Source: a virus. Taken from it: DNA of 64,000 nucleotides. Both the position numbers and the translations under genes were made by a program. Shown one piece after another: positions 1 through 64,000 of this stretch. Positions within the stretch are counted from its first letter, which is position 1. Every line of letters begins with the position of its first letter. The DNA lies in IMG/VR virus record IMGVR_UViG_3300045988_143938. One strand, given 5' to 3'. The notes under the pieces are model-generated. The model was not told where the DNA came from. It saw only the letters and a program-made list of their open reading frames with translations, and searched no databases.

Positions 1-365
1 GGGTATATGGGGATTTACTTCATCGCCCTAATGGTGTTTTGCACATCCTTACTTTAAACGAAGAAAAAGGATGTTATGAGAACAATATAATAGATCCAAA
101 AACGGTAGGACAGTTTACCGGGATGCCTGACAAGGGCGGTAAAGAAATCTATGAAGGCGACATTGTTCTGTGGAGAAGAGATGGTAAGCTGTATCTTGTT
201 AAGTTCTACGCAGGAATGTTCTATGCTTCCGTTGAAGAGCTTAATAAAGGAGTTTACGGAGGATTCCCGCTTCATGTTTTAACTGTAGACGAAGAAGATG
301 GGTATAAGTGCGAGGTTTGCGGTAATATTTATGATAATTCGGAGTTGTTGAAAGGAGGTAAGTAA
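1..365 (+). CDS. YopX-family phage protein, 5' end runs off window
   Basis: Frame open from nt 3; GKEIYEGDIV core and C-terminal GNIYDNSELL motif typical of YopX. Confidence 0.7.
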   Translation, partial: VYGDLLHRPNGVLHILTLNEEKGCYENNIIDPKTVGQFTGMPDKGGKEIYEGDIVLWRRDGKLYLVKFYAGMFYASVEELNKGVYGGFPLHVLTVDEEDGYKCEVCGNIYDNSELLKGGK

Positions 366-730
366 TGAAGCATATATTTTTTTTATTTGTAGGAATTTTG
401 GCTTTATACGAAATCATGAAAGCCTTAAACTGTAAGAGGGTTTATTCTCGTACATACGAATATATACATTCTCCCAAAGAAGATAAGAATACATATTTTA
501 AAAAGCACCCCATGCTTCTTTTAATGAGCGTTTTGGATCTTTTTGAGTGGATGACATTAATGGCAGGACTAATGACAAGTCAATGGGTTTTATTTTTGGC
601 GGTGATGGCTTTGTCTTTATCAAGATTCTACCGCCTCGGTAGTTGGGCCGTATGTATAGACTGTATTATTACTGTGGCTATTTACTTGTTTGCTATTATT
701 AATACTTATCATTTACATATAGAATTATGA
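365..730 (+). CDS. small integral membrane protein
   Basis: ORF track; ATGA-type overlap with upstream gene; three to four hydrophobic segments. Confidence 0.55.
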   Translation: MKHIFFLFVGILALYEIMKALNCKRVYSRTYEYIHSPKEDKNTYFKKHPMLLLMSVLDLFEWMTLMAGLMTSQWVLFLAVMALSLSRFYRLGSWAVCIDCIITVAIYLFAIINTYHLHIEL

Positions 731-906
731 GTAAATTAAGAAGATATAAAAAGGTAGATACGAGTCTGTCTCATTTGTGCACTTTTGCACCAGTTAAAGA
801 TCCAGCAGTGGTAATAGGGTCTTATTACTGCAAAAACATTTGTCCTCATTGCCGAGGGACGTTGAATATATTAGGAGTTAGATATGTAAGATGTGATAAA
901 CCATGA
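727..906 (+). CDS. 59-aa Cys-rich small protein (below ORF-track cutoff)
   Basis: ATG 727 overlaps stop of upstream gene; MSKLRRYKK...YYCKNICPHCRGT...VRCDKP; CxxxC/CxxC spacing suggests zinc ribbon. Confidence 0.4.
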   Translation: MSKLRRYKKVDTSLSHLCTFAPVKDPAVVIGSYYCKNICPHCRGTLNILGVRYVRCDKP

Positions 907-945
907 GTAAAAAAAGGGATGCCTGTACATCCCCTTAAAACAGCA

Positions 946-1080
946 TTACGCCACTTTCTTACTATCTACCAAGAAAGAAAAGTATTTGGAATGTTTTGGA
1001 TATATCCGCTTACCGTTCCTTATGATATACCGACAGAAAATACGAGTTTTGCCGTTTTCATTTTGCGTTCTAACAGTCAT
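946..1080 (-). CDS. 44-aa basic small protein (below ORF-track cutoff)
   Basis: AGGAGG 7 nt upstream of ATG 1080; MTVRTQNENGKTRIFCRYIIRNGKRIYPKHSKYF...; hairpin plus T-run follows at about 913-940. Confidence 0.35.
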   Translation of the reverse strand: MTVRTQNENGKTRIFCRYIIRNGKRIYPKHSKYFSFLVDSKKVA

Positions 1081-1155
1081 ATAATACACCTCCTTTCCGT
1101 TTTGCCTACTAACCTGTATTAGCAGACTTCAAGCTGCACCCTGTCAAGTGCAACT

Positions 1156-1270
1156 AAAAAAGCCCAAAGTTACAGGACATTGGGCTTAAATGTCTTTTCT
1201 CAATGAGAACGGACAAGAAAGGTGACGAATGACAGTTCGTCGGATTGGAGGTATTATACTCCTGTTAAAA
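1156..1270 (-). ncRNA. candidate small RNA (promoter to intrinsic terminator)
   Basis: Minus-strand -7 box TATATTTG (1278-1285), no ORF, hairpin AGCCCAA/TTGGGCT (1161-1186) followed by U6 on minus strand. Confidence 0.3.
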
Positions 1271-1447
1271 CGCGGTACAAATATAGGTTTTAGCCTACAA
1301 GTAAGGAACTTTATTAACGATTTTAATAGTCAAATTAACACATGAGTAAACTCTACAAAGCAACCATTTTCGGCAAACCGTTCATGCTTGGATGGTTCAG
1401 TCATGCGGACAAATGGTATCATAAAATTGGAATAATATATTGAGACA

Positions 1448-1846
1448 ATGAGAGCAACCGAAAAGAAACTAAGAGACAGACACGCCCGTCTGCCTGAACA
1501 ATACAAGAAGGTAGACACGACAGTCAACGGGGATGCGGAAAACCTAATAGAGGAGCGCAAACAGTTTGAAAAGAACTTGGTTCCTCTGCGCCTTAGCAAT
1601 ACTACCGTTATATACGTAACAAAAGATAAGCAAAACGAAGCGTATGCAGCAGTGGCGCGTAAACGAATGGGAATAGCCGAACCGAGGAAAGTATTCGTTG
1701 ATCCTCTCTCACAGGAGAACATTACAAAGATGTACAAGGAGGACGGCATATCTCCCCGTAGAATAGCCGAAATATTGAATGTAAGCGTCAGGACGGTGTA
1801 TCTAAGATTAGCCAAATACGGGCTTACAAAAGTGAAATGCAGATAA
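1448..1846 (+). CDS. DNA-binding protein with C-terminal helix-turn-helix
   Basis: C-terminal ISPRRIAEILNVSVRTVYLRLAKYGL resembles sigma70-r4/resolvase-type HTH. Confidence 0.65.
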   Translation: MRATEKKLRDRHARLPEQYKKVDTTVNGDAENLIEERKQFEKNLVPLRLSNTTVIYVTKDKQNEAYAAVARKRMGIAEPRKVFVDPLSQENITKMYKEDGISPRRIAEILNVSVRTVYLRLAKYGLTKVKCR

Positions 1847-1861
1847 TTAAAACTTGTAATT

Positions 1862-2371
1862 ATGAAAGATATTAAAAGAAAATACAGTTTCTCTGATATA
1901 GAGTTTAAGCCTTACTTTACAGAGGAAGAGGTAAATTTTATCAAAAAGATGAAATTGATGAAAGATGTTGATAAGTACATGCAGGGAGTGGTTGAGTTTG
2001 AGAATGGTTATGGCGTCAGTGTACTTTTAGGACAGCTGTTTTATTCAGACGGAAAAGACACATACGAGGTGGCCGTTACCTATGACGGCCATATAATCAA
2101 CCGAGATAACGAGCAGTGGGTAGAATGCTTTTTGGACCGCTATGAAGTTGAGAAGCTGATGAACAATGTTGCCGGGCTTAACCCTATTGTCGTTGATTCG
2201 TTCGACAAAGGCGATTACTTGGTGTATAATTTTGATAAATATCATACATATATAGTCAGTCCGGGAAGAGAAAACATTAGATTGTTTGGTTCTTTTTACG
2301 AAAGAAGAAAAGCCACCTATGAAGAAAGAGAGAAGATATTCGAGAGATTGAGAAAATCATTAATTGTTTAA
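1862..2371 (+). CDS. hypothetical phage protein
   Basis: ORF track, 169 aa, tight spacing after upstream gene. Confidence 0.6.
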   Translation: MKDIKRKYSFSDIEFKPYFTEEEVNFIKKMKLMKDVDKYMQGVVEFENGYGVSVLLGQLFYSDGKDTYEVAVTYDGHIINRDNEQWVECFLDRYEVEKLMNNVAGLNPIVVDSFDKGDYLVYNFDKYHTYIVSPGRENIRLFGSFYERRKATYEEREKIFERLRKSLIV

Positions 2372-2380
2372 ACAAAAGCT

Positions 2381-2542
2381 ATGGAAGATAATACATTAGA
2401 CCAAAATCTTTATACCACCGCAATGAAAGAAGCGCTAAAGGTGGAGTTCTTGGAAAGCAACGAAGAGATTAAACTATATGCCGCCTCGCTGTATAATGCG
2501 ATGATATGGGGTAGAAATCATACGGTTAAAGTAAAATATTAA
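2381..2542 (+). CDS. hypothetical 53-aa protein (below ORF-track cutoff)
   Basis: ATG 2381, 9 nt after upstream stop; uninterrupted 53 codons. Confidence 0.35.
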   Translation: MEDNTLDQNLYTTAMKEALKVEFLESNEEIKLYAASLYNAMIWGRNHTVKVKY

Positions 2543-2573
2543 GTTTTTTATTTGGCGTTATAGAAAAAGGGCG

Positions 2574-2581
2574 TATATTTG
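2574..2581 (+). promoter_or_regulatory. Bacteroides-type -7 promoter box TATATTTG
   Basis: Matches TAnnTTTG consensus; upstream of antirepressor leader. Confidence 0.45.
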
Positions 2582-2614
2582 CAGCGTTCAACTTTTATCC
2601 AAAGGCAAGCGGAA

Positions 2615-2638
2615 GCCTGCCATATGCAGGCGTTTTTT
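2615..2638 (+). terminator. leader hairpin plus T6 (attenuator-like)
   Basis: GCCTGC-CATAT-GCAGGC then G TTTTTT, about 35 nt after the -7 box. Confidence 0.4.
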
Positions 2639-2817
2639 ATGCTTGCGAGTTTGACGCTACAATATAGTGGCTGCCACCCCCATAGGTATAGTTAATGCTA
2701 TATCTGCCTTTGGATAGGTTGAACAATGGGACAGGGCAGCCTTTTTCTTTGCCCTTCCGAAAAGCCGGATATGGGCAGGCTACCAGCCCTATAATGCCAA
2801 TAAAGTTCAATAAATCT

Positions 2818-3618
2818 ATGGCAGAAATTAACAATTTGGGAGAACTGCTCCCTATCAGTGAAAACAACGGGAAAAAAGCCGTTAACGCACGTTACTTACA
2901 TTCTTTTCTTGAAAGTAAACAAGAATTTGCTAATTGGATAAAAGGGCGTATTAATAAATACGACTTTGTAGAAGGAAAAGATTTTGAAACGCTCTATTTT
3001 GACTATCAAGGTAACTTATTGAATATCAGACATGATAATTTTATCAAGTCTGAAAATCAGCAAGTTAGCAAAATAGAATATGCACTATCTATCGGCATGG
3101 CAAAAGAGCTTTCAATGCTCGAGAATAATGAACGAGGCAAACAAGCCCGAAAATATTTTATAGCATGCGAGGAAAACAAGCGTGAACTTTCCCGTAAGGA
3201 ACTTCTTTTAATGGCTCTTCAAGCGGAAGAAGACAAGGAACGTTTAGCTTTGGAGAATGAAAAACAGCAGAAACAGATAGAAAGACTTAAACCTAAAGCT
3301 GATTTTGCTGAAAAAGCTTTTGCTATGGAAGGTAAGGTAGACATAGGCCAAGCCGCCAAAATTCTTAATCTTGGATATGGTAGAAACACCCTTTTCAAGA
3401 AGCTAAGGGAAGTTGGCGTATTCTTTGCAAATCGTAATGAACCTAAGCAGAAATACATTGATGCAGGCTACTTTGAAATGACAGAAAAGCCTATATCAAG
3501 AAAAAATCATCCTGGATTTATTGTAATGGTTGTGACATGTACTCAAAAGGGATTAGCATACATCAATCACCTGTTTGGCGGCAATCCCTCAGACGGGAAA
3601 TTAGCAAGAATAAGATAA
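2818..3618 (+). CDS. phage antirepressor, AntA-like N-domain plus KilAC/ANT C-domain
   Basis: KAVNARYLHSFLESKQEFANWIKGRINKYDFVEGKDF (AntA-like); KPKADFAEKAF..GKVDIGQAAKILNLGYGRNTLFKKLREVGVFF (KilAC-like). Track start 2695 lies in a structured leader; ATG 2794 also possible. Confidence 0.8.
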   Translation: MAEINNLGELLPISENNGKKAVNARYLHSFLESKQEFANWIKGRINKYDFVEGKDFETLYFDYQGNLLNIRHDNFIKSENQQVSKIEYALSIGMAKELSMLENNERGKQARKYFIACEENKRELSRKELLLMALQAEEDKERLALENEKQQKQIERLKPKADFAEKAFAMEGKVDIGQAAKILNLGYGRNTLFKKLREVGVFFANRNEPKQKYIDAGYFEMTEKPISRKNHPGFIVMVVTCTQKGLAYINHLFGGNPSDGKLARIR

Positions 3619-3682
3619 ACTAATATTATTTTGGGTAGGCGTAATCAGTCTGCCCGCTTAAAACCTAAAACAAATATTCATC

Positions 3683-3916
3683 ATGGAAAGAAATACAATA
3701 CCTGCTAAAAAGCAATATGACGTCAGCGCAATGGGCGAATTTTTTAGAGACATTATAGCTCCTGAAGAACTTAGAAAAGAACTTGTAGAACTGGCGTTTG
3801 ATTATGCGCAATACGTAGATGAAGGAAGCACATATTTGTTCAAAAACAATATGAGTACCATATACATACTGTATAGGGCACTGGAGGATGTGAAAGAATT
3901 AGAGACACAGGGTTAA
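3683..3916 (+). CDS. hypothetical protein
   Basis: ORF track, 77 aa. Confidence 0.5.
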   Translation: MERNTIPAKKQYDVSAMGEFFRDIIAPEELRKELVELAFDYAQYVDEGSTYLFKNNMSTIYILYRALEDVKELETQG

Positions 3917-4008
3917 CAGCATAGCCAGTTTTACCGCAACAATAAGCGGTATAGCATTGCAAATAACATCCTCGGCTATCTTTAGAGCACGTTCCATTGC
4001 ATCATAGC

Positions 4009-4053
4009 AAGCAGTCGGCAGAACATCCAGTGCGGTAAGTCTTCCGACTGCTT
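4009..4053. terminator. bidirectional terminator hairpin between convergent genes
   Basis: 10-bp stem AAGCAGTCGG / CCGACTGCTT. Confidence 0.5.
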
Positions 4054-4072
4054 AATCAATATGTCTAATTGT

Positions 4073-4552
4073 TCATTCATAGCTATATTTTAGGCACATG
4101 TAAGACCATATTTTATTATCTCCCGGCATCCAGTCTTCATCGTCAAACCAAAAGGCATATGCCGCTTCGATAATATCCTCTCCGTCCAAAACCTTGCACA
4201 GATCGGCCCAAAAAGCATTAAAGGCTACGTATTTATCCCAGCGTGTACATCCTGACGGGAAATTCTTGTTCTTGGTGGCTTCCTCTATCTGATCTACCGT
4301 CCAATATCCACCCTTGTGTTCGTTGCCTTCCTTGTCGGTGTACTCCATATCGGCAACATCGTGCATGGCAAACTCCTCGTTGTAATGGCATCCGCTCATG
4401 GCACCGTACAGCTTCCTTAACGCCAGCCAATACTTTTTAGGCTCTTTCTCTTTCATCGGCTCCAGCACATCCGAAAGGATGCGGGTGCTCTCTATCATTA
4501 CAGCTTCACCCTTGCCTTTGCCGTACTTTTCTATCAATTCATAAATAGTCAT
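4073..4552 (-). CDS. hypothetical phage protein
   Basis: ORF track, 159 aa; last gene of the long minus-strand block. Confidence 0.65.
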   Translation of the reverse strand: MTIYELIEKYGKGKGEAVMIESTRILSDVLEPMKEKEPKKYWLALRKLYGAMSGCHYNEEFAMHDVADMEYTDKEGNEHKGGYWTVDQIEEATKNKNFPSGCTRWDKYVAFNAFWADLCKVLDGEDIIEAAYAFWFDDEDWMPGDNKIWSYMCLKYSYE

Positions 4553-4588
4553 AATCTTTTCCCTTTCTTTTAATTAGTAGTATGTTTC

Positions 4589-4858
4589 TTATCTGAATAT
4601 CCTGCTTGCACCTCTTAGCAACACCTCAAAAATAGCGTCTCCGGTAAGGTTTGCTCCCACCTCCCGCCAAAAATTGGGCTTGCTTTGCTTTCTGATTATT
4701 TGAAGCAGCAAGTCCTGCTGGCGAAGGTGATGTTCGTTGTTCTTTTCAATGTCTTTTTGTAATAATAAAAGAGCCTTGACACCGTCATCCTTGCAGTTAC
4801 CTATACACTCGTTGAGGTATTTGTCCATGCAATACTTCATAATCTTCTTGTTGCCCAT
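4589..4858 (-). CDS. hypothetical protein
   Basis: ORF track, 89 aa. Confidence 0.55.
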   Translation of the reverse strand: MGNKKIMKYCMDKYLNECIGNCKDDGVKALLLLQKDIEKNNEHHLRQQDLLLQIIRKQSKPNFWREVGANLTGDAIFEVLLRGASRIFR

Positions 4859-4918
4859 ATTGTTATTTCTTTCCGCATGACGGGCATTTAACCGTCTTTA
4901 CGGGCTTTGGTTTTACAA

Positions 4919-5230
4919 TCACAAATCTTCCCATAACCGATCGTATTTTTTGTTTATATAAGCCAAAAGCAAATCAATCCATAGTGCGGCCAAAGCGCAC
5001 AGAAAAGAAACAAGGATGCAACGAATAACCGGACCTCCGCATGCAATGCTGTAAGCCAGCGTGAGCCAAAAGCTGATACACTTGCTGCATTTCAGCTTCT
5101 CCGATAAGTGTCCTATCTTCTCCGGGTTTACCGGAACAAGTCTTTTCAAAATGCCTGCTATGGCATTGAAAAGTCCCAAATAGATGAACAGGCATACGGA
5201 AACGGTTATTATCATTGCATCCCCAATCAT
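4919..5230 (-). CDS. small membrane protein
   Basis: ORF track, 103 aa with three hydrophobic segments. Confidence 0.55.
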   Translation of the reverse strand: MIGDAMIITVSVCLFIYLGLFNAIAGILKRLVPVNPEKIGHLSEKLKCSKCISFWLTLAYSIACGGPVIRCILVSFLCALAALWIDLLLAYINKKYDRLWEDL

Positions 5231-5233
5231 ACA

Positions 5234-5782
5234 CTACTTGTTTTTGGATGATTTGGTTTCGTTTGCTAAGCTTTCATCTTCACCAAGCAATGCAGCTACG
5301 GCAGGCGCAGGAGCAGGGCTTGTGACAGTCAGGCCGAACTCTATTTCCACCGCATTTGTTTTCGTGCAGCAGTCTTGTACGTTGGTAGGACTTACCAGCA
5401 CATTAGGCGTAACGGTAAGCGTTGCCGATGTGGGTACTGTGGTTGAATAGAACGGTACGGTAATTGAAGTGAACACTGTATCCGTCTGCGGGCATACGTC
5501 ACAATTGTTGCATCCGCATACGTATGGCAGATAACTTACCGAACCTACCAATTGGATAGACAGCGAATAAAGGTTTCCGCCTAAAGAATCAATAGACTTT
5601 AAAACGGCCCTCATGGTCCCGCTCAAAGGATATTGGGCGGTGATACAGATGTTCCGGTTACGACACAGATAATGAATCAGGTCAATGTAATACATTATTG
5701 GGGATGGTGTCGTAGTCCCTGTGGCTACGGGGACAAGCTCCAATACGGAGGTTTGTCCCGATTTGTTTTTACAACAGCTCAT
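5234..5782 (-). CDS. Cys- and Thr-rich hypothetical protein
   Basis: ORF track, 182 aa; CGCNNCDVC and DCC clusters. Confidence 0.55.
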   Translation of the reverse strand: MSCCKNKSGQTSVLELVPVATGTTTPSPIMYYIDLIHYLCRNRNICITAQYPLSGTMRAVLKSIDSLGGNLYSLSIQLVGSVSYLPYVCGCNNCDVCPQTDTVFTSITVPFYSTTVPTSATLTVTPNVLVSPTNVQDCCTKTNAVEIEFGLTVTSPAPAPAVAALLGEDESLANETKSSKNK

Positions 5783-5805
5783 AATGAATCGTTTTTTTAT
5801 TAATA

Positions 5806-6012
5806 TTATTCAGCAACGGGTTCCTCTGCTGATTGAGGGTATTTCTTTGGAGCCGGAACCCGGCTCTTCATCTCTTTTACAGAATCAGGCGTTCCTACAC
5901 CCAGCAGCACATCGAGTTTTGCTTCAATGTTTATCAGCCGTTGTTCCGTAGCTATCAGGAACTTATTGTTTGATACTGCTATCTCGTAAATGGCTTGTAT
6001 GTATTCGTTCAT
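5806..6012 (-). CDS. hypothetical protein
   Basis: ORF track, 68 aa. Confidence 0.45.
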   Translation of the reverse strand: MNEYIQAIYEIAVSNNKFLIATEQRLINIEAKLDVLLGVGTPDSVKEMKSRVPAPKKYPQSAEEPVAE

Positions 6013-6021
6013 ATTGTTTTG

Positions 6022-6222
6022 TTATTTAAAATATTTGATGATTTGATTTTTTACAAACAGGTTGTCTTTCCATTTAGGAACGCACTCTGTCAGCTTTTGT
6101 GCTGTTACCGCTCTTCCCTCGGCAGCATGTTCGTTTACAAAATCCTGCAATGCCTTTGAGGCTGCATCCGCTTCTTCCTGCGTATCGGCATATACTTTAA
6201 AATTTATTTCAAATCCTTTCAT
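6022..6222 (-). CDS. hypothetical protein
   Basis: ORF track, 66 aa. Confidence 0.5.
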   Translation of the reverse strand: MKGFEINFKVYADTQEEADAASKALQDFVNEHAAEGRAVTAQKLTECVPKWKDNLFVKNQIIKYFK

Positions 6223-6238
6223 AGTGCATTTGTTTTAA

Positions 6239-6562
6239 TTACAACGGAGGCAGAGGCGGTGATACTGGAGCGGCACCCGAAGGCGGCATTCCACCTCCTT
6301 TTTTCAGGCTTTTCAAGAACTCTATGCCTTGCATGATATCGTTCTGATTTTCTTTCACCCAGCCGAATATCGTTCCGGCGGTATCCCTCACCTGTTGCAT
6401 GGTTGTGGGAGGAACAACATCAAACGTAGGCAGTTCTTCCATGTCCTTAGCGAGAAAATCATACAGCTTCTCCGCTTCCTCTACGTTTCCTTTGGCTATC
6501 ATCAGAGTTTGCATTTTCAGTGCAACCTTACTGGTAGGCTTTATCATTTTCAGCATTTCCAT
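6239..6562 (-). CDS. hypothetical protein, Pro-rich C-terminus
   Basis: Track start 6655 is a TTG; first plausible ATG gives MEMLKMIKPT...; ends PPSGAAPVSPPLPPL. Confidence 0.5.
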   Translation of the reverse strand: MEMLKMIKPTSKVALKMQTLMIAKGNVEEAEKLYDFLAKDMEELPTFDVVPPTTMQQVRDTAGTIFGWVKENQNDIMQGIEFLKSLKKGGGMPPSGAAPVSPPLPPL

Positions 6563-6655
6563 ATTGTATTTTTTCTTTCTCCAAAACATAAGTAGCAATG
6601 TTTTTTTGTAAAAAGGGAAAGGCTTAGTGTGCCCTTCCCCGATACCGAAATGCAA

Positions 6656-7132
6656 TTATCCGTTGCAAGGACATCCGCAAGGCTGCGGTGCGCTGTACAA
6701 TGCTACGGGCTGCGGACACATCTGTGAGCGACCAGTCAAACGGTCAGCCACGATCTGTGCTTCTGCCTGTGCGTATGCGCTTGCTCCTGCTCCCGCCAAA
6801 GCGTTAGCCGTAGCGCCTGTCTGAACATTTACGTAGTCAATCATGCGAGGTTGCTGATTTACACGTTCTGCGCGTTCTGCAATAGCCAGTTGAGCCAGTC
6901 GGTCAATGTCTCTTTGATTAGCCTTGCTTCCCTGTGCGGCATAAACGCCACCGAAAATCCAAGCGCCGATACCAGTTAACAAGGCCGCACTACCGATAGT
7001 AATAGCTGCAATTGATGTTCCGCTGGGTCTCTTCGCTGTTTTTTCAGCCACCATGAAGTGTTCGTAGGAACTCATGTCGGTTCCATCGGACATGGCTTTC
7101 ATTGCCATTAAATCTTCTGCTGTCATAGTCAT
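6656..7132 (-). CDS. membrane-anchored protein with Cys-rich C-terminal tail
   Basis: Central TM segment IAAITIGSAALLTGIGAWIFGGVY; C-terminus CPQPVALYSAPQPCGCPCNG. Confidence 0.55.
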   Translation of the reverse strand: MTMTAEDLMAMKAMSDGTDMSSYEHFMVAEKTAKRPSGTSIAAITIGSAALLTGIGAWIFGGVYAAQGSKANQRDIDRLAQLAIAERAERVNQQPRMIDYVNVQTGATANALAGAGASAYAQAEAQIVADRLTGRSQMCPQPVALYSAPQPCGCPCNG

Positions 7133-7190
7133 AAAATATTTATTGTTTCAAGGCAGCCCGATGTAGGCTGCATGACAAAGGACGACAGAA

Positions 7191-7502
7191 TCAATGTGCT
7201 ATTATAGAAGAAACGAGCGGGTTATGGGCAAGTTCGGAGCTAATTTCGTGCAGGCAGTTTTTTACGCTCCACTTGTTTATTTTTACATCGAAATGGTTTC
7301 GTATCCTGTTTACCGACTGACGGGGTATCTTAGTTTGACGGGATATTTCCTCGTCCGTTAAAAACTGCGATAGGAAGTACACCAAAAGATAGCGCGCGTC
7401 TACGCATTCTTCTTTTTTACTGTCTATCAGTTCCAATTCTCCAACCCCTGTATGCCTGCATACCGTAGACATCATAATCTGATACAAATCTCCTGTTTTC
7501 AT
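7191..7502 (-). CDS. putative HTH regulator (DnaA C-terminal-like fold, tentative)
   Basis: VDARYLLVYFLSQFLTDEEISRQTKIPRQSVNRIRNHF resembles the DnaA domain IV-type HTH. Confidence 0.45.
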   Translation of the reverse strand: MKTGDLYQIMMSTVCRHTGVGELELIDSKKEECVDARYLLVYFLSQFLTDEEISRQTKIPRQSVNRIRNHFDVKINKWSVKNCLHEISSELAHNPLVSSIIAH

Positions 7503-7530
7503 ATTATTCTGCTTTAAAACATGTAATTAT

Positions 7531-7596
7531 TAAAAACAAAAATCACAACCCGGCGTTATTAAACTCGAAAGCCTCGTAACAACTCGGATTGTGATT
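7531..7596 (-). terminator. intrinsic terminator
   Basis: On minus strand AATCACAATCCG...CGGGTTGTGATT stem followed by TTTTTGTTTTT; further hairpins at 7600-7670. Confidence 0.55.
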
Positions 7597-7696
7597 GTTG
7601 TCTCTTGTGTTCGTTTCGCAGACAGAGGACAAGAGATAGGGGCTTTCTTTCTACTCTAAGCCCCGAAAGAGCGTCAGCTAAAGCCAACTTCTACAC

Positions 7697-8182
7697 TTAT
7701 TTCTTTTTTATCCTTATGGCAAGCCAAATAACGGCCAATGCGACACATGCAATGTTTAGCATCATGCTCGCACCTCCGTAATTGATTTTAAACCGTTCCC
7801 ACCATGATAGTTTCCTTTCCACAGGATAGGGCTTTGGCACTTCAATTCTTCTTATCTTTTCAATGAAGTAAGGTATCTTGACCGTCACCGTAGATTGGGG
7901 ATAGATGCCTAATGAGTGGTTCAATATCCCCTTATTCCAAGACGCATAACTATAAGCATACGGGTTATGCAGGAATGACACAGTATCGCGGGTAGACACG
8001 CTGTCTTTATAAGGTATCAGCTTCTCCTGAAACGTTGTATCGTGGTAGACTATACTGTCAAGCACTTTGGTTTCAACAGGCACATAGACCGTCCTCGTTC
8101 GGCACGAAGCAAACACGAACACCAGCAGCATAGCCAGCAATCCAACAGACGCCCAAAACAATAGATTTCTTAGTTCTTTCAT
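7697..8182 (-). CDS. candidate unimolecular spanin (N-terminal lipoprotein signal plus C-terminal TM)
   Basis: ATG 8182 overlaps upstream stop (ATGA); LLAMLLVFVFASC lipobox; C-terminal GGASMMLNIACVALAVIWLAIRIKKK. Confidence 0.5.
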   Translation of the reverse strand: MKELRNLLFWASVGLLAMLLVFVFASCRTRTVYVPVETKVLDSIVYHDTTFQEKLIPYKDSVSTRDTVSFLHNPYAYSYASWNKGILNHSLGIYPQSTVTVKIPYFIEKIRRIEVPKPYPVERKLSWWERFKINYGGASMMLNIACVALAVIWLAIRIKKK

Positions 8183-9540
8183 AATTTTTCCCAGTTTTCT
8201 TTTAACCATGTTATTTCATCATCGGTAAGTGTACGATTAAAGAGAAGAATATCGCCATGACAACCGACAAACTCTCCAGTAATCTGTCCTCCTATTGCTA
8301 ATACTTCACCGTCAGATGAATCACCGAAAGAGATAGGATTTCCGTTATAAGATTGCTTTGTCTGATAAGTTATGCCACTTTTATTTCTTAAATCGTCAAT
8401 TCCCGTTGCTTTTGAAAATGAAAAGGTTTCACTATTTAATGAAACATTGATTTTTTCAAAAGTAAATGCACAATTAGGCCAAATGTTCCCCTTATTAGCA
8501 AATACTCTATTCCCGTCATTCTCAAACCACGTCCTATCAGCAATAATAGTATAATCACTCAAGATAGGAAGTCCATAAGCAACCCCATAAGAACTACCAT
8601 TATAACATAACTGGTTGGGATAGTCGGGAATTTGGGTAACAGTAACTTTAGAGTCTTCTTTTAATGAGATAGAAATTTTTGATGCTACACCTGATGTCTC
8701 CGATTCCGACCCGGGGATTGTATATATTCCATCTTTAAATACATTAATTTCCTTTGACGTACCATTATCAATGTAGCCCAGCCTTAAATATTTGACTTTA
8801 TCGCTGAAACCCTTAACTTGTACATTAATAGAGTTAGACTTGGTACCGTATAAGGTAATATTTTTAACACCAGCGGTAGTAAACACGACTTGCTCAGGAG
8901 AAACCTCATCTGAATTACTATTAGTCCATTCCGTAAAATCAGCATGATATAACCCTATCCCGCTATCCAGTTTCCCTTTAAACTTATAGAGAAACAAATC
9001 ATGTCCATTGGCACTGAAATCTTTAGCTTTAGAGGTAGGAAGTTGGGTAATTTTGATATTGCATTCGCCGACAGCATTCGTCTTAAAACCAAAATAACGG
9101 GAATTATTCTTAAAGGTATATATGCCGTCTTTTTTAATTTCCCCTTTTCTTCCTGTATTATCTGAAACAATCAGAAATAAATCATCAGATACTCCAGTGA
9201 TATTAATAGTTAAATCAGAATAAGGTTCTTGTTTATCTTCAATAATATTATAAAGTTCTTTACTTTCAGTAATAAGAATTGTATTTTGAGTAACAGTTAC
9301 CGTACCCCTATTAGGAAACTTATCCCATGTAGTAAAGTCCTCTGCATAGCTTTCAATCACATCATATTCAGTCAGTCCTTGCTTGCGAGGAGAATACCAA
9401 CAAACAATACTGTATTTGAGACCGGACGGCCATGCAAGCCTATTACCGGAACGATCAGCAGGCAGCCCGATAGCAGAAAGACCCAAAGAGGGCATCCTAA
9501 ATTCAGGGATTCGGATAGGAGGAATATTGATTTGTTTCAT
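8179..9540 (-). CDS. tail/receptor-binding-type protein with LamG-like C-terminal domain
   Basis: C-terminal GDILLFNRTLTDDEITWLKENW resembles the end of concanavalin/LamG-like jelly-roll domains. Confidence 0.55.
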   Translation of the reverse strand: MKQINIPPIRIPEFRMPSLGLSAIGLPADRSGNRLAWPSGLKYSIVCWYSPRKQGLTEYDVIESYAEDFTTWDKFPNRGTVTVTQNTILITESKELYNIIEDKQEPYSDLTINITGVSDDLFLIVSDNTGRKGEIKKDGIYTFKNNSRYFGFKTNAVGECNIKITQLPTSKAKDFSANGHDLFLYKFKGKLDSGIGLYHADFTEWTNSNSDEVSPEQVVFTTAGVKNITLYGTKSNSINVQVKGFSDKVKYLRLGYIDNGTSKEINVFKDGIYTIPGSESETSGVASKISISLKEDSKVTVTQIPDYPNQLCYNGSSYGVAYGLPILSDYTIIADRTWFENDGNRVFANKGNIWPNCAFTFEKINVSLNSETFSFSKATGIDDLRNKSGITYQTKQSYNGNPISFGDSSDGEVLAIGGQITGEFVGCHGDILLFNRTLTDDEITWLKENWEKL

Positions 9541-9542
9541 TG

Positions 9543-9824
9543 TTACCCCTCCTTAACAACCTTAGCCTCCAACACTTCCGTAAACGATTCAACCGACACA
9601 TTAACCCCTGCCGGGACATCTACATTGAAAATCAAGTTGGCACTACCGTTGTACGGGCCATAGCCGCCTACGTAGATTGCATCCATGCCGTCAATGTTGG
9701 CATAGATATTTAGCGAACCTGCTTCTTGTCTCTTCACCTGTATGGTAACAGGCCCTTCGGATACGAAAGATGCTACGTACTTGTTTTCCTCGTTTTTACT
9801 GAATGATAAATCTGTTGCTGCCAT
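9543..9824 (-). CDS. hypothetical virion-associated protein
   Basis: ORF track, 93 aa, beta-rich. Confidence 0.55.
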   Translation of the reverse strand: MAATDLSFSKNEENKYVASFVSEGPVTIQVKRQEAGSLNIYANIDGMDAIYVGGYGPYNGSANLIFNVDVPAGVNVSVESFTEVLEAKVVKEG

Positions 9825-9862
9825 AATGCTTTTATTTAATTGTTAATAATTATCCTTTATAA

Positions 9863-10447
9863 TTACGATTCAAATCCCAAATATTTCATAATACCCCACA
9901 CATGAAGCGAGACAATAGCCCTTTTACCTTCCTCGGACAACAAGAACTCCACATCCTCCCTATTATCCTGGAACAGATTCTCAGTAAGAACAGCCGGACA
10001 ATTCGTGTGCCTCAGTATGTAAAACTGTGATTCTTTGTCAGGATCACCATCTGCCATATCTTTGCGCATTTTCATTCCCGGCAAACAGTGTTCAGCACCC
10101 TCGTACAGACAAGTAGCCAATTTATCAGCCTTTGTTTTGCCAACACTGGTCCATGCTTCCCAACCGCGGGCAGACATCCAATCACTTCCATTACCGGCAG
10201 CATTGCAGTGAATAGAAACAAGTATAGCCTGTGTAGGCTTGTATTCATTCGCTCTCCGGCAACGTTCGGATAACGGCACATCTATTTCTTCTTTTACAAT
10301 TCGTTCCGCATCAATTCCGTTCTTTCTAAGCTCCATCATCAGACGTTCAGCTATCTCACGAGTATAAGCATACTCCCTCAACCGGCCGTCCGGAGAACGC
10401 TTGCCAGGAGTGTTACTGCCATGCCCGTTGTCAATCAAGACTTTCAT
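9863..10447 (-). CDS. N-acetylmuramoyl-L-alanine amidase (Amidase_3-type endolysin)
   Basis: VLIDNGHG...PLSERCRRAN...ILVSIHCNAAGNG...ARGWE pattern. Confidence 0.85.
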   Translation of the reverse strand: MKVLIDNGHGSNTPGKRSPDGRLREYAYTREIAERLMMELRKNGIDAERIVKEEIDVPLSERCRRANEYKPTQAILVSIHCNAAGNGSDWMSARGWEAWTSVGKTKADKLATCLYEGAEHCLPGMKMRKDMADGDPDKESQFYILRHTNCPAVLTENLFQDNREDVEFLLSEEGKRAIVSLHVWGIMKYLGFES

Positions 10448-10911
10448 TTCTTTTCCTCCTTATCTTTCGTTATTATCTCACTAACATCTTCTTTATCAAC
10501 ATTAAAAACCTTTTTGCAGAATACGCCCAAAGCCTTTAATACATTAAAATCATACCCTTTAGGCTTTAATATGTTGCTTATAATAGAGCAAAACTCTATG
10601 AAGCACACAAAGAGACAGGAATATATATCAATGTTCCACTTGTCTCCGGAAGCAATGTTTATCATCACAACCATGCAGACAAAGGCAAAGTAAGTTACCA
10701 TTTTACCCATAGTACGGCGTATGGCTCCGGAGAAACGTACTTCCTCATTCATTAATAAACTCTTCCTAACTCCAAATGCCAAATCGCAGATAATAACTGA
10801 AAATGATACTATCAGCCAAGGTATCATGTGCTCCAATGACTGCATAATAAAGCTGCTTGCTATCACCGCGAATCCACCCGGTATGCTTTGGGTAACAATG
10901 TTTTCTTTCAT
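10444..10911 (-). CDS. holin (Phage_holin_4-like)
   Basis: Multi-TM; ICDLAFGVRKS...FIEFCSIISNILKPKG pattern; 4-nt overlap with the amidase gene. Confidence 0.7.
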   Translation of the reverse strand: MKENIVTQSIPGGFAVIASSFIMQSLEHMIPWLIVSFSVIICDLAFGVRKSLLMNEEVRFSGAIRRTMGKMVTYFAFVCMVVMINIASGDKWNIDIYSCLFVCFIEFCSIISNILKPKGYDFNVLKALGVFCKKVFNVDKEDVSEIITKDKEEKK

Positions 10912-11019
10912 TTTATCGTTATGTTTAAATTTCTTCTTATCTTTGTATCATTCATAGTATCAGAACTAATTACTACTGCATCCCCGTTTGGCTCGTGAGA
11001 GTGGAACGGGGAGTTGTTG

Positions 11020-11724
11020 TTATTTGGAAGTCCAACCTACTGAACCATGATAATAATTTAATGCGCCGTTCCATATAGCCTTTCCGCTTCGGTTGAAGTT
11101 CATTTCAACCGTAGTGTTTATATTACCTGTCTTTATATTGTATAGTATATCCTGAAAATAGAACCAAACATATTTAGAGCCATTAGCAGGAACGGATATA
11201 CTTGTAACTCCACCCGATACACTTCCCGGCTCCTTTTCAAACATATATGTTGGATACTTATCTATATCTCCGTCATAGAATTGATATGCCCTGAAATCAT
11301 TCCTCTTAAATGTTGCTGAGAAATTAGACGTATTTGTCAACTTAACTCTGATGAGAAGCTCACCCGTAGTATTACTCATCACCATGTTTCCTGAGAACTC
11401 GTCAGTACATTCGTTCGCTCTGTAATATTCATGACCGAATGAAGGACTGAAAGCAATATCATTACCCGGATTGTCAATACCGCCACCGCCTTCTTCTGCA
11501 TTGGAAGAAACGTTTAGATACATTATTGCCGGATTAAAGTCACCCTGTTTAGGCAACGGTATGAAATAAAACTTCCCGCTATTGTAATAGTACATACATA
11601 GATATATGCGATATCTGTAAGCGGGCTGCATCTGATCTAATCCGTCTATTCTAAAGGTTATGTAATCACTCTGCAAGTTTCCGTAAGAATCAAGTATTGT
11701 ATCCGAACTTTCTGAATATTCCAA
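11020..11724 (-). CDS. distal part of second receptor-binding cassette
   Basis: IYLCMYYY... region parallels YLCLGLL... of the 377-aa paralog; follows 11735-12280 after a 10-nt gap. Confidence 0.5.
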   Translation of the reverse strand: MEYSESSDTILDSYGNLQSDYITFRIDGLDQMQPAYRYRIYLCMYYYNSGKFYFIPLPKQGDFNPAIMYLNVSSNAEEGGGGIDNPGNDIAFSPSFGHEYYRANECTDEFSGNMVMSNTTGELLIRVKLTNTSNFSATFKRNDFRAYQFYDGDIDKYPTYMFEKEPGSVSGGVTSISVPANGSKYVWFYFQDILYNIKTGNINTTVEMNFNRSGKAIWNGALNYYHGSVGWTSK

Positions 11725-11734
11725 TATGTTATCA

Positions 11735-12280
11735 TTATAATCGCACAGAACCCCCCTCGAAATAGCATTCTCTTAAATCAATTTTGCCTTCAATAAGGTC
11801 ATAGGCTTGCAAGTTATAAGTGCTATCATCCGGGTCTAAATCAAAGTTGATATCTAAGAATGATTGCGATGTGTTGTTTATTTCCCAACCACTGGCAGGA
11901 TATACTGCCTGTATCGGAGGAACGGCATCTGTGTAATAATTCTTAAAATCAGAAAGTCTAAAAGGCTCATTCTCACCCCCTACGGGAAGCCTATATTTCC
12001 AGTCTCCATGCGCTGCTTGGATAATATATTCTTGCTCAAAGCTGGAGAAAGCGTACGTATCAATGGTTATGCCATGCCCGACACTTCTTCTGTCTGCGTC
12101 GGAAATGTCAAATAATGCTGGATATGCTACGGGTTTATATCTTGAGAACTTATTCAAGTTTGCATCCGCGGTAAAGTAACTTGGCGCATAATTGATATTA
12201 ACACTGCCTCCTGCATCACGCAGAACCGCACCTACTTCGGAGCTTAAATCGACATCGGTATTAGGTACAATAGCCATATC
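11735..12280 (-). CDS. receptor-binding protein paralog B (N-terminal module)
   Basis: MAIVPNTDVDLSSEVGAVLRDAGGSVNINYAPSYFTADAN closely matches N-terminus of 14009-15142; track start 12400 probably too far upstream. Confidence 0.55.
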   Translation of the reverse strand, partial: DMAIVPNTDVDLSSEVGAVLRDAGGSVNINYAPSYFTADANLNKFSRYKPVAYPALFDISDADRRSVGHGITIDTYAFSSFEQEYIIQAAHGDWKYRLPVGGENEPFRLSDFKNYYTDAVPPIQAVYPASGWEINNTSQSFLDINFDLDPDDSTYNLQAYDLIEGKIDLRECYFEGGSVRL

Positions 12281-12424
12281 ATACCTCCTTCCGTATAATG
12301 GTGATACCACCAGTAACAGCAATAGACATATCACTGCCACCGTCAATCTCGTAGTCTCCATGTACGACCCTGTCCGCTTCATATAGGCTTTCATCTGCAT
12401 AACAATTCCAATTAGTGGATATTA

Positions 12425-12433
12425 CCCCCCCCC
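12425..12433. repeat. C9/G9 homopolymer tract
   Basis: Nine consecutive C on plus strand in the 230-nt gap upstream of paralog B. Confidence 0.9.
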
Positions 12434-12513
12434 AGCAAACTATTGATAATCAATAGATTACCAACTACCAACAAATCAACCTTTACCTTTTTCATGACAC
12501 AACCCCTTTCTGA

Positions 12514-12978
12514 CTACTGAACCATTACTTCTTGGATTGTGATTATATCATCTACCTTGAAGTCATTGCTGGAGATGAATTTACCGAAAGCATCTTCTGA
12601 TAGTTTTTCATATTCCAATTCATGCTTCCTTTCCCTTTCTTCTTTCAGGCACTCTTCCACATTCTTGTTAAATTCGTAGAAGAACATGTTGACTTCCTTG
12701 CGTTCATCTTCTGTCAAAGTGGTTTTACCACCTTCCTCATTCCATTGCAGAGCTTTCTTCTGCATCTCCTCGAAGTTTTCCCCTTTTAACTTTTCCTGCA
12801 CGTCTTTTTTTAAATCTTCAAAGTCGGCCGCAATAGGTTTGAACTTTCTTACCGCCTTAATCACAATGAACTTATCCTTATCTTCCATTTTGGTAAGTTT
12901 GCTATCATTAAGGAGCTTATATACTGACTTGACGGTGTCTGTTGTAATTTCATTTTTTGATTTTTTATTTTCGCTCAT
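12514..12978 (-). CDS. hypothetical Lys/Glu-rich protein
   Basis: ORF track, 154 aa. Confidence 0.6.
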   Translation of the reverse strand: MSENKKSKNEITTDTVKSVYKLLNDSKLTKMEDKDKFIVIKAVRKFKPIAADFEDLKKDVQEKLKGENFEEMQKKALQWNEEGGKTTLTEDERKEVNMFFYEFNKNVEECLKEERERKHELEYEKLSEDAFGKFISSNDFKVDDIITIQEVMVQ

Positions 12979-13005
12979 TTTATTATTCTTTTAATGTTTG
13001 TACAA

Positions 13006-13338
13006 TTACAATGAAACAGGCTGTGCAGTAGCTATCTTGGCTTTCGTGTCGGCAATAAAGGTATTGACGGCCGCAGTAATCTCGCATTGTTCCTGCTTGT
13101 CTCCCACGTTATGGTTGATGCTCAGGTTCTCGTTGCCGTAGCTGTTGAAAGTAGCCACCTGTGAGCCGTCTTTCTTCACTGTGCCTGAATTGATGTTACC
13201 TACAATGCCGTTGTTTATCTCGGCATCCGCTTCAATGTCATAGACCTTAGATTCGTCTACGGAGTTATTTACTCTTACTGTTGCTCTCACTAACTTTTCA
13301 TAAGCCACTTTTTCAGCAGCGGTTGTTGATGTACTCAT
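13006..13338 (-). CDS. hypothetical protein
   Basis: ORF track, 110 aa. Confidence 0.6.
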   Translation of the reverse strand: MSTSTTAAEKVAYEKLVRATVRVNNSVDESKVYDIEADAEINNGIVGNINSGTVKKDGSQVATFNSYGNENLSINHNVGDKQEQCEITAAVNTFIADTKAKIATAQPVSL

Positions 13339-13360
13339 AACTTTTGTTTTTATTGGTTTA

Positions 13361-13606
13361 TTATTCTACTATTTCAATCTCTTCAATCTGAAAGAAGTAC
13401 GTGTAATATCCTTTGAACTCACAGTACCAGTATGCGCGCCTTTCCTGCATGGCACTATCGTAGTCAGTTCCTTTCTTGAAAGCTTCAATCATTCTTTCAA
13501 GAGCTTTGTCTGCGTCCTCTGATTTCAAGTAATATTCTCTGTCGTACAGTTCGTCAACACCGATGTCAGGTGCGTGGTATTTGCTTAAAACTAAGTATGC
13601 TTTCAT
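13361..13606 (-). CDS. hypothetical protein
   Basis: ORF track, 81 aa. Confidence 0.55.
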   Translation of the reverse strand: MKAYLVLSKYHAPDIGVDELYDREYYLKSEDADKALERMIEAFKKGTDYDSAMQERRAYWYCEFKGYYTYFFQIEEIEIVE

Positions 13607-13607
13607 G

Positions 13608-13997
13608 CTATTCGATTATTATCATATTGTCATTTGCATCTACTTGCATCGATGCGATTTTCATTTGGGAAAGGCCGATTATTCCCAGTATCTCTATCCC
13701 GGTCTCACGCTCTATGCTGTTTCTCACGCCTGATATGTCGGTAATGAGGAACTGCGGAATATCTTTCCCGCCAAACCGCACAAGCGTATTGCAGTAATAC
13801 ACATCTTCCATTTCACCGCCAGCGCCAACAAGAGAGCCGGGGTATTTGCGTCCTCTCACGATGTCGAACTTCTTTACCTTGTCCTCGGCAATAAGCCCAA
13901 CACTCGCACCTGTATCGATAAGGAAGAAGCCTTTCTTTCCGTTTACCTCGGCTTCAATGATAAGCCGCTTGTCTGATAATGATTTGAACTGTTTCAT
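13608..13997 (-). CDS. retropepsin-like (clan AA) aspartic protease
   Basis: FFLIDTGASVGLI (D-T-G-A active-site motif) and ILGIIGLSQM flap/dimer motif; single 129-aa domain. Confidence 0.7.
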   Translation of the reverse strand: MKQFKSLSDKRLIIEAEVNGKKGFFLIDTGASVGLIAEDKVKKFDIVRGRKYPGSLVGAGGEMEDVYYCNTLVRFGGKDIPQFLITDISGVRNSIERETGIEILGIIGLSQMKIASMQVDANDNMIIIE

Positions 13998-14008
13998 GGT
14001 CTATTACA

Positions 14009-15142
14009 TTAATAATTCTGTATATCTACTGTTTGAGATAGCGTTTGTCCATTGATTACGACAGTTACATTCACTTTCTTTGCTCCGTCAAAATTGGATA
14101 TTTGAGAACCAAGATATGACTTACCGAAACTAAGGTAGGTATCGGCGTCAATGTACTCGTTGTAAGTAAATGTGTTTATAACAGATTCATACTGAGTATA
14201 TATAGTAACCTTGATATCGGCCGATAATCTACTGTTGGTATTATTGTATATCTTGCAGTTTACAGATATTACCTTTGTTCCGGTGCTAATCTTAGTAGCG
14301 CTTAATTCTTTTAATTCTACTGGTGGCGCGTAATTCTTCAATGTAACCTCACCGTATGTGAATGTTAACGGCGTGAAGAAACCGGACGTAGGAGCCGCAC
14401 TTGAACCTACATCCTTAACGCTCGAAACAAAGAGGAATGATTTATATTTTCCAGCAGCATGGAGAACCCTATCAAATACGAATATAGCATTACCCGGATA
14501 ATTGCCTATTGTTGGGTCATCAGCGACAGAAGCGTTACCAGTAGCCATATAAAACTCTGTACTACCAATCTTTAGCAGTCCGAGACATAAATAGCTATTT
14601 CTCCAATCACCAACTACACTACCTCCCGAATTAATATAATAGAGATCGGCTAATGTAAGGTTGTATTGCTGAGACGGTTGTACGTTAACAGGAACCGTTA
14701 TTGAAAAGGCGGTTGTGCTGTCAGCCATCATTACAGAGTCATTATAAGGTAAGTATGGCTGTACAGCTTCGGTGTAATATCCCCTGAAATCTTCAAGTCT
14801 TAGGGGTTCCGAAGTGCCACCGACTGGAGGTATATAGGCAAAATAAGGAGTATCACAATTTCCAGCAAGAGGCGAGCCGTTACGAACATAATCAGCCATG
14901 TAGTTGACATTGTCCCAATACGGCACATTAGATAATCCCCAGTTTCTTGAACTGCGCTCATTATCGGTTACGTTAAAGTTTTTCGGGTATTTGAACGGCT
15001 TATACTTCGCCCATTCTCTAATATTTGCATCCGCCGTAAAAAAGCTTGGCGCATAATTGATATTAACATTACCCCCTGCATCTCTCAGCACCGCACTGAT
15101 GTTGTTTGACAGGTTAATATTGGTATCGGGTATTATTGCCAT
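14009..15142 (-). CDS. receptor-binding protein paralog A
   Basis: Start overlaps fibre stop; N-terminus shared with 11735-12280. Confidence 0.65.
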   Translation of the reverse strand: MAIIPDTNINLSNNISAVLRDAGGNVNINYAPSFFTADANIREWAKYKPFKYPKNFNVTDNERSSRNWGLSNVPYWDNVNYMADYVRNGSPLAGNCDTPYFAYIPPVGGTSEPLRLEDFRGYYTEAVQPYLPYNDSVMMADSTTAFSITVPVNVQPSQQYNLTLADLYYINSGGSVVGDWRNSYLCLGLLKIGSTEFYMATGNASVADDPTIGNYPGNAIFVFDRVLHAAGKYKSFLFVSSVKDVGSSAAPTSGFFTPLTFTYGEVTLKNYAPPVELKELSATKISTGTKVISVNCKIYNNTNSRLSADIKVTIYTQYESVINTFTYNEYIDADTYLSFGKSYLGSQISNFDGAKKVNVTVVINGQTLSQTVDIQNY

Positions 15143-18100
15143 TATGCTGCCCTCCTTTCCAGTTCGATAATACGGTTCATCATTTCTTTATTGCTATCTT
15201 TCAGCTCCTTGTTCTCTCTTTCAAGAAACTCTATTCTCGTTTCGTGGTTATTGAAATCCTCTATCAAAAATCTTTGGAAATGCTTTGCCATAGACAGTAC
15301 GCATGTAGTTGCAAGCACATCATAACTCATTGTGAAGAAGCCCTCATTGTCTGTGTCTGTCACCTGTGGAAGAAATGCGTTCCAATACTGGGCGCTCGTT
15401 CCTGCTCTGACCTTGTATTTTTCATCTGTCTTGAAAGTGTAATCGAAAAGGTCAGCGTTTGCCATTACGTCAAGAGGTACGATGATGCTGTTCAGGACGT
15501 TCTTCTTTCTTAAGTCGGAGTACATGGTTATTCCGCCATAGGTGAGAAGATTACCCGGGCAAATAGTATTGCCACTTCCATCCAGCAGAGTTAAAGTTCT
15601 TGTAATTGACGCAAACTTACCTGTGTATTGCCTTACATAGATAGGCTCTGTGCCGTCATCCGCTGTTGCAATCTCTACCCAGCCTTGATTTGACGGGCCA
15701 CCGCACCTAATACGGAATAAATCATTATCTGCCATTTGCTGGTATAGCAAGTTACGCTCGCTGCCGCCTGAAAGAATTTCGAAGTAGATAGTTCCAGCTA
15801 CTCCAACATCTCCGTTTACATAAAGCTTGTTACCTGATGTCGATAAACTGCCTATGCCGACGTTGCCGCCACCAAAGCACATTGTTATACCTCTTGATGT
15901 ATTATATTGGAGGTGTAATTCGCTGCCATAATTATTTATCTCACTATTTCTTTCGCTATCATTTCCGTTGTTATCTGTCTCAATGCAGATAGCGTTAAAT
16001 TTAGCTCCTCCTGTTACATTGTTTGTACCGTCAAAAGGCTTGCTGAATATTGTGCGAGGAGTTTGCAGCTTAGTGGCGGACGCTACATTGTCTCCAAGTG
16101 TAGCGAGAGTCCCACTTGAGGTAGGTAGGTGTAATGTATTTTGATAATCTCCTTGCGACATTATTCTGCAAGAAAAGTCACTACTCACACCTTGCTCTTC
16201 ATGGAAATCTATATACTTTCCTATTTCCAATACGCCGTCTCCTCCGATGTAACATATTGAATTCCATTGTCCTTGATTTAAATGTTTGCCGTCCAACAAA
16301 TCCGCATCCAGCCCTGAACCTGAACCATCGTTGCCGGCATGCCAAACTTTATAATTATTAGACCCTAAAAGAATATTTACGTCTCCGCTTACCCAGTCTT
16401 GATTAATATCGGTTTTAGCTATTCTTAGGTTACCGTCTCCGTCTGTGAAGTTAATTCCAATTCTATTGGAATCTGCGTTATTAAAACTGATAGCAGACTT
16501 GGTTCTTGGAATAGATATAAGGTCAATGCCGGAATCTGCGTTAAATAACAGTTTTCCCGTCATCGTATCCCCTGCCTTGTTGACGTAGCGATTATCTGTA
16601 TAATGAAGATAGTTAACTTCATCAAGAAGCATTCGCCAGCTTTTCTTATCATCACCCCATCCTGATCTAAATTGTATGCCATTAGGTCCATCATTAGGAT
16701 CTGACGAAGAGTGAGTAGAATATAATTGGAATCTTGAAGATCCAGCTATAAAAGATGTTACTTGTCCATAACCATGTCTTTTAATAGTAACTCCGTCTGG
16801 AAAAGCATTCAAATAAGTAAATGTTCCAAGTTTTTGCCACATGAAATCATCACCATCGTCAGTTGTGTAACCAAAATATCGGAAAAATCTTCCATCAGCA
16901 TCAGACTGTGTATACGCATCCGTAATCCCATATCCCCCCAGCGTAGTAGGATGAGAGGACAACTCACTGAACGAATAACTCGGCTTGTTCGGCTGCTTGG
17001 CCCAAGAATACACGTCACTTGCTGGCAATGTGGTTGGGTAATTAGGTAATGTAATAAGCTTTGTGGTTTCATCAGGAGAATAGGTTGTTCCGTTAAGGAT
17101 AATCCCGTCTACCGAACCACCGCCAACACCGCCTATTACGCTTAATACACCACCCTCTTTGGATAATGTAGTATTGTCAATCGGAAGCGCATCAAGAATG
17201 GTAGATGCCGTATGACTGCCTTGTGCAAACATGGTAAGACTACCTGTCAAAATCAAATCACCGTCTAACTCAACCACTCCGTCAGAATGCTTCTTCACAA
17301 GTATATCACCGATATTCAAGCCATTTATAAACGACTTGATACCTGTAATGTCCTGTGCACCTGATTTGGTTACGTAATCGGCTAATAGCCCGGATATGTC
17401 GTTTTTGGTGTAGGCGTCTGTGATGCCATAGCCTGCAATAGTAGTAGGCTTGTTCTGTATCTCACTGAAATCATAGGCCGGTTTGGTGGCACCTATCCAT
17501 GAGGGTTTGTCCGAAACATTCTCCCAATTGGTAGGGAACACTGACGGTTTACCGCCAATTTCATCCCATGAGTAAGAGGGCTTTGTACTACCTATCCAGC
17601 TGGGTTTTCCTGATATGTTGCCCCATTCAAGCGAAGTCGGATAATTAGGCAAGGTGATTATTCCGTCCTCATTAGGAGTGTAGGTATTACCATTAACCAC
17701 TATACCGTTAGCAGTACCCTTTCCACCTGTTGCGACAAGCTTTCCGTCAACCCATTGGATTGTCACACCGTCTATTGGGAGACCTTCGTAGATTGAAGGG
17801 ACTTGAACGTCTGCGCCTGAGTACATGGTTACTCCGTAGGCGGTAATCAACGGTTTGGTTAAGAACAAGTATTCCTTTCCGTTGTCGTCAACCCTCTCTT
17901 CAAGGTTTCTGTCCCAAACTACTTTGTCGAGCTTCTTTCTATATTGTTTGCTTAGTTCGCTTTGTGATGAAAACTTATTATTTACAGATGTTTCAATCTC
18001 ACTAATCTGTCCTTGTATTCTTTCAAGGGTGCTTGCGCTTGGCTCATTATTAAGAGTTACTTCAAATGTCGGTATCAACCCTTCTCCCTCTTTTATAGAG

Positions 18101-19539
18101 AGAGACTGTATTATCACGTTCTCATGGTCTATCCCCATTTCGGGATCATTCACAGTAAGCCGCTTACCTTCCATTATTTCATTATAGAAGTTAGCGTTTC
18201 TTGCCATGAAAATTTCGTCGACGCCTATATTGTAAGAGTAGTTTGTGATGCTGTATTTGGCAAGATACTCTTTAGCCCTTTCCAATAACCTGTTTTCGGC
18301 AGCACGAATATATTCTTGTGGCATAAGTATGTTCAGAAGAACAAACTTGTCCCCGGCTTTCATGTTCCAGTCCTTGTTAGGAACTGTGAAATTATCTGTA
18401 TCCGCTTCTTCGAGGGTGTTTCTTCCGAGCGTAAGGGTGTAGCTGCCATCCGAAGCCTTGACTATTTTGGCAATAGCGAAGGCATACCCTTGCAATGCAC
18501 CGCTCTTCATGGAAAGCTGCGCTTCTGGCATATAGCTTTCGTTTAAGTCAAATCCCAAGTCATAAAGCTGTACCGTAAAAGTGGGTTGCGTTTCACTTGT
18601 TATTGCGTCAACACTCTTTATCTCGTCAATAGCCTGTCCAGCAGAGTTCTTCATCCCCGTAATAGAGGGATAAATATCGTCATAGGTTATCACGCCTTCG
18701 CGAATCCCGTATTTGGCGATAGCCTCGTTTGACGCCAGCACAAAGTCGGTAACTCCGTCAGTCTTAAAACTTGGCAGCATAAGACGAAGAGGAGATAAGG
18801 CGTAGTTGGCGGGGAGAATACTGTCAGTCCATTCAGGCTTTTTCGGATAACTGTAATCAAGGTTTCTTGTGCCACCATAGGCTCGTAACTTAGTTACAAT
18901 CCCTGTGTCCGCATCAGATATTCGTTCAATCTCATATAACCCCTTACCTTTGCCGTATTCAAAAACATTATTCACTACCGGTTCCGCACCGCCAATGGTA
19001 ACGCTTCTTCCTTTTACGAAATAATTCAGCTTGTATTCTGTGTTTACAAGAGAAAGAGCGCTCCAGCAGTTTTGGTTACTCATGGAGATGTTCTTTTCCT
19101 CGCTGTCTACGCCATCTGCAAGGGTTATGCTCCATACACCTTTCCCGTACATGGCGTCCAAGCATGCCTGTATTCTTTCTGCAAGATATTTGACCGTTCC
19201 TGTAAACTCAACAACCAAAGGAGTAGGGTAGACTATTCCGTTGTCGCTGGGAACAATATTACGCATCATGCACCTTTCAAGTTCGTATTTCAGAGAAACG
19301 AAATTAAGGTCATAACTGTATTGATGCTTTGATATTTTCTTTACCGTAGGAAGAAGCTCCAGTTCAAACCGTTCTCCTCTATAATCTATGTAATCAAATA
19401 CGTCAAAGTTTATTTTGGCATCAGATATAAAAGTTGATGTGCACGCGCGTTCCGCCATGAAAACCCCGGTGTACTCCAGCTTATCCAGTACACATCTGAC
19501 TGTTTGTCCGTCCTTGCTATATACCGTAAACCGTCCCAT
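15142..19539 (-). CDS. tail fibre / Tal-like protein with C-terminal S74-type intramolecular chaperone domain
   Basis: 1465 aa; repeated LPNYPT...KPS(Y/W)...GYGITDAYT modules; C-terminal YSDLRKKNV...coiled coil resembles self-cleaving CIMCD (Ser 15517-15519). Confidence 0.85.
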   Translation of the reverse strand: MGRFTVYSKDGQTVRCVLDKLEYTGVFMAERACTSTFISDAKINFDVFDYIDYRGERFELELLPTVKKISKHQYSYDLNFVSLKYELERCMMRNIVPSDNGIVYPTPLVVEFTGTVKYLAERIQACLDAMYGKGVWSITLADGVDSEEKNISMSNQNCWSALSLVNTEYKLNYFVKGRSVTIGGAEPVVNNVFEYGKGKGLYEIERISDADTGIVTKLRAYGGTRNLDYSYPKKPEWTDSILPANYALSPLRLMLPSFKTDGVTDFVLASNEAIAKYGIREGVITYDDIYPSITGMKNSAGQAIDEIKSVDAITSETQPTFTVQLYDLGFDLNESYMPEAQLSMKSGALQGYAFAIAKIVKASDGSYTLTLGRNTLEEADTDNFTVPNKDWNMKAGDKFVLLNILMPQEYIRAAENRLLERAKEYLAKYSITNYSYNIGVDEIFMARNANFYNEIMEGKRLTVNDPEMGIDHENVIIQSLSIKEGEGLIPTFEVTLNNEPSASTLERIQGQISEIETSVNNKFSSQSELSKQYRKKLDKVVWDRNLEERVDDNGKEYLFLTKPLITAYGVTMYSGADVQVPSIYEGLPIDGVTIQWVDGKLVATGGKGTANGIVVNGNTYTPNEDGIITLPNYPTSLEWGNISGKPSWIGSTKPSYSWDEIGGKPSVFPTNWENVSDKPSWIGATKPAYDFSEIQNKPTTIAGYGITDAYTKNDISGLLADYVTKSGAQDITGIKSFINGLNIGDILVKKHSDGVVELDGDLILTGSLTMFAQGSHTASTILDALPIDNTTLSKEGGVLSVIGGVGGGSVDGIILNGTTYSPDETTKLITLPNYPTTLPASDVYSWAKQPNKPSYSFSELSSHPTTLGGYGITDAYTQSDADGRFFRYFGYTTDDGDDFMWQKLGTFTYLNAFPDGVTIKRHGYGQVTSFIAGSSRFQLYSTHSSSDPNDGPNGIQFRSGWGDDKKSWRMLLDEVNYLHYTDNRYVNKAGDTMTGKLLFNADSGIDLISIPRTKSAISFNNADSNRIGINFTDGDGNLRIAKTDINQDWVSGDVNILLGSNNYKVWHAGNDGSGSGLDADLLDGKHLNQGQWNSICYIGGDGVLEIGKYIDFHEEQGVSSDFSCRIMSQGDYQNTLHLPTSSGTLATLGDNVASATKLQTPRTIFSKPFDGTNNVTGGAKFNAICIETDNNGNDSERNSEINNYGSELHLQYNTSRGITMCFGGGNVGIGSLSTSGNKLYVNGDVGVAGTIYFEILSGGSERNLLYQQMADNDLFRIRCGGPSNQGWVEIATADDGTEPIYVRQYTGKFASITRTLTLLDGSGNTICPGNLLTYGGITMYSDLRKKNVLNSIIVPLDVMANADLFDYTFKTDEKYKVRAGTSAQYWNAFLPQVTDTDNEGFFTMSYDVLATTCVLSMAKHFQRFLIEDFNNHETRIEFLERENKELKDSNKEMMNRIIELERRAA

Positions 19540-20009
19540 TAGATCGAAAGTGTTATTTGGGTTTGAGGGTCAGTAACCCGGAATGTAACACTGAACGTCA
19601 ACACATCTCCCTCGTCAGTCTTGCGAACGAAAAGATCCGGTTCTACGGATTTGTAGTAGACACCCTGCCTGCCTATCTTGGTGTAGGTGTCGTAAACCTT
19701 AAGCTCTGCACCGGAATTGTCTTTGCCGGAAAGGTAATCCAAAAAGCCAATCACCTTTTCATTGGCTGTATCCATTTCTCCCTTGTATGCAAATTCCACG
19801 TCAAGTTCATAGGCTTGCATGTAAAGTCTATCAGGGATAAATGTATCCTCTCCGTCCTCGTCTTTCCAGTCTCTCTTCGGCAATTCTTTAGTTTCTCCGT
19901 AAACAGCAAACGGAAAGTCCTTGCACACAACTCCCCATTGGGACTTTGTATCAATAACAGGACTTCCCGGCTTACTCTTTTGAAAATAGATACTGTAAAG
20001 CTTTGCCAT
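19539..20009 (-). CDS. distal tail protein (Dit)-like
   Basis: 156 aa immediately upstream of and overlapping the Tal-like fibre; call based on position and size. Confidence 0.5.
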   Translation of the reverse strand: MAKLYSIYFQKSKPGSPVIDTKSQWGVVCKDFPFAVYGETKELPKRDWKDEDGEDTFIPDRLYMQAYELDVEFAYKGEMDTANEKVIGFLDYLSGKDNSGAELKVYDTYTKIGRQGVYYKSVEPDLFVRKTDEGDVLTFSVTFRVTDPQTQITLSI

Positions 20010-20030
20010 GTGTTATCTTGAGTTTGTGTT

Positions 20031-20088
20031 GTAAAAAAACAAAAAGAGCCAACTAACGGGAATACCGTTAATCAGCTCTTTGGCTTGT
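20031..20088 (-). terminator. promoter-proximal leader hairpin plus U-run
   Basis: mRNA sense CAAGCCAAAGAGC...GGCUCUUUUUGUUUUUUU; near-identical copy at 35679-35729. Confidence 0.45.
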
Positions 20089-20100
20089 TCAATGTTGATG

Positions 20101-20108
20101 CAAATATA
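20101..20108 (-). promoter_or_regulatory. -7 box TATATTTG (minus strand)
   Basis: Plus strand reads TGCAAATATA; same decamer at 22490, 35942 and 43883. Confidence 0.45.
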
Positions 20109-20141
20109 TAGAATATATTCTAAATAATCAATACAAAAACA

Positions 20142-20155
20142 TAGAAAATAGATGA
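20142..20155 (+). promoter_or_regulatory. TAGAAAATAGRTGA motif copy 1
   Basis: tagaaaatagatga, intergenic. Confidence 0.5.
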
Positions 20156-20209
20156 TTTTTATTGCTTCTGCTTATGATTAATAGCCAATACTATCCGGCC
20201 ATATAAATT

Positions 20210-20383
20210 TCATTTGCCCGGAGTAACTATTTTCATGTATGGATTTATCATGCGTTTCCCTTTCAGCGTCTTTTCAAGCTCATCTATTCTTTCGTGTGCC
20301 ATCTGTAAATCTTCGGACAGGCGCAATAATTGTCTCGCAAGGGAAACATTCTCTTTCTGCAATTCGTATATTTTTTCTTCCAT
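20210..20383 (-). CDS. 57-aa coiled-coil protein (below ORF-track cutoff)
   Basis: MEEKIYELQKENVSLARQLLRLSEDLQMAHERIDELEKTLKGK... Confidence 0.3.
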   Translation of the reverse strand: MEEKIYELQKENVSLARQLLRLSEDLQMAHERIDELEKTLKGKRMINPYMKIVTPGK

Positions 20384-20472
20384 GATGAAATATTTGTTTA
20401 GATATTAATAATAGGGGTATAGTTATAGCTATCGGGCATTTGAACCGACTGCTAATTTATTAAATAGTACGA

Positions 20473-20790
20473 TTAGTATTTCCTCATGCAGCTTACGAAT
20501 AAGGCTATAATAGATATAATAATACCTATGACGGAAAGTATTAAATTCCAATTAACAGGATTATGCAAGTTTGGATTAACGGCAAGGTAATGCTTTCCCT
20601 CTTCGGTGAGTTTGACGCTCCACACTTGACCGCCAACCAAATAAGAAGCCTTTACTAACCCTTTTCTTTCAATGGAGCGAACGGATGCGGCAAATACATG
20701 CTTCGGATATGTAACAGGACATTCTCCGCCAAATTCCGAAACGATCCTAAATGCTTGCTTTTCCTCCTTTGTAAGTCTTATTCGCTCCAT
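20473..20790 (-). CDS. small protein with wHTH-like N-domain and C-terminal TM
   Basis: ORF track, 105 aa; C-terminal LILSVIGIIISIIALFVSC. Confidence 0.5.
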   Translation of the reverse strand: MERIRLTKEEKQAFRIVSEFGGECPVTYPKHVFAASVRSIERKGLVKASYLVGGQVWSVKLTEEGKHYLAVNPNLHNPVNWNLILSVIGIIISIIALFVSCMRKY

Positions 20791-20850
20791 AACCTACTCG
20801 TTTTCTGCAAATTTACTAAATACTACGCAAATATGTGTTGTTGTGCTATA

Positions 20851-21672
20851 CTATTTTATAGGCGAAATCTTTCTGTCAGAAGGTTTCCCACCGAACAACT
20901 GATTGATATAAGCAAGTCCTTTGGGCTTACAAAGTACCTTTTGATATAATATGTCGGGGTGGCTGTCTCTGTGTATAGGCGGTAACAGCGTCATTTCAAA
21001 ATACCCGGCGTCAATGTACTTTTGTTTCGGTTCGTTCCTGTCTTTAAAGAATACGCCCACTTCCTTTAGCTTTTTAAAAAGGGTGTTTCTCCCGAAACCG
21101 AGGTTGAGAATCTTTGCGGCTTGGCCTATGTCTACTTTGCCCTCTGCTTTGAAAGCGGCTTCGGCAAAGTCGGCTTTGGGTTTTAGTTTGGCGTTCTTCT
21201 CTTCAAGCTGCTTCTTTTCTTGTTCTAATCTCGCCTTTTCCTCACGCTCATTTTTTAACTGTGTGGCAAGGCTGATAACAAGATCGGGGTTGTTTATCAT
21301 CTGCTCCAAAGTTGGCTGCGTGGCGGTCATGCCGTATTGGAGAAGCTCTTTGATGCGGTCATTGCACCATAAATAAAAGTCAGGAGAAAGCCATTGAGCG
21401 AAGATTAATGCCAAATCCTCATGTAACCATGTACCTTGATTGTTACCTCCTTGATTTACAGTAACTAAACCCGTTGCGGGAATTCCCGTTTTGGCTGATA
21501 ATGAGCTAATTAACTCATTTGTCTGTTTTGTTGACAAAAAGTCATTACAGCGTTTTCCAAACGGTTTGGCCATTTCGGTGGCGTTCACCATTACACTATC
21601 GCCTTTCTGAAAGGTAATAGGACTTCCATTGTATTGGAAGATTTGATTTTCATTCAAGTGTCGCATAAACAA
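20851..21672 (-). CDS. phage antirepressor, KilA-N N-domain plus KilAC/ANT C-domain
   Basis: GTWLHEDLALIFAQWLSPDFYLWCNDRI (KilA-N-like); KPKADFAEAAF..GKVDIGQAAKILNLGFGRNTLFKKLKEVGVFF. Confidence 0.8.
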   Translation of the reverse strand: MFMRHLNENQIFQYNGSPITFQKGDSVMVNATEMAKPFGKRCNDFLSTKQTNELISSLSAKTGIPATGLVTVNQGGNNQGTWLHEDLALIFAQWLSPDFYLWCNDRIKELLQYGMTATQPTLEQMINNPDLVISLATQLKNEREEKARLEQEKKQLEEKNAKLKPKADFAEAAFKAEGKVDIGQAAKILNLGFGRNTLFKKLKEVGVFFKDRNEPKQKYIDAGYFEMTLLPPIHRDSHPDILYQKVLCKPKGLAYINQLFGGKPSDRKISPIK

Positions 21673-21931
21673 TGAAAATTAAAAGTTAATAATATAAGAA
21701 GAAAGCAGAGGCTTTCTCCAAGTTGCGACACTTCCATATTGGCTTTGGGGCGAAATATGTACGGAGAAACCTCTGCTTATATTTTGGGCAGTAGTTCAAT
21801 ATAGGGCATAAAAAATCCCCAATCCAAATATGTATATAAAAGTGTCGCACTGCAAAGATAGATATAATCTTTGAAATAGCAATGGTAGCCAAATATATTT
21901 TCAATAATTAGCTACCTTTGCTGCGACAATT
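21656..21931. promoter_or_regulatory. divergent promoter region with four TGCGACA(C/A)TT sites
   Basis: AAGTGTCGCA 21656-65 and 21840-49; TGCGACACTT 21724-33; TGCGACAATT 21922-31; -7 boxes 21913-20 (+) and 21853-60 (-) each abut a site. Confidence 0.45.
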
Positions 21932-21946
21932 AAAATTTATCTATAT

Positions 21947-22246
21947 ATGAAAGATGTATTTGATAGTTTCTCTATTGGAGATTTTGTATTCCAATCAGAG
22001 AATATGACCTATTCAGAATTTCTTGCTTTTTGCAAATCTGTGTTAGACGAAATTGAAAAACTCAACTTATCAGATAACGGATTCTACAAAGAGAAGAAGA
22101 ACTCTATTGTAAAACTTTACAGATTTGCAAAATCAGCAGAAGCGTACGTTCGCACAAACGGAGCTACCGCAGGCGGTAATTCAGAGACTGATCTTGTTTA
22201 TTTGAAAGCAATCCTCGACGGGATAAAAAAACGTCACAATCTCTAA
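21947..22246 (+). CDS. hypothetical protein
   Basis: ORF track, 99 aa. Confidence 0.5.
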   Translation: MKDVFDSFSIGDFVFQSENMTYSEFLAFCKSVLDEIEKLNLSDNGFYKEKKNSIVKLYRFAKSAEAYVRTNGATAGGNSETDLVYLKAILDGIKKRHNL

Positions 22247-22460
22247 TGGGTTGCACAAAATCCTTTAGGCTGGCGTTCATCTTCTTAATGGCTGCCAGTC
22301 TTTTGTCTATTTCTTCTTCTTGCTCTAATCCGTTATCTGCTCTCCACAGCTCTAAATCCGCAACTTCTGCTATAAGCATTTCAAGCTGAACAATAAACTC
22401 GTTACAATTCCTGTGTAATTGCAATTCCTTTCGTTCTCTTTTACTTATCTCATCTTTCAT
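22164..22460 (-). CDS. hypothetical coiled-coil protein
   Basis: ORF track, 98 aa; 3' end overlaps 21947-22246 by 83 nt. Confidence 0.5.
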   Translation of the reverse strand: MKDEISKRERKELQLHRNCNEFIVQLEMLIAEVADLELWRADNGLEQEEEIDKRLAAIKKMNASLKDFVQPIRDCDVFLSRRGLLSNKQDQSLNYRLR

Positions 22461-22499
22461 AATTATTTCATGTATTTTCTATATTTTTGTGCAAATATA

Positions 22500-22513
22500 T
22501 AGAAAATAGGTGA
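22500..22513 (+). promoter_or_regulatory. TAGAAAATAGRTGA motif copy 2
   Basis: tagaaaataggtga directly abutting minus-strand -7 box (22492-22499). Confidence 0.5.
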
Positions 22514-22657
22514 TTTTCTCAAGCGATGCGGATAATAAAAGGGTGGATGTGTTTTATAACATACAATAGTTGTTACAATAAATCATAAATAAAATAATAT
22601 TTATCAATATAAAGTTGTTAACTTTGCCGCACATTAATTAACAAAAACAAATGCTTT

Positions 22658-23041
22658 ATGAGAAAGATTTTATTTTTACTGGCAATGTTGCCAATGTTAA
22701 TGTTTAGTGCATGTTCGGATGATGACGACGAAGTTAAGATTACCTCTGAGCAAGTTACAGGAAAATGGAATGTTACTTGGGTGCAAGAGGGAAGCGCAAG
22801 TTCTGATATATCCAAAGGGAATATATATATGGAACTAAGAAGCGATGGGTCTTACAAGACTGTAATATTCGGAGATTACTACATTGGAAAATGGAAACTT
22901 GAAGGGAGTACCGTTGTTGGAACTACAATAGACCCTATTACCGAACGTTATACATTTACGTCATTTGACGGTAAGAATGCGGAAATAGACTACTCTAATA
23001 GCGAAGGTGATAAAATGAAGTTCAGAGCTACAAAAGAGTAA
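22658..23041 (+). CDS. surface-exposed lipoprotein (lipocalin-like), moron
   Basis: MRKILFLLAMLPMLMFSAC lipobox followed by SDDDDE (acidic lipoprotein export signal of Bacteroidota); GKWNV/GKWKL lipocalin-like strands. Confidence 0.75.
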   Translation: MRKILFLLAMLPMLMFSACSDDDDEVKITSEQVTGKWNVTWVQEGSASSDISKGNIYMELRSDGSYKTVIFGDYYIGKWKLEGSTVVGTTIDPITERYTFTSFDGKNAEIDYSNSEGDKMKFRATKE

Positions 23042-23081
23042 TACACAACTTTAAGGCTTAATATATTAGTACATCATCAGG

Positions 23082-23112
23082 TCAAGCGGAGGAAACTCCG
23101 CTTGATTTGTTT
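23082..23112 (+). terminator. intrinsic terminator
   Basis: TCAAGCGGA-GGAAAC-TCCGCTTGA then TTTGTTTG. Confidence 0.6.
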
Positions 23113-23244
23113 GTGAGAGAAAGTTATTCTGTATTAATAAGTAATCTATTAAAAACTAAACATTTAGATTGGTGCCACTTCGTTGTATGCTATTAAACAT
23201 GTATAAAAAAATAAGTGATTTATTGCAATATAAACTTTAGTCGC

Positions 23245-23252
23245 TATATTTG
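23245..23252 (+). promoter_or_regulatory. -7 box TATATTTG
   Basis: Followed by structured ~90-nt leader ending in T6 (23340-23345). Confidence 0.4.
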
Positions 23253-23478
23253 CATCATAATTACGCTCATGGCTACGCATACCCGAAAGCAGCTTCTTGC
23301 CGCTTATCCTTAAATAATGGGTATGCCGACCCCTGGGCATTTTTTATAAATAACCATAATGAAAAAAGACAACAACTTCTCACCTGTAAGGGTTGCCGTA
23401 TTGGTAGATAGCGGTTTTTATAATTTTGATTAGGTATTTCCAATCGAAATTTTCTCTGCTTTTCTTGCCTTACATATT

Positions 23479-23566
23479 TTCGTTCTATCTTTCTAAAATT
23501 ACTATTGTTAAAAAACTGATTTATTGGTTATTTATTTGCTTGTTCGTTCTATCTTTCTTATATTTG
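23479..23566 (+). promoter_or_regulatory. two 16-nt direct repeats plus -7 box
   Basis: TTCGTTCTATCTTTCT at 23479-94 and 23543-58; second copy abuts TATATTTG (23559-66). Confidence 0.45.
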
Positions 23567-23585
23567 CATATCAAATAGCGCTATA

Positions 23586-23834
23586 ATGAGTAATTGGAGC
23601 GAAAAACAAGAAGCGAAGAAAGAGGGCAAGGAAAAGGATAAGGTAAGGCGTGAAAAACTTGCAGGATTCTTTTTTAATTTGGCGCAAGTTTCTTTCACTG
23701 TATTATCTTTGGGATTGGCAATAACCCTTGTGAAAGAAGAACTTTATGATAACATTTTATTAATTGTTCTTGTTTCTATGGGAATTATACTTACGGTATT
23801 ATTTGCAAAAATAGGTAATAACATTTTAAGATAA
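23586..23834 (+). CDS. small membrane protein
   Basis: Lys/Glu-rich N-terminus then two TM segments. Confidence 0.6.
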   Translation: MSNWSEKQEAKKEGKEKDKVRREKLAGFFFNLAQVSFTVLSLGLAITLVKEELYDNILLIVLVSMGIILTVLFAKIGNNILR

Positions 23835-23839
23835 ATATT

Positions 23840-23941
23840 ATGGTTGCATTATATGGGTTTGGGCTTATAACAGTAATAACTGTTGCCTTTTGGATTTATA
23901 CAGAAACTCCCTCCGGTAAAAAGTGGATAAAAGGGCTGTGA
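23840..23941 (+). CDS. 33-aa single-TM peptide, paralog 1
   Basis: MVALYGFGLITVITVAFWIYTETPSGKKWIKGL. Confidence 0.45.
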   Translation: MVALYGFGLITVITVAFWIYTETPSGKKWIKGL

Positions 23942-23945
23942 TAAT

Positions 23946-24050
23946 ATGGATGGATTGACAATATTATTTATATTTACGAGTATAATAGGGGGAGGTTTTG
24001 CACTTTGGCTTAAAACCAAGTCAGGCAAGAAGTGGTTAAGAGAACTGTAA
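23946..24050 (+). CDS. 34-aa single-TM peptide, paralog 2
   Basis: MDGLTILFIFTSIIGGGFALWLKTKSGKKWLREL. Confidence 0.45.
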   Translation: MDGLTILFIFTSIIGGGFALWLKTKSGKKWLREL

Positions 24051-24052
24051 TT

Positions 24053-24157
24053 ATGGAAGGTTTGTTAATCGTTTTGGGAGGTTCTGGAGCTTTAGCCTTT
24101 TTATTTGCTCTTTGGCTGAATACTCGAAAAGGCAAGAAGTGGCTTGCAAGCTTATAA
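24053..24157 (+). CDS. 34-aa single-TM peptide, paralog 3
   Basis: MEGLLIVLGGSGALAFLFALWLNTRKGKKWLASL. Confidence 0.45.
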   Translation: MEGLLIVLGGSGALAFLFALWLNTRKGKKWLASL

Positions 24158-24185
24158 ATTGACTATTATTTAGATAAAACAATAA

Positions 24186-24211
24186 AGCCAGACACTACAT
24201 CTGGCTTTTTC
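24186..24211 (+). terminator. intrinsic terminator
   Basis: AGCCAG-ACACTACAT-CTGGCT then TTTTT. Confidence 0.5.
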
Positions 24212-24701
24212 TTTGCAATACATCTCCCTCGGTTTCTACTACACAGTCCTCTCCATGAATATATACATATACAGAGGCTATTCCTCTTTGAATTACGTTT
24301 ACCTTTGCCCGGTCATACACATTAATGAATATCTTGCAATACTGAGAACAGTCAATAGTCACTTCGCTATCATGACGGACATACAAATCACATATAGAGA
24401 AACCGTCAAATAGGAGAGTACCTTTACAGCTTCCGTTCAGTACGGATGTGTGGCTCATATTTCGCTTTTGTATATCTTCGTCAACAAATATGTTGTTTCT
24501 GTGAAGAATATCCTTATCGAAGTTTTCCTTTATGAAATTATTGGTAGGATACCCTTTGTCTATACAGAAATCAATCCCATGCAAATACTTGTCAATTAAC
24601 GCTTGTTGATCGGGAGAACCCCATTGTTCCGTCCATTCCGTACATAATCCCAGTGATACTGCTTGGTTGAGTAATGTTCTGCTTAAAGCCTTGTCGTTCA
24701 T
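24195..24701 (-). CDS. protein with helical N-domain and degenerate 8-residue-period beta-solenoid
   Basis: Directly downstream of tape measure gene; SVLNGSCK/GTLLFDGF/SICDLYVR/HDSEVTID... 8-aa periodicity. Confidence 0.6.
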   Translation of the reverse strand: MNDKALSRTLLNQAVSLGLCTEWTEQWGSPDQQALIDKYLHGIDFCIDKGYPTNNFIKENFDKDILHRNNIFVDEDIQKRNMSHTSVLNGSCKGTLLFDGFSICDLYVRHDSEVTIDCSQYCKIFINVYDRAKVNVIQRGIASVYVYIHGEDCVVETEGDVLQRKSQM

Positions 24702-24705
24702 AATT

Positions 24706-27700
24706 TTATATATTAATCTTTCGTTTCCCTTTGTCTATAACCATACCCACTAATCCCATAAACTCCTTTAACACAGCCAAGTTGGCTTCTGTGTTTTGAG
24801 CACTTCTTAGCGTATTGTTAGCTATCGCTCTTAATTGCGTTAGTTGCTGTTCTGCGAGAATATTGTACTTTGGGAAAATTTCATTTCCTAATTTTTCAAG
24901 AAGAGCACGTTTTACACTTACATCCTGTCGGATGCTATTCAGGTATGAACCTAAAAGGTTTGCCGTATCTTCTGTTACACCTTGTATTCCTTTTGTTAAT
25001 CCGGAAGTGGAAGATTCCCCGGTAGCCGTAAGCGCTCCTCCGGTAGCTTTATCAAAGGTTTCAAGGAAAGATTGTGAGGCATCTATCATGGCTTTCCCCT
25101 CATTGTCGAAAAAGTCTTTTATAGCCCCTGCTGCAACAGCGCCATTATCTTGAATATCCGTAAACTCCTTAAACAGGCCTTTTTCTCCGAAAAGTTTATC
25201 CTGTAACTTTTCAAACATGGGCTGTATTACCAAGTTCTTTAATATGTTGTTGGCAACACTTCGCATGATGTTGTTCACTACGTTGTCAAAAGCCTGCGCT
25301 GCATCTTCTCCGTTGGCAAAGGCTTCCGTTAACGCATCACTTATCTGACTTGCCCAATCCTGAAAATCTATTCCGTACAAATCTTTGGTAAGGTCTTCCA
25401 CGAAATAGGCGATTTGCTCGTTCAGTTCCGCAAGCTGGTTCTTATAGTCTTGTATCTTTCCTGCATCAGATTTCTTTTTCCCTTCTTCGTTTCTTAATTG
25501 GCCCTCTATCTCTGCACGTTGAGAAACAAGTCCCACGTATTGGGCCTGATATTGTTTAAGGACGCTGTTATCAAGTTCCTTTCCTACGCCAACCTTTTCC
25601 AATGCTTCCAGCGCTTCCTTGTCTACACCTATTTTAAAGTTTAATCCCATAAAACGCTGCATCCCGGCAGGAAGGCTCTCCATTGATTTTATCCGTTTTT
25701 TTAATTCTTCCACATAGTCCAAACCCTCGTCTTTTAATACTCGGAATTGCATTTTATAGCTTTCGGTAAGCGAACTCCCGGCGCGTTTAACTTGTTCTTC
25801 CAACTGTTCATATAGCAATATGGCACGCTCTATACTTTCGTCTCCACCAAGCGATCTGTCTATGGATTTTCCTAATTGATCGTAGGCGGACTTTAATTCC
25901 TCAACTCTTTGTTTGCTACGCTGGATACTTCTTTCAAGTCTTTTGTCATGTAGTTGCGCAATGCTTCCGATAAAACCGGTTATCCCACCGACTATACCGG
26001 CGGCTCCTTGCATTATAGCCATAGGATTTCCACTGGTAATTCCGGCAAAAAGGGTTCCTCCGCTTTGAGCAATGTTTAATAGTCCTCCTCCAACACTTTG
26101 AATTGTACTTAACGCGTCGGCCATACTGTCATTTCCCAAAGTATCGAACATAGAACTTAGATTACCTAATGTTCCAATGAGTAGATCAGACATTTCTATG
26201 ATCTCCCCAAGTCCTATGCGTACCTTGTCAGATGAGCCAGTTTGCTTGTCTTGTGCATCAGTAACATTTTTTTCGGCATCCGCTAAAGTCTTTAGTTTAG
26301 GTACTAATTTATCAACAACCTTAGTCCGATAAGATAAACCACTATCCGTTCTTTTTGTTTCAGTATGGCTCGTGTCTGAAACGCCAGTAATCACCTTGCC
26401 CCCGTTTTGGATAAACGCAAGTTCTTGTTGAGCTTTTTTCAACTCTTTGGTAGCTTCTACGTACTCCTTTATTCCATTTGATAACGTCTTAAAAGGATTT
26501 CTGCTCTCGCTCTCATCGCGCAGCTTCTTTAATACATTGATAAGCTCTTTGAACTCGTTGACTTTTAGGCTTTGCCCGGTAGTGTTTTTAAAATCCTCTA
26601 AATTTTTAATTAACCTATCAAGCGTTGCGGAAGACAATCGGTCAAGATCATCGAAGGTTTTTGCCCAATCTTCTGAACTTTTGAATTGCTCAAATTTGAT
26701 TGATGCGACATCTTCGCCCGCTTTCTCTTTCCTTTGTGTTATAAGTCTATCGGTAGCTTCTTCTCCAAACTTCTTTCTTCGACTTTCAATATCCGCTAAA
26801 TCTTTTTGAAGATTGCGTTCAATGTCTTCTATCTTTTGGGAATAGTCCTTATAATCTTCTATCATGCCTAAAAGATTATCAAGGCTTTCCGACCGCATTT
26901 TCTTGCCCTCCTCGCTTATTGCTTGATACAGCTTTAAAACGGCTCCTTCTCCGAATTGCTTCTTTACATCATCCTCTTTCATGGCAAGGACATCAGTAAT
27001 GGAAAACTTGCTTCCTGTCTTTTTTAGGGCATCTCCAAGCTGATTGCGGAAATCTTCAACAATGCTTTCAAATGATATGTTTTCACCGAAAGCAATGTTC
27101 ATGGAAAGCGCTTTGTTTCCGGTCGCTTCAAATAGCTTTTTATACAAGTCCCATTTCTCTCCGGCTTGAGAGACATATTTCTCTATTTCCTTTAAGGCGT
27201 TATCGGCTTCTTTTTTTGCGTTTTCAATCTGCTCTTTGTCTATCTTAACGCCAAGAGAAACATATAAATCTTTTTGCTTCTCCTTGCTTTGATCCAGCTG
27301 GTTTTGGATATACTTGTACGCCTTACTCGGATCGCTCAAGTCTAAATTTACCCCCTTGCTATCAAATACTGGTGCAAATTCGGGTATATTCTTTACTCTT
27401 TGGGCGGCCGATTCTTCCCCCTCTATTTTCCTCCATTTCTCGTAGCTGGATATAGCTTTTTCTATGAGGTCGGCACGATTCTTCCATTGCTCGGCAATAG
27501 GGTCTTTGGCTGTATCTGTTGACTTTTCTCTTCCGCCTAACGTTTCGTATATTTTCCTTGTCGTATCAAGTTCTTTGTTATAGGACGCTAATTGTTTTTC
27601 TGAAAATTTATTATCCGGATTAAGGCTGTCTATTTTCTTTTTTAAATCACTTATATTAGTAGACAACCTGCTCATGTATTCTTCATACGATTCACTCTCT

Positions 27701-29667
27701 TTAGGCTTTATGACATTCAAATCTCCAGCGAGCAAGTTTGCTTCCTTTTCCCAATCAGTCAATGGTTTACTTATATCTATTTGGCTCATCGAATGATAAG
27801 ACTGTCTGGCTGTATCTATAATGTTAGCCAAGTCTAAACTTTGCTTTTCAAGTTCCAACAGTCTGTTTCTTGCTTTAGTAATATCCTCCGGTTTATATTT
27901 GGCAAAGGATAGTTCTCTTCCTGTCTCGTCAAACCTTCTATATCCACCCTCTCTGATAATCCCGGCAAGCCTTTCTCTTTCAACATCTACGCTCTGCTTT
28001 TGTATTTGCGCATTTGCCATGGTGCCGATAAATTGTTTTTTGTACAATTCCTTTTGCTCTTGAGAAAGTTTTCGCATCTTCTCAACAGAAAGGGATATTG
28101 CTACTCCGTATTTGTCTGTTTGGGCTACTGCATCCTTGAAGGTGTTAGATAAGTTCTTGGTTATACGTCCTAATTCCCTGCTTTCTTCTGCGCTTTTGTT
28201 GGCTTTTTGGCTAAGGGTTTCGTATCGGTCTATAAGTCCGTCAACGGCCTTGTTCCCCTTCATCTTATCGTTCGTATCGGAAATAGTCTTATTTAAATCT
28301 GTAATAACTTCTGTTGTAGTTTTGACTTCCTCTCGAAACATAACCAATGCTCCTACTACGGTTCCGATAAGAGTTATAATCCAAATTATTGGATTCTTTT
28401 TCATTGCAGCGTTTAACGCATTTTGCACAACCAGTAATCCCTTAGTTGCGACATTTGTCAACATAACAGCAGTTCTATACGAACCATATACAAACGCCAA
28501 CATGCCAAGTATATCGGCAACGGTTTCCCAATGTTTCATCAGCTTGGTAAGTATTTCCAAACTATCAGAAAGGACGCCGCTATTACCCTCTGCAATGTCT
28601 GCCATCATTACATCCCAAGCATCTTGCAAGTTGCTCCATTTACCCGCAAGACTTTCTGCGAGAGCTTCCTGCATGTTGTAGAATTTCCCGCCTTCATTGG
28701 TTAACTCCCAAAGAACATCTTTCACCATGCCAAAGCTGACTTCTTTTCGGCTGATCTTATCGAATACGTCTCCAGCACTGACAACTTTATTTTCAAGAAC
28801 GGTAAACCGTTTCGCCAGCTCATCAACTAACGGAATGCCTGCTTCTGTGAACTGTCTAAGCTCTTGCCCGCGAAGAAACGCGGCACTACGAACTTGTCCG
28901 TATGCCAATATGATACGTCCCATATCAACACCGACACCCGCGGAAATATCAGCAAGCCGCTTAGTCGTATCGTAAAGCTCTTCGTAGGGGATACTATATG
29001 CAGAAAGCTGTTTTGCGTATGACGCTAATTCCTTAAACTGGAACGGGGAAGCCACCGCTAACTCCTTGATGCGGTTGAATATCGTTTCAGCTTTCATGCT
29101 ATCCCCGATAATAGAGGTCAGTGCGATGCGTTGTTTTTGGAACTCCCCACCAATGGTATATAATCCCCTAACAAAACGCTCTACTGTATATATGGAATAC
29201 ACGTTGGCGATTTGATTTCTTAACTCTCCGGCTATTCGAGACTGGGAAGACATGGTTGTATTTGCCCGCTTCATAGCGGAATTATGCGTATCTGCGGCTT
29301 TTGCTGCTTGTAAACGGACGTTTCTAAGCTGCTCAAGGGCTTTTTGAGAGTTGGCGTAAGCGTCGGCACGCATTATTTGAGAAACACCCCTCATGGCTCT
29401 TAATTCGCTTGTATTCACACCTTGCCCTTTAAAGGTTTCTGTAAGCTTCTTGATACTCTCACTATCCACCTCAAGCTTCACCTTGTACGTCTTGTTTTTC
29501 AGCAAGGAATCTACTTTATCCTCAATCTCTTTTACATCAACCTTCAATCCTACTTTCGCGCTGACGGTTGCGTGCATGTTGACGAGCTTTTTTTTGATAG
29601 CTTCGTATTCTTGTGGTGTATAGTCTTTCAGGTGAATCCCAAAATTCAAATTTCCGAGGTCTGCCAT
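24706..29667 (-). CDS. tail tape measure protein
   Basis: 1653 aa, coiled-coil rich; RLADISAGVGVDMGRIILAYGQVRSAAFLRGQELRQFTEAGIPL core; TM/Gly-rich segments. Confidence 0.9.
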   Translation of the reverse strand: MADLGNLNFGIHLKDYTPQEYEAIKKKLVNMHATVSAKVGLKVDVKEIEDKVDSLLKNKTYKVKLEVDSESIKKLTETFKGQGVNTSELRAMRGVSQIMRADAYANSQKALEQLRNVRLQAAKAADTHNSAMKRANTTMSSQSRIAGELRNQIANVYSIYTVERFVRGLYTIGGEFQKQRIALTSIIGDSMKAETIFNRIKELAVASPFQFKELASYAKQLSAYSIPYEELYDTTKRLADISAGVGVDMGRIILAYGQVRSAAFLRGQELRQFTEAGIPLVDELAKRFTVLENKVVSAGDVFDKISRKEVSFGMVKDVLWELTNEGGKFYNMQEALAESLAGKWSNLQDAWDVMMADIAEGNSGVLSDSLEILTKLMKHWETVADILGMLAFVYGSYRTAVMLTNVATKGLLVVQNALNAAMKKNPIIWIITLIGTVVGALVMFREEVKTTTEVITDLNKTISDTNDKMKGNKAVDGLIDRYETLSQKANKSAEESRELGRITKNLSNTFKDAVAQTDKYGVAISLSVEKMRKLSQEQKELYKKQFIGTMANAQIQKQSVDVERERLAGIIREGGYRRFDETGRELSFAKYKPEDITKARNRLLELEKQSLDLANIIDTARQSYHSMSQIDISKPLTDWEKEANLLAGDLNVIKPKESESYEEYMSRLSTNISDLKKKIDSLNPDNKFSEKQLASYNKELDTTRKIYETLGGREKSTDTAKDPIAEQWKNRADLIEKAISSYEKWRKIEGEESAAQRVKNIPEFAPVFDSKGVNLDLSDPSKAYKYIQNQLDQSKEKQKDLYVSLGVKIDKEQIENAKKEADNALKEIEKYVSQAGEKWDLYKKLFEATGNKALSMNIAFGENISFESIVEDFRNQLGDALKKTGSKFSITDVLAMKEDDVKKQFGEGAVLKLYQAISEEGKKMRSESLDNLLGMIEDYKDYSQKIEDIERNLQKDLADIESRRKKFGEEATDRLITQRKEKAGEDVASIKFEQFKSSEDWAKTFDDLDRLSSATLDRLIKNLEDFKNTTGQSLKVNEFKELINVLKKLRDESESRNPFKTLSNGIKEYVEATKELKKAQQELAFIQNGGKVITGVSDTSHTETKRTDSGLSYRTKVVDKLVPKLKTLADAEKNVTDAQDKQTGSSDKVRIGLGEIIEMSDLLIGTLGNLSSMFDTLGNDSMADALSTIQSVGGGLLNIAQSGGTLFAGITSGNPMAIMQGAAGIVGGITGFIGSIAQLHDKRLERSIQRSKQRVEELKSAYDQLGKSIDRSLGGDESIERAILLYEQLEEQVKRAGSSLTESYKMQFRVLKDEGLDYVEELKKRIKSMESLPAGMQRFMGLNFKIGVDKEALEALEKVGVGKELDNSVLKQYQAQYVGLVSQRAEIEGQLRNEEGKKKSDAGKIQDYKNQLAELNEQIAYFVEDLTKDLYGIDFQDWASQISDALTEAFANGEDAAQAFDNVVNNIMRSVANNILKNLVIQPMFEKLQDKLFGEKGLFKEFTDIQDNGAVAAGAIKDFFDNEGKAMIDASQSFLETFDKATGGALTATGESSTSGLTKGIQGVTEDTANLLGSYLNSIRQDVSVKRALLEKLGNEIFPKYNILAEQQLTQLRAIANNTLRSAQNTEANLAVLKEFMGLVGMVIDKGKRKINI

Positions 29668-29675
29668 GTCGATTG

Positions 29676-29933
29676 TTATTTTGTGTCCTTTTTAATAGCG
29701 TTAACGCCGTTTACTATAAAATCATTAAGAGATATCCTTTGTCCTTTAGCTTCCTGCTCTTTCCTTTTTGCCTCCCATTTTTTTGTCAGCTCTTTCATCT
29801 CTTTGGAAGTGTGCATTCCCTTGTCTACCTTATCGTCATTATTGTACACCACAATAGGAGCATCGCATATAAGAAGCTCATACAGAGCATTGGTAAGCAC
29901 CCAGTCCATGTACCAGTTAGGGATATTCACCAT
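29676..29933 (-). CDS. tail assembly chaperone, downstream (-1 frame) part
   Basis: Lies in the -1 frame of 29960-30436; that frame is open from the A9 run to this ORF. Confidence 0.55.
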   Translation of the reverse strand: MVNIPNWYMDWVLTNALYELLICDAPIVVYNNDDKVDKGMHTSKEMKELTKKWEAKRKEQEAKGQRISLNDFIVNGVNAIKKDTK

Positions 29934-29959
29934 TCCCCAAAAGAGAACGAGAGGGCGGG

Positions 29960-30436
29960 TTAATTCGGGATGTTTTTCTCCGTTTGCAAAGGCTGCTCCT
30001 GCCGAAGTTCTTGAAGGATACGATCTGCTTCCTTTCTCGTCATCGTCATCACTGTGTCCTTCATTCCTGTCAAGAACATGGTAATGTTCAAGTATTGAAG
30101 TCTCTGAAATTCCACTTTTTTTTTACCAAGAGCGACGACACTTGTCAGTTCTTGGTCTGTATATTTCTTCCACAGCATGCGCCAATGTATCCAATGGAAA
30201 AGCCTTATTTTCCACCAGTTATTCAGGATTATAAGAGACGCACATCGGGCTGTCACCTCATCGTCTTGTTTACATGATATAAAGGTGTGTGTCAGCTTTC
30301 TTATCGTTCCCCGGTGAAGCCACTTTATTCCAATCTCCTTTTCGCGAAGAGATACATAGTCTGTGCTGTTTTCAAGCACTTCATCAAGTCTTTCCTGTTC
30401 TACCGAAGTAGGTTGAGTTATCGTTTTGTCGTTCAT
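29960..30436 (-). CDS. tail assembly chaperone (gpG-like by position)
   Basis: Between major tail and tape measure genes; probable start MNDKTI. Confidence 0.55.
   Translation of the reverse strand: MNDKTITQPTSVEQERLDEVLENSTDYVSLREKEIGIKWLHRGTIRKLTHTFISCKQDDEVTARCASLIILNNWWKIRLFHWIHWRMLWKKYTDQELTSVVALGKKKVEFQRLQYLNITMFLTGMKDTVMTMTRKEADRILQELRQEQPLQTEKNIPN
30116..30124 (-). promoter_or_regulatory. candidate -1 frameshift site (A9; A AAA AAA)
   Basis: GGT AAA AAA AAA GTG in 0 frame; -1 frame has no stop for 146 codons to 29676. Confidence 0.45.
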
Positions 30437-30492
30437 AATGTTTTGAGGTGTAAAAAGAAAAGGCGGCGGCATAAAGCTCACCGCCATTAATA

Positions 30493-30762
30493 TTAGGTAC
30501 CAGTACCAGCCTGTGTAACTTCTACTGCTGCTGCTTTGCTTGCGGTAGAAATGTTCACAATGGCAGTTCTTGCAGATGCTCCATTATTTGCATCAACCTT
30601 GACCGTTACCACTTTGCCGCTTACGGAAGTCTTGCACCATGTTTCTGTTGATGAAGCAGATACTGGGCTTTCTTCTGTTGTAGCTGTAATGGTCTTCCCT
30701 GTATTATCAGCGCTGCTGACGAAAGACAGGGAAGTAGGAGCTACGGTCAGGAGGCTTTTTTT
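30493..30762 (-). CDS. -1 frame C-terminal extension of major tail protein, BACON/Ig-like domain
   Basis: A AAA AAA heptamer (30756-30762) 2 codons before the stop; -1 frame gives 87 aa: SLLTVAPTSLSFVSSADNTGKTITATTEESPVSASSTETWCKTSVSGKVVTVKVDANNGASARTAIVNISTASKAAAVEVTQAGTGT; no ATG, so absent from ORF track. Confidence 0.65.
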   Translation of the reverse strand, partial: KKSLLTVAPTSLSFVSSADNTGKTITATTEESPVSASSTETWCKTSVSGKVVTVKVDANNGASARTAIVNISTASKAAAVEVTQAGTGT

Positions 30763-31316
30763 GTTAAGAACGCGATATTGTCGTCAGAAGCAGCAGTGGA
30801 CGCTGCACCGTCTTCAATTTCAATCGTTCCACTAAGCGCAAATGCAAACGGAGTGGTGGATGCGTTCTCGAACAACGGGCGTGCGTAGATAGCCATTTTC
30901 TTAACCAATATACATTTCTCTCCGTCTTCGCTCAACAACGCAAAACCTGCATTAATCTTCTTACTGTTCAGAGTTACGGAGATTCCGGAATACTCTTGTC
31001 CGTTTACGGAAGCAGTTGCTACCTTGTTGGCTTCTCCGAGGAAGAAACTAACCAAATCCTCGCTTATACTCGGTACGGTAGCCGCAAATGTAATGTCACC
31101 TGCCGTACTTGTTACAGCCCAGTCCGCTTGAAGCCCATGTACCTTTGTACGGTTCAACGTGGGTTCTGCTTGGGACAGGTTCAGGGAATCCACAGTAACG
31201 GGCAAGTCAAAGTCCGGCTCCACTGTTGCAAAGTCGGCAATACCACCCTTTACCAGCATGATAGAAGAAAGACCGCTAAACACTTCTTTCAACTCTTGTT
31301 TTGATTTCATTGCCAT
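30747..31316 (-). CDS. major tail protein
   Basis: 189 aa, upstream of the chaperone pair and tape measure gene. Confidence 0.7.
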   Translation of the reverse strand: MAMKSKQELKEVFSGLSSIMLVKGGIADFATVEPDFDLPVTVDSLNLSQAEPTLNRTKVHGLQADWAVTSTAGDITFAATVPSISEDLVSFFLGEANKVATASVNGQEYSGISVTLNSKKINAGFALLSEDGEKCILVKKMAIYARPLFENASTTPFAFALSGTIEIEDGAASTAASDDNIAFLTKKAS

Positions 31317-31346
31317 AATAAAAAGTTTTAATCGTTTATTTTATGT

Positions 31347-31751
31347 TTATTTTATCACAAGGTCAGCCCTTATCAATGTAGCGCTGAACCCTAATCCGTC
31401 ATTACCTTTCAGTGTCAGCTTTGGGTTAGAGACGGTGATGACACTGTCACTAATCGGGAACAAGGAAAGGACTTTCCCAACAAGGGCGTCCATTACATTT
31501 AAATCTTCAACGCCGCTTTTCTTTAATCTCACGTAGACCTCTACGGTGCAGTATGTTTGTACGTTTCCGAAACCGCATCCGTAAGTCGAGGAAGTCAATT
31601 GTCCCGGTAGTGATACTACTATGAAATTATCCATTTGCTTAGGAACGGCAGCGGGTCGGTCATTGGTAAACACGTTATCACTAACCGCAGCTGCTGCATT
31701 AAACAATGATTTAAGCGCGTCTTTGTATTTAAAATCCTGCTCGTATCCCAT
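31347..31751 (-). CDS. tail completion / tail terminator-like protein
   Basis: Position immediately upstream of major tail protein. Confidence 0.45.
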   Translation of the reverse strand: MGYEQDFKYKDALKSLFNAAAAVSDNVFTNDRPAAVPKQMDNFIVVSLPGQLTSSTYGCGFGNVQTYCTVEVYVRLKKSGVEDLNVMDALVGKVLSLFPISDSVITVSNPKLTLKGNDGLGFSATLIRADLVIK

Positions 31752-31754
31752 AAC

Positions 31755-32294
31755 TTACATCGGTTTAAATGTCATCTTAGCTATGCTCTCTGCGTAATCG
31801 TATGTGTCGGAAAGCACATTCAGTCCTTTCTTGGATTCCAAATAGTTGGAATATTCAGTACCTGTGCACATTACCAACCCTATTACATCACGAGGAGACC
31901 TATAATTCTTGAGGAAATTTACAGATGTGGTTAATCCGTATTCTCCGTTAGTATCAATCAGATTGTACTTTTTTATAGGTATAAGCCTTCCGTTTTCATA
32001 GCTTCTTACCATTATCACTCCAAGTCCGTCTCCTCTGCTCAATTTAGGGCGGGTAGCGTTCTTTAATCCTTGTGTGACAACAGCGGTTATTATTCGGGAA
32101 AGCCCGCCTCTATAATAAATTCCGACAGCCAATGAAGTCAACGTATTTCCGGTTACATTATGATATTGCGCTGATACTACTCCGTCATGCAGGAGCTTAA
32201 TGGCGATCTCCGTTATCCTATCCAACATATAGTTGTCAATAACAGAATTAATCTTCTTCTTCGCGTCCTCCAAGACTTTAGCATTATCTTCCAT
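31755..32294 (-). CDS. head-tail connector region protein
   Basis: Position between capsid and tail genes. Confidence 0.45.
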   Translation of the reverse strand: MEDNAKVLEDAKKKINSVIDNYMLDRITEIAIKLLHDGVVSAQYHNVTGNTLTSLAVGIYYRGGLSRIITAVVTQGLKNATRPKLSRGDGLGVIMVRSYENGRLIPIKKYNLIDTNGEYGLTTSVNFLKNYRSPRDVIGLVMCTGTEYSNYLESKKGLNVLSDTYDYAESIAKMTFKPM

Positions 32295-32297
32295 ACC

Positions 32298-32630
32298 TTA
32301 ATTTTTAGCCAGATTGAAATATAACGTTGTTCCCATTTCCGTAGGATAGCAATCAGTTACAACACACGCTTCAAAGGTTCCGCCGTAGTCGGTAACGTCA
32401 ACAAGGTCTCCCGCGATAATACCCTTCACAAGTCCGGGAATATCTATGGCGTAATCGCTTTTTATAACGTTGCTTTTCGTAAATGTTCTCAAAGAGGAGC
32501 TTCCATACTTGTTGCATTCTCCCTCATACAGAACTGTTTCCGATCCGTCTTCAAACGAGGTTTCCCCCGAAATACGATACACCTTGCATGTATGCGGAAA
32601 ACGTGGATTGTTTACTTTCATAGAGGCCAC
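32298..32630 (-). CDS. head-tail joining / head closure-like protein
   Basis: Position; 110 aa. Confidence 0.45.
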   Translation of the reverse strand: MASMKVNNPRFPHTCKVYRISGETSFEDGSETVLYEGECNKYGSSSLRTFTKSNVIKSDYAIDIPGLVKGIIAGDLVDVTDYGGTFEACVVTDCYPTEMGTTLYFNLAKN

Positions 32631-33019
32631 CTTTTGTTCATGTTCATACCCAAGTTGACAATCTTAATAGACGATTTCTTAACATTCTCTCCATACAAAG
32701 CATATATGTCATTAGCCATTTGCCGTAAATTGCGCTTGTCATAAGCGGAACTCTCTGTACCGCCTTCTTTATGTTTCCAAACGCCATTGGCATCCTCTAC
32801 ACTTCCCGTTACACTCGGAGTGCTCGCGCACCACATATAAAGATCTGCCCGGCATAAGTCCTTGAGACGCTTTTCGATTGTAGTTACATCAGAACCGGAG
32901 GTGATGCTTCTGTCAATCAATATCGTATTGATTGCGTTGTCTGTAACCTCGAAGCCGACACAGCCACGAAGATATTCTTCAATGGTTGTGCCGGTAGTTG
33001 TATTTAGAGAATCTTTCAT
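32618..33019 (-). CDS. head-tail adaptor-like protein
   Basis: Position directly after major capsid gene; overlaps next gene. Confidence 0.45.
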   Translation of the reverse strand: MKDSLNTTTGTTIEEYLRGCVGFEVTDNAINTILIDRSITSGSDVTTIEKRLKDLCRADLYMWCASTPSVTGSVEDANGVWKHKEGGTESSAYDKRNLRQMANDIYALYGENVKKSSIKIVNLGMNMNKRWPL

Positions 33020-33021
33020 GG

Positions 33022-34233
33022 TTATTTACCCTTTATGTTCAAGTAGTAGAACCAACGAACCTTGTTAGGAACAACCAATCCGGTAACTTCCGATTTGATA
33101 GTCTGCGTCATGGTTTCGTCGTTGAATACTTGGCGAATCAGAGTGCGGCCGCCGTCATACAATGCTGTACGTGCACCCGGAGTTTCCATGAAGATAGGAC
33201 GTCCGCATTGCACGTCTCCCAAATCTTCGTTCGGGACATACGCCATAACTCCTTCCTCGAAGTTCTGCAAGGTCTTGTAGTTGATTTTCTGCGTATCCTT
33301 GTCGTAGCTTTCTACTACGGAGATAGAATCAATTACTCTGATTTTGGCACCGATACGAGCTTCGATAAACGCCTTGATTGCTTCGTCAGGAACAAGATTT
33401 GCAAAAGCAAGCTGCATGTCTTTGTCGGAAATGTCCGGACGGTTGGCGACTGTGTACATCTGACGGAAATACGGCAGATTGATGATGTCGTCCCATGTGG
33501 TCTTGCTTACTTCCCAGTGCCCCTGTGGTGCAAAGTCTTTCTGTCGGCTGTCTCGGTTGACGTCACGCATTACCTTGATAGGATCAATTGTAGTACCTAC
33601 GGCTGCTTTTTGTGTGACAACTCCGGTTGCATCAACCTTATTGTACCAATGAGAATCTTTAATGTTCTTCTTGGGAACGCCAAAGTCTATTGACAAAGAG
33701 ATGCCAAGAGGATTATTAGCCGCATCAATAATCAGGTTTCCTTTTTTGGATACGACTTGGTTTCTCTGATAAAGGAACGTGTTATAGTTACCTCCAAGCA
33801 AGCTGTCTACTCCATTAAACAGAAGTTCCATGATTGTAGCCTCTATTTCCGGTGTAGAACTGCCGATAGCATCCATCAGCATCATCTTTTCACGCAAGAT
33901 TTTACGGCTTAACGTAATCTCGTGCTTGAAAGTAGGCAGTCCGCCCATTTGCAATGAAAGGCCGTCAGTTGACTTGGTAGCACCGTCACTGTCAATATCT
34001 ACGTAGGTAGCCAGCGTGTACGGGCGAATTGTTGCCTCAATCTGTTCGTAAGTAGGATTCAGAGGAATGTTAGGATTTAACGGGAAACCCATTTGGGCAA
34101 AAGTCTGTTCTGCGTTATACTTATCCGCAAACATGTCGTTAATCCATGCCTCCAACGGTTTGTTGCCGGTATATCCCATAGCAGCAAGCCCTCTTCCTAC
34201 AATATCGTAAAATTCTTTGTTTCTTGTGTACAT
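33022..34233 (-). CDS. major capsid protein
   Basis: 403 aa, preceded by scaffold-like and decoration-like genes (lambda D/E-like order). Confidence 0.8.
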   Translation of the reverse strand: MYTRNKEFYDIVGRGLAAMGYTGNKPLEAWINDMFADKYNAEQTFAQMGFPLNPNIPLNPTYEQIEATIRPYTLATYVDIDSDGATKSTDGLSLQMGGLPTFKHEITLSRKILREKMMLMDAIGSSTPEIEATIMELLFNGVDSLLGGNYNTFLYQRNQVVSKKGNLIIDAANNPLGISLSIDFGVPKKNIKDSHWYNKVDATGVVTQKAAVGTTIDPIKVMRDVNRDSRQKDFAPQGHWEVSKTTWDDIINLPYFRQMYTVANRPDISDKDMQLAFANLVPDEAIKAFIEARIGAKIRVIDSISVVESYDKDTQKINYKTLQNFEEGVMAYVPNEDLGDVQCGRPIFMETPGARTALYDGGRTLIRQVFNDETMTQTIKSEVTGLVVPNKVRWFYYLNIKGK

Positions 34234-34247
34234 ATTATCCCCCTTTC

Positions 34248-34967
34248 TTATTCATTGGATTCGCGCACAAACTCAATCATAGGTAATTGTGCTTCTACTG
34301 ATTTAGGAATACCGCCACCCGCTACGCGGTCCGCGTATATTCTGCCTGCTCTTACTACGGCACATGTTGCAGAAATGCAACCTTCGGGGATGCAGACATC
34401 CTCAAATACAAGGCCGTTTACGTCACTTAAGTTTCCGCTTGAAGTTGCACCTTGCTTGGTAAGTTCCATTGTCCCTGTTACTCCGGTGCTTCCGGGGATA
34501 AACATGTAGGCCGGAACCATTGCAGCTGTCTTTTGCGTGAATGTCAGCACTGCGCCACTTCTTTTCACATCCCACTCTGTGAAAGTGGCCTTGCCGCCTT
34601 CAATCTTTGTAGCGACCAGTTCGGGGGTTGTTTCCGAAGCGCTTGTTACTGCGATTGAGTAGCTTTTGCTCCCCAATACAAAGGATAAATCTCCGTTGGC
34701 GGTAGCCTTGTTGGTGATAGTCAGCGTTACTACCGCTTTTACACCTGTCACTCCCTCCGCAGTAATCACCTCTACCTGTTTGCCGGGGCCGTTGAACTTA
34801 ACCATTGTGCCAGCATGTATAATATCGCCAGGGTTTAATCCCATTCCGGCAACATCAATCATACCGCCTCCTTGATACAGTTCTCGAACTCTCGACCATA
34901 CAGGAAAATTACCGCCAAATTCCGACCGGAATTGACCGATAGTGTTGAATGTTCCTAATTGTCTCAT
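34248..34967 (-). CDS. head decoration-like protein
   Basis: Position directly upstream of capsid gene; Gly/Thr-rich central insert. Confidence 0.45.
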   Translation of the reverse strand: MRQLGTFNTIGQFRSEFGGNFPVWSRVRELYQGGGMIDVAGMGLNPGDIIHAGTMVKFNGPGKQVEVITAEGVTGVKAVVTLTITNKATANGDLSFVLGSKSYSIAVTSASETTPELVATKIEGGKATFTEWDVKRSGAVLTFTQKTAAMVPAYMFIPGSTGVTGTMELTKQGATSSGNLSDVNGLVFEDVCIPEGCISATCAVVRAGRIYADRVAGGGIPKSVEAQLPMIEFVRESNE

Positions 34968-34991
34968 CTTTTTTGTCTGTTTTAAAATGTG

Positions 34992-35654
34992 TTATTTGGT
35001 TTTCGGGAGCTTGCCTCTTGATTTCATTAACTCCTTAAAGGCTTCTCTTCGGCTTTTTGCCTGCTCTTCTCCGGTTTCCGCAAACTGATTGATACTTGGG
35101 GATGCTCCGTCTCCGAAAATCGCCTTGTATCTTTTCTCGTAGTTGCGTTTAGCACAGTTTACAATGTCCTCCACTTTCATTCCGTCTGTAATTTCCACAT
35201 CGGAAATGGCAATGCCGAGGATCTCATCGTTGCAGATGTTTTTACCACCATTCTCGATTTGAGATTTCAACTGGCTTTTGGATTCGGCCTTTAACTCGTT
35301 GATTGACGCGGCTCTTTTCTCCGCTTCTTTTTCCCCCTTTAGCTGCAAAAGCTCTTCTTCCATTTTTTTCAATTTGGCGGCAAGCGTTCCCTCGTTTGGT
35401 TCGTCTTTTGCATCGTCCGGGATTGGTTGAGGTTTGTAGTTTTTCTTGAAATCCTCAACTTGTGTTGCTACATCATGATTGTACTGTCCCTGTAACCCTT
35501 GCAGAAATCCGGTAGCCTTGTTGAAGTAAGTATCGTCAGGTTCACTTCCTTCCTCTAACGGGTTAAGGTCTATGTACTTCATTAATGTCTGTGACGAAAG
35601 GCTGGTTTGTCCAAGTCTTGTCGTTAATTCGGATAAGATTTGTTCTTTCTCCAT
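34992..35654 (-). CDS. scaffolding protein
   Basis: Acidic, coiled-coil (KKMEEELLQLKGEKEAEKR); first gene of head operon. Confidence 0.55.
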   Translation of the reverse strand: MEKEQILSELTTRLGQTSLSSQTLMKYIDLNPLEEGSEPDDTYFNKATGFLQGLQGQYNHDVATQVEDFKKNYKPQPIPDDAKDEPNEGTLAAKLKKMEEELLQLKGEKEAEKRAASINELKAESKSQLKSQIENGGKNICNDEILGIAISDVEITDGMKVEDIVNCAKRNYEKRYKAIFGDGASPSINQFAETGEEQAKSRREAFKELMKSRGKLPKTK

Positions 35655-35678
35655 CGTGTTTTATTTAGTTGTGTTATA

Positions 35679-35729
35679 AAAAAAAGAGCCTATCAACGCT
35701 TTGTGCGTCAATAAGCTCTTTGGCTTGCA
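35679..35729 (-). terminator. leader hairpin plus U8
   Basis: mRNA sense CAAGCCAAAGAGC...GGCUCUUUUUUUU, 25 nt before the scaffold ATG; paralog of 20031-20088. Confidence 0.45.
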
Positions 35730-35744
35730 TATCTAATATTACTA

Positions 35745-35924
35745 TTATTCCTTCGTCAGTCTAACTCTCATAAATTTACGGCATCTCCTGCATATAATCC
35801 TAATGGAAGAACTTCCGCAAACTTCCTCAACGTCCATTATTTTCTGTTTACACACCGGACATATTGCAAAGTTTCCTTTTCTATCAGGTAACTCTTCATC
35901 GAGTTGGACGTCAATTTTTATCAT
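35745..35924 (-). CDS. Com-like zinc-ribbon protein, 59 aa (below ORF-track cutoff)
   Basis: MIKIDVQLDEELPDRKGNFAICPVCKQKIMDVEEVCGSSSIRIICRRCRKFMRVRLTKE; CPVC...CRRC spacing as in Mu Com family. Confidence 0.5.
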   Translation of the reverse strand: MIKIDVQLDEELPDRKGNFAICPVCKQKIMDVEEVCGSSSIRIICRRCRKFMRVRLTKE

Positions 35925-35943
35925 ATCACATGATTTAATAATG

Positions 35944-35951
35944 CAAATATA
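35944..35951 (-). promoter_or_regulatory. -7 box TATATTTG (minus strand)
   Basis: Plus strand reads TGCAAATATA. Confidence 0.45.
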
Positions 35952-35965
35952 TCACCTATTTTCTA
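35952..35965 (-). promoter_or_regulatory. TAGAAAATAGRTGA motif copy 3
   Basis: tcacctattttcta on plus strand; inverted partner of copy 4. Confidence 0.5.
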
Positions 35966-36004
35966 TAAAAACAACATTATAGACATATTTTTATGGGTAA
36001 AATT

Positions 36005-36018
36005 TAGAAAATAGATGA
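36005..36018 (+). promoter_or_regulatory. TAGAAAATAGRTGA motif copy 4
   Basis: tagaaaatagatga, 7 nt upstream of plus-strand -7 box. Confidence 0.5.
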
Positions 36019-36025
36019 AAAATCG

Positions 36026-36033
36026 TATATTTG
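36026..36033 (+). promoter_or_regulatory. -7 box TATATTTG
   Basis: Upstream of the terminase leader. Confidence 0.45.
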
Positions 36034-36063
36034 CACTATATATTACTCATAGAGCTGTGAATC

Positions 36064-36110
36064 AAGCCGGAGTATGCAAAATCATATTGCATGCGACGGC
36101 TTATTTTTTT
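36064..36110 (+). terminator. leader hairpin plus T7 immediately before terL ATG
   Basis: AAGCCG...CGGCTT outer stem, ATGCAA/TTGCAT inner stem, then ATTTTTTT. Confidence 0.4.
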
Positions 36111-38801
36111 ATGGAATACGACGGAATTGTACATACAAAAAATGGAGAGGGCGTATTTACTTATGCGCACATGGAAAAGCTGCGTGAATATGGAAATCCG
36201 CTTAATATAATCGCCCAAAAAGGATGTCAAGAAAAGTTCCTTGCGTCTCCGGCAGATATTACTATATTTGGAGGAAACCGTGGTGGCGGAAAGGCGCTGA
36301 TATTCAATGAATTAGTGTGTACTCCGTTCGGATTTAGAAAAATCCAAGACATTAAAGCCGGCGACATAATCACTGGCCTTGACGGAGGAATGCAAAGGGT
36401 TGTTTACAACTCCTATCAGGGATTTAAAGAGTGTGTAAGACTTAAATTCGTTGACGGCTCTTATGCTGACTGCTGCATAGATCACTTATGGAATATCAAG
36501 CAATCTAACCATTGTTCAAAGAAAAGGGCTTTATATAACCTCCCCTTAGAGGATGAATGGCGGGTGTGGACTACTCAAATGATTATAGACCACATGGAAA
36601 AGCAGAAGGGGAAGAAGCAGCCGCGCCATTTATCTGTTCCGTTGTGCAAGCCAGTTCGATTCACCAAAGGGAAATACTTCAAGCCTAAATTCAGTCCGTA
36701 TCTGATTGGTGCGCTCATCGGGGACGGATGTATTGCCGATAGTGTAATCAGTAAAAACTGCTGTTATTTATTTAATCCTGACGAGGAAGTCATTGGCGAG
36801 TTCAAGAAATCAGTAGGGTATTCTTCTTGCGAGTTTGAGAAAGGCTGCTACCGCATGCGCATCAACGACAAAGAGCTTATCGCAGAGATTCAGAAATTGA
36901 ATATAACAGGGCGTGCGGCAGATAAACACGTTCCTGACATGTATTTATATGGGTCGCTGGAGGAAAGATGGGCGCTTGTTCAGGGCTTAATGGATACCGA
37001 CGGAACTATTGATGAAAGAGGGCACCTGTCTTATACTACAATAAGCAAACAGCTTGCGGAAGATGTAAAATTCCTTATCAACAGTTTGGGAGGATTGGCG
37101 ACGATTGGCAGAGGCACCGCGGGGTATAGAAATAGCAATGGAAAATTTATCCAATGTAATGACGCATACACTCTTTATATAAGAATCCCGGATGCCGAAA
37201 GGATGTTTCGCGTAAAAAGGAAAAAGGAAAGATGCAAACCTTATAATGGCGGAATAAGCATCAATGCGAGAAGAATTATAGGCTACGATATGATAGGGAA
37301 GAAGGAGTGTTGCTGTATTGCAGTAACCAATCCGGATAGTTTGTTTCTGACAAGGGATTTTATTGTCACCCATAATTCTTGGGCCTTGCTAATGGAGGTC
37401 TTGAAAGATATAAATAACCCGAATTTTGCTTCTGTAATCCTGAGAAACGAAAAAGAGGACTTGAGTAATATAGTAAACAAGTCTTATGAACTTTTCTCTC
37501 AATACGGAAAGTACAACCGCTCTATCTCGGACATGACTTGGAACTTCTATAACGGAGGTTTTTTAAAGTTTTCCTATTATGCGGATTCTTACGAAGACTT
37601 CGTAAAGCGTTTTCAGGGAAAAGAGTTTGCCTTTATCGGTATAGACGAAATCACTCACTCTGATTACCTGAAGTTCAAATACCTTATTACCAACAACCGT
37701 AATGCCTACGGTATAAGAAACCGTTTTTATGGCACATGTAACCCTGACCCGGATAGCTGGGTACGTAAATTCATAGACTGGTGGATTGATGAAAACGGTA
37801 ACCCTATTCCGGAGCGAGACGGGGTAATACGCTATTGCTTCATGGATGGCGACCGACCGGAAGATATTTACTGGGGGGATTCCGTAGACGAAGTTTATAA
37901 CCAATGCAGGCATATCATAGATCCGTTGCTTACGCCGGGTCTTATCAGTAAGGGTTACGACAAGTCGGCATTCGTGAAGACAGTCACATTCATAAAGGGA
38001 AAGCTTGAAGAGAACGTTGCTCTTATATCTTCCGACCCTAATTATTTAGCCAACCTGGCCCAGCAGGACGAAGAATCTCGCGCAAGGGACTTGGAAGGGA
38101 ACTGGAACTTTAAAGCTGCCGGGGATGATATTATCAAGATGGAACACATGGAGCGCTTCTTTAAAAATACCGCCCAATACGGAGACGAGAAGCGTAGGGT
38201 ATCATGCGATATTGCATACGAGGGAGGAGACAACCTTGTCTTGTGGCTGTGGATCGGGAACCATATCGAAGATGTATATGTGAGTAGGGATAATTCCAAG
38301 CGGACGGAAGAGTGTGTTGCCCATAAACTTAGAGAGTGGGGCGTGCTGGAAAAGGATTTTGTTTTTGACTTAAACGGCCCCGGCCAGGATTTTAAAGGGA
38401 AATTCCCCGATGCGGTCAGGTTTAATAATATGGCTGCTCCAATACCCGCGACAAAAGCGGATGAGAAATCAATCAAGTATGTGTACTCCTCTTTAAAATC
38501 ACAGTGTGCGGATATTCTTGTAAAAAAGATAAAGAACGAGGAGATATCCATAAATCCCGATTTGTTATCGCGCAAATTCTCCGGTAACGGATATTCCGGA
38601 GTAACCCTTTATAATATTCTTATGAAAGAGAGAAAGGCTATTCGGGACGCGGAAACAGACAAAGGGTTTGCCTTGATTAAAAAGGAAACTATGAAAAAAT
38701 ACGTCGGGCACTCTCCTGACTTTATAGAAGCGATGATTTACAGACAAATTTTTGATATAAAAAAACATAACACAAAACCAAAAGGATTATGGAGATTATA
38801 A
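36111..38801 (+). CDS. terL: terminase large subunit, interrupted by intein
   Basis: Walker A GGNRGGGK|S split by insert; Walker B FAFIGIDEITH. Track start 36015 lies upstream of the predicted -7 box, so ATG 36111 is preferred. Confidence 0.9.
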   Translation: MEYDGIVHTKNGEGVFTYAHMEKLREYGNPLNIIAQKGCQEKFLASPADITIFGGNRGGGKALIFNELVCTPFGFRKIQDIKAGDIITGLDGGMQRVVYNSYQGFKECVRLKFVDGSYADCCIDHLWNIKQSNHCSKKRALYNLPLEDEWRVWTTQMIIDHMEKQKGKKQPRHLSVPLCKPVRFTKGKYFKPKFSPYLIGALIGDGCIADSVISKNCCYLFNPDEEVIGEFKKSVGYSSCEFEKGCYRMRINDKELIAEIQKLNITGRAADKHVPDMYLYGSLEERWALVQGLMDTDGTIDERGHLSYTTISKQLAEDVKFLINSLGGLATIGRGTAGYRNSNGKFIQCNDAYTLYIRIPDAERMFRVKRKKERCKPYNGGISINARRIIGYDMIGKKECCCIAVTNPDSLFLTRDFIVTHNSWALLMEVLKDINNPNFASVILRNEKEDLSNIVNKSYELFSQYGKYNRSISDMTWNFYNGGFLKFSYYADSYEDFVKRFQGKEFAFIGIDEITHSDYLKFKYLITNNRNAYGIRNRFYGTCNPDPDSWVRKFIDWWIDENGNPIPERDGVIRYCFMDGDRPEDIYWGDSVDEVYNQCRHIIDPLLTPGLISKGYDKSAFVKTVTFIKGKLEENVALISSDPNYLANLAQQDEESRARDLEGNWNFKAAGDDIIKMEHMERFFKNTAQYGDEKRRVSCDIAYEGGDNLVLWLWIGNHIEDVYVSRDNSKRTEECVAHKLREWGVLEKDFVFDLNGPGQDFKGKFPDAVRFNNMAAPIPATKADEKSIKYVYSSLKSQCADILVKKIKNEEISINPDLLSRKFSGNGYSGVTLYNILMKERKAIRDAETDKGFALIKKETMKKYVGHSPDFIEAMIYRQIFDIKKHNTKPKGLWRL
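36294..37376 (+). mobile_element. 361-aa intein with LAGLIDADG homing endonuclease, class 3 hallmarks
   Basis: Starts Ala after GGGK, ends IVTHN|S; DHLW (block B Trp), ECCCIAV (block F Cys), THN (block G Thr); LIGALIGDG and LVQGLMDTDG motifs. Confidence 0.8.
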
Positions 38802-40324
38802 ACACACGCCAGATTATGGTACGTCGTCCGTTCCGGAGGATATTGCCAAATGGCTATAAAGCCGCTGCTGGGGTTATTTCAGGAAACACCCTCATCAATG
38901 AACCGTCTGATAATCCTACGTATCAGATAATAACTCAAATGGACTTCATGCGTGAGTTTGAGCCTTCGGGACATGCGATTAATGACCCGCTGGTATATCC
39001 TGACAGGTTAAGGCAGGACCCGGAGACGAAGCAATGGTTCAGGGAGTATGTTATCAGATGCGCTTTTGCTTTTCAAAGAATAATAACGGTCAAGCATCTT
39101 GTCCACCTTTGCGGGAATGATATTCAGTTTGAAATGGAAGGCGATACCGAGAATGAGAAAGTGAAAGATACCTTCTTTAAATTTAGAACGGGATGGGCCG
39201 TAAAAGACATGGAAATCGCATGGTACGAGGCCGCTAAGTCTGTAAAGATAACCGGAGATACGGCATTTGTGGGATACCTTAGAAAAGGAAAATTCTATTG
39301 GAAAGTCCTTTCTTTTGAAAAAGGTGATGTATTGTATCCTCATTTTGATAATGTTACAGGAGAGCTATCCTTGTTTGCCCGTTCTTATTCCAATTACGAC
39401 AGCAGCGGGAATATTGTGACCGACTGGCTGGAGGTGTGGGATGAAAAGTATCTCCGTCGCTTTAAAAAAGGAGGAAAGGGATACAGCAAAATCAAACAAG
39501 TAATAAAAAACTTATTTGGATTGGACGGTTATGAACTCGTCTCTCAGCAAGAGCATGGGTTTACGTTTATTCCTGTGGCTTACCATAGATGCGATGCCGG
39601 AGCTTGTTGGTCTCCCTCGCAAGACAGTATAGAGCAATACGAACTCGCTTTCTCCCAGCTATCTCAAAACAATACAGCCTATGCGTTCCCGATTATGTAT
39701 TTCAAGGGAGAAAATATAAATATAGATGGAGGTGTTGACGGAACTGTAAAATGTATCACAATGGGGCCGGACGATGAAGCCGGATACCTTAATAAACAGG
39801 ATGTATCTACGGCTTTCGAAAAGCAGCTCGATACTCTTTACAAGCTGATATATGAACAGTCGTTTGCTGTAATTCCTCCGGAGGTAAGAAGCGGCGATCT
39901 TCCGGGTGTGGCTATAAAGCTGCTTTATTCACCGGCGTTTGAGAATGCGATGAAGGATGCGCAAGAATATAACCGCCTCGTGGACGACATGGTGAAGATT
40001 TTCACCTATGGATACGGAGTGGAAACGGAAAATCTTATAGACCTGCAAAACTTGAGTGTATATGCTTGGATAAAACCCTATATCCATTTGAATGAATCGG
40101 AGCTTGTGCAGAATCTTGCCACTTGTGTGCAAAACGGATTTTTATCACGTCAAACCGCAAATGAGCAGATTCAAATGTATAGCAATCCCCGCGACTGGGA
40201 CAGGATAATGAGAGAGAAAAAGGAAGAGCAGCAGGCTGATATCCTTTATCAACTCAAAACCACGCAACCTACTCCCGAAGAAGAGGAACCCGAACACAAC
40301 CCGGCTGGAGATGATAAGCAATGA
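38789..40324 (+). CDS. portal protein
   Basis: 511 aa directly after and overlapping terL; acidic C-terminus. Confidence 0.8.
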   Translation: MEIINTRQIMVRRPFRRILPNGYKAAAGVISGNTLINEPSDNPTYQIITQMDFMREFEPSGHAINDPLVYPDRLRQDPETKQWFREYVIRCAFAFQRIITVKHLVHLCGNDIQFEMEGDTENEKVKDTFFKFRTGWAVKDMEIAWYEAAKSVKITGDTAFVGYLRKGKFYWKVLSFEKGDVLYPHFDNVTGELSLFARSYSNYDSSGNIVTDWLEVWDEKYLRRFKKGGKGYSKIKQVIKNLFGLDGYELVSQQEHGFTFIPVAYHRCDAGACWSPSQDSIEQYELAFSQLSQNNTAYAFPIMYFKGENINIDGGVDGTVKCITMGPDDEAGYLNKQDVSTAFEKQLDTLYKLIYEQSFAVIPPEVRSGDLPGVAIKLLYSPAFENAMKDAQEYNRLVDDMVKIFTYGYGVETENLIDLQNLSVYAWIKPYIHLNESELVQNLATCVQNGFLSRQTANEQIQMYSNPRDWDRIMREKKEEQQADILYQLKTTQPTPEEEEPEHNPAGDDKQ

Positions 40325-41103
40325 AACAGCCCACGCAACAACAGATACAGGAAGCCAAAGATTTTATAAGGCAGCGGCTAAAGGCTGAATTATCCATGCA
40401 GAAGCATTTGGATAATCTTCTCTTGCAAGCCGCAAACGAGATTGTGGATATATCTTTGAAGTATAAGATAAAACCGTCCATGTTCCGCTTTTCCGCAAAT
40501 GAAAAACTCGAAAGGGAGGTAGGTGTTGTTATCGGAAAGTTGCGAGAGATGATTTACGACTATACCGAAACACTTTCCGTTTATGACAGGAAAGAAGAAA
40601 GGGAGGCTATCATTGCTTTTATAAATAGGGAAGATCATGGAAAGACGCTTTCGGAGCGTATTGATATTTATTGCAACCGCTTTAAGTATGAGATAGAGGC
40701 TGCTGTCGCCGCCGGGCTTATTGCCGGGATAAGCCGAAACAAAATAAAGGACAGCATAAGGGAGAACCTTAAATCTCCGTATGATAGCTCCTATTTCAAA
40801 AAGGCCGTAGAATCCGGGGTATCCGCAGCAACCCGCATTAATACAAATGGAATAAGTTATGGAGTAGGGAAGTCCAACTCTTCCTATAACTCACTGAATA
40901 CCCTTACCCGGTATGCTATCGGGTCCGCATGGATGTGGTTTAATGGAGTTCATAAACAAAAAGAAGGAGCTATCGGTTTTTATTCATATAGAGGGAGCGG
41001 CTACCCATGCTCTTATTGTGATAGTATGGTCGGGTATCATCCTATATCCGACTATCAGAGCCAGTGGCATATAAGGTGCTGTTGTTATTTTGTATTTGTA
41101 TAA
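40321..41103 (+). CDS. head morphogenesis protein (Mu F / SPP1 gp7-like)
   Basis: Follows portal with ATGA overlap; C-terminal CSYCDS...WHIRCCCY resembles the HPNCRC-type end of the family. Confidence 0.6.
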   Translation: MKQPTQQQIQEAKDFIRQRLKAELSMQKHLDNLLLQAANEIVDISLKYKIKPSMFRFSANEKLEREVGVVIGKLREMIYDYTETLSVYDRKEEREAIIAFINREDHGKTLSERIDIYCNRFKYEIEAAVAAGLIAGISRNKIKDSIRENLKSPYDSSYFKKAVESGVSAATRINTNGISYGVGKSNSSYNSLNTLTRYAIGSAWMWFNGVHKQKEGAIGFYSYRGSGYPCSYCDSMVGYHPISDYQSQWHIRCCCYFVFV

Positions 41104-41120
41104 TTAAAAGTTACAATAAT

Positions 41121-41678
41121 ATGTTGAGAGGTAAAGAGGAAAAAATCACATTCAGCAAAGGACTTGGGACCGAATGTAGGAAACTGGGAATCAGCGCAAA
41201 AGAAAAGGCTTTTGCAGACCTTTTAGCGCTGGGATGGAAAGATAAAGACGCTTATCTCATCTCCGGCCTTTATAACCCTGTGTATAATTTAGAGATGAAT
41301 AAGAAGAATATGAATGCCCTCCTTTCCCAGGATAAGGACTTCATGGATTATCTTACCTTTATAAACAAGCGTGTAAATCGTAGACAGAAAGAGAGCGAGA
41401 AAGAGGAAGAGTTTTTGGTTGAAGGTGTTAGTGATGAAGATATTGCTTCTGAGCTTTCAAAGGAAAACCAGCTTCGTAAGCTTATCGCCGCCCGTAAAAA
41501 GTACGATGGCAAAGAGGGCTGCAAGGAATGGATAGACCTCACCAAAATGATTGCAGACATCACGCAGATTAAGAAAGACGAGATAAAAGAAGAAGATACT
41601 ACCACTCATTTTTATCTTCCAATTTCATGCAATAATTGCTCCTTGTACCTTGCCGCTAAAAAGAAAGCCGGGAAATGA
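41121..41678 (+). CDS. possible small terminase-like / DNA-binding protein
   Basis: LGISAKEKAFADLLALGWKDKDAYLISG resembles the TerS N-terminal HTH; position atypical. Confidence 0.35.
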   Translation: MLRGKEEKITFSKGLGTECRKLGISAKEKAFADLLALGWKDKDAYLISGLYNPVYNLEMNKKNMNALLSQDKDFMDYLTFINKRVNRRQKESEKEEEFLVEGVSDEDIASELSKENQLRKLIAARKKYDGKEGCKEWIDLTKMIADITQIKKDEIKEEDTTTHFYLPISCNNCSLYLAAKKKAGK

Positions 41679-41714
41679 CACCCGGCTACTTCTTCCTTAT
41701 ACATAGGTTTGTGT

Positions 41715-42104
41715 TCAGTTTTTGTCTTTATCAGACGCTTCCTCCATCTCCTTTTTCATCTCATACATCTGCCTTTCCTCCTCAATAATCTTGGCGTCCT
41801 CCTCGTCAGAAATCGGCTTGGCGTCCGCGCGGTCAAGGGCATCCCAGACTGCCTTTAGCACATCCACCTGCAACTTCGCGTCAATACAATTCCCTACATA
41901 CTGGGTATTACGCAGCATTAGCATAGGCAGATTATCAACCCTGTCTTCTATCGGAACGCTATCCAATAGTACAAACATTATGCTTCCCGCGCTGTACTCA
42001 ATGGAGAAATCACCGCATACCGTTGATGCCTTGATAAAAGGAATGCCGTCTTTCTTATACTTGAGAATAGTTATATTCCCGACTTGTGTCTTTCCGAAAT
42101 CCAT
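41715..42104 (-). CDS. hypothetical protein, acidic C-terminus
   Basis: ORF track, 129 aa, downstream of primase-helicase. Confidence 0.6.
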   Translation of the reverse strand: MDFGKTQVGNITILKYKKDGIPFIKASTVCGDFSIEYSAGSIMFVLLDSVPIEDRVDNLPMLMLRNTQYVGNCIDAKLQVDVLKAVWDALDRADAKPISDEEDAKIIEEERQMYEMKKEMEEASDKDKN

Positions 42105-42136
42105 AATCTTTTTGTGTTATATTTATTATTGCAAAT

Positions 42137-43744
42137 CTATTCTTCAACAAAATCATCACTCAGGAAATCATCATCCGAATATTCCCAGCCCTCAAACAGG
42201 TTCGTTTTCGCTTCTTCGGCAATGTTGGGTACATGTCTCATAAAATTGTTCGCGATGTCCTCGTTCCCACACCACAGATTATAAGAGTTGTTGTATCCCT
42301 TTTCCCTCACGTATCCGAGAGAAAGCATGTCGATACCCAGCTTTCTTTGCGACATAGGGACGATCCCGTTCTTCTTGCAGAATCGTTCATAGTTCTTGTA
42401 TATCTCCGATGATGTGAAATTGATAACGCCGCTTCCTTCAAATTCTTCGGGCTGGCACTCCTTGTATTTGAGGTATTCCGATATACTTCCGTCCACAAGC
42501 TTTCCGTCCCGTCCTATGACCGTAGAGCGTATCCTCTCCAGCTTCATATCTATCTTTCCTCCGAGATTCTCCGGCATCCTCCAGTTGTTTTTCTTTAGCT
42601 CGCAAAGACCTTTGACTATCCAAGCCATTATGCCGGCATGTTCCGATTTGAGCCTTTCCGCGAGCATGGTATCCCTTTTCTCTACGGGGATAGTCTTGTC
42701 GAAATTAAGTACGAGCGCCCGTCTCTGCATACTCTCATCATCCGGGTCCTCCCGGTTAAGAAAGTCCTTTGGCTGCCAACGGTAGTTAGAGTTACACAGC
42801 ATGATAGGCGGTCTTTGCATCATCGTTATATTGCCGCCTATTCCCCGGCAGGCAATAGGTTCCCCGCTGGAGATAGCCTTTATGATGCTCATATCCTTAA
42901 AATCCCCTCGGTTACTCTCCGTACAGTACATAAGCCTCTTCCCGGACATGGAATACGCAGCACGAAGCTGTTCATCACCTCTGCTGGCAAACTGGCTCAT
43001 CTTGATATTAAGTATCTCGTCCTCTCCGAACATATCCTTAAGCACCCGGTAGATAACACTCTTCCCGTTTGCTCCCGTACCTTGCAATATCAGGAAATAC
43101 TCAAAGCTTATATTACGTCTGTTGACAAGACAGGCTCCAAGAAACATCTGTAATATTCTCCGCTTGTGCTTCTCAGGAAGAACACCGTCCATATCATCCG
43201 TAGGCATCCAGTTCTCTCCGAGGAAACTTCTCCATATAGGACAGTTGAATATCTCCTTGCGGTCATACTTGAACGGATACATCTTCACACAATCAAAGCG
43301 GGGAGAGTGGGGATAGGTCTTTAACCGGTTCATGTCAACGACACAGTTAGTGAAGCACATAATACTAAGGTCGGGACGAAGCTCATGGTCCCGGATAACA
43401 TTGATTATACGGTTCATATAGGCATACATGGCCTTATTGGTACGGTCACGAGCTGCAACACCCATCTTCTCAAGCCACCTGTCTACGGCATCATACAGGA
43501 CATTGTAATCCATGAACTCATATATCTTACCCGTAAAAACATACAAGGAGCTATAATGAGAGGTGTTATCCCTCGTCAAAACACCATAACCCTCCCTGAA
43601 TAACTCCTCAAGGCGTCTGCCGTATCTGTCTGTGCGCTCAGGATTGCTTGTAACCAAAGATATATCCCTGAACGTAGCCGCATATTCATCGCAATGTTCG
43701 GATAATAATCCAAGTACGTAATCCTTTAAATCCTTCCTATCCAT
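42137..43744 (-). CDS. D5/P4-family primase-helicase (NTPase domain)
   Basis: Walker A ILQGTGANGKSV; LQMFLGACL D5_N-like segment; 535 aa. Confidence 0.8.
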   Translation of the reverse strand: MDRKDLKDYVLGLLSEHCDEYAATFRDISLVTSNPERTDRYGRRLEELFREGYGVLTRDNTSHYSSLYVFTGKIYEFMDYNVLYDAVDRWLEKMGVAARDRTNKAMYAYMNRIINVIRDHELRPDLSIMCFTNCVVDMNRLKTYPHSPRFDCVKMYPFKYDRKEIFNCPIWRSFLGENWMPTDDMDGVLPEKHKRRILQMFLGACLVNRRNISFEYFLILQGTGANGKSVIYRVLKDMFGEDEILNIKMSQFASRGDEQLRAAYSMSGKRLMYCTESNRGDFKDMSIIKAISSGEPIACRGIGGNITMMQRPPIMLCNSNYRWQPKDFLNREDPDDESMQRRALVLNFDKTIPVEKRDTMLAERLKSEHAGIMAWIVKGLCELKKNNWRMPENLGGKIDMKLERIRSTVIGRDGKLVDGSISEYLKYKECQPEEFEGSGVINFTSSEIYKNYERFCKKNGIVPMSQRKLGIDMLSLGYVREKGYNNSYNLWCGNEDIANNFMRHVPNIAEEAKTNLFEGWEYSDDDFLSDDFVEE

Positions 43745-43884
43745 ATTTATTATATAACGTTTTTATAAGCATACCATAAAGAACATAACGGAACTGGGAT
43801 TAGGTCTCATTCTTAAAAATAACATCTTCTCTTCTCTCTTTTGAGGGTTAAAAATATATATATATGTTCTTTATCATCATTATG

Positions 43885-43892
43885 CAAATATA
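43885..43892 (-). promoter_or_regulatory. -7 box TATATTTG (minus strand)
   Basis: Plus strand reads TGCAAATATA, upstream of primase-helicase. Confidence 0.45.
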
Positions 43893-43944
43893 CAACTACT
43901 TGATAATAAAACAAGTAATTTTCTAAAAAAATAGGGGTAAAATT

Positions 43945-43958
43945 TAGAAAATAGGTGA
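43945..43958 (+). promoter_or_regulatory. TAGAAAATAGRTGA motif copy 5
   Basis: tagaaaataggtga; shares the longer GGGTAAAATTTAGAAAATAG context with copy 4. Confidence 0.5.
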
Positions 43959-43959
43959 T

Positions 43960-44700
43960 TTTTTAGAGAATAACGGGAGTTATTGAAAAAATACGGCTTT
44001 TTTGGAGGGTAAAACATCCTTACAAATGCGGGAAATTGGACAAAAAATGGGGGAAAATAAAAATTTTTAGGGGTGGTGATTACATCCGATATTCTTACAT
44101 ATAATAGGGGTGGGGTGGGGTGCTTTCTACGTGGTTGTGTATGGTGTATTATTGATTATAAATGTGTTATAGTTTATATTATTGCTATAATATAAAGTTG
44201 TAATATCATTACAAAAGAGGATAATTTTCCGAATATCACGAAAGCTCCAAAATAAACGTAATTCATTGATTGTCAACCAAATACCCCAATCTCCTTAACC
44301 TGCAACTACAACATAACCGTATAATCACCTATTAACCAGTCAATTACCCATACATAATTAATCCTATTATACCCCTGTATTCCTATTATAAATAATATCT
44401 ATAAATTAATTATCTGCAATAGATAAAATCTATTATGAGGCTATGCTTGTTGATCCAGTTATTATATACTTATACGTTCGTATGCTATAATGTTCCTATA
44501 TACCCTATTATTTAGTATTATATATTTACATTGGTATGCATGTGTTGTTACGCTTATATATCATTGTAAATCAATGTATTATGATTATATATTTTATGCT
44601 GTAAAACATGCTTATTTTATTGAAATATTTTGCTATTTTCTTTGCTGTTTCAAATATAATTCGTATATTTGTAATGTAAGAAAGAGGTAAACATAAGGCC
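43960..44700. other. origin-of-replication-like AT-rich repeat region
   Basis: No credible ORF; GGGGT-type G clusters 43930-44125; CCTATTAT at 44363, 44382, 44504 plus near copy at 44429; adjacent to primase-helicase. Confidence 0.35.
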
Positions 44701-44910
44701 TTTAATCTTACAAGCGTTGTTTATATGATGAGATATAAAAGAACCTGCTAACACAGGGAATGCTAACAGGTTCAAAGAAGGGAATAACTTAGATAAGTAC
44801 CCAACAGGAAAGGCAAAGGTACTTATCTTGGTTTAAACTTCCAAATTATCCGCTTATAAAATTTAGACGCTGTAATAAAGTTGAATTATAAACATTTAAA
44901 TATTACAGTT

Positions 44911-45306
44911 ATGAAGACATTAGAAAGTATCTTTTCAGAGATTAAAGAAGCTGGTGTAATCACTAAACAGCAATTACAGTTATTAAAGAACCGTTCTAAC
45001 AGAGAACAGAAAGACGTTATCAACTACGATTGGATTGAAAGTATCGGAGACGGTTACGGTATTCCCTTGACAGAGGAGCAAGGCGAACAGGGCTTGAAGT
45101 GGTTAAAGAAGTTCATCAAGAAGAACGGAGAAAGTAACGTTTTTGGATATAGAGAGCTTGAAATAATTGGTAGTGCTTCTCCTTGTGATTTTGTTTTTAA
45201 AGGTTTTTATGATGCCGGTAACGGTTGGTTTAGAAACTTCCTGCCTATCTACCAGCTTAACGGAATGGAATATATTCCCATGAAAGAACCTTATATCATA
45301 GGATAA
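44911..45306 (+). CDS. hypothetical early protein
   Basis: ORF track (ATG at 44911 preferred to TTG at 44881). Confidence 0.6.
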   Translation: MKTLESIFSEIKEAGVITKQQLQLLKNRSNREQKDVINYDWIESIGDGYGIPLTEEQGEQGLKWLKKFIKKNGESNVFGYRELEIIGSASPCDFVFKGFYDAGNGWFRNFLPIYQLNGMEYIPMKEPYIIG

Positions 45307-45413
45307 TATGTTCTGCGTTATGTTGCTATTGTTCGGTGCTGTGTTGTTCATCAGCGGCACCGATATTACAGAGATAAGAAAATACAAGGATCAATCAGAT
45401 AAATTTTAAGGTT

Positions 45414-45653
45414 ATGAAAAAGTTAATATATACACTGTTACTTATTTTGACAAGCGCCGTTTGTTTCTCCAATGGGAATAATATACATACTATCTACTCG
45501 TTTGCCAAGACACAAAGCGATACTATTTTCATGGTAAGCGTGAAGGGTGATAAGGTGACTAAGATTAACGGGTATAAAAACCCGGATCACCTCTCTAAAT
45601 TAAATAAAGCTTTAGACGAAAATAGTAATAAGGTTTTGAGGCTTTCAAAGTAA
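45414..45653 (+). CDS. small secreted protein
   Basis: N-terminal signal-like MKKLIYTLLLILTSAVCFS. Confidence 0.55.
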   Translation: MKKLIYTLLLILTSAVCFSNGNNIHTIYSFAKTQSDTIFMVSVKGDKVTKINGYKNPDHLSKLNKALDENSNKVLRLSK

Positions 45654-45676
45654 TAACAAATAAAATATATACAATT

Positions 45677-45880
45677 ATGAGAACAAAAACACAGCTTTCA
45701 GATTTTAACTTCCAGTTTTCCGGATACGGGCATTATAGAGTATCTTATACAAGTCCGGCAACCGGCAAGCAATGGAGTACGGTAATCAGTGACATGACAT
45801 TGATAGACGCTACCAAGAATGCGGACGAGCCGAAACGGAAAGATTTGGAAGCGTTGAAACGGTTATGTAAGAATAATTAA
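45677..45880 (+). CDS. hypothetical protein
   Basis: ORF track, 67 aa. Confidence 0.5.
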   Translation: MRTKTQLSDFNFQFSGYGHYRVSYTSPATGKQWSTVISDMTLIDATKNADEPKRKDLEALKRLCKNN

Positions 45881-45893
45881 AAGATATACGATT

Positions 45894-46190
45894 ATGGCAA
45901 AGACATTAAAGCAGTTAAGCGATCAGCAAGAGAGATTTAATAAGCTGTGGAAATATGCAAGTAATAGCACAAAACGGCTTGCAAAAAGGGTTTGGATAGT
46001 GAGATATCAAGAAGTTCATAAAACTTGTGATTGCGGGCAATATTCGAATAATATGCCCGGCGGCTTCCTCCCTGATTACGCAGTACATTACGCTGCTAAG
46101 ATTAACGGAGGGAAAGCAACGGAATATTACGACGGCTTTAAGCTTGATAAAATTGCATCCGACATATTTAATAGGGTGGCAATGTTTTAA
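45894..46190 (+). CDS. hypothetical protein
   Basis: ORF track, 98 aa. Confidence 0.55.
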   Translation: MAKTLKQLSDQQERFNKLWKYASNSTKRLAKRVWIVRYQEVHKTCDCGQYSNNMPGGFLPDYAVHYAAKINGGKATEYYDGFKLDKIASDIFNRVAMF

Positions 46191-46218
46191 TTGATTTTCA
46201 ACTTTAAAACAAAAGGAT

Positions 46219-46413
46219 ATGAAAAAAAACTATTTCATACAGATAAACGAGGAAGTGCGCAGTATAATGCTTCAACCATGCAGCGCTTTTGAGGCTATAA
46301 GATTGTTGAATTTTTACAGGGATGGGATAAGCTTACTAAAAGATACACAACAAGTTACAAGCATTGAACTGTATAAGATTGGCGAATCATTGCCAAAACG
46401 AACTTTAATATAA
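46219..46413 (+). CDS. hypothetical protein
   Basis: ORF track, 64 aa. Confidence 0.5.
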   Translation: MKKNYFIQINEEVRSIMLQPCSAFEAIRLLNFYRDGISLLKDTQQVTSIELYKIGESLPKRTLI

Positions 46414-46426
46414 GGAGGAATAAACT

Positions 46427-46567
46427 ATGTATTTAGGCTTTATACTTTGGGCGATAATTTTAGTTGTGATCGTGTGGAATACTAACCCGGCACTAGTTAT
46501 TATATCCGTAGTGATAGGGGTTGTGTTTGCGATTGCAAAAACAACAGATAATAAACCAAAAGAATGA
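46427..46567 (+). CDS. 46-aa two-TM peptide (below ORF-track cutoff)
   Basis: AAGGAGG 8 nt upstream; MYLGFILWAIILVVIVWNTNPALVIISVVIGVVFAIAKTTDNKPKE. Confidence 0.4.
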   Translation: MYLGFILWAIILVVIVWNTNPALVIISVVIGVVFAIAKTTDNKPKE

Positions 46568-46568
46568 C

Positions 46569-47411
46569 ATGGAAACATTGAAGGACGTTTTTTTGAAAAA
46601 ATACCCGCAATACGGAAAGGTGCTGCGGGTATATGAAGAGGTTAACGAAACGGAGTGCACCTTCGAGAGTATTACAAAACCAAGGTTGTACAACTTCGTT
46701 CAGGCTCTTAATGACAGGCTGGCAACAAACAGTGCTAAAACCTATTGCGCTATGTTTAAATCGGTTCTTAACCTGTACAGCGATATGTATTCTTTCCCGA
46801 AAGGCTTTGAAGCTATATTAACCCTGAAGAAGGACGCAACGCAAAGTACATGGTTAACGGATGAAGAAATTAAAAAACTACTCTCATACGATCCGGCTAA
46901 TGATACAGAACGGACAGTGAAAAACTGTTTTCTTCTCGGTTGTCTGACAGGTGCAAGACATTCGGACTACGTATGTTTTACAGAGGACAATATAATAGAC
47001 GGACGACTGGTCTATATTTCCCAAAAAACAAAAACGAAAGCGGAGATTCCAGCGGCTCCGGCTGTGTTACGGATATTAGAGGAAAACAAAAAGTACAACC
47101 TTAGCCAGCGGAAACTGTCTGATGTGACATTTAATGATACGATAAGAAGTATATGCCGGAAGTGTGGAATAAACCAACGAATAAAACTGTATCAGGCGGG
47201 CGAATATGCAACAGGGGAAAAGTGGGAGTTTATTTCCTCGCATTCAGCGCGGAAGTCTTGCGCAACCAACTTATATTTAAGGGGAGCGGATCTGTATTCT
47301 ATCAGCCGGATGTTAGGACACTCCAGTGTAACCATGACGGAAACGTATATTTGTTGCGGGCTGCGTGAATTGTCAGATAAGATAATAGGATATTTCAACG
47401 GGTTTAAATAA
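46569..47411 (+). CDS. tyrosine recombinase (second, short form)
   Basis: GARHSDY...HSARKSCATNL...LGHSSVTMTETY catalytic R-H-R-Y pattern. Confidence 0.85.
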   Translation: METLKDVFLKKYPQYGKVLRVYEEVNETECTFESITKPRLYNFVQALNDRLATNSAKTYCAMFKSVLNLYSDMYSFPKGFEAILTLKKDATQSTWLTDEEIKKLLSYDPANDTERTVKNCFLLGCLTGARHSDYVCFTEDNIIDGRLVYISQKTKTKAEIPAAPAVLRILEENKKYNLSQRKLSDVTFNDTIRSICRKCGINQRIKLYQAGEYATGEKWEFISSHSARKSCATNLYLRGADLYSISRMLGHSSVTMTETYICCGLRELSDKIIGYFNGFK

Positions 47412-47491
47412 TATGCTTTAAAACATACTGTATAAGATGAATTAAAGAGAGATAAACGGTATTTTTGCAAACAATTTTAAAAAAAAAGGTT

Positions 47492-47692
47492 ATGAAAACT
47501 TACGATGTACACTTCAACGACGCTAACGACTCTAATAGCAAAGGTTTTAATGAATCATTTGAGTATTGCAAAAATTATATAGAAACCTATAACGGCACCA
47601 ATGAATCATATTTCGAGGACTACAAGGGAGGAATCGTATCGATCGTGTGTAATGAAACCGGAGAAGAGGTTTATTCGGAGGATATAAGATAG
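47492..47692 (+). CDS. hypothetical protein
   Basis: ORF track, ATG at 47492. Confidence 0.5.
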   Translation: MKTYDVHFNDANDSNSKGFNESFEYCKNYIETYNGTNESYFEDYKGGIVSIVCNETGEEVYSEDIR

Positions 47693-47693
47693 A

Positions 47694-47936
47694 ATGGAGC
47701 AAGAAAGTAGATACGCATACGACGAGGAAAGCGTAAAACATATTGTGCACTGGGCTTTAACGGCCCAGCTGCCTACTCAAATAGAGTTGAGCGAATCGGA
47801 GAGTATATTTGATGTTAAGAAGTACATACAGGCGAACATAAACGACATAAACCAACATTTTCCGGACCCATTTTACAATCCGGCAATTGATAGACTGTAC
47901 AGGTTGAAGGAATTTATGGATAACTCGCAATCCTGA
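47694..47936 (+). CDS. hypothetical protein
   Basis: ORF track, 80 aa. Confidence 0.5.
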   Translation: MEQESRYAYDEESVKHIVHWALTAQLPTQIELSESESIFDVKKYIQANINDINQHFPDPFYNPAIDRLYRLKEFMDNSQS

Positions 47937-47953
47937 AACGAACATATACACAC

Positions 47954-48001
47954 AGCCCGGCGAACGATTTTGCATCTTTATAAGACCTCTTCCGCCGGGC
48001 T
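47954..48001. terminator. bidirectional terminator hairpin
   Basis: 9-bp stem AGCCCGGCG / CGCCGGGCT between convergent genes. Confidence 0.5.
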
Positions 48002-48007
48002 ATTGAA

Positions 48008-49141
48008 TTACAATTTACTGTCCATCTTTTCAAATTCTTCTTGTACGGACTTGTTTAGCACTTTGGCGTAGATCTGTGTAGTTTTTATATCCGTATGTCC
48101 CATCATTTTTGCAAGGTTTTCAATCGAAACTCCCATATTCAATGCCATAACCGCAAAACTATGCCGGGCCATGTGCGAATGTAGGTTTTGTTTTATCCTC
48201 GCGAGCTCCTGAACGACTTTCAGTCTTAAATTATACTGATAGTTGCTTATTACGGGCAGTTTGAAATCGTATTTTTGCAGAATTTCCATTGCGGGCTTAA
48301 GAAGCATCAGGAAATACTCTTCTTCCGTTTTTACTCTTACGTCTCTTATAAAGAATTTGTTCCCTTTCTTGATTACACCGCTAAAATCAAAGTTGAACAA
48401 ATCTGCATAAGACAAACCCGTAAAACATTGGAATACGAACAAGTCTCTAACCCGTTCAATGCTCTCGGATGCCGTTTTTAAGCCTTGTATTTGCTTTATC
48501 TGTTCTAAGGTGAGGTATTTTATACCTTCGCTCTTTCCGCGCTCAAATTTGAGCTTATTATACGGGTTGTCTTTCAGCAAATCATATTTGATGGCTTCGT
48601 TTATATATCTTTTCAGGCGCTTATGATAACCATGTATTGTCGTCTGCTTGTTGTACTTCCCATGAAGGAAATTGTCATAGTGCATTATGTTAGCCGTAGT
48701 AACGTCCGTAAAGTAAACGATCCGACCGAACTCTTTCAGGGATGTTATTAAGGAGGCATGCGTATTTAACGTTCCTTGCCTGAGGTCGGTTCTTTCGCCC
48801 ACTCTCCGTTTTATAAAATCTATAAAGCTTTCTTTTGTTTGGGAATACTTTAAAAAGTGTTCCAGCTTATCAAAACTGAAAGGTTCTTTGTTTTTTACCA
48901 ACCCGTTTATGAACTCGTTGATGTTCCGCATTTGCGTATCAAGCCTTTCGTTGAGGTCTAAAGATTGAACGGTATTCTTAACCTTTGTTTTTTCGCTCCA
49001 TTGGTCGGAATACAACCGAACGCCTGTACTTAACCATTTTCTTTTCCGTTCAAACAAAATTTCTATTTGAACGGTTCCTTTCGTTGTCTTGCTTGCCGTA
49101 TGTTTACGGTCAAAAACAAACCTTAATACTGGATACTTCAT
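48008..49141 (-). CDS. int: phage integrase (tyrosine recombinase)
   Basis: 377 aa; HMARHSFAVMAL...MGHTDIKTTQIYAKV; N-terminal arm-binding/SAM-like region. Confidence 0.9.
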   Translation of the reverse strand: MKYPVLRFVFDRKHTASKTTKGTVQIEILFERKRKWLSTGVRLYSDQWSEKTKVKNTVQSLDLNERLDTQMRNINEFINGLVKNKEPFSFDKLEHFLKYSQTKESFIDFIKRRVGERTDLRQGTLNTHASLITSLKEFGRIVYFTDVTTANIMHYDNFLHGKYNKQTTIHGYHKRLKRYINEAIKYDLLKDNPYNKLKFERGKSEGIKYLTLEQIKQIQGLKTASESIERVRDLFVFQCFTGLSYADLFNFDFSGVIKKGNKFFIRDVRVKTEEEYFLMLLKPAMEILQKYDFKLPVISNYQYNLRLKVVQELARIKQNLHSHMARHSFAVMALNMGVSIENLAKMMGHTDIKTTQIYAKVLNKSVQEEFEKMDSKL

Positions 49142-49156
49142 AATTTAAAAGATTTG

Positions 49157-49230
49157 GTATCACACAAGGGTATCACATTTGTATCACATTTCGTGAAATA
49201 GAATGAAATAGAATGAACTAAAATGAAACA
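49157..49230. repeat. direct repeats upstream of int (arm-type or operator sites)
   Basis: GTATCACA at 49157, 49170 and 49181; then tandem (A)TAGAATGAA units. Confidence 0.5.
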
Positions 49231-49258
49231 ACATTAGCGGTGTGTTTGTTCTCCTAAA

Positions 49259-49468
49259 TCATTGATTATTACGTAAAACGCTGATAATAAACAAAAAGGG
49301 ACTACGTTTTTGTAATCCCTTGCTGTGATCCGCAAGAAATGTGCAAACTTTAGTATCTTTAAATAATTTATACGACAAAGGGTCTATTTCATTTTTGTCA
49401 ATATAATCTCCATTTATCATTCTTTTTAAGAGAATTTCCGTATTACTGTATTTTTCATAGTTTTCCAT
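49259..49468 (-). CDS. hypothetical 69-aa protein
   Basis: Internal ATG (MENYEKY...) preferred; the upstream part of the track ORF is low-complexity. Confidence 0.4.
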   Translation of the reverse strand: MENYEKYSNTEILLKRMINGDYIDKNEIDPLSYKLFKDTKVCTFLADHSKGLQKRSPFLFIISVLRNNQ

Positions 49469-49679
49469 ACTCTTAAAATTCAAATAGTTACATAAAATAT
49501 GTTTTATAACATATAGAATAGTGTGCAAATAATACAAAATATATACTATCTTTGCATTGTTGTTAGAACGATAGAACGACAGCAACAATACATAAAAAAC
49601 AGAAGCAGCTATAAAAACCGCTTATTAGTATTTGTTGATGGCAAAAATAACAATTTTCTAAATAAAATCAAATAAAACA

Positions 49680-49693
49680 TAGAAAATAGGTGA
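49680..49693 (+). promoter_or_regulatory. TAGAAAATAGRTGA motif copy 6
   Basis: tagaaaataggtga, 10 nt before ATG 49704. Confidence 0.5.
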
Positions 49694-49703
49694 AATAAAT
49701 AGT

Positions 49704-49910
49704 ATGAAAGTAACGAGAGAAGAAATTTTAAAGATTAAGCCGGGAAGTTCACTTACAGTGTATATGCCCGATTATAGAGCTTGTGATTCAGTAAGAGCCA
49801 CCGCGTATAGAACCGCATTAGCAGACCCGAGACCGGACGTAGAGAGATATAGGGTATCTATTGATACTAAAAAATGGAAAGTAACAATTACAGCAATAAA
49901 AAGATCATGA
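49704..49910 (+). CDS. hypothetical protein
   Basis: ORF track, 68 aa. Confidence 0.55.
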   Translation: MKVTREEILKIKPGSSLTVYMPDYRACDSVRATAYRTALADPRPDVERYRVSIDTKKWKVTITAIKRS

Positions 49911-50155
49911 ACCGCACAGAAGCAAGAATAGTAGCAGAAGAACTGTATAAGCTTATGCGCAAAGACGTGAAAAGGCTTGTGGAGGAGACAATAATTGAAT
50001 GTTCCGATGAATGGATTGGAGTAGGAGAGGCTGCAAATATTCTTGGATGCTCTGTTGGTACCTTGTATAACAATATAGACAGTATCCCACATACTAAAAA
50101 CGGGAGATTGCTCCGATTTAGAAAAGCGTCATTGATTAAATATTTAGAAAGATGA
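49907..50155 (+). CDS. xis: excisionase-family HTH protein
   Basis: WIGVGEAANILGCSVGTLYNNIDSIPHTKNGRLLRFRKASLIKYLE (MerR/Xis-type HTH); ATGA overlap; ATG 49874 is an alternative start. Confidence 0.6.
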   Translation: MNRTEARIVAEELYKLMRKDVKRLVEETIIECSDEWIGVGEAANILGCSVGTLYNNIDSIPHTKNGRLLRFRKASLIKYLER

Positions 50156-50388
50156 GAAGCTTCAATTTGAATAAAATCACAAGTCTTGGACTGCGAATAG
50201 CATTGATTATGGTTGTTATGGCAGGATGTGTATATGGTGGCCGCGTAGAGTATAATGATGATGTATTATCCGGTATAAGCTCTGAAAAATACGACTTTAT
50301 CAGCAGCAGGATAAGCGATAATTCAAGATCGGCAGTCGTAAATGAATACATGAAAAACAAACGGTACTACGACAGTATTGAATTTTAA
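50152..50388 (+). CDS. hypothetical protein
   Basis: ORF track, ATGA overlap with xis-like gene. Confidence 0.5.
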   Translation: MRSFNLNKITSLGLRIALIMVVMAGCVYGGRVEYNDDVLSGISSEKYDFISSRISDNSRSAVVNEYMKNKRYYDSIEF

Positions 50389-50414
50389 AAACCGCGTTGT
50401 GTGAATAACGCTCC

Positions 50415-50527
50415 TTCCTCTTAGCTCAACGGTTAGAGCATCGCTAAGGTTATTTGTTCGTAAGGGTTTAGCGTTTCCGGTCTGTTCCGGTTAGCGATTG
50501 TTGCACGTTCGATTCGTGCAGAGGAAG
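50415..50527 (+). ncRNA. tRNA-like gene with 43-47 nt insertion in place of the anticodon loop
   Basis: Acceptor TTCCTCT/AGAGGAA; D arm GCTC-AACGGTTA-GAGC; T arm GCACG-TTCGATT-CGTGC; anticodon-type stem TCGCT(AA)/(TT)AGCGA enclosing 50446-50492. Confidence 0.6.
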
Positions 50528-50905
50528 CAAGATACACCGTTCTTTGACGTATTGAATGTGAAACAAAGTTTGAATATCTGATATTCGGATTTGTTTCAAT
50601 ATAACTAAGGATTACGTATAGCGGAAACGCCGAAACTACGTATAGGCTTGGTTATCGTGATTGTTTCTCGCACCGAAATGTCCTACGGTAGAGAAGTATG
50701 CGGTTTGGGCGCCCGTATCGCGAGAAACAACAGGTCATAAAGACAATATAAGCGTCCGATACAGTCTTAAATCGGTATAAAGTATGCGGTGGTAATGAAA
50801 GGCGGCCGTACACGCTTATTATATATATTCTCGTGGCTCACCATAAGGCGAGTGGTAAGGCTTAACATCGGAACGCTCACGAGAACAATTACTAATCACT
50901 AATTT
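50528..50905 (+). ncRNA. ORF-free region of consecutive long hairpins (candidate large structured RNA)
   Basis: Stems 50559-67/50590-98; 50613-18/50637-42 with GCG-GAAA-CGC cap; 50661-71/50720-30; 50748-55/50812-19; 50828-35/50878-85. Confidence 0.45.
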
Positions 50906-50920
50906 AAAATCAAAATTATT

Positions 50921-51313
50921 ATGAAGAATTATTTTATAGCAGCTATTATCGGGGTTGTTGTGTTAGTGGGAATTTTTGCAGTTATTCCTTATTATAATGT
51001 ATGGCAACAAGAAATGTCCGGTAAGGCGGAATTTGCAAAAGCAGAGCAGAACCGCAAGATAAAAATTGAAGAAGCGAAAGCTAATCTTGAGGCTGAAAAA
51101 TTAAACGCTCAAGCAGAAATAGAGCGAGCCAAAGGAGCCGCGGAAGCAATAAAGATAGAGAACGGAAGCATTACTCCTGCTTATATTCAATATCTATGGG
51201 TAAGGCAGCAAAGTAACTTAAATGATAAAACTGTCATCTATATTCCGACAGAAACTAATCTTCCAATTTTAGAAGCATCCAGACAATATGGAAAATCGAC
51301 AAGTAGTATTTGA
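50921..51313 (+). CDS. membrane-anchored SPFH/band-7-like protein (tentative)
   Basis: N-terminal TM then Ala/Glu/Lys-rich helix; resemblance to prohibitin-type proteins is weak. Confidence 0.4.
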   Translation: MKNYFIAAIIGVVVLVGIFAVIPYYNVWQQEMSGKAEFAKAEQNRKIKIEEAKANLEAEKLNAQAEIERAKGAAEAIKIENGSITPAYIQYLWVRQQSNLNDKTVIYIPTETNLPILEASRQYGKSTSSI

Positions 51314-51677
51314 CGGAAAGGACATTACTTTTTGTGCCGATAACGTTCCTGTTGTAAACGGAAATCCGCCGGAAGAGATAGTAATTAGTGGAGATTATAC
51401 TATTGACGCGTTTTCTTTGGTTGAACTGGTTGCTGCTATTAATAAAAATGCATGCGGCATGGTAGTATCAACTCCTATTGTTTTTCATTGTGAGGCATAT
51501 GGAACATCCTGTATTCGAATATTTTCAAGAGAAAAACTACCGGAAGAGATTGAAGATGCGCTTAATGTACCGAAAAGGATGTTGAACGCTTTAGAAAAAG
51601 ACGTACAACAATTAAAAGAAAAAATAGAAGCACATAATAACCTTGTGTGGTATAAGCGCATAAGAAAGATAGTATAG
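51288..51677 (+). CDS. hypothetical protein
   Basis: ORF track, 129 aa. Confidence 0.55.
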   Translation: MENRQVVFDGKDITFCADNVPVVNGNPPEEIVISGDYTIDAFSLVELVAAINKNACGMVVSTPIVFHCEAYGTSCIRIFSREKLPEEIEDALNVPKRMLNALEKDVQQLKEKIEAHNNLVWYKRIRKIV

Positions 51678-51721
51678 GATATCTTATCAGTAGATAATAT
51701 ATAACTAAATCAAAATCGAAC

Positions 51722-51943
51722 ATGAAATACTGCAAAAACCAATACGGAATACCAATAAAAAAGTGGTGCGTCACATGCCAGTTTTATGATAGCTGCAAAC
51801 AAAAAGCTAATAATATGGGCTTGAAAGATAACTGTTGGGTTATGAAAGATGCTTATCAGAAAGCCGGGAAAGGTGACGGAAGATTACGTAAGCTGGTGAT
51901 TGAAGATACTTTAGCAGGGAAAACTTTTAAATTCTCTGATTAA
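51722..51943 (+). CDS. small Cys-rich protein
   Basis: MKYCKNQ...WCVTCQFYDSC. Confidence 0.5.
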   Translation: MKYCKNQYGIPIKKWCVTCQFYDSCKQKANNMGLKDNCWVMKDAYQKAGKGDGRLRKLVIEDTLAGKTFKFSD

Positions 51944-52016
51944 ATATTTGTTTAGGTTGCCGGGCGGTCTGAGAAGATAGTCCGGTTTTTAGTTGGAAAT
52001 CATCAATAACAATTAT

Positions 52017-53033
52017 ATGAAAACATTTGAAGAATTAAAAGAAGAACTATTGAACCGGGCAAAAAACGCAAATGCCTGCCAAAACGGTTACAAAATGGGA
52101 CTTGATGCTAAAAATAAGGCTGATCTATTAAAAGCCATCACCGCTAACTGGTTTTGGGTATTAATAGATGCAAGGATAGTTGATGCAATATATCTCGAAG
52201 AAAATTTTACTGAGGAAGAACTTTCGGAAGCTGGTATCTATACACGAAAATGCCATGAGGTAAGAGCTGTGTCTTTTGCCTGCGGCAGTGCAACGGTGAA
52301 AGCCTGCGGCAGTGCAACGGTGAAAGCCTGCGACAGTGCAACGGTGAGAGCCTGCGGCAGTGCAACGGTGGAAGCCTGCGACAGTGCAACGGTGAGAGCC
52401 TGCGGCAGTGCAACGGTGGAAGCCTACGACAGTGCAACGGTGAGAGCCTACGGCAGTGCAACGGTGGAAGCCTACGGCAGTGCAACGGTGAGAGCCTACG
52501 GCAGTGCAACGGTGGAAGCCTACGGCAGTGCAACGGTGGAAGCCTACGACAGTGCAACGGTGAGAGCCTACGGCAGTGCAACGGTGGAAGCCTACGGCAG
52601 TGCAACGGTGGAAGCCTACGGCAGTGCAACGGTGAAAGCCTGCGACAGTGCAACGGTGAGAGCCTGCGGCAGTGCAACGGTGGAAGCCTACGACAGTGCA
52701 ACGGTGGAAGCCTACGGCAGTGCAACGGTGGAAGCCTACGGCAGTGCAACGGTGAAAGCCTGCGACAGTGCAACGGTGAGAGCCTACGGCAGTGCAACGG
52801 TGGAAGCCTACGACAGTGCAACGGTGAGAGCCTACGGCAGTGCAACGGTGAAAGCCTGCGACAGTGCAACGGTGAGAGCCTACGGCAGTGCAACGGTGAG
52901 AGCCTGCGACGAATCCTATGTAGAAGACTGTACGGGTAATATTAGACCGAGATATGATTACGCAATAGTCAAAGATTACCATAACCATAAGATATATATC
53001 AGAAAAGGAAAATTTGAGATAATAGAGGTTTGA
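52017..53033 (+). CDS. octapeptide-repeat (beta-solenoid-like) protein
   Basis: Helical N-domain then 26 copies of (C/Y)(G/D)SATV(K/R/E)A. Confidence 0.75.
   Translation: MKTFEELKEELLNRAKNANACQNGYKMGLDAKNKADLLKAITANWFWVLIDARIVDAIYLEENFTEEELSEAGIYTRKCHEVRAVSFACGSATVKACGSATVKACDSATVRACGSATVEACDSATVRACGSATVEAYDSATVRAYGSATVEAYGSATVRAYGSATVEAYGSATVEAYDSATVRAYGSATVEAYGSATVEAYGSATVKACDSATVRACGSATVEAYDSATVEAYGSATVEAYGSATVKACDSATVRAYGSATVEAYDSATVRAYGSATVKACDSATVRAYGSATVRACDESYVEDCTGNIRPRYDYAIVKDYHNHKIYIRKGKFEIIEV
52278..52901 (+). repeat. 26 x 24-nt perfect-register tandem repeat (coding)
   Basis: GCC T[G/A]C G[G/A]C AGT GCA ACG GTG [A/G][A/G]A; all other positions invariant. Confidence 0.95.
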
Positions 53034-53144
53034 CCTATTTCAACCGCAATAAGGTAGTGCTATTACTGTACTAAAAGCCGCGAGATAAACGAAGTGCGCA
53101 CCGTTTTGATTTAACCTTGTACAGGCGGTTCAAAAGAAGAAATA

Positions 53145-53381
53145 ATGGAAAATGAGCTTGAAGAATTATATAAGGAACTGAACAAAGTTAAGTCCTCCCC
53201 ATTAGCGTATCTTCCTGAATACGGATATTCTTCAAAGGAGGAAATTATTCAGCTTATAGAGGAAGATATAGAGGAATTGCGCACAGAAATAGAACGCAGT
53301 CAATACGATTACACACCTGATGAGCTTGAAGAAGAAAGAATGAGCCTTTGTGTTAGTCAGGGGTTATCAAGATATTGTTAA
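53145..53381 (+). CDS. acidic hypothetical protein
   Basis: ORF track, 78 aa. Confidence 0.5.
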   Translation: MENELEELYKELNKVKSSPLAYLPEYGYSSKEEIIQLIEEDIEELRTEIERSQYDYTPDELEEERMSLCVSQGLSRYC

Positions 53382-53400
53382 ACTAATAAATATAGAAATA

Positions 53401-54255
53401 ATGGGTTTAGAAAATTATGAAGTGCTTCCAGTAGAAGCACAAGATGTTCAAATCGTACAGGTAGATGCAGTTGAACGCGCAAACGTAGATAGTCAAGTTG
53501 CAACAGCAAAACAATATCCAAGAAGTATCAAAAGGTGCGTTGACAATTCTATTGCTATGGCAACAATGGACGCAGAAACGGCTCAAAGTTGCGGGTATGC
53601 GTTGCCTCGCGGTGGAAAGCCTATTACCGGGCCGTCCGTTCACCTTGCAAAGATTATTGTTTCCAATTGGGGAAATATGAGAACAGAAGCTAAGGTAGTT
53701 CAAATCACCGACAAGCAAATAATCAGTAGAGGCACCTGCTGGGATTTGGAAGCTAACGTAGCCTCTGCCTTTGAGGTGAGAAGAAGCATTGTAGGTAAAA
53801 ACGGAAATAGATTCAGCGATGATATGATTACCGTTACCGGAAATGCAGCAAATAGCATTGCATACAGAAATGCGGTGTTTGCCGTTGTTCCTAAAGCGGT
53901 GGTTGAAAAGGTATATAAAGCCGCACAAAAATTTATCACCGGCGATCTATCCGATGAAGAAAAAATAATAAAAAGAAGAAAAGGTGCAATAGACTTCTTG
54001 TTTGATGAATACGGTATTACAGAGGAGGAAACAATTAAGTTGTGCGGCAAACAAACAATCAATCAGATTAAAGCGAATGAAATAGCGCTGCTTCTTGGAA
54101 TTGTTCAGTCTCTGAAAGACGGAGATACTACCGTTGATGAACTTATGAAGCCAATCAGAGGAAGCAAGGAAGCAAAAAAAGAGGCTATGAGAAAGGCAAT
54201 GGAACCGGTAGTTGATAAAACAACAGGTGAAATCTTTAACCAGCCAGCGCAATGA
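53401..54255 (+). CDS. possible single-strand annealing / recombination protein
   Basis: Function inferred only from position, overlapping the YqaJ-like exonuclease gene. Confidence 0.35.
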   Translation: MGLENYEVLPVEAQDVQIVQVDAVERANVDSQVATAKQYPRSIKRCVDNSIAMATMDAETAQSCGYALPRGGKPITGPSVHLAKIIVSNWGNMRTEAKVVQITDKQIISRGTCWDLEANVASAFEVRRSIVGKNGNRFSDDMITVTGNAANSIAYRNAVFAVVPKAVVEKVYKAAQKFITGDLSDEEKIIKRRKGAIDFLFDEYGITEEETIKLCGKQTINQIKANEIALLLGIVQSLKDGDTTVDELMKPIRGSKEAKKEAMRKAMEPVVDKTTGEIFNQPAQ

Positions 54256-54920
54256 TAGAACAAAATTCAAGTGAATGGTTGAAGTCTCGAATTGGTTTTT
54301 TTACGGGAAGTCGCATTGGAGACCTTATGACAAGCGGGAAAAAAGGGGAACTGTTTGGAAAGACAGCCCTTTCCTATATATATGAAGTGTGCGCAGAGAG
54401 AAATCTACTCCCTAAGTATATTGAAGACGATTACTACTTCGAGATATACCAGCAGCAAGTAAGCTTCAGTAATAAATATACTGATTGGGGACATGAGGTC
54501 GAGGACTTTGCAGCAGAACGTTACCAACTTGTCACAGGTTGCGAACTTGAAGAGTGTGAAAGCATACAGCATCCTACAATACCTTACTTTTCCGCTTCTC
54601 CTGACCGGATAGCAATTAAGGATGTCTTAAGAAGGGTGGTAGAGATAAAATGCCCAACTCCTAAAAAGTTCATGGAGTATATGAATGAGGTTAAGGATAA
54701 CGATACGCTTAAATCAGTAAATCCTCTATACTTCTACCAAACACAAGCGGAGATGTCCTGTACGGCTTTGGACAAAGCCGATTTTGTCGTTTTCTGCCCG
54801 TTCTTGAAACATAACATTCACATTGTAGAGATAACGAGGGATGAAGCTGTAATATCCGAATTCGAGAAGCGGATAACTGCTGCAAATGAAATTATTAATC
54901 AAATACTTAACAAAAAATGA
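54252..54920 (+). CDS. YqaJ-like (lambda Exo-type) recombination exonuclease
   Basis: SEWLKSRIGFFTGSRIGDLM...SASPDRI...VEIKCP PD-(D/E)XK pattern. Confidence 0.8.
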   Translation: MIEQNSSEWLKSRIGFFTGSRIGDLMTSGKKGELFGKTALSYIYEVCAERNLLPKYIEDDYYFEIYQQQVSFSNKYTDWGHEVEDFAAERYQLVTGCELEECESIQHPTIPYFSASPDRIAIKDVLRRVVEIKCPTPKKFMEYMNEVKDNDTLKSVNPLYFYQTQAEMSCTALDKADFVVFCPFLKHNIHIVEITRDEAVISEFEKRITAANEIINQILNKK

Positions 54921-55297
54921 ATTTAACCGGAAGCATAGATTTGCTAAAGCTTGAAAAGACAGGCATAGCAACAATTAAAAACAAAAAGTGTGTTATTATT
55001 CCCATTGAGGAAAATGACTTGTATGTAAGCATGGACGAAAATCTGAAAGCGAAGTCCGTATATCTTGGCCTTAATGTTAATGAACGAAGAGAACCGAGCC
55101 AGTTTGGGAAGACGCATTATTGCAAGCAGTCTTTATCAAGGCAATACAGGGACGCGAACAAGACGGAGGCAGAGGCCAAATCAAAGGTTTATCTTGGAGA
55201 CTTCAAGCCTTATGAGTTTGAGGGTTCAAGCAATGCGGCTGCTACGGTGGAAGCGCCTGTTGAGCAGGTTGGTGACGATTCAGATTTGCCGTTTTAG
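54917..55297 (+). CDS. SSB-like protein with acidic C-terminal tip
   Basis: C-terminus DDSDLPF matches the DDD(I/L)PF partner-binding tip of bacterial and phage SSBs. Confidence 0.5.
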   Translation: MNLTGSIDLLKLEKTGIATIKNKKCVIIPIEENDLYVSMDENLKAKSVYLGLNVNERREPSQFGKTHYCKQSLSRQYRDANKTEAEAKSKVYLGDFKPYEFEGSSNAAATVEAPVEQVGDDSDLPF

Positions 55298-55344
55298 TTT
55301 CTAAATATATGAAAACAAATAGCTATTTAAAAAGCGGTTAATAA

Positions 55345-55409
55345 ATAACAAATATGTTATAAAGCACTATTGAACTCCATTGCTTATTATAACAAATATG
55401 TTATCTTTG
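55345..55409 (+). promoter_or_regulatory. two 16-bp palindromic operators plus -7 box upstream of hicAB
   Basis: ATAACAAATATGTTAT at 55345-60 and 55389-404; TATCTTTG at 55402-09 overlaps the second copy. Confidence 0.5.
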
Positions 55410-55437
55410 TGCCGTAAACAAATGGTCTTTGATTATC

Positions 55438-55623
55438 ATGAAAGTATCAGAGTTCTTGAAAAAGGCTGCGAAGATAGGATGCCAGTTTGTTAGTCATGGG
55501 AAAGAACACGATGTTTGGTACAGTCCAAAAACTGGAAAGTATTTTCGTGTCGGCCGGCATGGCTCTCAAGAGATAAAAGGCGGAACCCTTAACAGCATGA
55601 TGAAAGATGCGGGTCTTAAGTGA
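55438..55623 (+). CDS. hicA: HicA-family toxin
   Basis: 62 aa; ...SHGKEHDVWYSPKTGKYFRVGRHGSQEIKGGTLNSMMKDAGL. Confidence 0.75.
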   Translation: MKVSEFLKKAAKIGCQFVSHGKEHDVWYSPKTGKYFRVGRHGSQEIKGGTLNSMMKDAGLK

Positions 55624-55669
55624 CCCGCACATTTGTTTGCCCTAAACAAATATTCATTCTATTGCAATT

Positions 55670-56074
55670 ATGAAAGTAACAGCGGTAATTGAAATGTGGG
55701 ACGACAAGACAATCAGTGTATATGTCCCCGAATTTGACGGTTTCAGCTTGAGCGGTCAAGGAAAAAGTGTAGATGAAGCAAAATGTGCGCTACATGAATG
55801 TGTCGAAGATTATGTTACCATGTTTAAAGAACAAGGCAAAGACGTTCCTAAATCATTGGTTGATATAAACTTTGAATACAAGTATGATATAGCGTCTTTT
55901 TTTGAGAATTTCAAGTTTATAAGCGTATCTACCTTTGCCAAGTATGCGGGTATTAATCCATCGCTAATGCGGCAATATAAACAAAGAATAGCTTTTGCTT
56001 CTGAAAGTCAAAAGAATAAGATCGAAAGTGCTATACATAAAGCTGGTAAAGAACTGGCAGCCGTAAGGCTTTGA
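55670..56074 (+). CDS. hicB: HicB-family antitoxin
   Basis: N-terminal VYVPEFDGFSLSGQGKSVDEAKCALHECVEDYV (HicB/UPF0150 fold) plus C-terminal DNA-binding-like region. Confidence 0.7.
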   Translation: MKVTAVIEMWDDKTISVYVPEFDGFSLSGQGKSVDEAKCALHECVEDYVTMFKEQGKDVPKSLVDINFEYKYDIASFFENFKFISVSTFAKYAGINPSLMRQYKQRIAFASESQKNKIESAIHKAGKELAAVRL

Positions 56075-56112
56075 TATATCATTTGTTTACATCTCCTCTT
56101 TTGAGGAACTAA

Positions 56113-56145
56113 GGCGGTGGAATTAATTTTCACCGCTTTTTTATT
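56113..56145 (+). terminator. intrinsic terminator
   Basis: GCGGTG...CACCGC then TTTTTT. Confidence 0.6.
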
Positions 56146-56176
56146 GATTTTCCTTTGGCATTTTGATTTGAGTTAG

Positions 56177-56184
56177 TATCTTTG
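56177..56184 (+). promoter_or_regulatory. -7 box TATCTTTG
   Basis: Followed by a structured leader with T6 at 56232-37 and long-range pairing of about 56191-203 with 56316-330. Confidence 0.4.
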
Positions 56185-56374
56185 CGGTGAACACGCCAAG
56201 TTCATGTATTAGACATAATTTGTAGTAGCTATTTTTTGTGGCTGCGCATTGCGTTTATATTGCAAAGATATAGAGGCTATCACTCACATGGGTTACTACG
56301 ATTATGTAATAACTTGGACTTGGCGGTTCGTGAGGCGATAGCCTTTCTTATTTTAATAACTCAAATTTCATAAC

Positions 56375-56995
56375 ATGCCAAGTCCAATGAAATTGAGCAG
56401 CAATCGAAGTATAGTAAATTGTGGACTCACGTCTGCACACGACACGTGCACCCTTTCATTATCTTCTTCAACCGAAGAAATCAAACGTTATTTTAAAGCC
56501 ATTTTGGAACTTTCAAAACTGGATGTTCCCTACCCAGTAAACCTTGATAGTTGCTGGATGCTGTGCTATTCTGCAAAAGAAAAAGCAGTGCGAGCTTTAA
56601 AGGAAAATTTTATAGAAAGTGTTGATTATCAATTTTTAGCCCAAAATGGCGAAAACTCAAAATGCGGCAGACCATCAATAGAATACCACCTCTCCGTCTC
56701 ATGCTTAGAATACTTCATCGCCCGCAAGGTTCGCCCTGTCTTCGATGTGTACCGCGAAGTCTTTCACAAGGTGAACGAGATTGCCCCGAATATTGCCAAG
56801 TCAAGCGCAGCCGACAAGCGGAAAATAGCCCGTCTCGAAGCGGAAATCGAAAGGCTCGAAGAACAACTCAAATGGGCAAGGTGGAGCGAACGCAGGGAAA
56901 TAGAACTAAAATGCTCATGCTTCCACTACCTTGTCAAGACGAAGCAGTACGACAAGTGGGATGAATACAGACGGACCGGAATAATAAAACCATAA
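56375..56995 (+). CDS. AntA/Rha-like regulatory protein (tentative)
   Basis: VNLDSCWMLCYSAKEKAVRALKENFIESVDYQF resembles AntA-type N-domains; coiled-coil C-terminus; start uncertain. Confidence 0.45.
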   Translation: MPSPMKLSSNRSIVNCGLTSAHDTCTLSLSSSTEEIKRYFKAILELSKLDVPYPVNLDSCWMLCYSAKEKAVRALKENFIESVDYQFLAQNGENSKCGRPSIEYHLSVSCLEYFIARKVRPVFDVYREVFHKVNEIAPNIAKSSAADKRKIARLEAEIERLEEQLKWARWSERREIELKCSCFHYLVKTKQYDKWDEYRRTGIIKP

Positions 56996-56999
56996 CGCC

Positions 57000-57083
57000 A
57001 TGATTGAAATACTTATCGTGCTTGGTAGCCTATATGCGGGCTACCTCACTTTCCGCAAAAAGGGAGAGAAACTTTTCTATTGA
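57000..57083 (+). CDS. 27-aa TM peptide (below ORF-track cutoff)
   Basis: MIEILIVLGSLYAGYLTFRKKGEKLFY. Confidence 0.3.
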   Translation: MIEILIVLGSLYAGYLTFRKKGEKLFY

Positions 57084-57107
57084 GTAAAATCTAAGAAATT
57101 AAATATT

Positions 57108-57941
57108 ATGAACACTTCAATTATTAAATTCGATTACAACGGAAATCAAATTCCTTTTGAAAAAGGAGATGATGTAATGGTAAACCTTACAGCTATGGCA
57201 AAAGCCTATCCTGATAAGAATTTATCCACAATTGTTAACTCGCAGGAAATCAGTGATTATTGCGCATCACTTTCCAAACTAAAAAATTTTAGTTTGGCTG
57301 ATTTACTGATAGTTAAGAGAGGCGGAGATAATCCTGGTACTTGGGCTCACCGTCTTGTCGCTATTCGTGTTGCACAAAAACTAAATTCCGATTTAGCGGT
57401 GTGGGTGGATATGAGAGTAGATGAGCTTCTTAAATACGGTATGACCGCCACGCAGCCAACTTTGGAGCAGATGATAAACAACCCCGATCTTGTTATCAGC
57501 CTTGCCACGCAGTTAAAGAGCGAACGCGAGGAGAAACAAAGGATAGAGACGGAGAACTTGTATCTAAAAGAACAGAACGAAGCTCAACGCCCAGCTGTAA
57601 TATTTACAGAAAGCGTAAAGGTAAGTAGTACGAACATACTTATTGAAGACCTCGCAAAACTCATTACTCAGAACGGATATAAAATCGGAGAAATCAGATT
57701 GTACAATTGGTTTGTGGATAATGGGTATTTGGTACGGCACAAGAGATGGAGCAATTCAAGAAGGAAATACGAGAACTATTACACCCCAACACAGAGGGCT
57801 GCGGAAATGAAGCTGTTTTGGGTATCAGAAAGGGTTATTTCAAATCCGGGTCAACCACAGTTTACAAGATTTACATGTTATGTAACCGGAGAGGGACAGG
57901 TATATTTCATTAATAAATTCAATAAATTAAAAGTTGCATAA
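57108..57941 (+). CDS. phage antirepressor, KilA-N N-domain plus distinct ANT-type C-domain
   Basis: GTWAHRLVAIRVAQKLNSDLAVWV (KilA-N-like); linker YGMTATQPTLEQMINNPDLVISLATQLK identical to 20851-21672. Confidence 0.75.
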   Translation: MNTSIIKFDYNGNQIPFEKGDDVMVNLTAMAKAYPDKNLSTIVNSQEISDYCASLSKLKNFSLADLLIVKRGGDNPGTWAHRLVAIRVAQKLNSDLAVWVDMRVDELLKYGMTATQPTLEQMINNPDLVISLATQLKSEREEKQRIETENLYLKEQNEAQRPAVIFTESVKVSSTNILIEDLAKLITQNGYKIGEIRLYNWFVDNGYLVRHKRWSNSRRKYENYYTPTQRAAEMKLFWVSERVISNPGQPQFTRFTCYVTGEGQVYFINKFNKLKVA

Positions 57942-58323
57942 AATGAAAACAGATGTAAGAACAGTGTACCATTGCGAACACTGCAATAAAATATCACTCA
58001 ACAAAGGGGCTATGACATTACATGAGGATAAATGTAAGAGAAACCCCGTTAATAGGGCTTATTGCATAGGATGCAAGCATCTCATAGTAGAGGATATAGA
58101 ATATAGCGATAAGATTAGTGAATGCGATTCTGATGAGTTTACTCCAGGTGTAAGGCCTCGCCGCAAATTTATATGCGATATGGACAACAAGGTAATGTAT
58201 CATCCAAAAGTCAGAACGTTCAGTAAGGAGAAAAGAGATATGATACTTAGCATATCTCAAAAGCCTATGCCTAATCAGATTGAAGGTTGCAAGGACTTTG
58301 AGGAAAGGGACATTCCATTTTGA
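57934..58323 (+). CDS. Cys-rich zinc-finger-like protein
   Basis: CEHCNK...CKRNP...CIGCKH. Confidence 0.55.
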   Translation: MHKMKTDVRTVYHCEHCNKISLNKGAMTLHEDKCKRNPVNRAYCIGCKHLIVEDIEYSDKISECDSDEFTPGVRPRRKFICDMDNKVMYHPKVRTFSKEKRDMILSISQKPMPNQIEGCKDFEERDIPF

Positions 58324-58356
58324 TTATGAAACTATTATTATTAAAATACAAGTATT

Positions 58357-58767
58357 ATGCTGTACGAATTTAAGCTTAAAGTAAACAAGGTTAACGAGAA
58401 AGGCGATGAAAAAGAAGTCACCGAGCAATTCATCACTGATGTAGATTTGTTCTGTCAGGCAGAACAGAAAGGCCTTGAAATGTACGCTTCTAACAATATG
58501 GAGTGTGACGTTTTCGCAATCAGCCGTAGCAAGATACGTGAGATTGTCAATGAGAAGCAGGATGATGAGTTCTTTTACAAGATAACCCTTGTTGAAGTTT
58601 TTGTTGACGACAACGGGAAAGAAAAAGAGAATAAATATTACGTTCTCATAGCGGCAAAGAATATGGATGATGCCAACAAAAAGGCGGCGGAATACATGAA
58701 GCAGGGACTTCAAGATATGAAGCTGGACGCTATTGCCAAAACAAAGATTTTGGACTTAGTAAAATAA
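58357..58767 (+). CDS. hypothetical phage protein
   Basis: ORF track, 136 aa. Confidence 0.6.
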   Translation: MLYEFKLKVNKVNEKGDEKEVTEQFITDVDLFCQAEQKGLEMYASNNMECDVFAISRSKIREIVNEKQDDEFFYKITLVEVFVDDNGKEKENKYYVLIAAKNMDDANKKAAEYMKQGLQDMKLDAIAKTKILDLVK

Positions 58768-58905
58768 ACCAAAAGCCCTCTACTGATGTAGAAGTTCTGT
58801 GAAAGGTTCAGGTTAAGATTTAATCAGCTAACAAATTAACTATCCCGGTGTGGTTTGACCGCCTATCCGGGAACAAGGGCCTGTGAAGATTGGGCAGGTG
58901 AATAT

Positions 58906-59049
58906 GGAGAAGTGGTGTAATTGGTAGGCACGCCGTGGGTAGCGCGGTGAGTGTAATAGAAATAGGAAGTTGGTGCTTTTCCACCTTAGCAGTCATGCTA
59001 TAGTAACAAGCCGAATAAACTCGTCCCGGTTCGAGCCCGGGCTTCTCCT
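58906..59049 (+). ncRNA. tRNA-like gene with ~77 nt insertion at the variable-arm position
   Basis: Acceptor GGAGAAG/CTTCTCC; D arm GTGT-AATTGGTAG-GCAC; hairpin CCGTG-GGTAG-CGCGG; T arm CCCGG-TTCGAGC-CCGGG. Confidence 0.55.
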
Positions 59050-59064
59050 CTAAATATATTTACC

Positions 59065-59229
59065 ATGAGACTTACATTAACTAAAACCGAAATTGCAATT
59101 GTTCAGAAACTTGTGATAGACCGAAAGCGTGACATTCATAATGCAGGAGGTGACAGCAAGCAGTATGAGATGCTAAGTAAGCTAAATAAAAAGATTGCAA
59201 GGCAGGCAAAGAAATTTTATAAAACATGA
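59065..59229 (+). CDS. 54-aa protein (below ORF-track cutoff)
   Basis: MRLTLTKTEIAIVQKLVIDRKRD...; ATGA overlap with next gene. Confidence 0.4.
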   Translation: MRLTLTKTEIAIVQKLVIDRKRDIHNAGGDSKQYEMLSKLNKKIARQAKKFYKT

Positions 59230-59411
59230 AACCCTACGTAATTACCTCTATGGCTCTCATTACACACAGCGGAAAAAAGTTACCGCTTACAGTAATAGAG
59301 AGCCACATCCTAACAAAACCTTTGGAAACAATCAAGGATAAGCTGCTTGATGCTTTCTCTACGATGAAAGACAAGCCGGTGAATGTTGAATTGAAAATAA
59401 AATATGTATGA
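59226..59411 (+). CDS. hypothetical protein
   Basis: ORF track, 61 aa. Confidence 0.5.
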   Translation: MKPYVITSMALITHSGKKLPLTVIESHILTKPLETIKDKLLDAFSTMKDKPVNVELKIKYV

Positions 59412-59761
59412 AAAATGTAGAAAGTAAAATACAAATAGCTTGTGTTAATTGGTTTCGTTACCAATATCCCAAATACAAAAAACTCCTATTTTCTGTTCCT
59501 AATGGTGGCGCAAGAAATTCAATCACTGGAGCAATCCTAAAAATGGAGGGCGCGCTTGCAGGCGTGTCTGATCTTATTTTTTTGAAACCGAACCGTTTTT
59601 ATGGCTGCTTGTGCATTGAAATGAAACAGCCAAAAGGGAGACAACAAGAAAGCCAAAAAGAGTGGCAGAAAGCCGTAGAGTCAGCAGGAAATAAATATGT
59701 TGTTGTCCGTTCGCTTGACGAGTTTATAGAAGTAGTAACCGATTATCTGAAAGATGTATAA
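59408..59761 (+). CDS. VRR-NUC domain nuclease
   Basis: ...NGGARN...GVSDLIFL...CIEMKQPKG PD-(D/E)XK pattern. Confidence 0.75.
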   Translation: MKNVESKIQIACVNWFRYQYPKYKKLLFSVPNGGARNSITGAILKMEGALAGVSDLIFLKPNRFYGCLCIEMKQPKGRQQESQKEWQKAVESAGNKYVVVRSLDEFIEVVTDYLKDV

Positions 59762-59763
59762 CT

Positions 59764-60057
59764 ATGGCAGAATCATTTAAGAATGATTACAAGGACGACA
59801 AACTCCGCTGGGATTTGCTCCCGCTGGATTTGATAGAGGAAATAGTTAAGGTATATCACTTTGGCGCAAAAAAGTACGCTCCTAATAGCTGGCAGAATCT
59901 TCCTGACGCGGAAAACCGATATTATTCTGCGCTTCTTCGGCACTTGGTAGCATATCGAAAAGGTGAAACGAAAGACGAGGAAAGCGGGCTTCATCCGCTT
60001 GCTCATGTTATATGGAACGGGCTTGCACTACTCTATTTTGCTTTAAAGAGGAAATAA
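59764..60057 (+). CDS. DUF5664-like (dNTP pyrophosphohydrolase-type) protein
   Basis: KLRWDLLPLDLIEEIVKVYHFGAKKYAPNSWQNL...LRHLVAY...GLHPLAHVIWN. Confidence 0.5.
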   Translation: MAESFKNDYKDDKLRWDLLPLDLIEEIVKVYHFGAKKYAPNSWQNLPDAENRYYSALLRHLVAYRKGETKDEESGLHPLAHVIWNGLALLYFALKRK

Positions 60058-60060
60058 GAT

Positions 60061-60828
60061 ATGAGGAATAGTTTTATTTTTTATGGTAGCTGGTGGGAAG
60101 CAATTGAGAATTTGCCGAGAGATATTCAGGGAGACGTGCTTACATCCATAATTGAGTATGGATTATATGGAGAAACAACTGATAATCTAAAGCCGATTAC
60201 AAAAGCTATGCTGGCTATTGTGAAACCGCAGATAGACGCTAATAGAAAAAGGTTTGAAAACGGGAAAAAAGGAGGTAGGCCAAAGGTTGAAACAAAACCA
60301 AACAATAACCAAGAAGAAACCAAAGGAAAACCAAGCAATAACCAAACAATAACCAAAGCAGAACCTAATAATGATAATGTAAATGATATATATAAAGAAA
60401 CTACTACTGACGTAGTAGTAAAGAAAAAGGCTATTAGAAACAATAGTCCTGATCTATCTTTTGTTGATGAAGATTTTAAGGATCTGTTTATGGAATGGCT
60501 TGAATATAAACGAGACCGTAAAGAAAACTACAAGTCTGAAAAATCACTTAAGATGTGTTATAACCGATTACTCAAATTAAGCGGTAACGACTGCAACCAA
60601 GCAAGACTTGTGGTTGAGCAATCAATTGCCAGCAATTATGCCGGATTATTTGAACTAAAGAATTATGGAGCAAAAACAACTTACAGCAACATTTACGAAC
60701 AAAACCGAAAAGATAGCGAGCAGCGAAAACTTAATTCAGTTCTTGCGGTCGCAACAACCGTTAGGGAGGCAGCTGCAAAAAAGAGAGCTGAACTTGAAGC
60801 AGAGGGCATTATTGACAAAATACCCTGA
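60061..60828 (+). CDS. replication-associated protein (DUF6291-like N-domain, tentative)
   Basis: FIFYGSWWEAIENLPRDIQGDVLTSIIEYGLYGE; basic Asn/Lys-rich linker. Confidence 0.45.
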   Translation: MRNSFIFYGSWWEAIENLPRDIQGDVLTSIIEYGLYGETTDNLKPITKAMLAIVKPQIDANRKRFENGKKGGRPKVETKPNNNQEETKGKPSNNQTITKAEPNNDNVNDIYKETTTDVVVKKKAIRNNSPDLSFVDEDFKDLFMEWLEYKRDRKENYKSEKSLKMCYNRLLKLSGNDCNQARLVVEQSIASNYAGLFELKNYGAKTTYSNIYEQNRKDSEQRKLNSVLAVATTVREAAAKKRAELEAEGIIDKIP

Positions 60829-60844
60829 TCCGGCCCAATTCATC

Positions 60845-61387
60845 ATGGATTACAATCCGGATTTACAGTTTAAGATAGTAAAATGCAAAGCATCCCATTC
60901 TGATTTGGCTATGAATTTATCAATACCGACACTCGGCCTATTAGCTTCCACCTATGGCGATGAAACCCCTGTTGAGTGGCTTAAAATTCAATTCGGTACG
61001 CTTAATGACTTTGCGGAAGTTTCTGCTAAAATGGGAAACGATCAATTACAAGAACTTGCGGAGATATTTATTTCAGAATACTATTACATAAATGCGGCTG
61101 AAATATGCTTTTTCATTGCAAGGTTCAAGTCCGGTAAATATGGGAGATTTTACGGAGCTATTGATCCAATGAAGATTACAAGCGCTATGCTTGATTATAT
61201 CAAAGAACGCCGTATTGATATTGAGCGCTATGAACGCGAGCAATACAGGGTGCAACGTGAGAGGGAAATTGAAGAGCGAGGCAACAACCGTATATCATAC
61301 GCCGAATACCTTGAGCGCGAACGTAAGCTTGTTGAAGCAGGAGATGAGAATGCGAAGAAGAGAGCGGAAAACAGGGTTTTAAGATAA
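60845..61387 (+). CDS. hypothetical replication-module protein
   Basis: ATG 60845 avoids the 164-nt overlap implied by the track start. Confidence 0.55.
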   Translation: MDYNPDLQFKIVKCKASHSDLAMNLSIPTLGLLASTYGDETPVEWLKIQFGTLNDFAEVSAKMGNDQLQELAEIFISEYYYINAAEICFFIARFKSGKYGRFYGAIDPMKITSAMLDYIKERRIDIERYEREQYRVQREREIEERGNNRISYAEYLERERKLVEAGDENAKKRAENRVLR

Positions 61388-61430
61388 ACAATATATTCTT
61401 TGAGAATAAATTCCTTAATTCGTTTTCAAT

Positions 61431-61622
61431 ATGAAGCTAACAGTATGTTGGACCGCAAGAGGCAGAAACAAACGTTTCTATCACGATATATGCCGAAAGC
61501 TTGGAATATCAGACTATATGAGCATCAACCATGAAACACCATGTGATATAAAGGATGAAGATATGGAGTTGCTGCGTGAATGTGAGAAGCGCGGATTTTT
61601 ACAGATAAGAAAAAAGCAATGA
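61431..61622 (+). CDS. hypothetical protein
   Basis: ORF track, 63 aa. Confidence 0.5.
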   Translation: MKLTVCWTARGRNKRFYHDICRKLGISDYMSINHETPCDIKDEDMELLRECEKRGFLQIRKKQ

Positions 61623-61800
61623 ATATTCAGGGATACCCAATTCTCTGCACCGGGAGAAGCGAAAACAAAAGAACTCTTCCCCGGTGCAGGCGATGTCCGT
61701 TGTTCAACAGAAGATATCCGGTTTATTCTTCATGGAGGATAGACGGAGAATGTTGCTGTGTAGCGGATATTATTGTAATTGATAAAAATATAACATAATA

Positions 61801-62358
61801 ATGGAAAAACTAACTATAAACGACCTACCCGAAGATGTCTTAGAGAGAATGAGAAGAGCAATTAGGGAGGACAGCCAAATGATTTCTCTAAAGAACAAGC
61901 ACTCCCAGTATATAATCAACAGGCAATATGCCAAAGCCGTTTTGCTAAAGGAAAAAATGCAAAAAATAGAGGATCGGGTAATACGTGAATATCTTGACAG
62001 CTACGAAGGTGAAACGGAGAATATGCAGAGCCTCATGTCGGATATGTCGCCCGAAGACAGGGAGTATATCAATACCTGCACCAATGCGATTATTCTAATC
62101 TGTGACATGATAGAAACGTTTACAATGGACTTTAACCAAGTTCTTAAGAAATATCATCCTGATTACCGATTGGAGATGTACGATAAGATAATGCAGGTAG
62201 GAAAAGAAGCTAAGGCCCATGTACAGTTCATGTCGGAGTGTACGGACAATGTATATCAGTGTTCCTTTGCAGACAGCGCGGATGATATTACGGAGCTTGT
62301 GAGGAACAAGGCCCGTTCGCTAATACGCAAGGTTAAGGCTAAGGAGGAGAATAAATGA
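61801..62358 (+). CDS. hypothetical protein
   Basis: ORF track, 185 aa. Confidence 0.6.
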   Translation: MEKLTINDLPEDVLERMRRAIREDSQMISLKNKHSQYIINRQYAKAVLLKEKMQKIEDRVIREYLDSYEGETENMQSLMSDMSPEDREYINTCTNAIILICDMIETFTMDFNQVLKKYHPDYRLEMYDKIMQVGKEAKAHVQFMSECTDNVYQCSFADSADDITELVRNKARSLIRKVKAKEENK

Positions 62359-62446
62359 AACTAATCTATAACGCAATAATATTTCTCATGGACTGGCTTT
62401 CGATAGAAGTTGGAGAGGATGAGGAGTGGTTTTAAAAATAAAAACA

Positions 62447-62920
62447 ATGAATACACAATTTGAACGTTTAGCTAAACCTACCGATGAGTGGTATACACCA
62501 AAAGAAATAATAGACGCATTGGGGAAGTTTGATTTAGACCCATGCGCTCCGGTTCACCCGTTATGGAAAACCGCAGATGTAATGTACAACAAGGACAATG
62601 ACGGGTTGTGTCAAGAATGGTTTGGAAGAGTTTGGCTTAATCCTCCCTACTCAAAGCCTCTGATGTGGCAATTTGTAGAAAGATTATCGGAGCATGGTAA
62701 CGGTATAGCATTGCTATTTAATAGATGTGATAGCAATAAATTTCAAGACATAATTTTTGAAAGAGCTACGGCGATGAAGTTTTTAAGAAATAGAATAAAA
62801 TTCTTTCGCCCGGACGGTACTCGCGGAGATTCGCCCGGATGTGGCAGTATCCTCATTGCTTTTGGAGAGGATAATGCAGAAGTGCTAAGGACGTGTGATA
62901 TAGCAGGTAAATACGTATGA
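62447..62920 (+). CDS. phage-type DNA N6-adenine methyltransferase
   Basis: EWYTPKEIIDALGKFDLDPCA...VWLNPPYS (NPPY motif). Confidence 0.8.
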   Translation: MNTQFERLAKPTDEWYTPKEIIDALGKFDLDPCAPVHPLWKTADVMYNKDNDGLCQEWFGRVWLNPPYSKPLMWQFVERLSEHGNGIALLFNRCDSNKFQDIIFERATAMKFLRNRIKFFRPDGTRGDSPGCGSILIAFGEDNAEVLRTCDIAGKYV

Positions 62921-62946
62921 ATAAATTAAACTAACAACAATATATT

Positions 62947-64000
62947 ATGAAAAAGAAATTAACTCCTGATAATATTCAGGAACTTACAGAAAATCAGATA
63001 TTCGTTTTTGGCTCTAACATGAACGGTAATCATGCCGGAGGGGCAGCAAGATTAGCCGTAGAAAAATTTGGTGCAGTGATGGGGCAGGCAGAAGGCATAC
63101 AAGGCCAGTCCTACGCCATTCCAACGTTAGATAAGGATATGCAGAAAGTAACCGAGGAAGAGTTAATTACCTATTTAGGAAACTTCCGAGAGTTTGCTGA
63201 AGAGCATCCGGAAAAGGAATTTCTTTTCACCGCCATTGGTACAGGAATAGCCGGATTTGATACAAATTATATGGCGTACATGATACTTAGAGCAAATCTT
63301 CCGGATAACGTTACTCTACCAAAGGAGTTTACCAAAATAAAAGGATACAAGGGTTTTAATCCGGATATGACATGCCGAGGGTTTAAATACGAAGAAGGCA
63401 AGGACTACGAGGAGCAAGGAAAAATAGGAGCTTGCAAAAATGGATTTCATTTTTGTCTTCATCCATTGGATGTCTTTGGATATTATCCGCCTGCTTATAT
63501 AGGTATGAATAAGTTTCACGAAGTTGAGGGAAGCGGTTATATGGATGCGGATGAGGATGATACAAAGATCGCTTGTTCTAAAATACATATCGGAGCAAAA
63601 CTCGATATAAAAGGGCTTGTGAAAGCAACCGTATCTTATGTAAAGGAACGGTGCACTAATAGGAATAATGCAAATCCGGGGTTTCCTGCGACCGCTGGTA
63701 ATTATGGTGCTGCGACCGCTGGTAATTATGGTGCTGCGACCGCTGGTGATAGTGGTGCTGCGACCGCTGGTAATTATGGTGCTGCGACCGCTGGTAATTA
63801 TGGTGCTGCGACCGCTGGTGATAGTGGTGCTGCGACCGCTGGTAATTATGGTGCTGCGACCGCTGGTTATAGAGGTGCTGCGACCGCTGGTAATAGAGGT
63901 GCTGCGACCGCTGGTTATAGAGGTGCTGCGACCGCTGGTAATAGAGGTGCTGCGACCGCTGGTAATTATGGTGCTGCGACCGCTGGTGATAGTGGTGCTG
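62947..64000 (+). CDS. three-part protein ending in AATAGxxG octapeptide repeats, 3' end off-window
   Basis: ATG 62947, open to window end (absent from track, no stop); FVFGSNMNGNHAGGAA...GQSYAIPT N-domain; GFHFCLHPLDVFGYY middle; repeats from 63685. Confidence 0.7.
   Translation, partial: MKKKLTPDNIQELTENQIFVFGSNMNGNHAGGAARLAVEKFGAVMGQAEGIQGQSYAIPTLDKDMQKVTEEELITYLGNFREFAEEHPEKEFLFTAIGTGIAGFDTNYMAYMILRANLPDNVTLPKEFTKIKGYKGFNPDMTCRGFKYEEGKDYEEQGKIGACKNGFHFCLHPLDVFGYYPPAYIGMNKFHEVEGSGYMDADEDDTKIACSKIHIGAKLDIKGLVKATVSYVKERCTNRNNANPGFPATAGNYGAATAGNYGAATAGDSGAATAGNYGAATAGNYGAATAGDSGAATAGNYGAATAGYRGAATAGNRGAATAGYRGAATAGNRGAATAGNYGAATAGDSGA
63685..64000 (+). repeat. 24-nt tandem coding repeat, at least 13 units, truncated by window
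   Basis: GCT GCG ACC GCT GGT (AAT/GAT/TAT)(TAT/AGT/AGA) GGT. Confidence 0.95.

Follow-up and report, generated by a model that had tools for sequence, protein, structure and literature searches.

The ORF-free block of ~500 nt at about positions 50389-50888 of the window (the whole stretch of viral DNA analysed here, 64,000 nt) is a discrete, conserved folded-RNA locus on the + strand, and it is a composite of three separable and freely reassorting units, namely a tRNA mimic, the H1-H4 domain and the 3' hairpin H5. The region 50528-50905, which a first-pass annotation had described as a series of stacked hairpins, is best explained as the larger part of this composite non-coding RNA locus, and the source of the DNA as a temperate phage of Bacteroides/Phocaeicola, a distant relative of LoVEphage, that carries the locus in its early rightward operon. 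On balance, we lean towards the view that the three-unit locus punctuates an early transcript and thereby releases a stable modular RNA. The features referred to below are the following.

50394-50411, + strand: leader hairpin GCGTT-GTGTGAAT-AACGC, 3 nt 5' of the tRNA mimic, marking the start of the conserved module
50415-50527, + strand: tRNA-Arg(CCG)-derived mimic with a 7-bp acceptor stem, a D arm and a T arm
50447-50484, + strand: anticodon-arm insertion at tRNA position 32/33, 38 nt here and 34-43 nt across alleles
50541-50550, + strand: 5' strand of P1, the box GTTCTTTGAC, whose partner at 50732-50743 closes a helix enclosing H1-H3
50559-50598, + strand: H1, an 18-bp hairpin, TGAAACAAA/TTTGTTTCA (50559-67/50590-98), with the inner stem GAATAT/ATATTC (50572-77/50581-86)
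50601-50655, + strand: H2, a hairpin in two tiers that ends in a GNRA tip, GCG-GAAA-CGC, and in which TACGTA (50613-18/50637-42) surrounds GCGGAAACGC (50621-30)
50661-50730, + strand: H3, a three-way-junction module with an AAGTATG junction, a G-rich P3 loop and the closing stem TTGTTTCTCGC/GCGAGAAACAA (50661-71/50720-30)
50694-704 and 50780-90: the repeated 11-mer AAGTATGCGGT, in H3 and H4
50732-50743, + strand: 3' strand of P1, AGGTCATAAAGA
50748-50819, + strand: H4, a second three-way-junction module, present in cassettes A, A' and C, with the closing stem ATAAGCGT/ACGCTTAT (50748-55/50812-19)
50820-50827, + strand: A/U-rich linker, TATATATA
50828-50885, + strand: H5, a branched hairpin of ~60 nt with the closing stem TTCTCGTG/CACGAGAA (50828-35/50878-85), a variable inner hairpin and the string GTAAGGC..CATCGGAACGC

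The stems and the repeated 11-mer reported in the first-pass annotation were all found where it had placed them, and its description of the region as ORF-free also held, as no overlapping ORF exceeds 53 aa and none keeps its frame or length in 45 homologues. Together with the 1-nt indels that occur among the homologues, the lack of a conserved ORF identifies the region as non-coding. Folding of the + strand gave -106.3 kcal/mol (z = -2.88), a value equalled by one of 100 shuffled sequences, while that of the - strand was unremarkable (z = -1.55, with 8 of 100 shuffles as good). As a stronger, comparative test, the 86 pairs predicted in the RNAalifold consensus were scored in 45 distinct homologues, with slid pairing partners as controls. 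In this set, 99.7% of the pair cells are paired, compared with 33-46% when the partners are slid, and five pairs show double compensatory changes, compared with 0-1 in the controls, most of the covariation coming from one deep split between clades A1 and A2, so that the independent covariation events are few. The stems are hence conserved and covary in homologues, as the earlier proposal of a structured RNA had demanded; within clades, the sequences are 95-99% identical and pair-breaking changes are almost absent.

At the level of individual stems, H1 contains three doubly compensated pairs and six with one-sided changes of the G·U type, H2 contains one compensatory pair (GC<->UA) with outer-stem changes solely to G·U, and the closing stem of H3 contains one compensatory pair (CG<->UA). 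The 9 pairs of P1 in the RNAalifold consensus are invariant in the 45 sequences, an invariance that speaks neither for nor against the helix; the box of its 5' strand is found in the C cassette and in LoVEphage as well. The 11-mer shared by two of the hairpins had been taken to suggest duplicated modules, and H3 and H4 are indeed paralogous three-way-junction modules, with a third homologue in the B cassette.

Among the pair cells, 355 are G·U and 7 are A·C, which identifies the + strand as the folded strand; pairing amounts to 99.7% on the + strand and to 90.7% on the - strand. The T loop, the D loop and the GNRA loop read correctly on the + strand only. A structured element acting at the RNA level is thus supported by covariation, G·U asymmetry and the GNRA loop. 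We also considered an antisense transcript, because the element would be bracketed exactly by a TAATTTTG box on the - strand (50918-50911) and by the leader hairpin (50411-50394), which reads as a terminator-like site on that strand. This candidate was rejected, since the conserved module does not include the box, since boxes of this kind are expected about once per 1.9 kb by chance, and since pairing on the - strand is markedly worse.

That the region acts as DNA instead, be it as attP arms, a replication origin, a packaging site or a single-strand initiation signal, appears extremely improbable to us. The element does lie 1.3 kb from the integrase gene, where the lysogeny module gives way to the early one, inverted repeats are numerous in it and one run is rich in A/T, its cassettes are mosaic, and in-place inversion of the H1 interior, a change at the level of DNA, is seen in four contigs. 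However, the strand-asymmetric pairing argues against a DNA site, as do the tRNA T and D loops and the GNRA loop, which are sensible only as RNA, the three ORFs between the element and int, the distance to the terminase (36015) and primase-helicase (42137) genes, and the absence of iterons, the 11-mer occurring twice in cassette A and once in B. An attP core is identical to the attB of its host, often the 3' half of a tRNA. Patterns of 22 and 27 nt from the T arm and acceptor gave no match in 185,579 species genomes, and the lack of any match to the 22-mer indicates that the element is not an attB copy. Moreover, the junctions of integrated relatives with host DNA are next to proS, at a distance of ~4.9-7 kb from the element in the two contigs examined (L174 and L086), a shared homology break falls at 49328-49333, and the element has phage DNA on both sides. 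With no genome matches and with the junctions beside proS, the locus was rejected as an attachment site or as attP arm sites, and the attP arms, packaging site and replication site put forward as alternatives in the first-pass annotation found no support. GC skew in the window tracks gene orientation only and shows no sign of an origin.

The upstream 'tRNA-like gene' of the first-pass annotation is real and is physically coupled to the hairpins, but it is aberrant. Default ARAGORN finds no gene here, and the Rfam tRNA model does not match at its gathering score or at E <= 10; the mimic is called in intron mode only, as Arg CCG with a 38-nt insert (50447-50484), and in silico deletion of this insert leads default ARAGORN to call tRNA-Arg. 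The stems of a tRNA are conserved and its loops follow the consensus: the cloverleaf is kept in three alleles, with the acceptor pair 2-71 as UA, UG or CG and the anticodon-stem pair 31-39 changing between UA and CG, and the T arm, with its TTCGA loop (the canonical TTCGATT), is invariant across alleles. The discriminator is G50527, and CCA is not encoded (G-CAAG). The leader hairpin is kept in the t1 and t2 alleles, and the sequence farther upstream differs. The hallmarks of tmRNA are a tRNA-Ala-like acceptor with G3·U70 and a tag reading frame, whereas the acceptor pair 3-70 of the mimic is C-G, and neither default ARAGORN nor Rfam reports a tmRNA; a 'permuted tmRNA' call appears at a relaxed ARAGORN threshold only. 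Likewise, the insert is not a group I intron, which would have a P1-P9 core; it is only 34-43 nt long, and no Rfam intron model (Intron_gpI) matches.

We further asked whether the mimic might be a working phage tRNA-Arg(CCG) with a new short intron, the hairpins being merely its 3' trailer or spacer, and we judge this improbable. The normal tRNA-Arg that default ARAGORN reads once the insert is left out would fit such a tRNA, as would the loop TTCCGGT (50485-50491), which is invariant across alleles, and, in metagenomes, related genes for tRNA-Arg that share the T arm of the mimic (L161 and L238). However, the tRNA introns known from bacteria belong to group I and measure ~200 nt or more, and we know of no bacterial mechanism that removes a 34-43-nt insertion at tRNA position 32/33. 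The insert carries conserved motifs of its own (GGTTAYT.GTTCG, GTTTAG and a second TCCGG adjoining the loop TTCCGGT), position 20 of the mimic is U or C instead of the A20 that bacterial ArgRS uses, and the downstream hairpins are under structural selection themselves. A second aberrant tRNA-like module, again without an Rfam match, occupies another intergenic gap of the same operon at 58906-59050, where its flanks are variable. Two tRNA-shaped units, both of them portable modules, accordingly stand between cistrons on the coding strand.

Modularity is equally evident downstream of the mimic. At least 13 combinations of tRNA allele, cassette and 3' hairpin were found, and the H1-H4 domain of ~290 nt exists as cassettes A, A', B, C and a LoVEphage type, with A, B, C and the LoVEphage type being largely non-homologous. 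The last module of cassette B is homologous to H3, and its closing stem is wholly different yet complementary. RNAalifold returned a fold with no compensatory pairs for cassette B, which is too conserved for this test, and the long-range helix in that fold is incompatible with the local three-way junction that the homology to H3 implies. A hammerhead-like 'CGAAAC..GATGAG' in cassette B was rejected on inspection, as its core strands are in the wrong order. The suggestion of a large structured non-coding RNA was therefore right as to a structured RNA but not as to a single monolithic one, because the mimic, the cassette and H5 reassort independently. In the homologous region of LoVEphage, a cassette and an H5-like hairpin are present along with the box and the linker, but the mimic is replaced by a plain 5' hairpin; phages with portal proteins of just 51% identity thus have the arrangement in common. 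In GenBank, this part of LoVEphage is filled with very small ORFs that are spurious and lie on the incorrect strand.

Clusters of tRNA genes are common in phages, and the locus could in principle be a decaying, functionless remnant of a degenerate tRNA cluster or a recombination scar, in line with the aberrant tRNA-like unit, with modules of about tRNA size (70-72 nt) and with the nine tRNA genes of LoVEphage (PMC8525569). We consider such a remnant very improbable, given within-clade identities of 95-99% with next to no pair-breaking and several compensatory changes, and given the persistence of the arrangement at 51% portal identity. In addition, H3 and H4 fold without a cloverleaf, and a tRNA-like nature of these two modules was rejected for this reason.

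A cmscan search of the whole window at Rfam gathering scores returned no match, and a search of 50300-51000 at E <= 10 returned three chance-level matches only (NsiR4, PK1-TEV and MIR7996); the covariance models of ROOL, GOLLD, raiA, HEARO and OLE did not match, and the caution with which the first-pass annotation had treated membership in the ROOL or GOLLD class was well placed. In phages, ROOL and GOLLD are often found near tRNA genes. They have been reported to be large and ornate RNAs of bacteria that assemble into homo-oligomers (PMC12286853). The element resembles them in being phage-associated and multi-helix and in adjoining a tRNA-type unit. In contrast to these RNAs, it is much smaller and modular. 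That it is a member or an analogue of the giant ornate phage RNAs, whose assemblies are RNA-only cages, has next to no probability in our judgement, as the domain spans only ~290 nt and is exchangeable for unrelated cassettes, and as the reassortment of units argues against one large co-folded particle. Our literature search returned no description of the element, the LoVEphage papers included. There may be overlap with a catalogue of ~10,000 candidate phage RNAs, for example with its 'tRNA-Arg' candidate (PMC10690425).

The 3' end of H5 lies 35 nt before the ATG at 50921. Its closing stem covaries (CG<->UA), as does its inner hairpin (CG<->UA and UA<->AU<->GC), and an A/U-rich run is located upstream of every H5-class hairpin. 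In many contigs, H5 stands alone, without mimic or cassette, after other early genes and 20-35 nt before the next ATG, while other phages carry the unrelated hairpins h2 and h3 in its place. The early genes of T7 have RNase III processing hairpins in between, and H5 is of this type in that homologous, conserved and irregular hairpins of ~60 nt are repeated between the cistrons of one operon, just before start codons. H5 differs from the T7 hairpins in being branched, in having a conserved 20-nt single-stranded string and in lacking sequence similarity to them, and cleavage at H5 is putative. H5 and its alleles are not intrinsic terminators, as they are followed by mixed sequence with no U runs; a scan with the terminator consensus gave only a weak site inside H4 and the - strand leader hairpin.

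Homologues of the ~500-nt module occur in more than 150 human-gut viral and metagenomic contigs. Exact matches to the T arm were found in 21 IMG/VR contigs and in at least 120 metagenome contigs, the latter mostly from the human gut, and 98 distinct full elements were counted among the matches listed. The carriers are a common group of human-gut Bacteroides phages. The boundaries of the module are fixed, with conservation starting at ~50389 and ending at ~50888 and the sequence on both flanks changing there. Among GenBank phages, blastn with the element gave no match and megablast of 24 kb gave one short fragment only; relatives there were found by protein alone (LoVEphage, portal 51% and integrase 56% identity). 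The genes just upstream of the locus are regulatory and conserved, encoding an HTH protein that in some cases is accompanied by a lipoprotein, and those downstream are a highly variable early-gene set, so that the upstream neighbour belongs to 2 families and the downstream neighbour to at least 15, which points to a generic and not a gene-specific role. A gene-specific riboswitch or leader, which would be followed by one constant gene family, is at odds with this variety. The 130-aa protein encoded downstream was rejected as a partner, since the element is present in just 3 of the 80 loci that encode it.

This setting brings in the main rival to a released RNA, namely that the locus is a cis-acting leader of the delayed-early genes whose folded RNA stays in the mRNA, where it could make RNA polymerase resistant to termination (as HK022 put and lambda nut do) or determine how stable the mRNA is or how the next cistron is translated. 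We grant this rival a modest, clearly minor share of the probability. It would account for the constant position after conserved regulatory genes and ahead of highly variable ones, for the location on the operon strand with no promoter motif of its own, for the H5-class hairpins, which always lie 20-35 nt before a start codon, and for LoVEphage, which retains the arrangement without a tRNA mimic. On the other hand, largely non-homologous cassettes are unexpected in an RNA that has to dock on a polymerase or ribosome that is itself conserved, the tRNA shape of one unit speaks for cleavage over persistence in cis, and an unsystematic look downstream identified no intrinsic terminators to override. 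The put RNAs of HK022 are conserved RNAs of ~70 nt with two hairpins. The element shares with put and nut the position after immediate-early and before delayed-early genes, but at 290-500 nt it is far above the size of these known elements, 4-7 times larger than the put RNAs, and its core is exchangeable.

Returning to the punctuated transcript, which we favour, the only Bacteroides-type -7 box nearby on the + strand is at 49547, with none from 49555 to 54936. From strand and the positions of promoter motifs, we infer that the tRNA mimic and the hairpins are co-transcribed. The missing -7 box and the second portable tRNA-like unit (58906-59050) are points for punctuation. We further infer that the locus is processed and that its RNA acts in trans. 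It would be transcribed within a polycistronic early RNA, in which host tRNA-end enzymes would recognise the mimic, with RNase P acting at the 5' end and either RNase Z or RNase E at the 3' end. A cut in the A/U-rich linker would leave H5 in place to protect the 5' end of the downstream mRNA, and this punctuation would free a stable RNA of ~300 nt, the modules of which may serve as a protein-binding scaffold or decoy with a specificity set by the cassette carried. Since LoVEphage lacks the tRNA mimic, punctuation by RNase P and RNase Z cannot be essential to the role of the cassette. No complementarity to a target above chance was detected within the window, and Pfam and PHROG scans of 49 ORFs revealed no genes for RNA binding or RNA processing (no Ro60, RNA ligase, reverse transcriptase or RNase).

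Several known systems offer parallels. RNAs C and D of the T4 tRNA cluster (species 1 and 2) are stable RNAs of ~120-140 nt whose ends come from host tRNA-processing enzymes, and like the element they are phage-encoded, non-coding, structured and in line with tRNA-shaped units. The T4 RNAs, however, sit among working tRNA genes, whereas the tRNA unit here is non-canonical, the RNA measures at least ~290 nt, the cassettes are exchangeable and processing is putative. In the TMERs of MHV68, which join a viral tRNA-like unit to hairpins, and in MALAT1-mascRNA, tRNA-end enzymes set the ends of neighbouring RNAs. These share with the element a tRNA-like fold fused directly to hairpin RNAs but are eukaryotic (Pol III, or nuclear RNase P and Z), differ in order and products and have no sequence relationship to it. 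The c4 RNA of P1 and P7 and the CI RNA of P4 are antisense immunity RNAs of 77-79 nt that RNase P excises from a longer transcript and that have matching target sites in the same phage. The element is a phage RNA placed, as they are, between lysogeny and early genes, and its allelic variants could set specificity; nevertheless, the Rfam C4 model does not match, and the best complementarity within the 64-kb window, 12-13 nt at chance-level E-values, does not point to antisense pairing.

We tentatively raise a further reading, which we think rather unlikely, in which the locus is an RNA-level specificity locus of LoVEphage-like temperate gut phages, and the cassette, once excised, works in trans. 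The tRNA mimic (or hairpin) and H5 would then frame an exchangeable cassette (A, A', B, C or LoVEphage type), which would be either an RNA that determines immunity or the decoy or scaffold of a host or phage protein, such as a nuclease of a defence system or an enzyme that targets tRNA. An anticodon nuclease, in turn, could be decoyed by the expanded anticodon arm, in which the UCCGG motif is duplicated.

In the human gut, LoVEphage, which one study detected in ~8% of 1,241 viromes (PMC12629997), ranks with its relatives among the most prevalent temperate phages; LoVEphage and these relatives all seem to keep a gene-free locus of 400-500 nt at the start of the early genes. The tRNA mimic with an expanded anticodon arm is new, as is H5, a recurrent intercistronic RNA motif with good covariation, and structured-RNA cassettes that reassort in the manner of protein-coding accessory ('moron') genes are a rare example of their kind. 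As cultured inducible lysogens of related phages exist, the function of the locus is directly testable. If the locus does determine specificity, cassette swapping would be the RNA counterpart of the shuffling of protein anti-defence islands, and if the cassette acts on host defence or lysogeny control, there would be an RNA layer in the specificity between Bacteroides phages and their hosts.

The element, an ORF-free folded-RNA locus at window ~50389-50888 on the plus strand, is a discrete, conserved module, as identity in the alignment of related contigs stays at 95-99% between these limits, outside which both flanks change between unrelated alternatives. Only two gene families lie on its 5' side, encoding either an HTH protein ending in ..ERFIE(R/K)NRVV or a small lipoprotein, while at least 15 families are found on its 3' side. 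The exact T-arm sequence of its tRNA mimic is shared by 21 IMG/VR contigs and at least 120 contigs from metagenomes, almost all of human-gut origin, and 98 distinct full-length copies of the element were gathered. Its parts are as follows:
50394-50411, plus strand, leader hairpin
50415-50527, plus strand, tRNA mimic derived from tRNA-Arg(CCG)
50559-50598, plus strand, hairpin H1
50601-50655, plus strand, hairpin H2
50661-50730, plus strand, module H3
50748-50819, plus strand, module H4
50820-50827, plus strand, A/U-rich linker
50828-50885, plus strand, terminal hairpin H5

The stems listed in the first-pass annotation and the repeated AAGTATGCGGT were all recovered in place, and its description of the region as ORF-free was borne out, as no ORF overlapping 50389-50920 exceeds 53 aa. 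Across 45 sequences of the window's type (A), no ORF of at least 25 aa is conserved in position or length, and the longest candidates are interrupted by single-base indels.

The plus strand folds at -106.3 kcal/mol (z = -2.88 against dinucleotide shuffles), and the minus-strand fold is unremarkable (z = -1.55). Covariation among homologues, which had been proposed as a check, was assessed in one alignment of the 45 distinct A-type sequences, for which RNAalifold returned a consensus of 11 helices with 86 pairs. Double compensatory changes were seen at five of these pairs (H1 has three, H2 and H3 one each), a signal that comes mostly from one deep split, between clades A1 and A2, and hence from few independent events; the remaining pair changes are mostly to G·U. 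When the 3' partners were slid by 1-3 columns, pairing amounted to 33-46%, compensatory pairs to 0-1 and the covariation score to 0.011-0.038, compared with 0.099 for the real alignment. Helix cells hold 355 G·U versus 7 A·C, pairing reaches 99.7% on the plus strand and 90.7% on the minus strand, and the T loop, D loop and GAAA tetraloop read correctly on the plus strand only. A conserved, plus-strand, non-coding and modular fold is established. Read on the minus strand, the leader hairpin followed by TTTTT resembles a terminator, and a minus-strand TAATTTTG -7 box at 50911-50918, just beyond the opposite end of the module, would bracket an antisense transcript with it. This bracketing was judged coincidental, the box not being conserved and minus-strand pairing being worse.

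The consensus adds a predicted long-range helix (50541-50550/50732-50743) closing H1-H3, which is invariant, so that covariation is uninformative for it; its GTTCTTTGAC box is kept in cassette C and in the corresponding locus of Bacteroides LoVEphage. The suspicion of duplicated modules found support, since H3 and H4 are paralogous three-way-junction modules, and cassette B ends with a module that is clearly homologous to H3 in sequence but has a completely different, still complementary closing stem. Cassette B itself shows zero compensatory pairs, its sequences being too conserved for covariation to tell. Within the three-way-junction modules, candidate loop-loop pairings (50675-50684/50705-50713 and 50761-50771/50791-50806) appear by eye to covary between the paralogues (GUCC/GGGC in H3, GUCU/AGGC in H4). 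In four related contigs (L097, L101, L185 and L215) the H1 interior, 50568-50589, is exactly inverted in place (GTTTGAATATCTGATATTCGGA to TCCGAATATCAGATATTCAAAC), so that three plus-strand G·U pairs become A·C mismatches; this is a DNA-level hairpin inversion and the sole DNA-level oddity of the element.

The tRNA-like gene of the first-pass annotation exists but has an aberrant form. Neither Rfam nor ARAGORN at default settings detects a tRNA anywhere in the window, and only the intron mode of ARAGORN recognizes 50415-50528, as a tRNA-Arg(CCG) interrupted at position 32/33 by a 38-nt insertion; once the insertion is deleted, default ARAGORN accepts the unit. In its three alleles, t1-t3, compensatory changes preserve the cloverleaf (acceptor pair UA/UG/CG, anticodon-stem pair UA<->CG), the TTCCGGT loop is invariant, and the insertion measures 34-43 nt and contains conserved motifs. 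Another intergenic gap in the same gene array contains a second such module:
~58876-58895, hairpin preceding the second module
58906-59050, plus strand, second aberrant tRNA-like module, detected by ARAGORN in intron mode only

This module has a GGAGAAG/CTTCTCC acceptor and normal D and T arms, with ~75 nt substituting for the anticodon/variable region, and found no match in Rfam. The module is portable: 17 IMG/VR contigs carry it, with differing flanks on both sides. Because it is likewise intergenic and recurrent, aberrant tRNA-shaped units between cistrons are a recurring device of these phages.

The element is a composite of three units, namely the tRNA mimic, an exchangeable cassette and the terminal hairpin. 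The cassette extends from the tRNA mimic to the A/U-rich linker, and its types, A (that of the window, with clades A1 and A2), A', B and C, are largely non-homologous. H5 occurs as alleles h1, h1b and h1c, and the unrelated hairpins h2 and h3 can take its place. The three units were seen in at least 13 combinations, and we therefore conclude that recombination exchanges them and that they do not evolve together as a single fold. In H5, covariation is seen in the closing stem (CG<->UA) and is strong in the inner hairpin (CG<->UA; UA<->AU<->GC), and the H5 motif, CCCGTGG - variable hairpin - GTAAGGC..CATCGGAACGC - CACGGGAAC, matched no Rfam family. A motif scan recovered the conserved H5 string in at least 120 viral stretches, many without a tRNA mimic or cassette within 650 nt upstream; the window holds one copy. 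These stand-alone hairpins follow the stop codon of another early gene and an A/U-rich run, and end 20-35 nt ahead of the start codon of various early genes, for example:
L103:459-532, minus strand, stand-alone H5
L104:4024-4097, plus strand, stand-alone H5
L109:5199-5272, plus strand, stand-alone H5
An intrinsic terminator was ruled out for H5, as no U run follows the hairpin.

The window represents a temperate siphovirus-type phage, encoding a terminase with a LAGLIDADG insert, portal, capsid, D5-like primase-helicase, two tyrosine recombinases, an HTH_17 protein, a YqaJ exonuclease and three antirepressors. Its portal shares 51% identity, and its integrase 56%, with the counterparts in Bacteroides LoVEphage, BI-TP1 and Phocaeicola PV4-TP1.
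36015-38801, plus strand, large terminase gene (928 aa), LAGLIDADG_3 at residues 320-373, ahead of Terminase_6N
46521-47411 (plus strand) and 48008-49141 (minus strand), two adjacent tyrosine recombinase genes
51993-53033, plus strand, 346-aa ORF consisting mostly of ~25 tandem 8-residue repeats GSATV(E/K/R)A(Y/C), alternating with DSATV variants
2695-3618, 20851-21672 and 57108-57941, three KilA-N/ANT or AntA/ANT antirepressor-type genes in one genome

The LAGLIDADG_3 domain points to either an intein in the terminase or the insertion of a homing endonuclease. The repeat ORF has weak Pfam matches to the T4 gp5 C-terminal beta-helix, and its tandem repeat gives rise to artefactual ORFs on the opposite strand. 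LoVEphage likewise has paired recombinases, annotated integrase and integrase, adjoining ParA.

The element probably lies inside a polycistronic early transcript, because the sole nearby plus-strand Bacteroides-type -7 box (TAnnTTTG), at 49547, precedes the 68-aa, HTH and lipoprotein genes, and none occurs in 49555-54936. In LoVEphage (MW660583), a 384-nt gene-free stretch separates the HTH gene from hypothetical, exonuclease and RecT genes:
L278:1974-2357 (MW660583.1 ~22254-22637), minus strand, homologous non-coding region of LoVEphage
The GenBank record shows here just two tiny opposite-strand ORFs ("No HHsearch hits"), which are probably spurious. The locus (fold z = -2.25) begins with a plain G+C-rich hairpin and no tRNA mimic, and holds the GTTCTTTGAC box, its own cassette with an AAAGTA-hairpin module, an A/U-rich linker and an H5-like hairpin with CATCGGAACGC. 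The LoVEphage literature searched does not mention it.

Could the locus act as DNA? The attP arms envisaged in the first-pass annotation found no support: T-arm/acceptor patterns of 22 and 27 nt had no match in 185,579 species genomes, so the tRNA mimic does not duplicate a host attB tRNA. In several contigs, integrated relatives adjoin the host gene for prolyl-tRNA synthetase (proS), with ECF sigma/FecR genes further out on that host flank:
L174:3112-4716, integrated relative adjacent to proS (also L086, L125, L165, L181, L244 and L261)
This arrangement points to an attachment site adjacent to proS in Bacteroidaceae; the window itself lacks proS. In the two contigs checked (L174 and L086), the host junction is ~4.9-7 kb from the element. 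L174 has no integrase between junction and element, and a HEPN/nucleotidyltransferase pair near the prophage end. In many related loci, homology breaks at a common point, window 49328-49333, upstream of the minus-strand integrase gene (48008-49141); this point is likely an att region or a recombination hotspot, and L099 has 3.5 kb of extra DNA there. Nor does a packaging or replication site, the other DNA-level proposal, agree with the data, as no iterons were found, the terminase and primase genes are far away and GC skew tracks gene orientation only.

Tested as a tRNA, tmRNA or group I intron, and as a terminator, gene-specific riboswitch, c4/CI-type antisense RNA or attP, the element was rejected in each case. 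The recommended Rfam comparison was run with ROOL, GOLLD, raiA and HEARO included, and the element falls outside these families as well. The closest in working are the tRNA-punctuated stable RNAs (T4 RNAs C and D, TMERs and mascRNA) and, for H5, the T7 early RNase III sites; the element belongs to none of them. We regard it as a phage structured non-coding RNA linked to tRNA-type units, and a published catalogue listing many phage RNA candidates (PMC10690425) may already include it without a name.

We surmise that the tRNA mimic (in LoVEphage, the hairpin) and H5 punctuate the early polycistronic RNA. Cleavage at the tRNA mimic by RNase P together with RNase Z or RNase E, and in the A/U-rich linker by an endonuclease, would free a stable ~300-nt RNA whose cassette would set its binding partner, and H5 would remain to protect the 5' end of the downstream mRNA. 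Chief among the alternatives is a cis-acting leader for anti-termination, stability or translation control, which fits both the position of the element and the constant distance from H5 to the start codon. A search for complementarity within the window and domain scans of its ORFs yielded no partner or target. A role in specificity or an arms race fits better than docking on conserved machinery, because the cassettes are diverse and reassorting and border a hypervariable early region.
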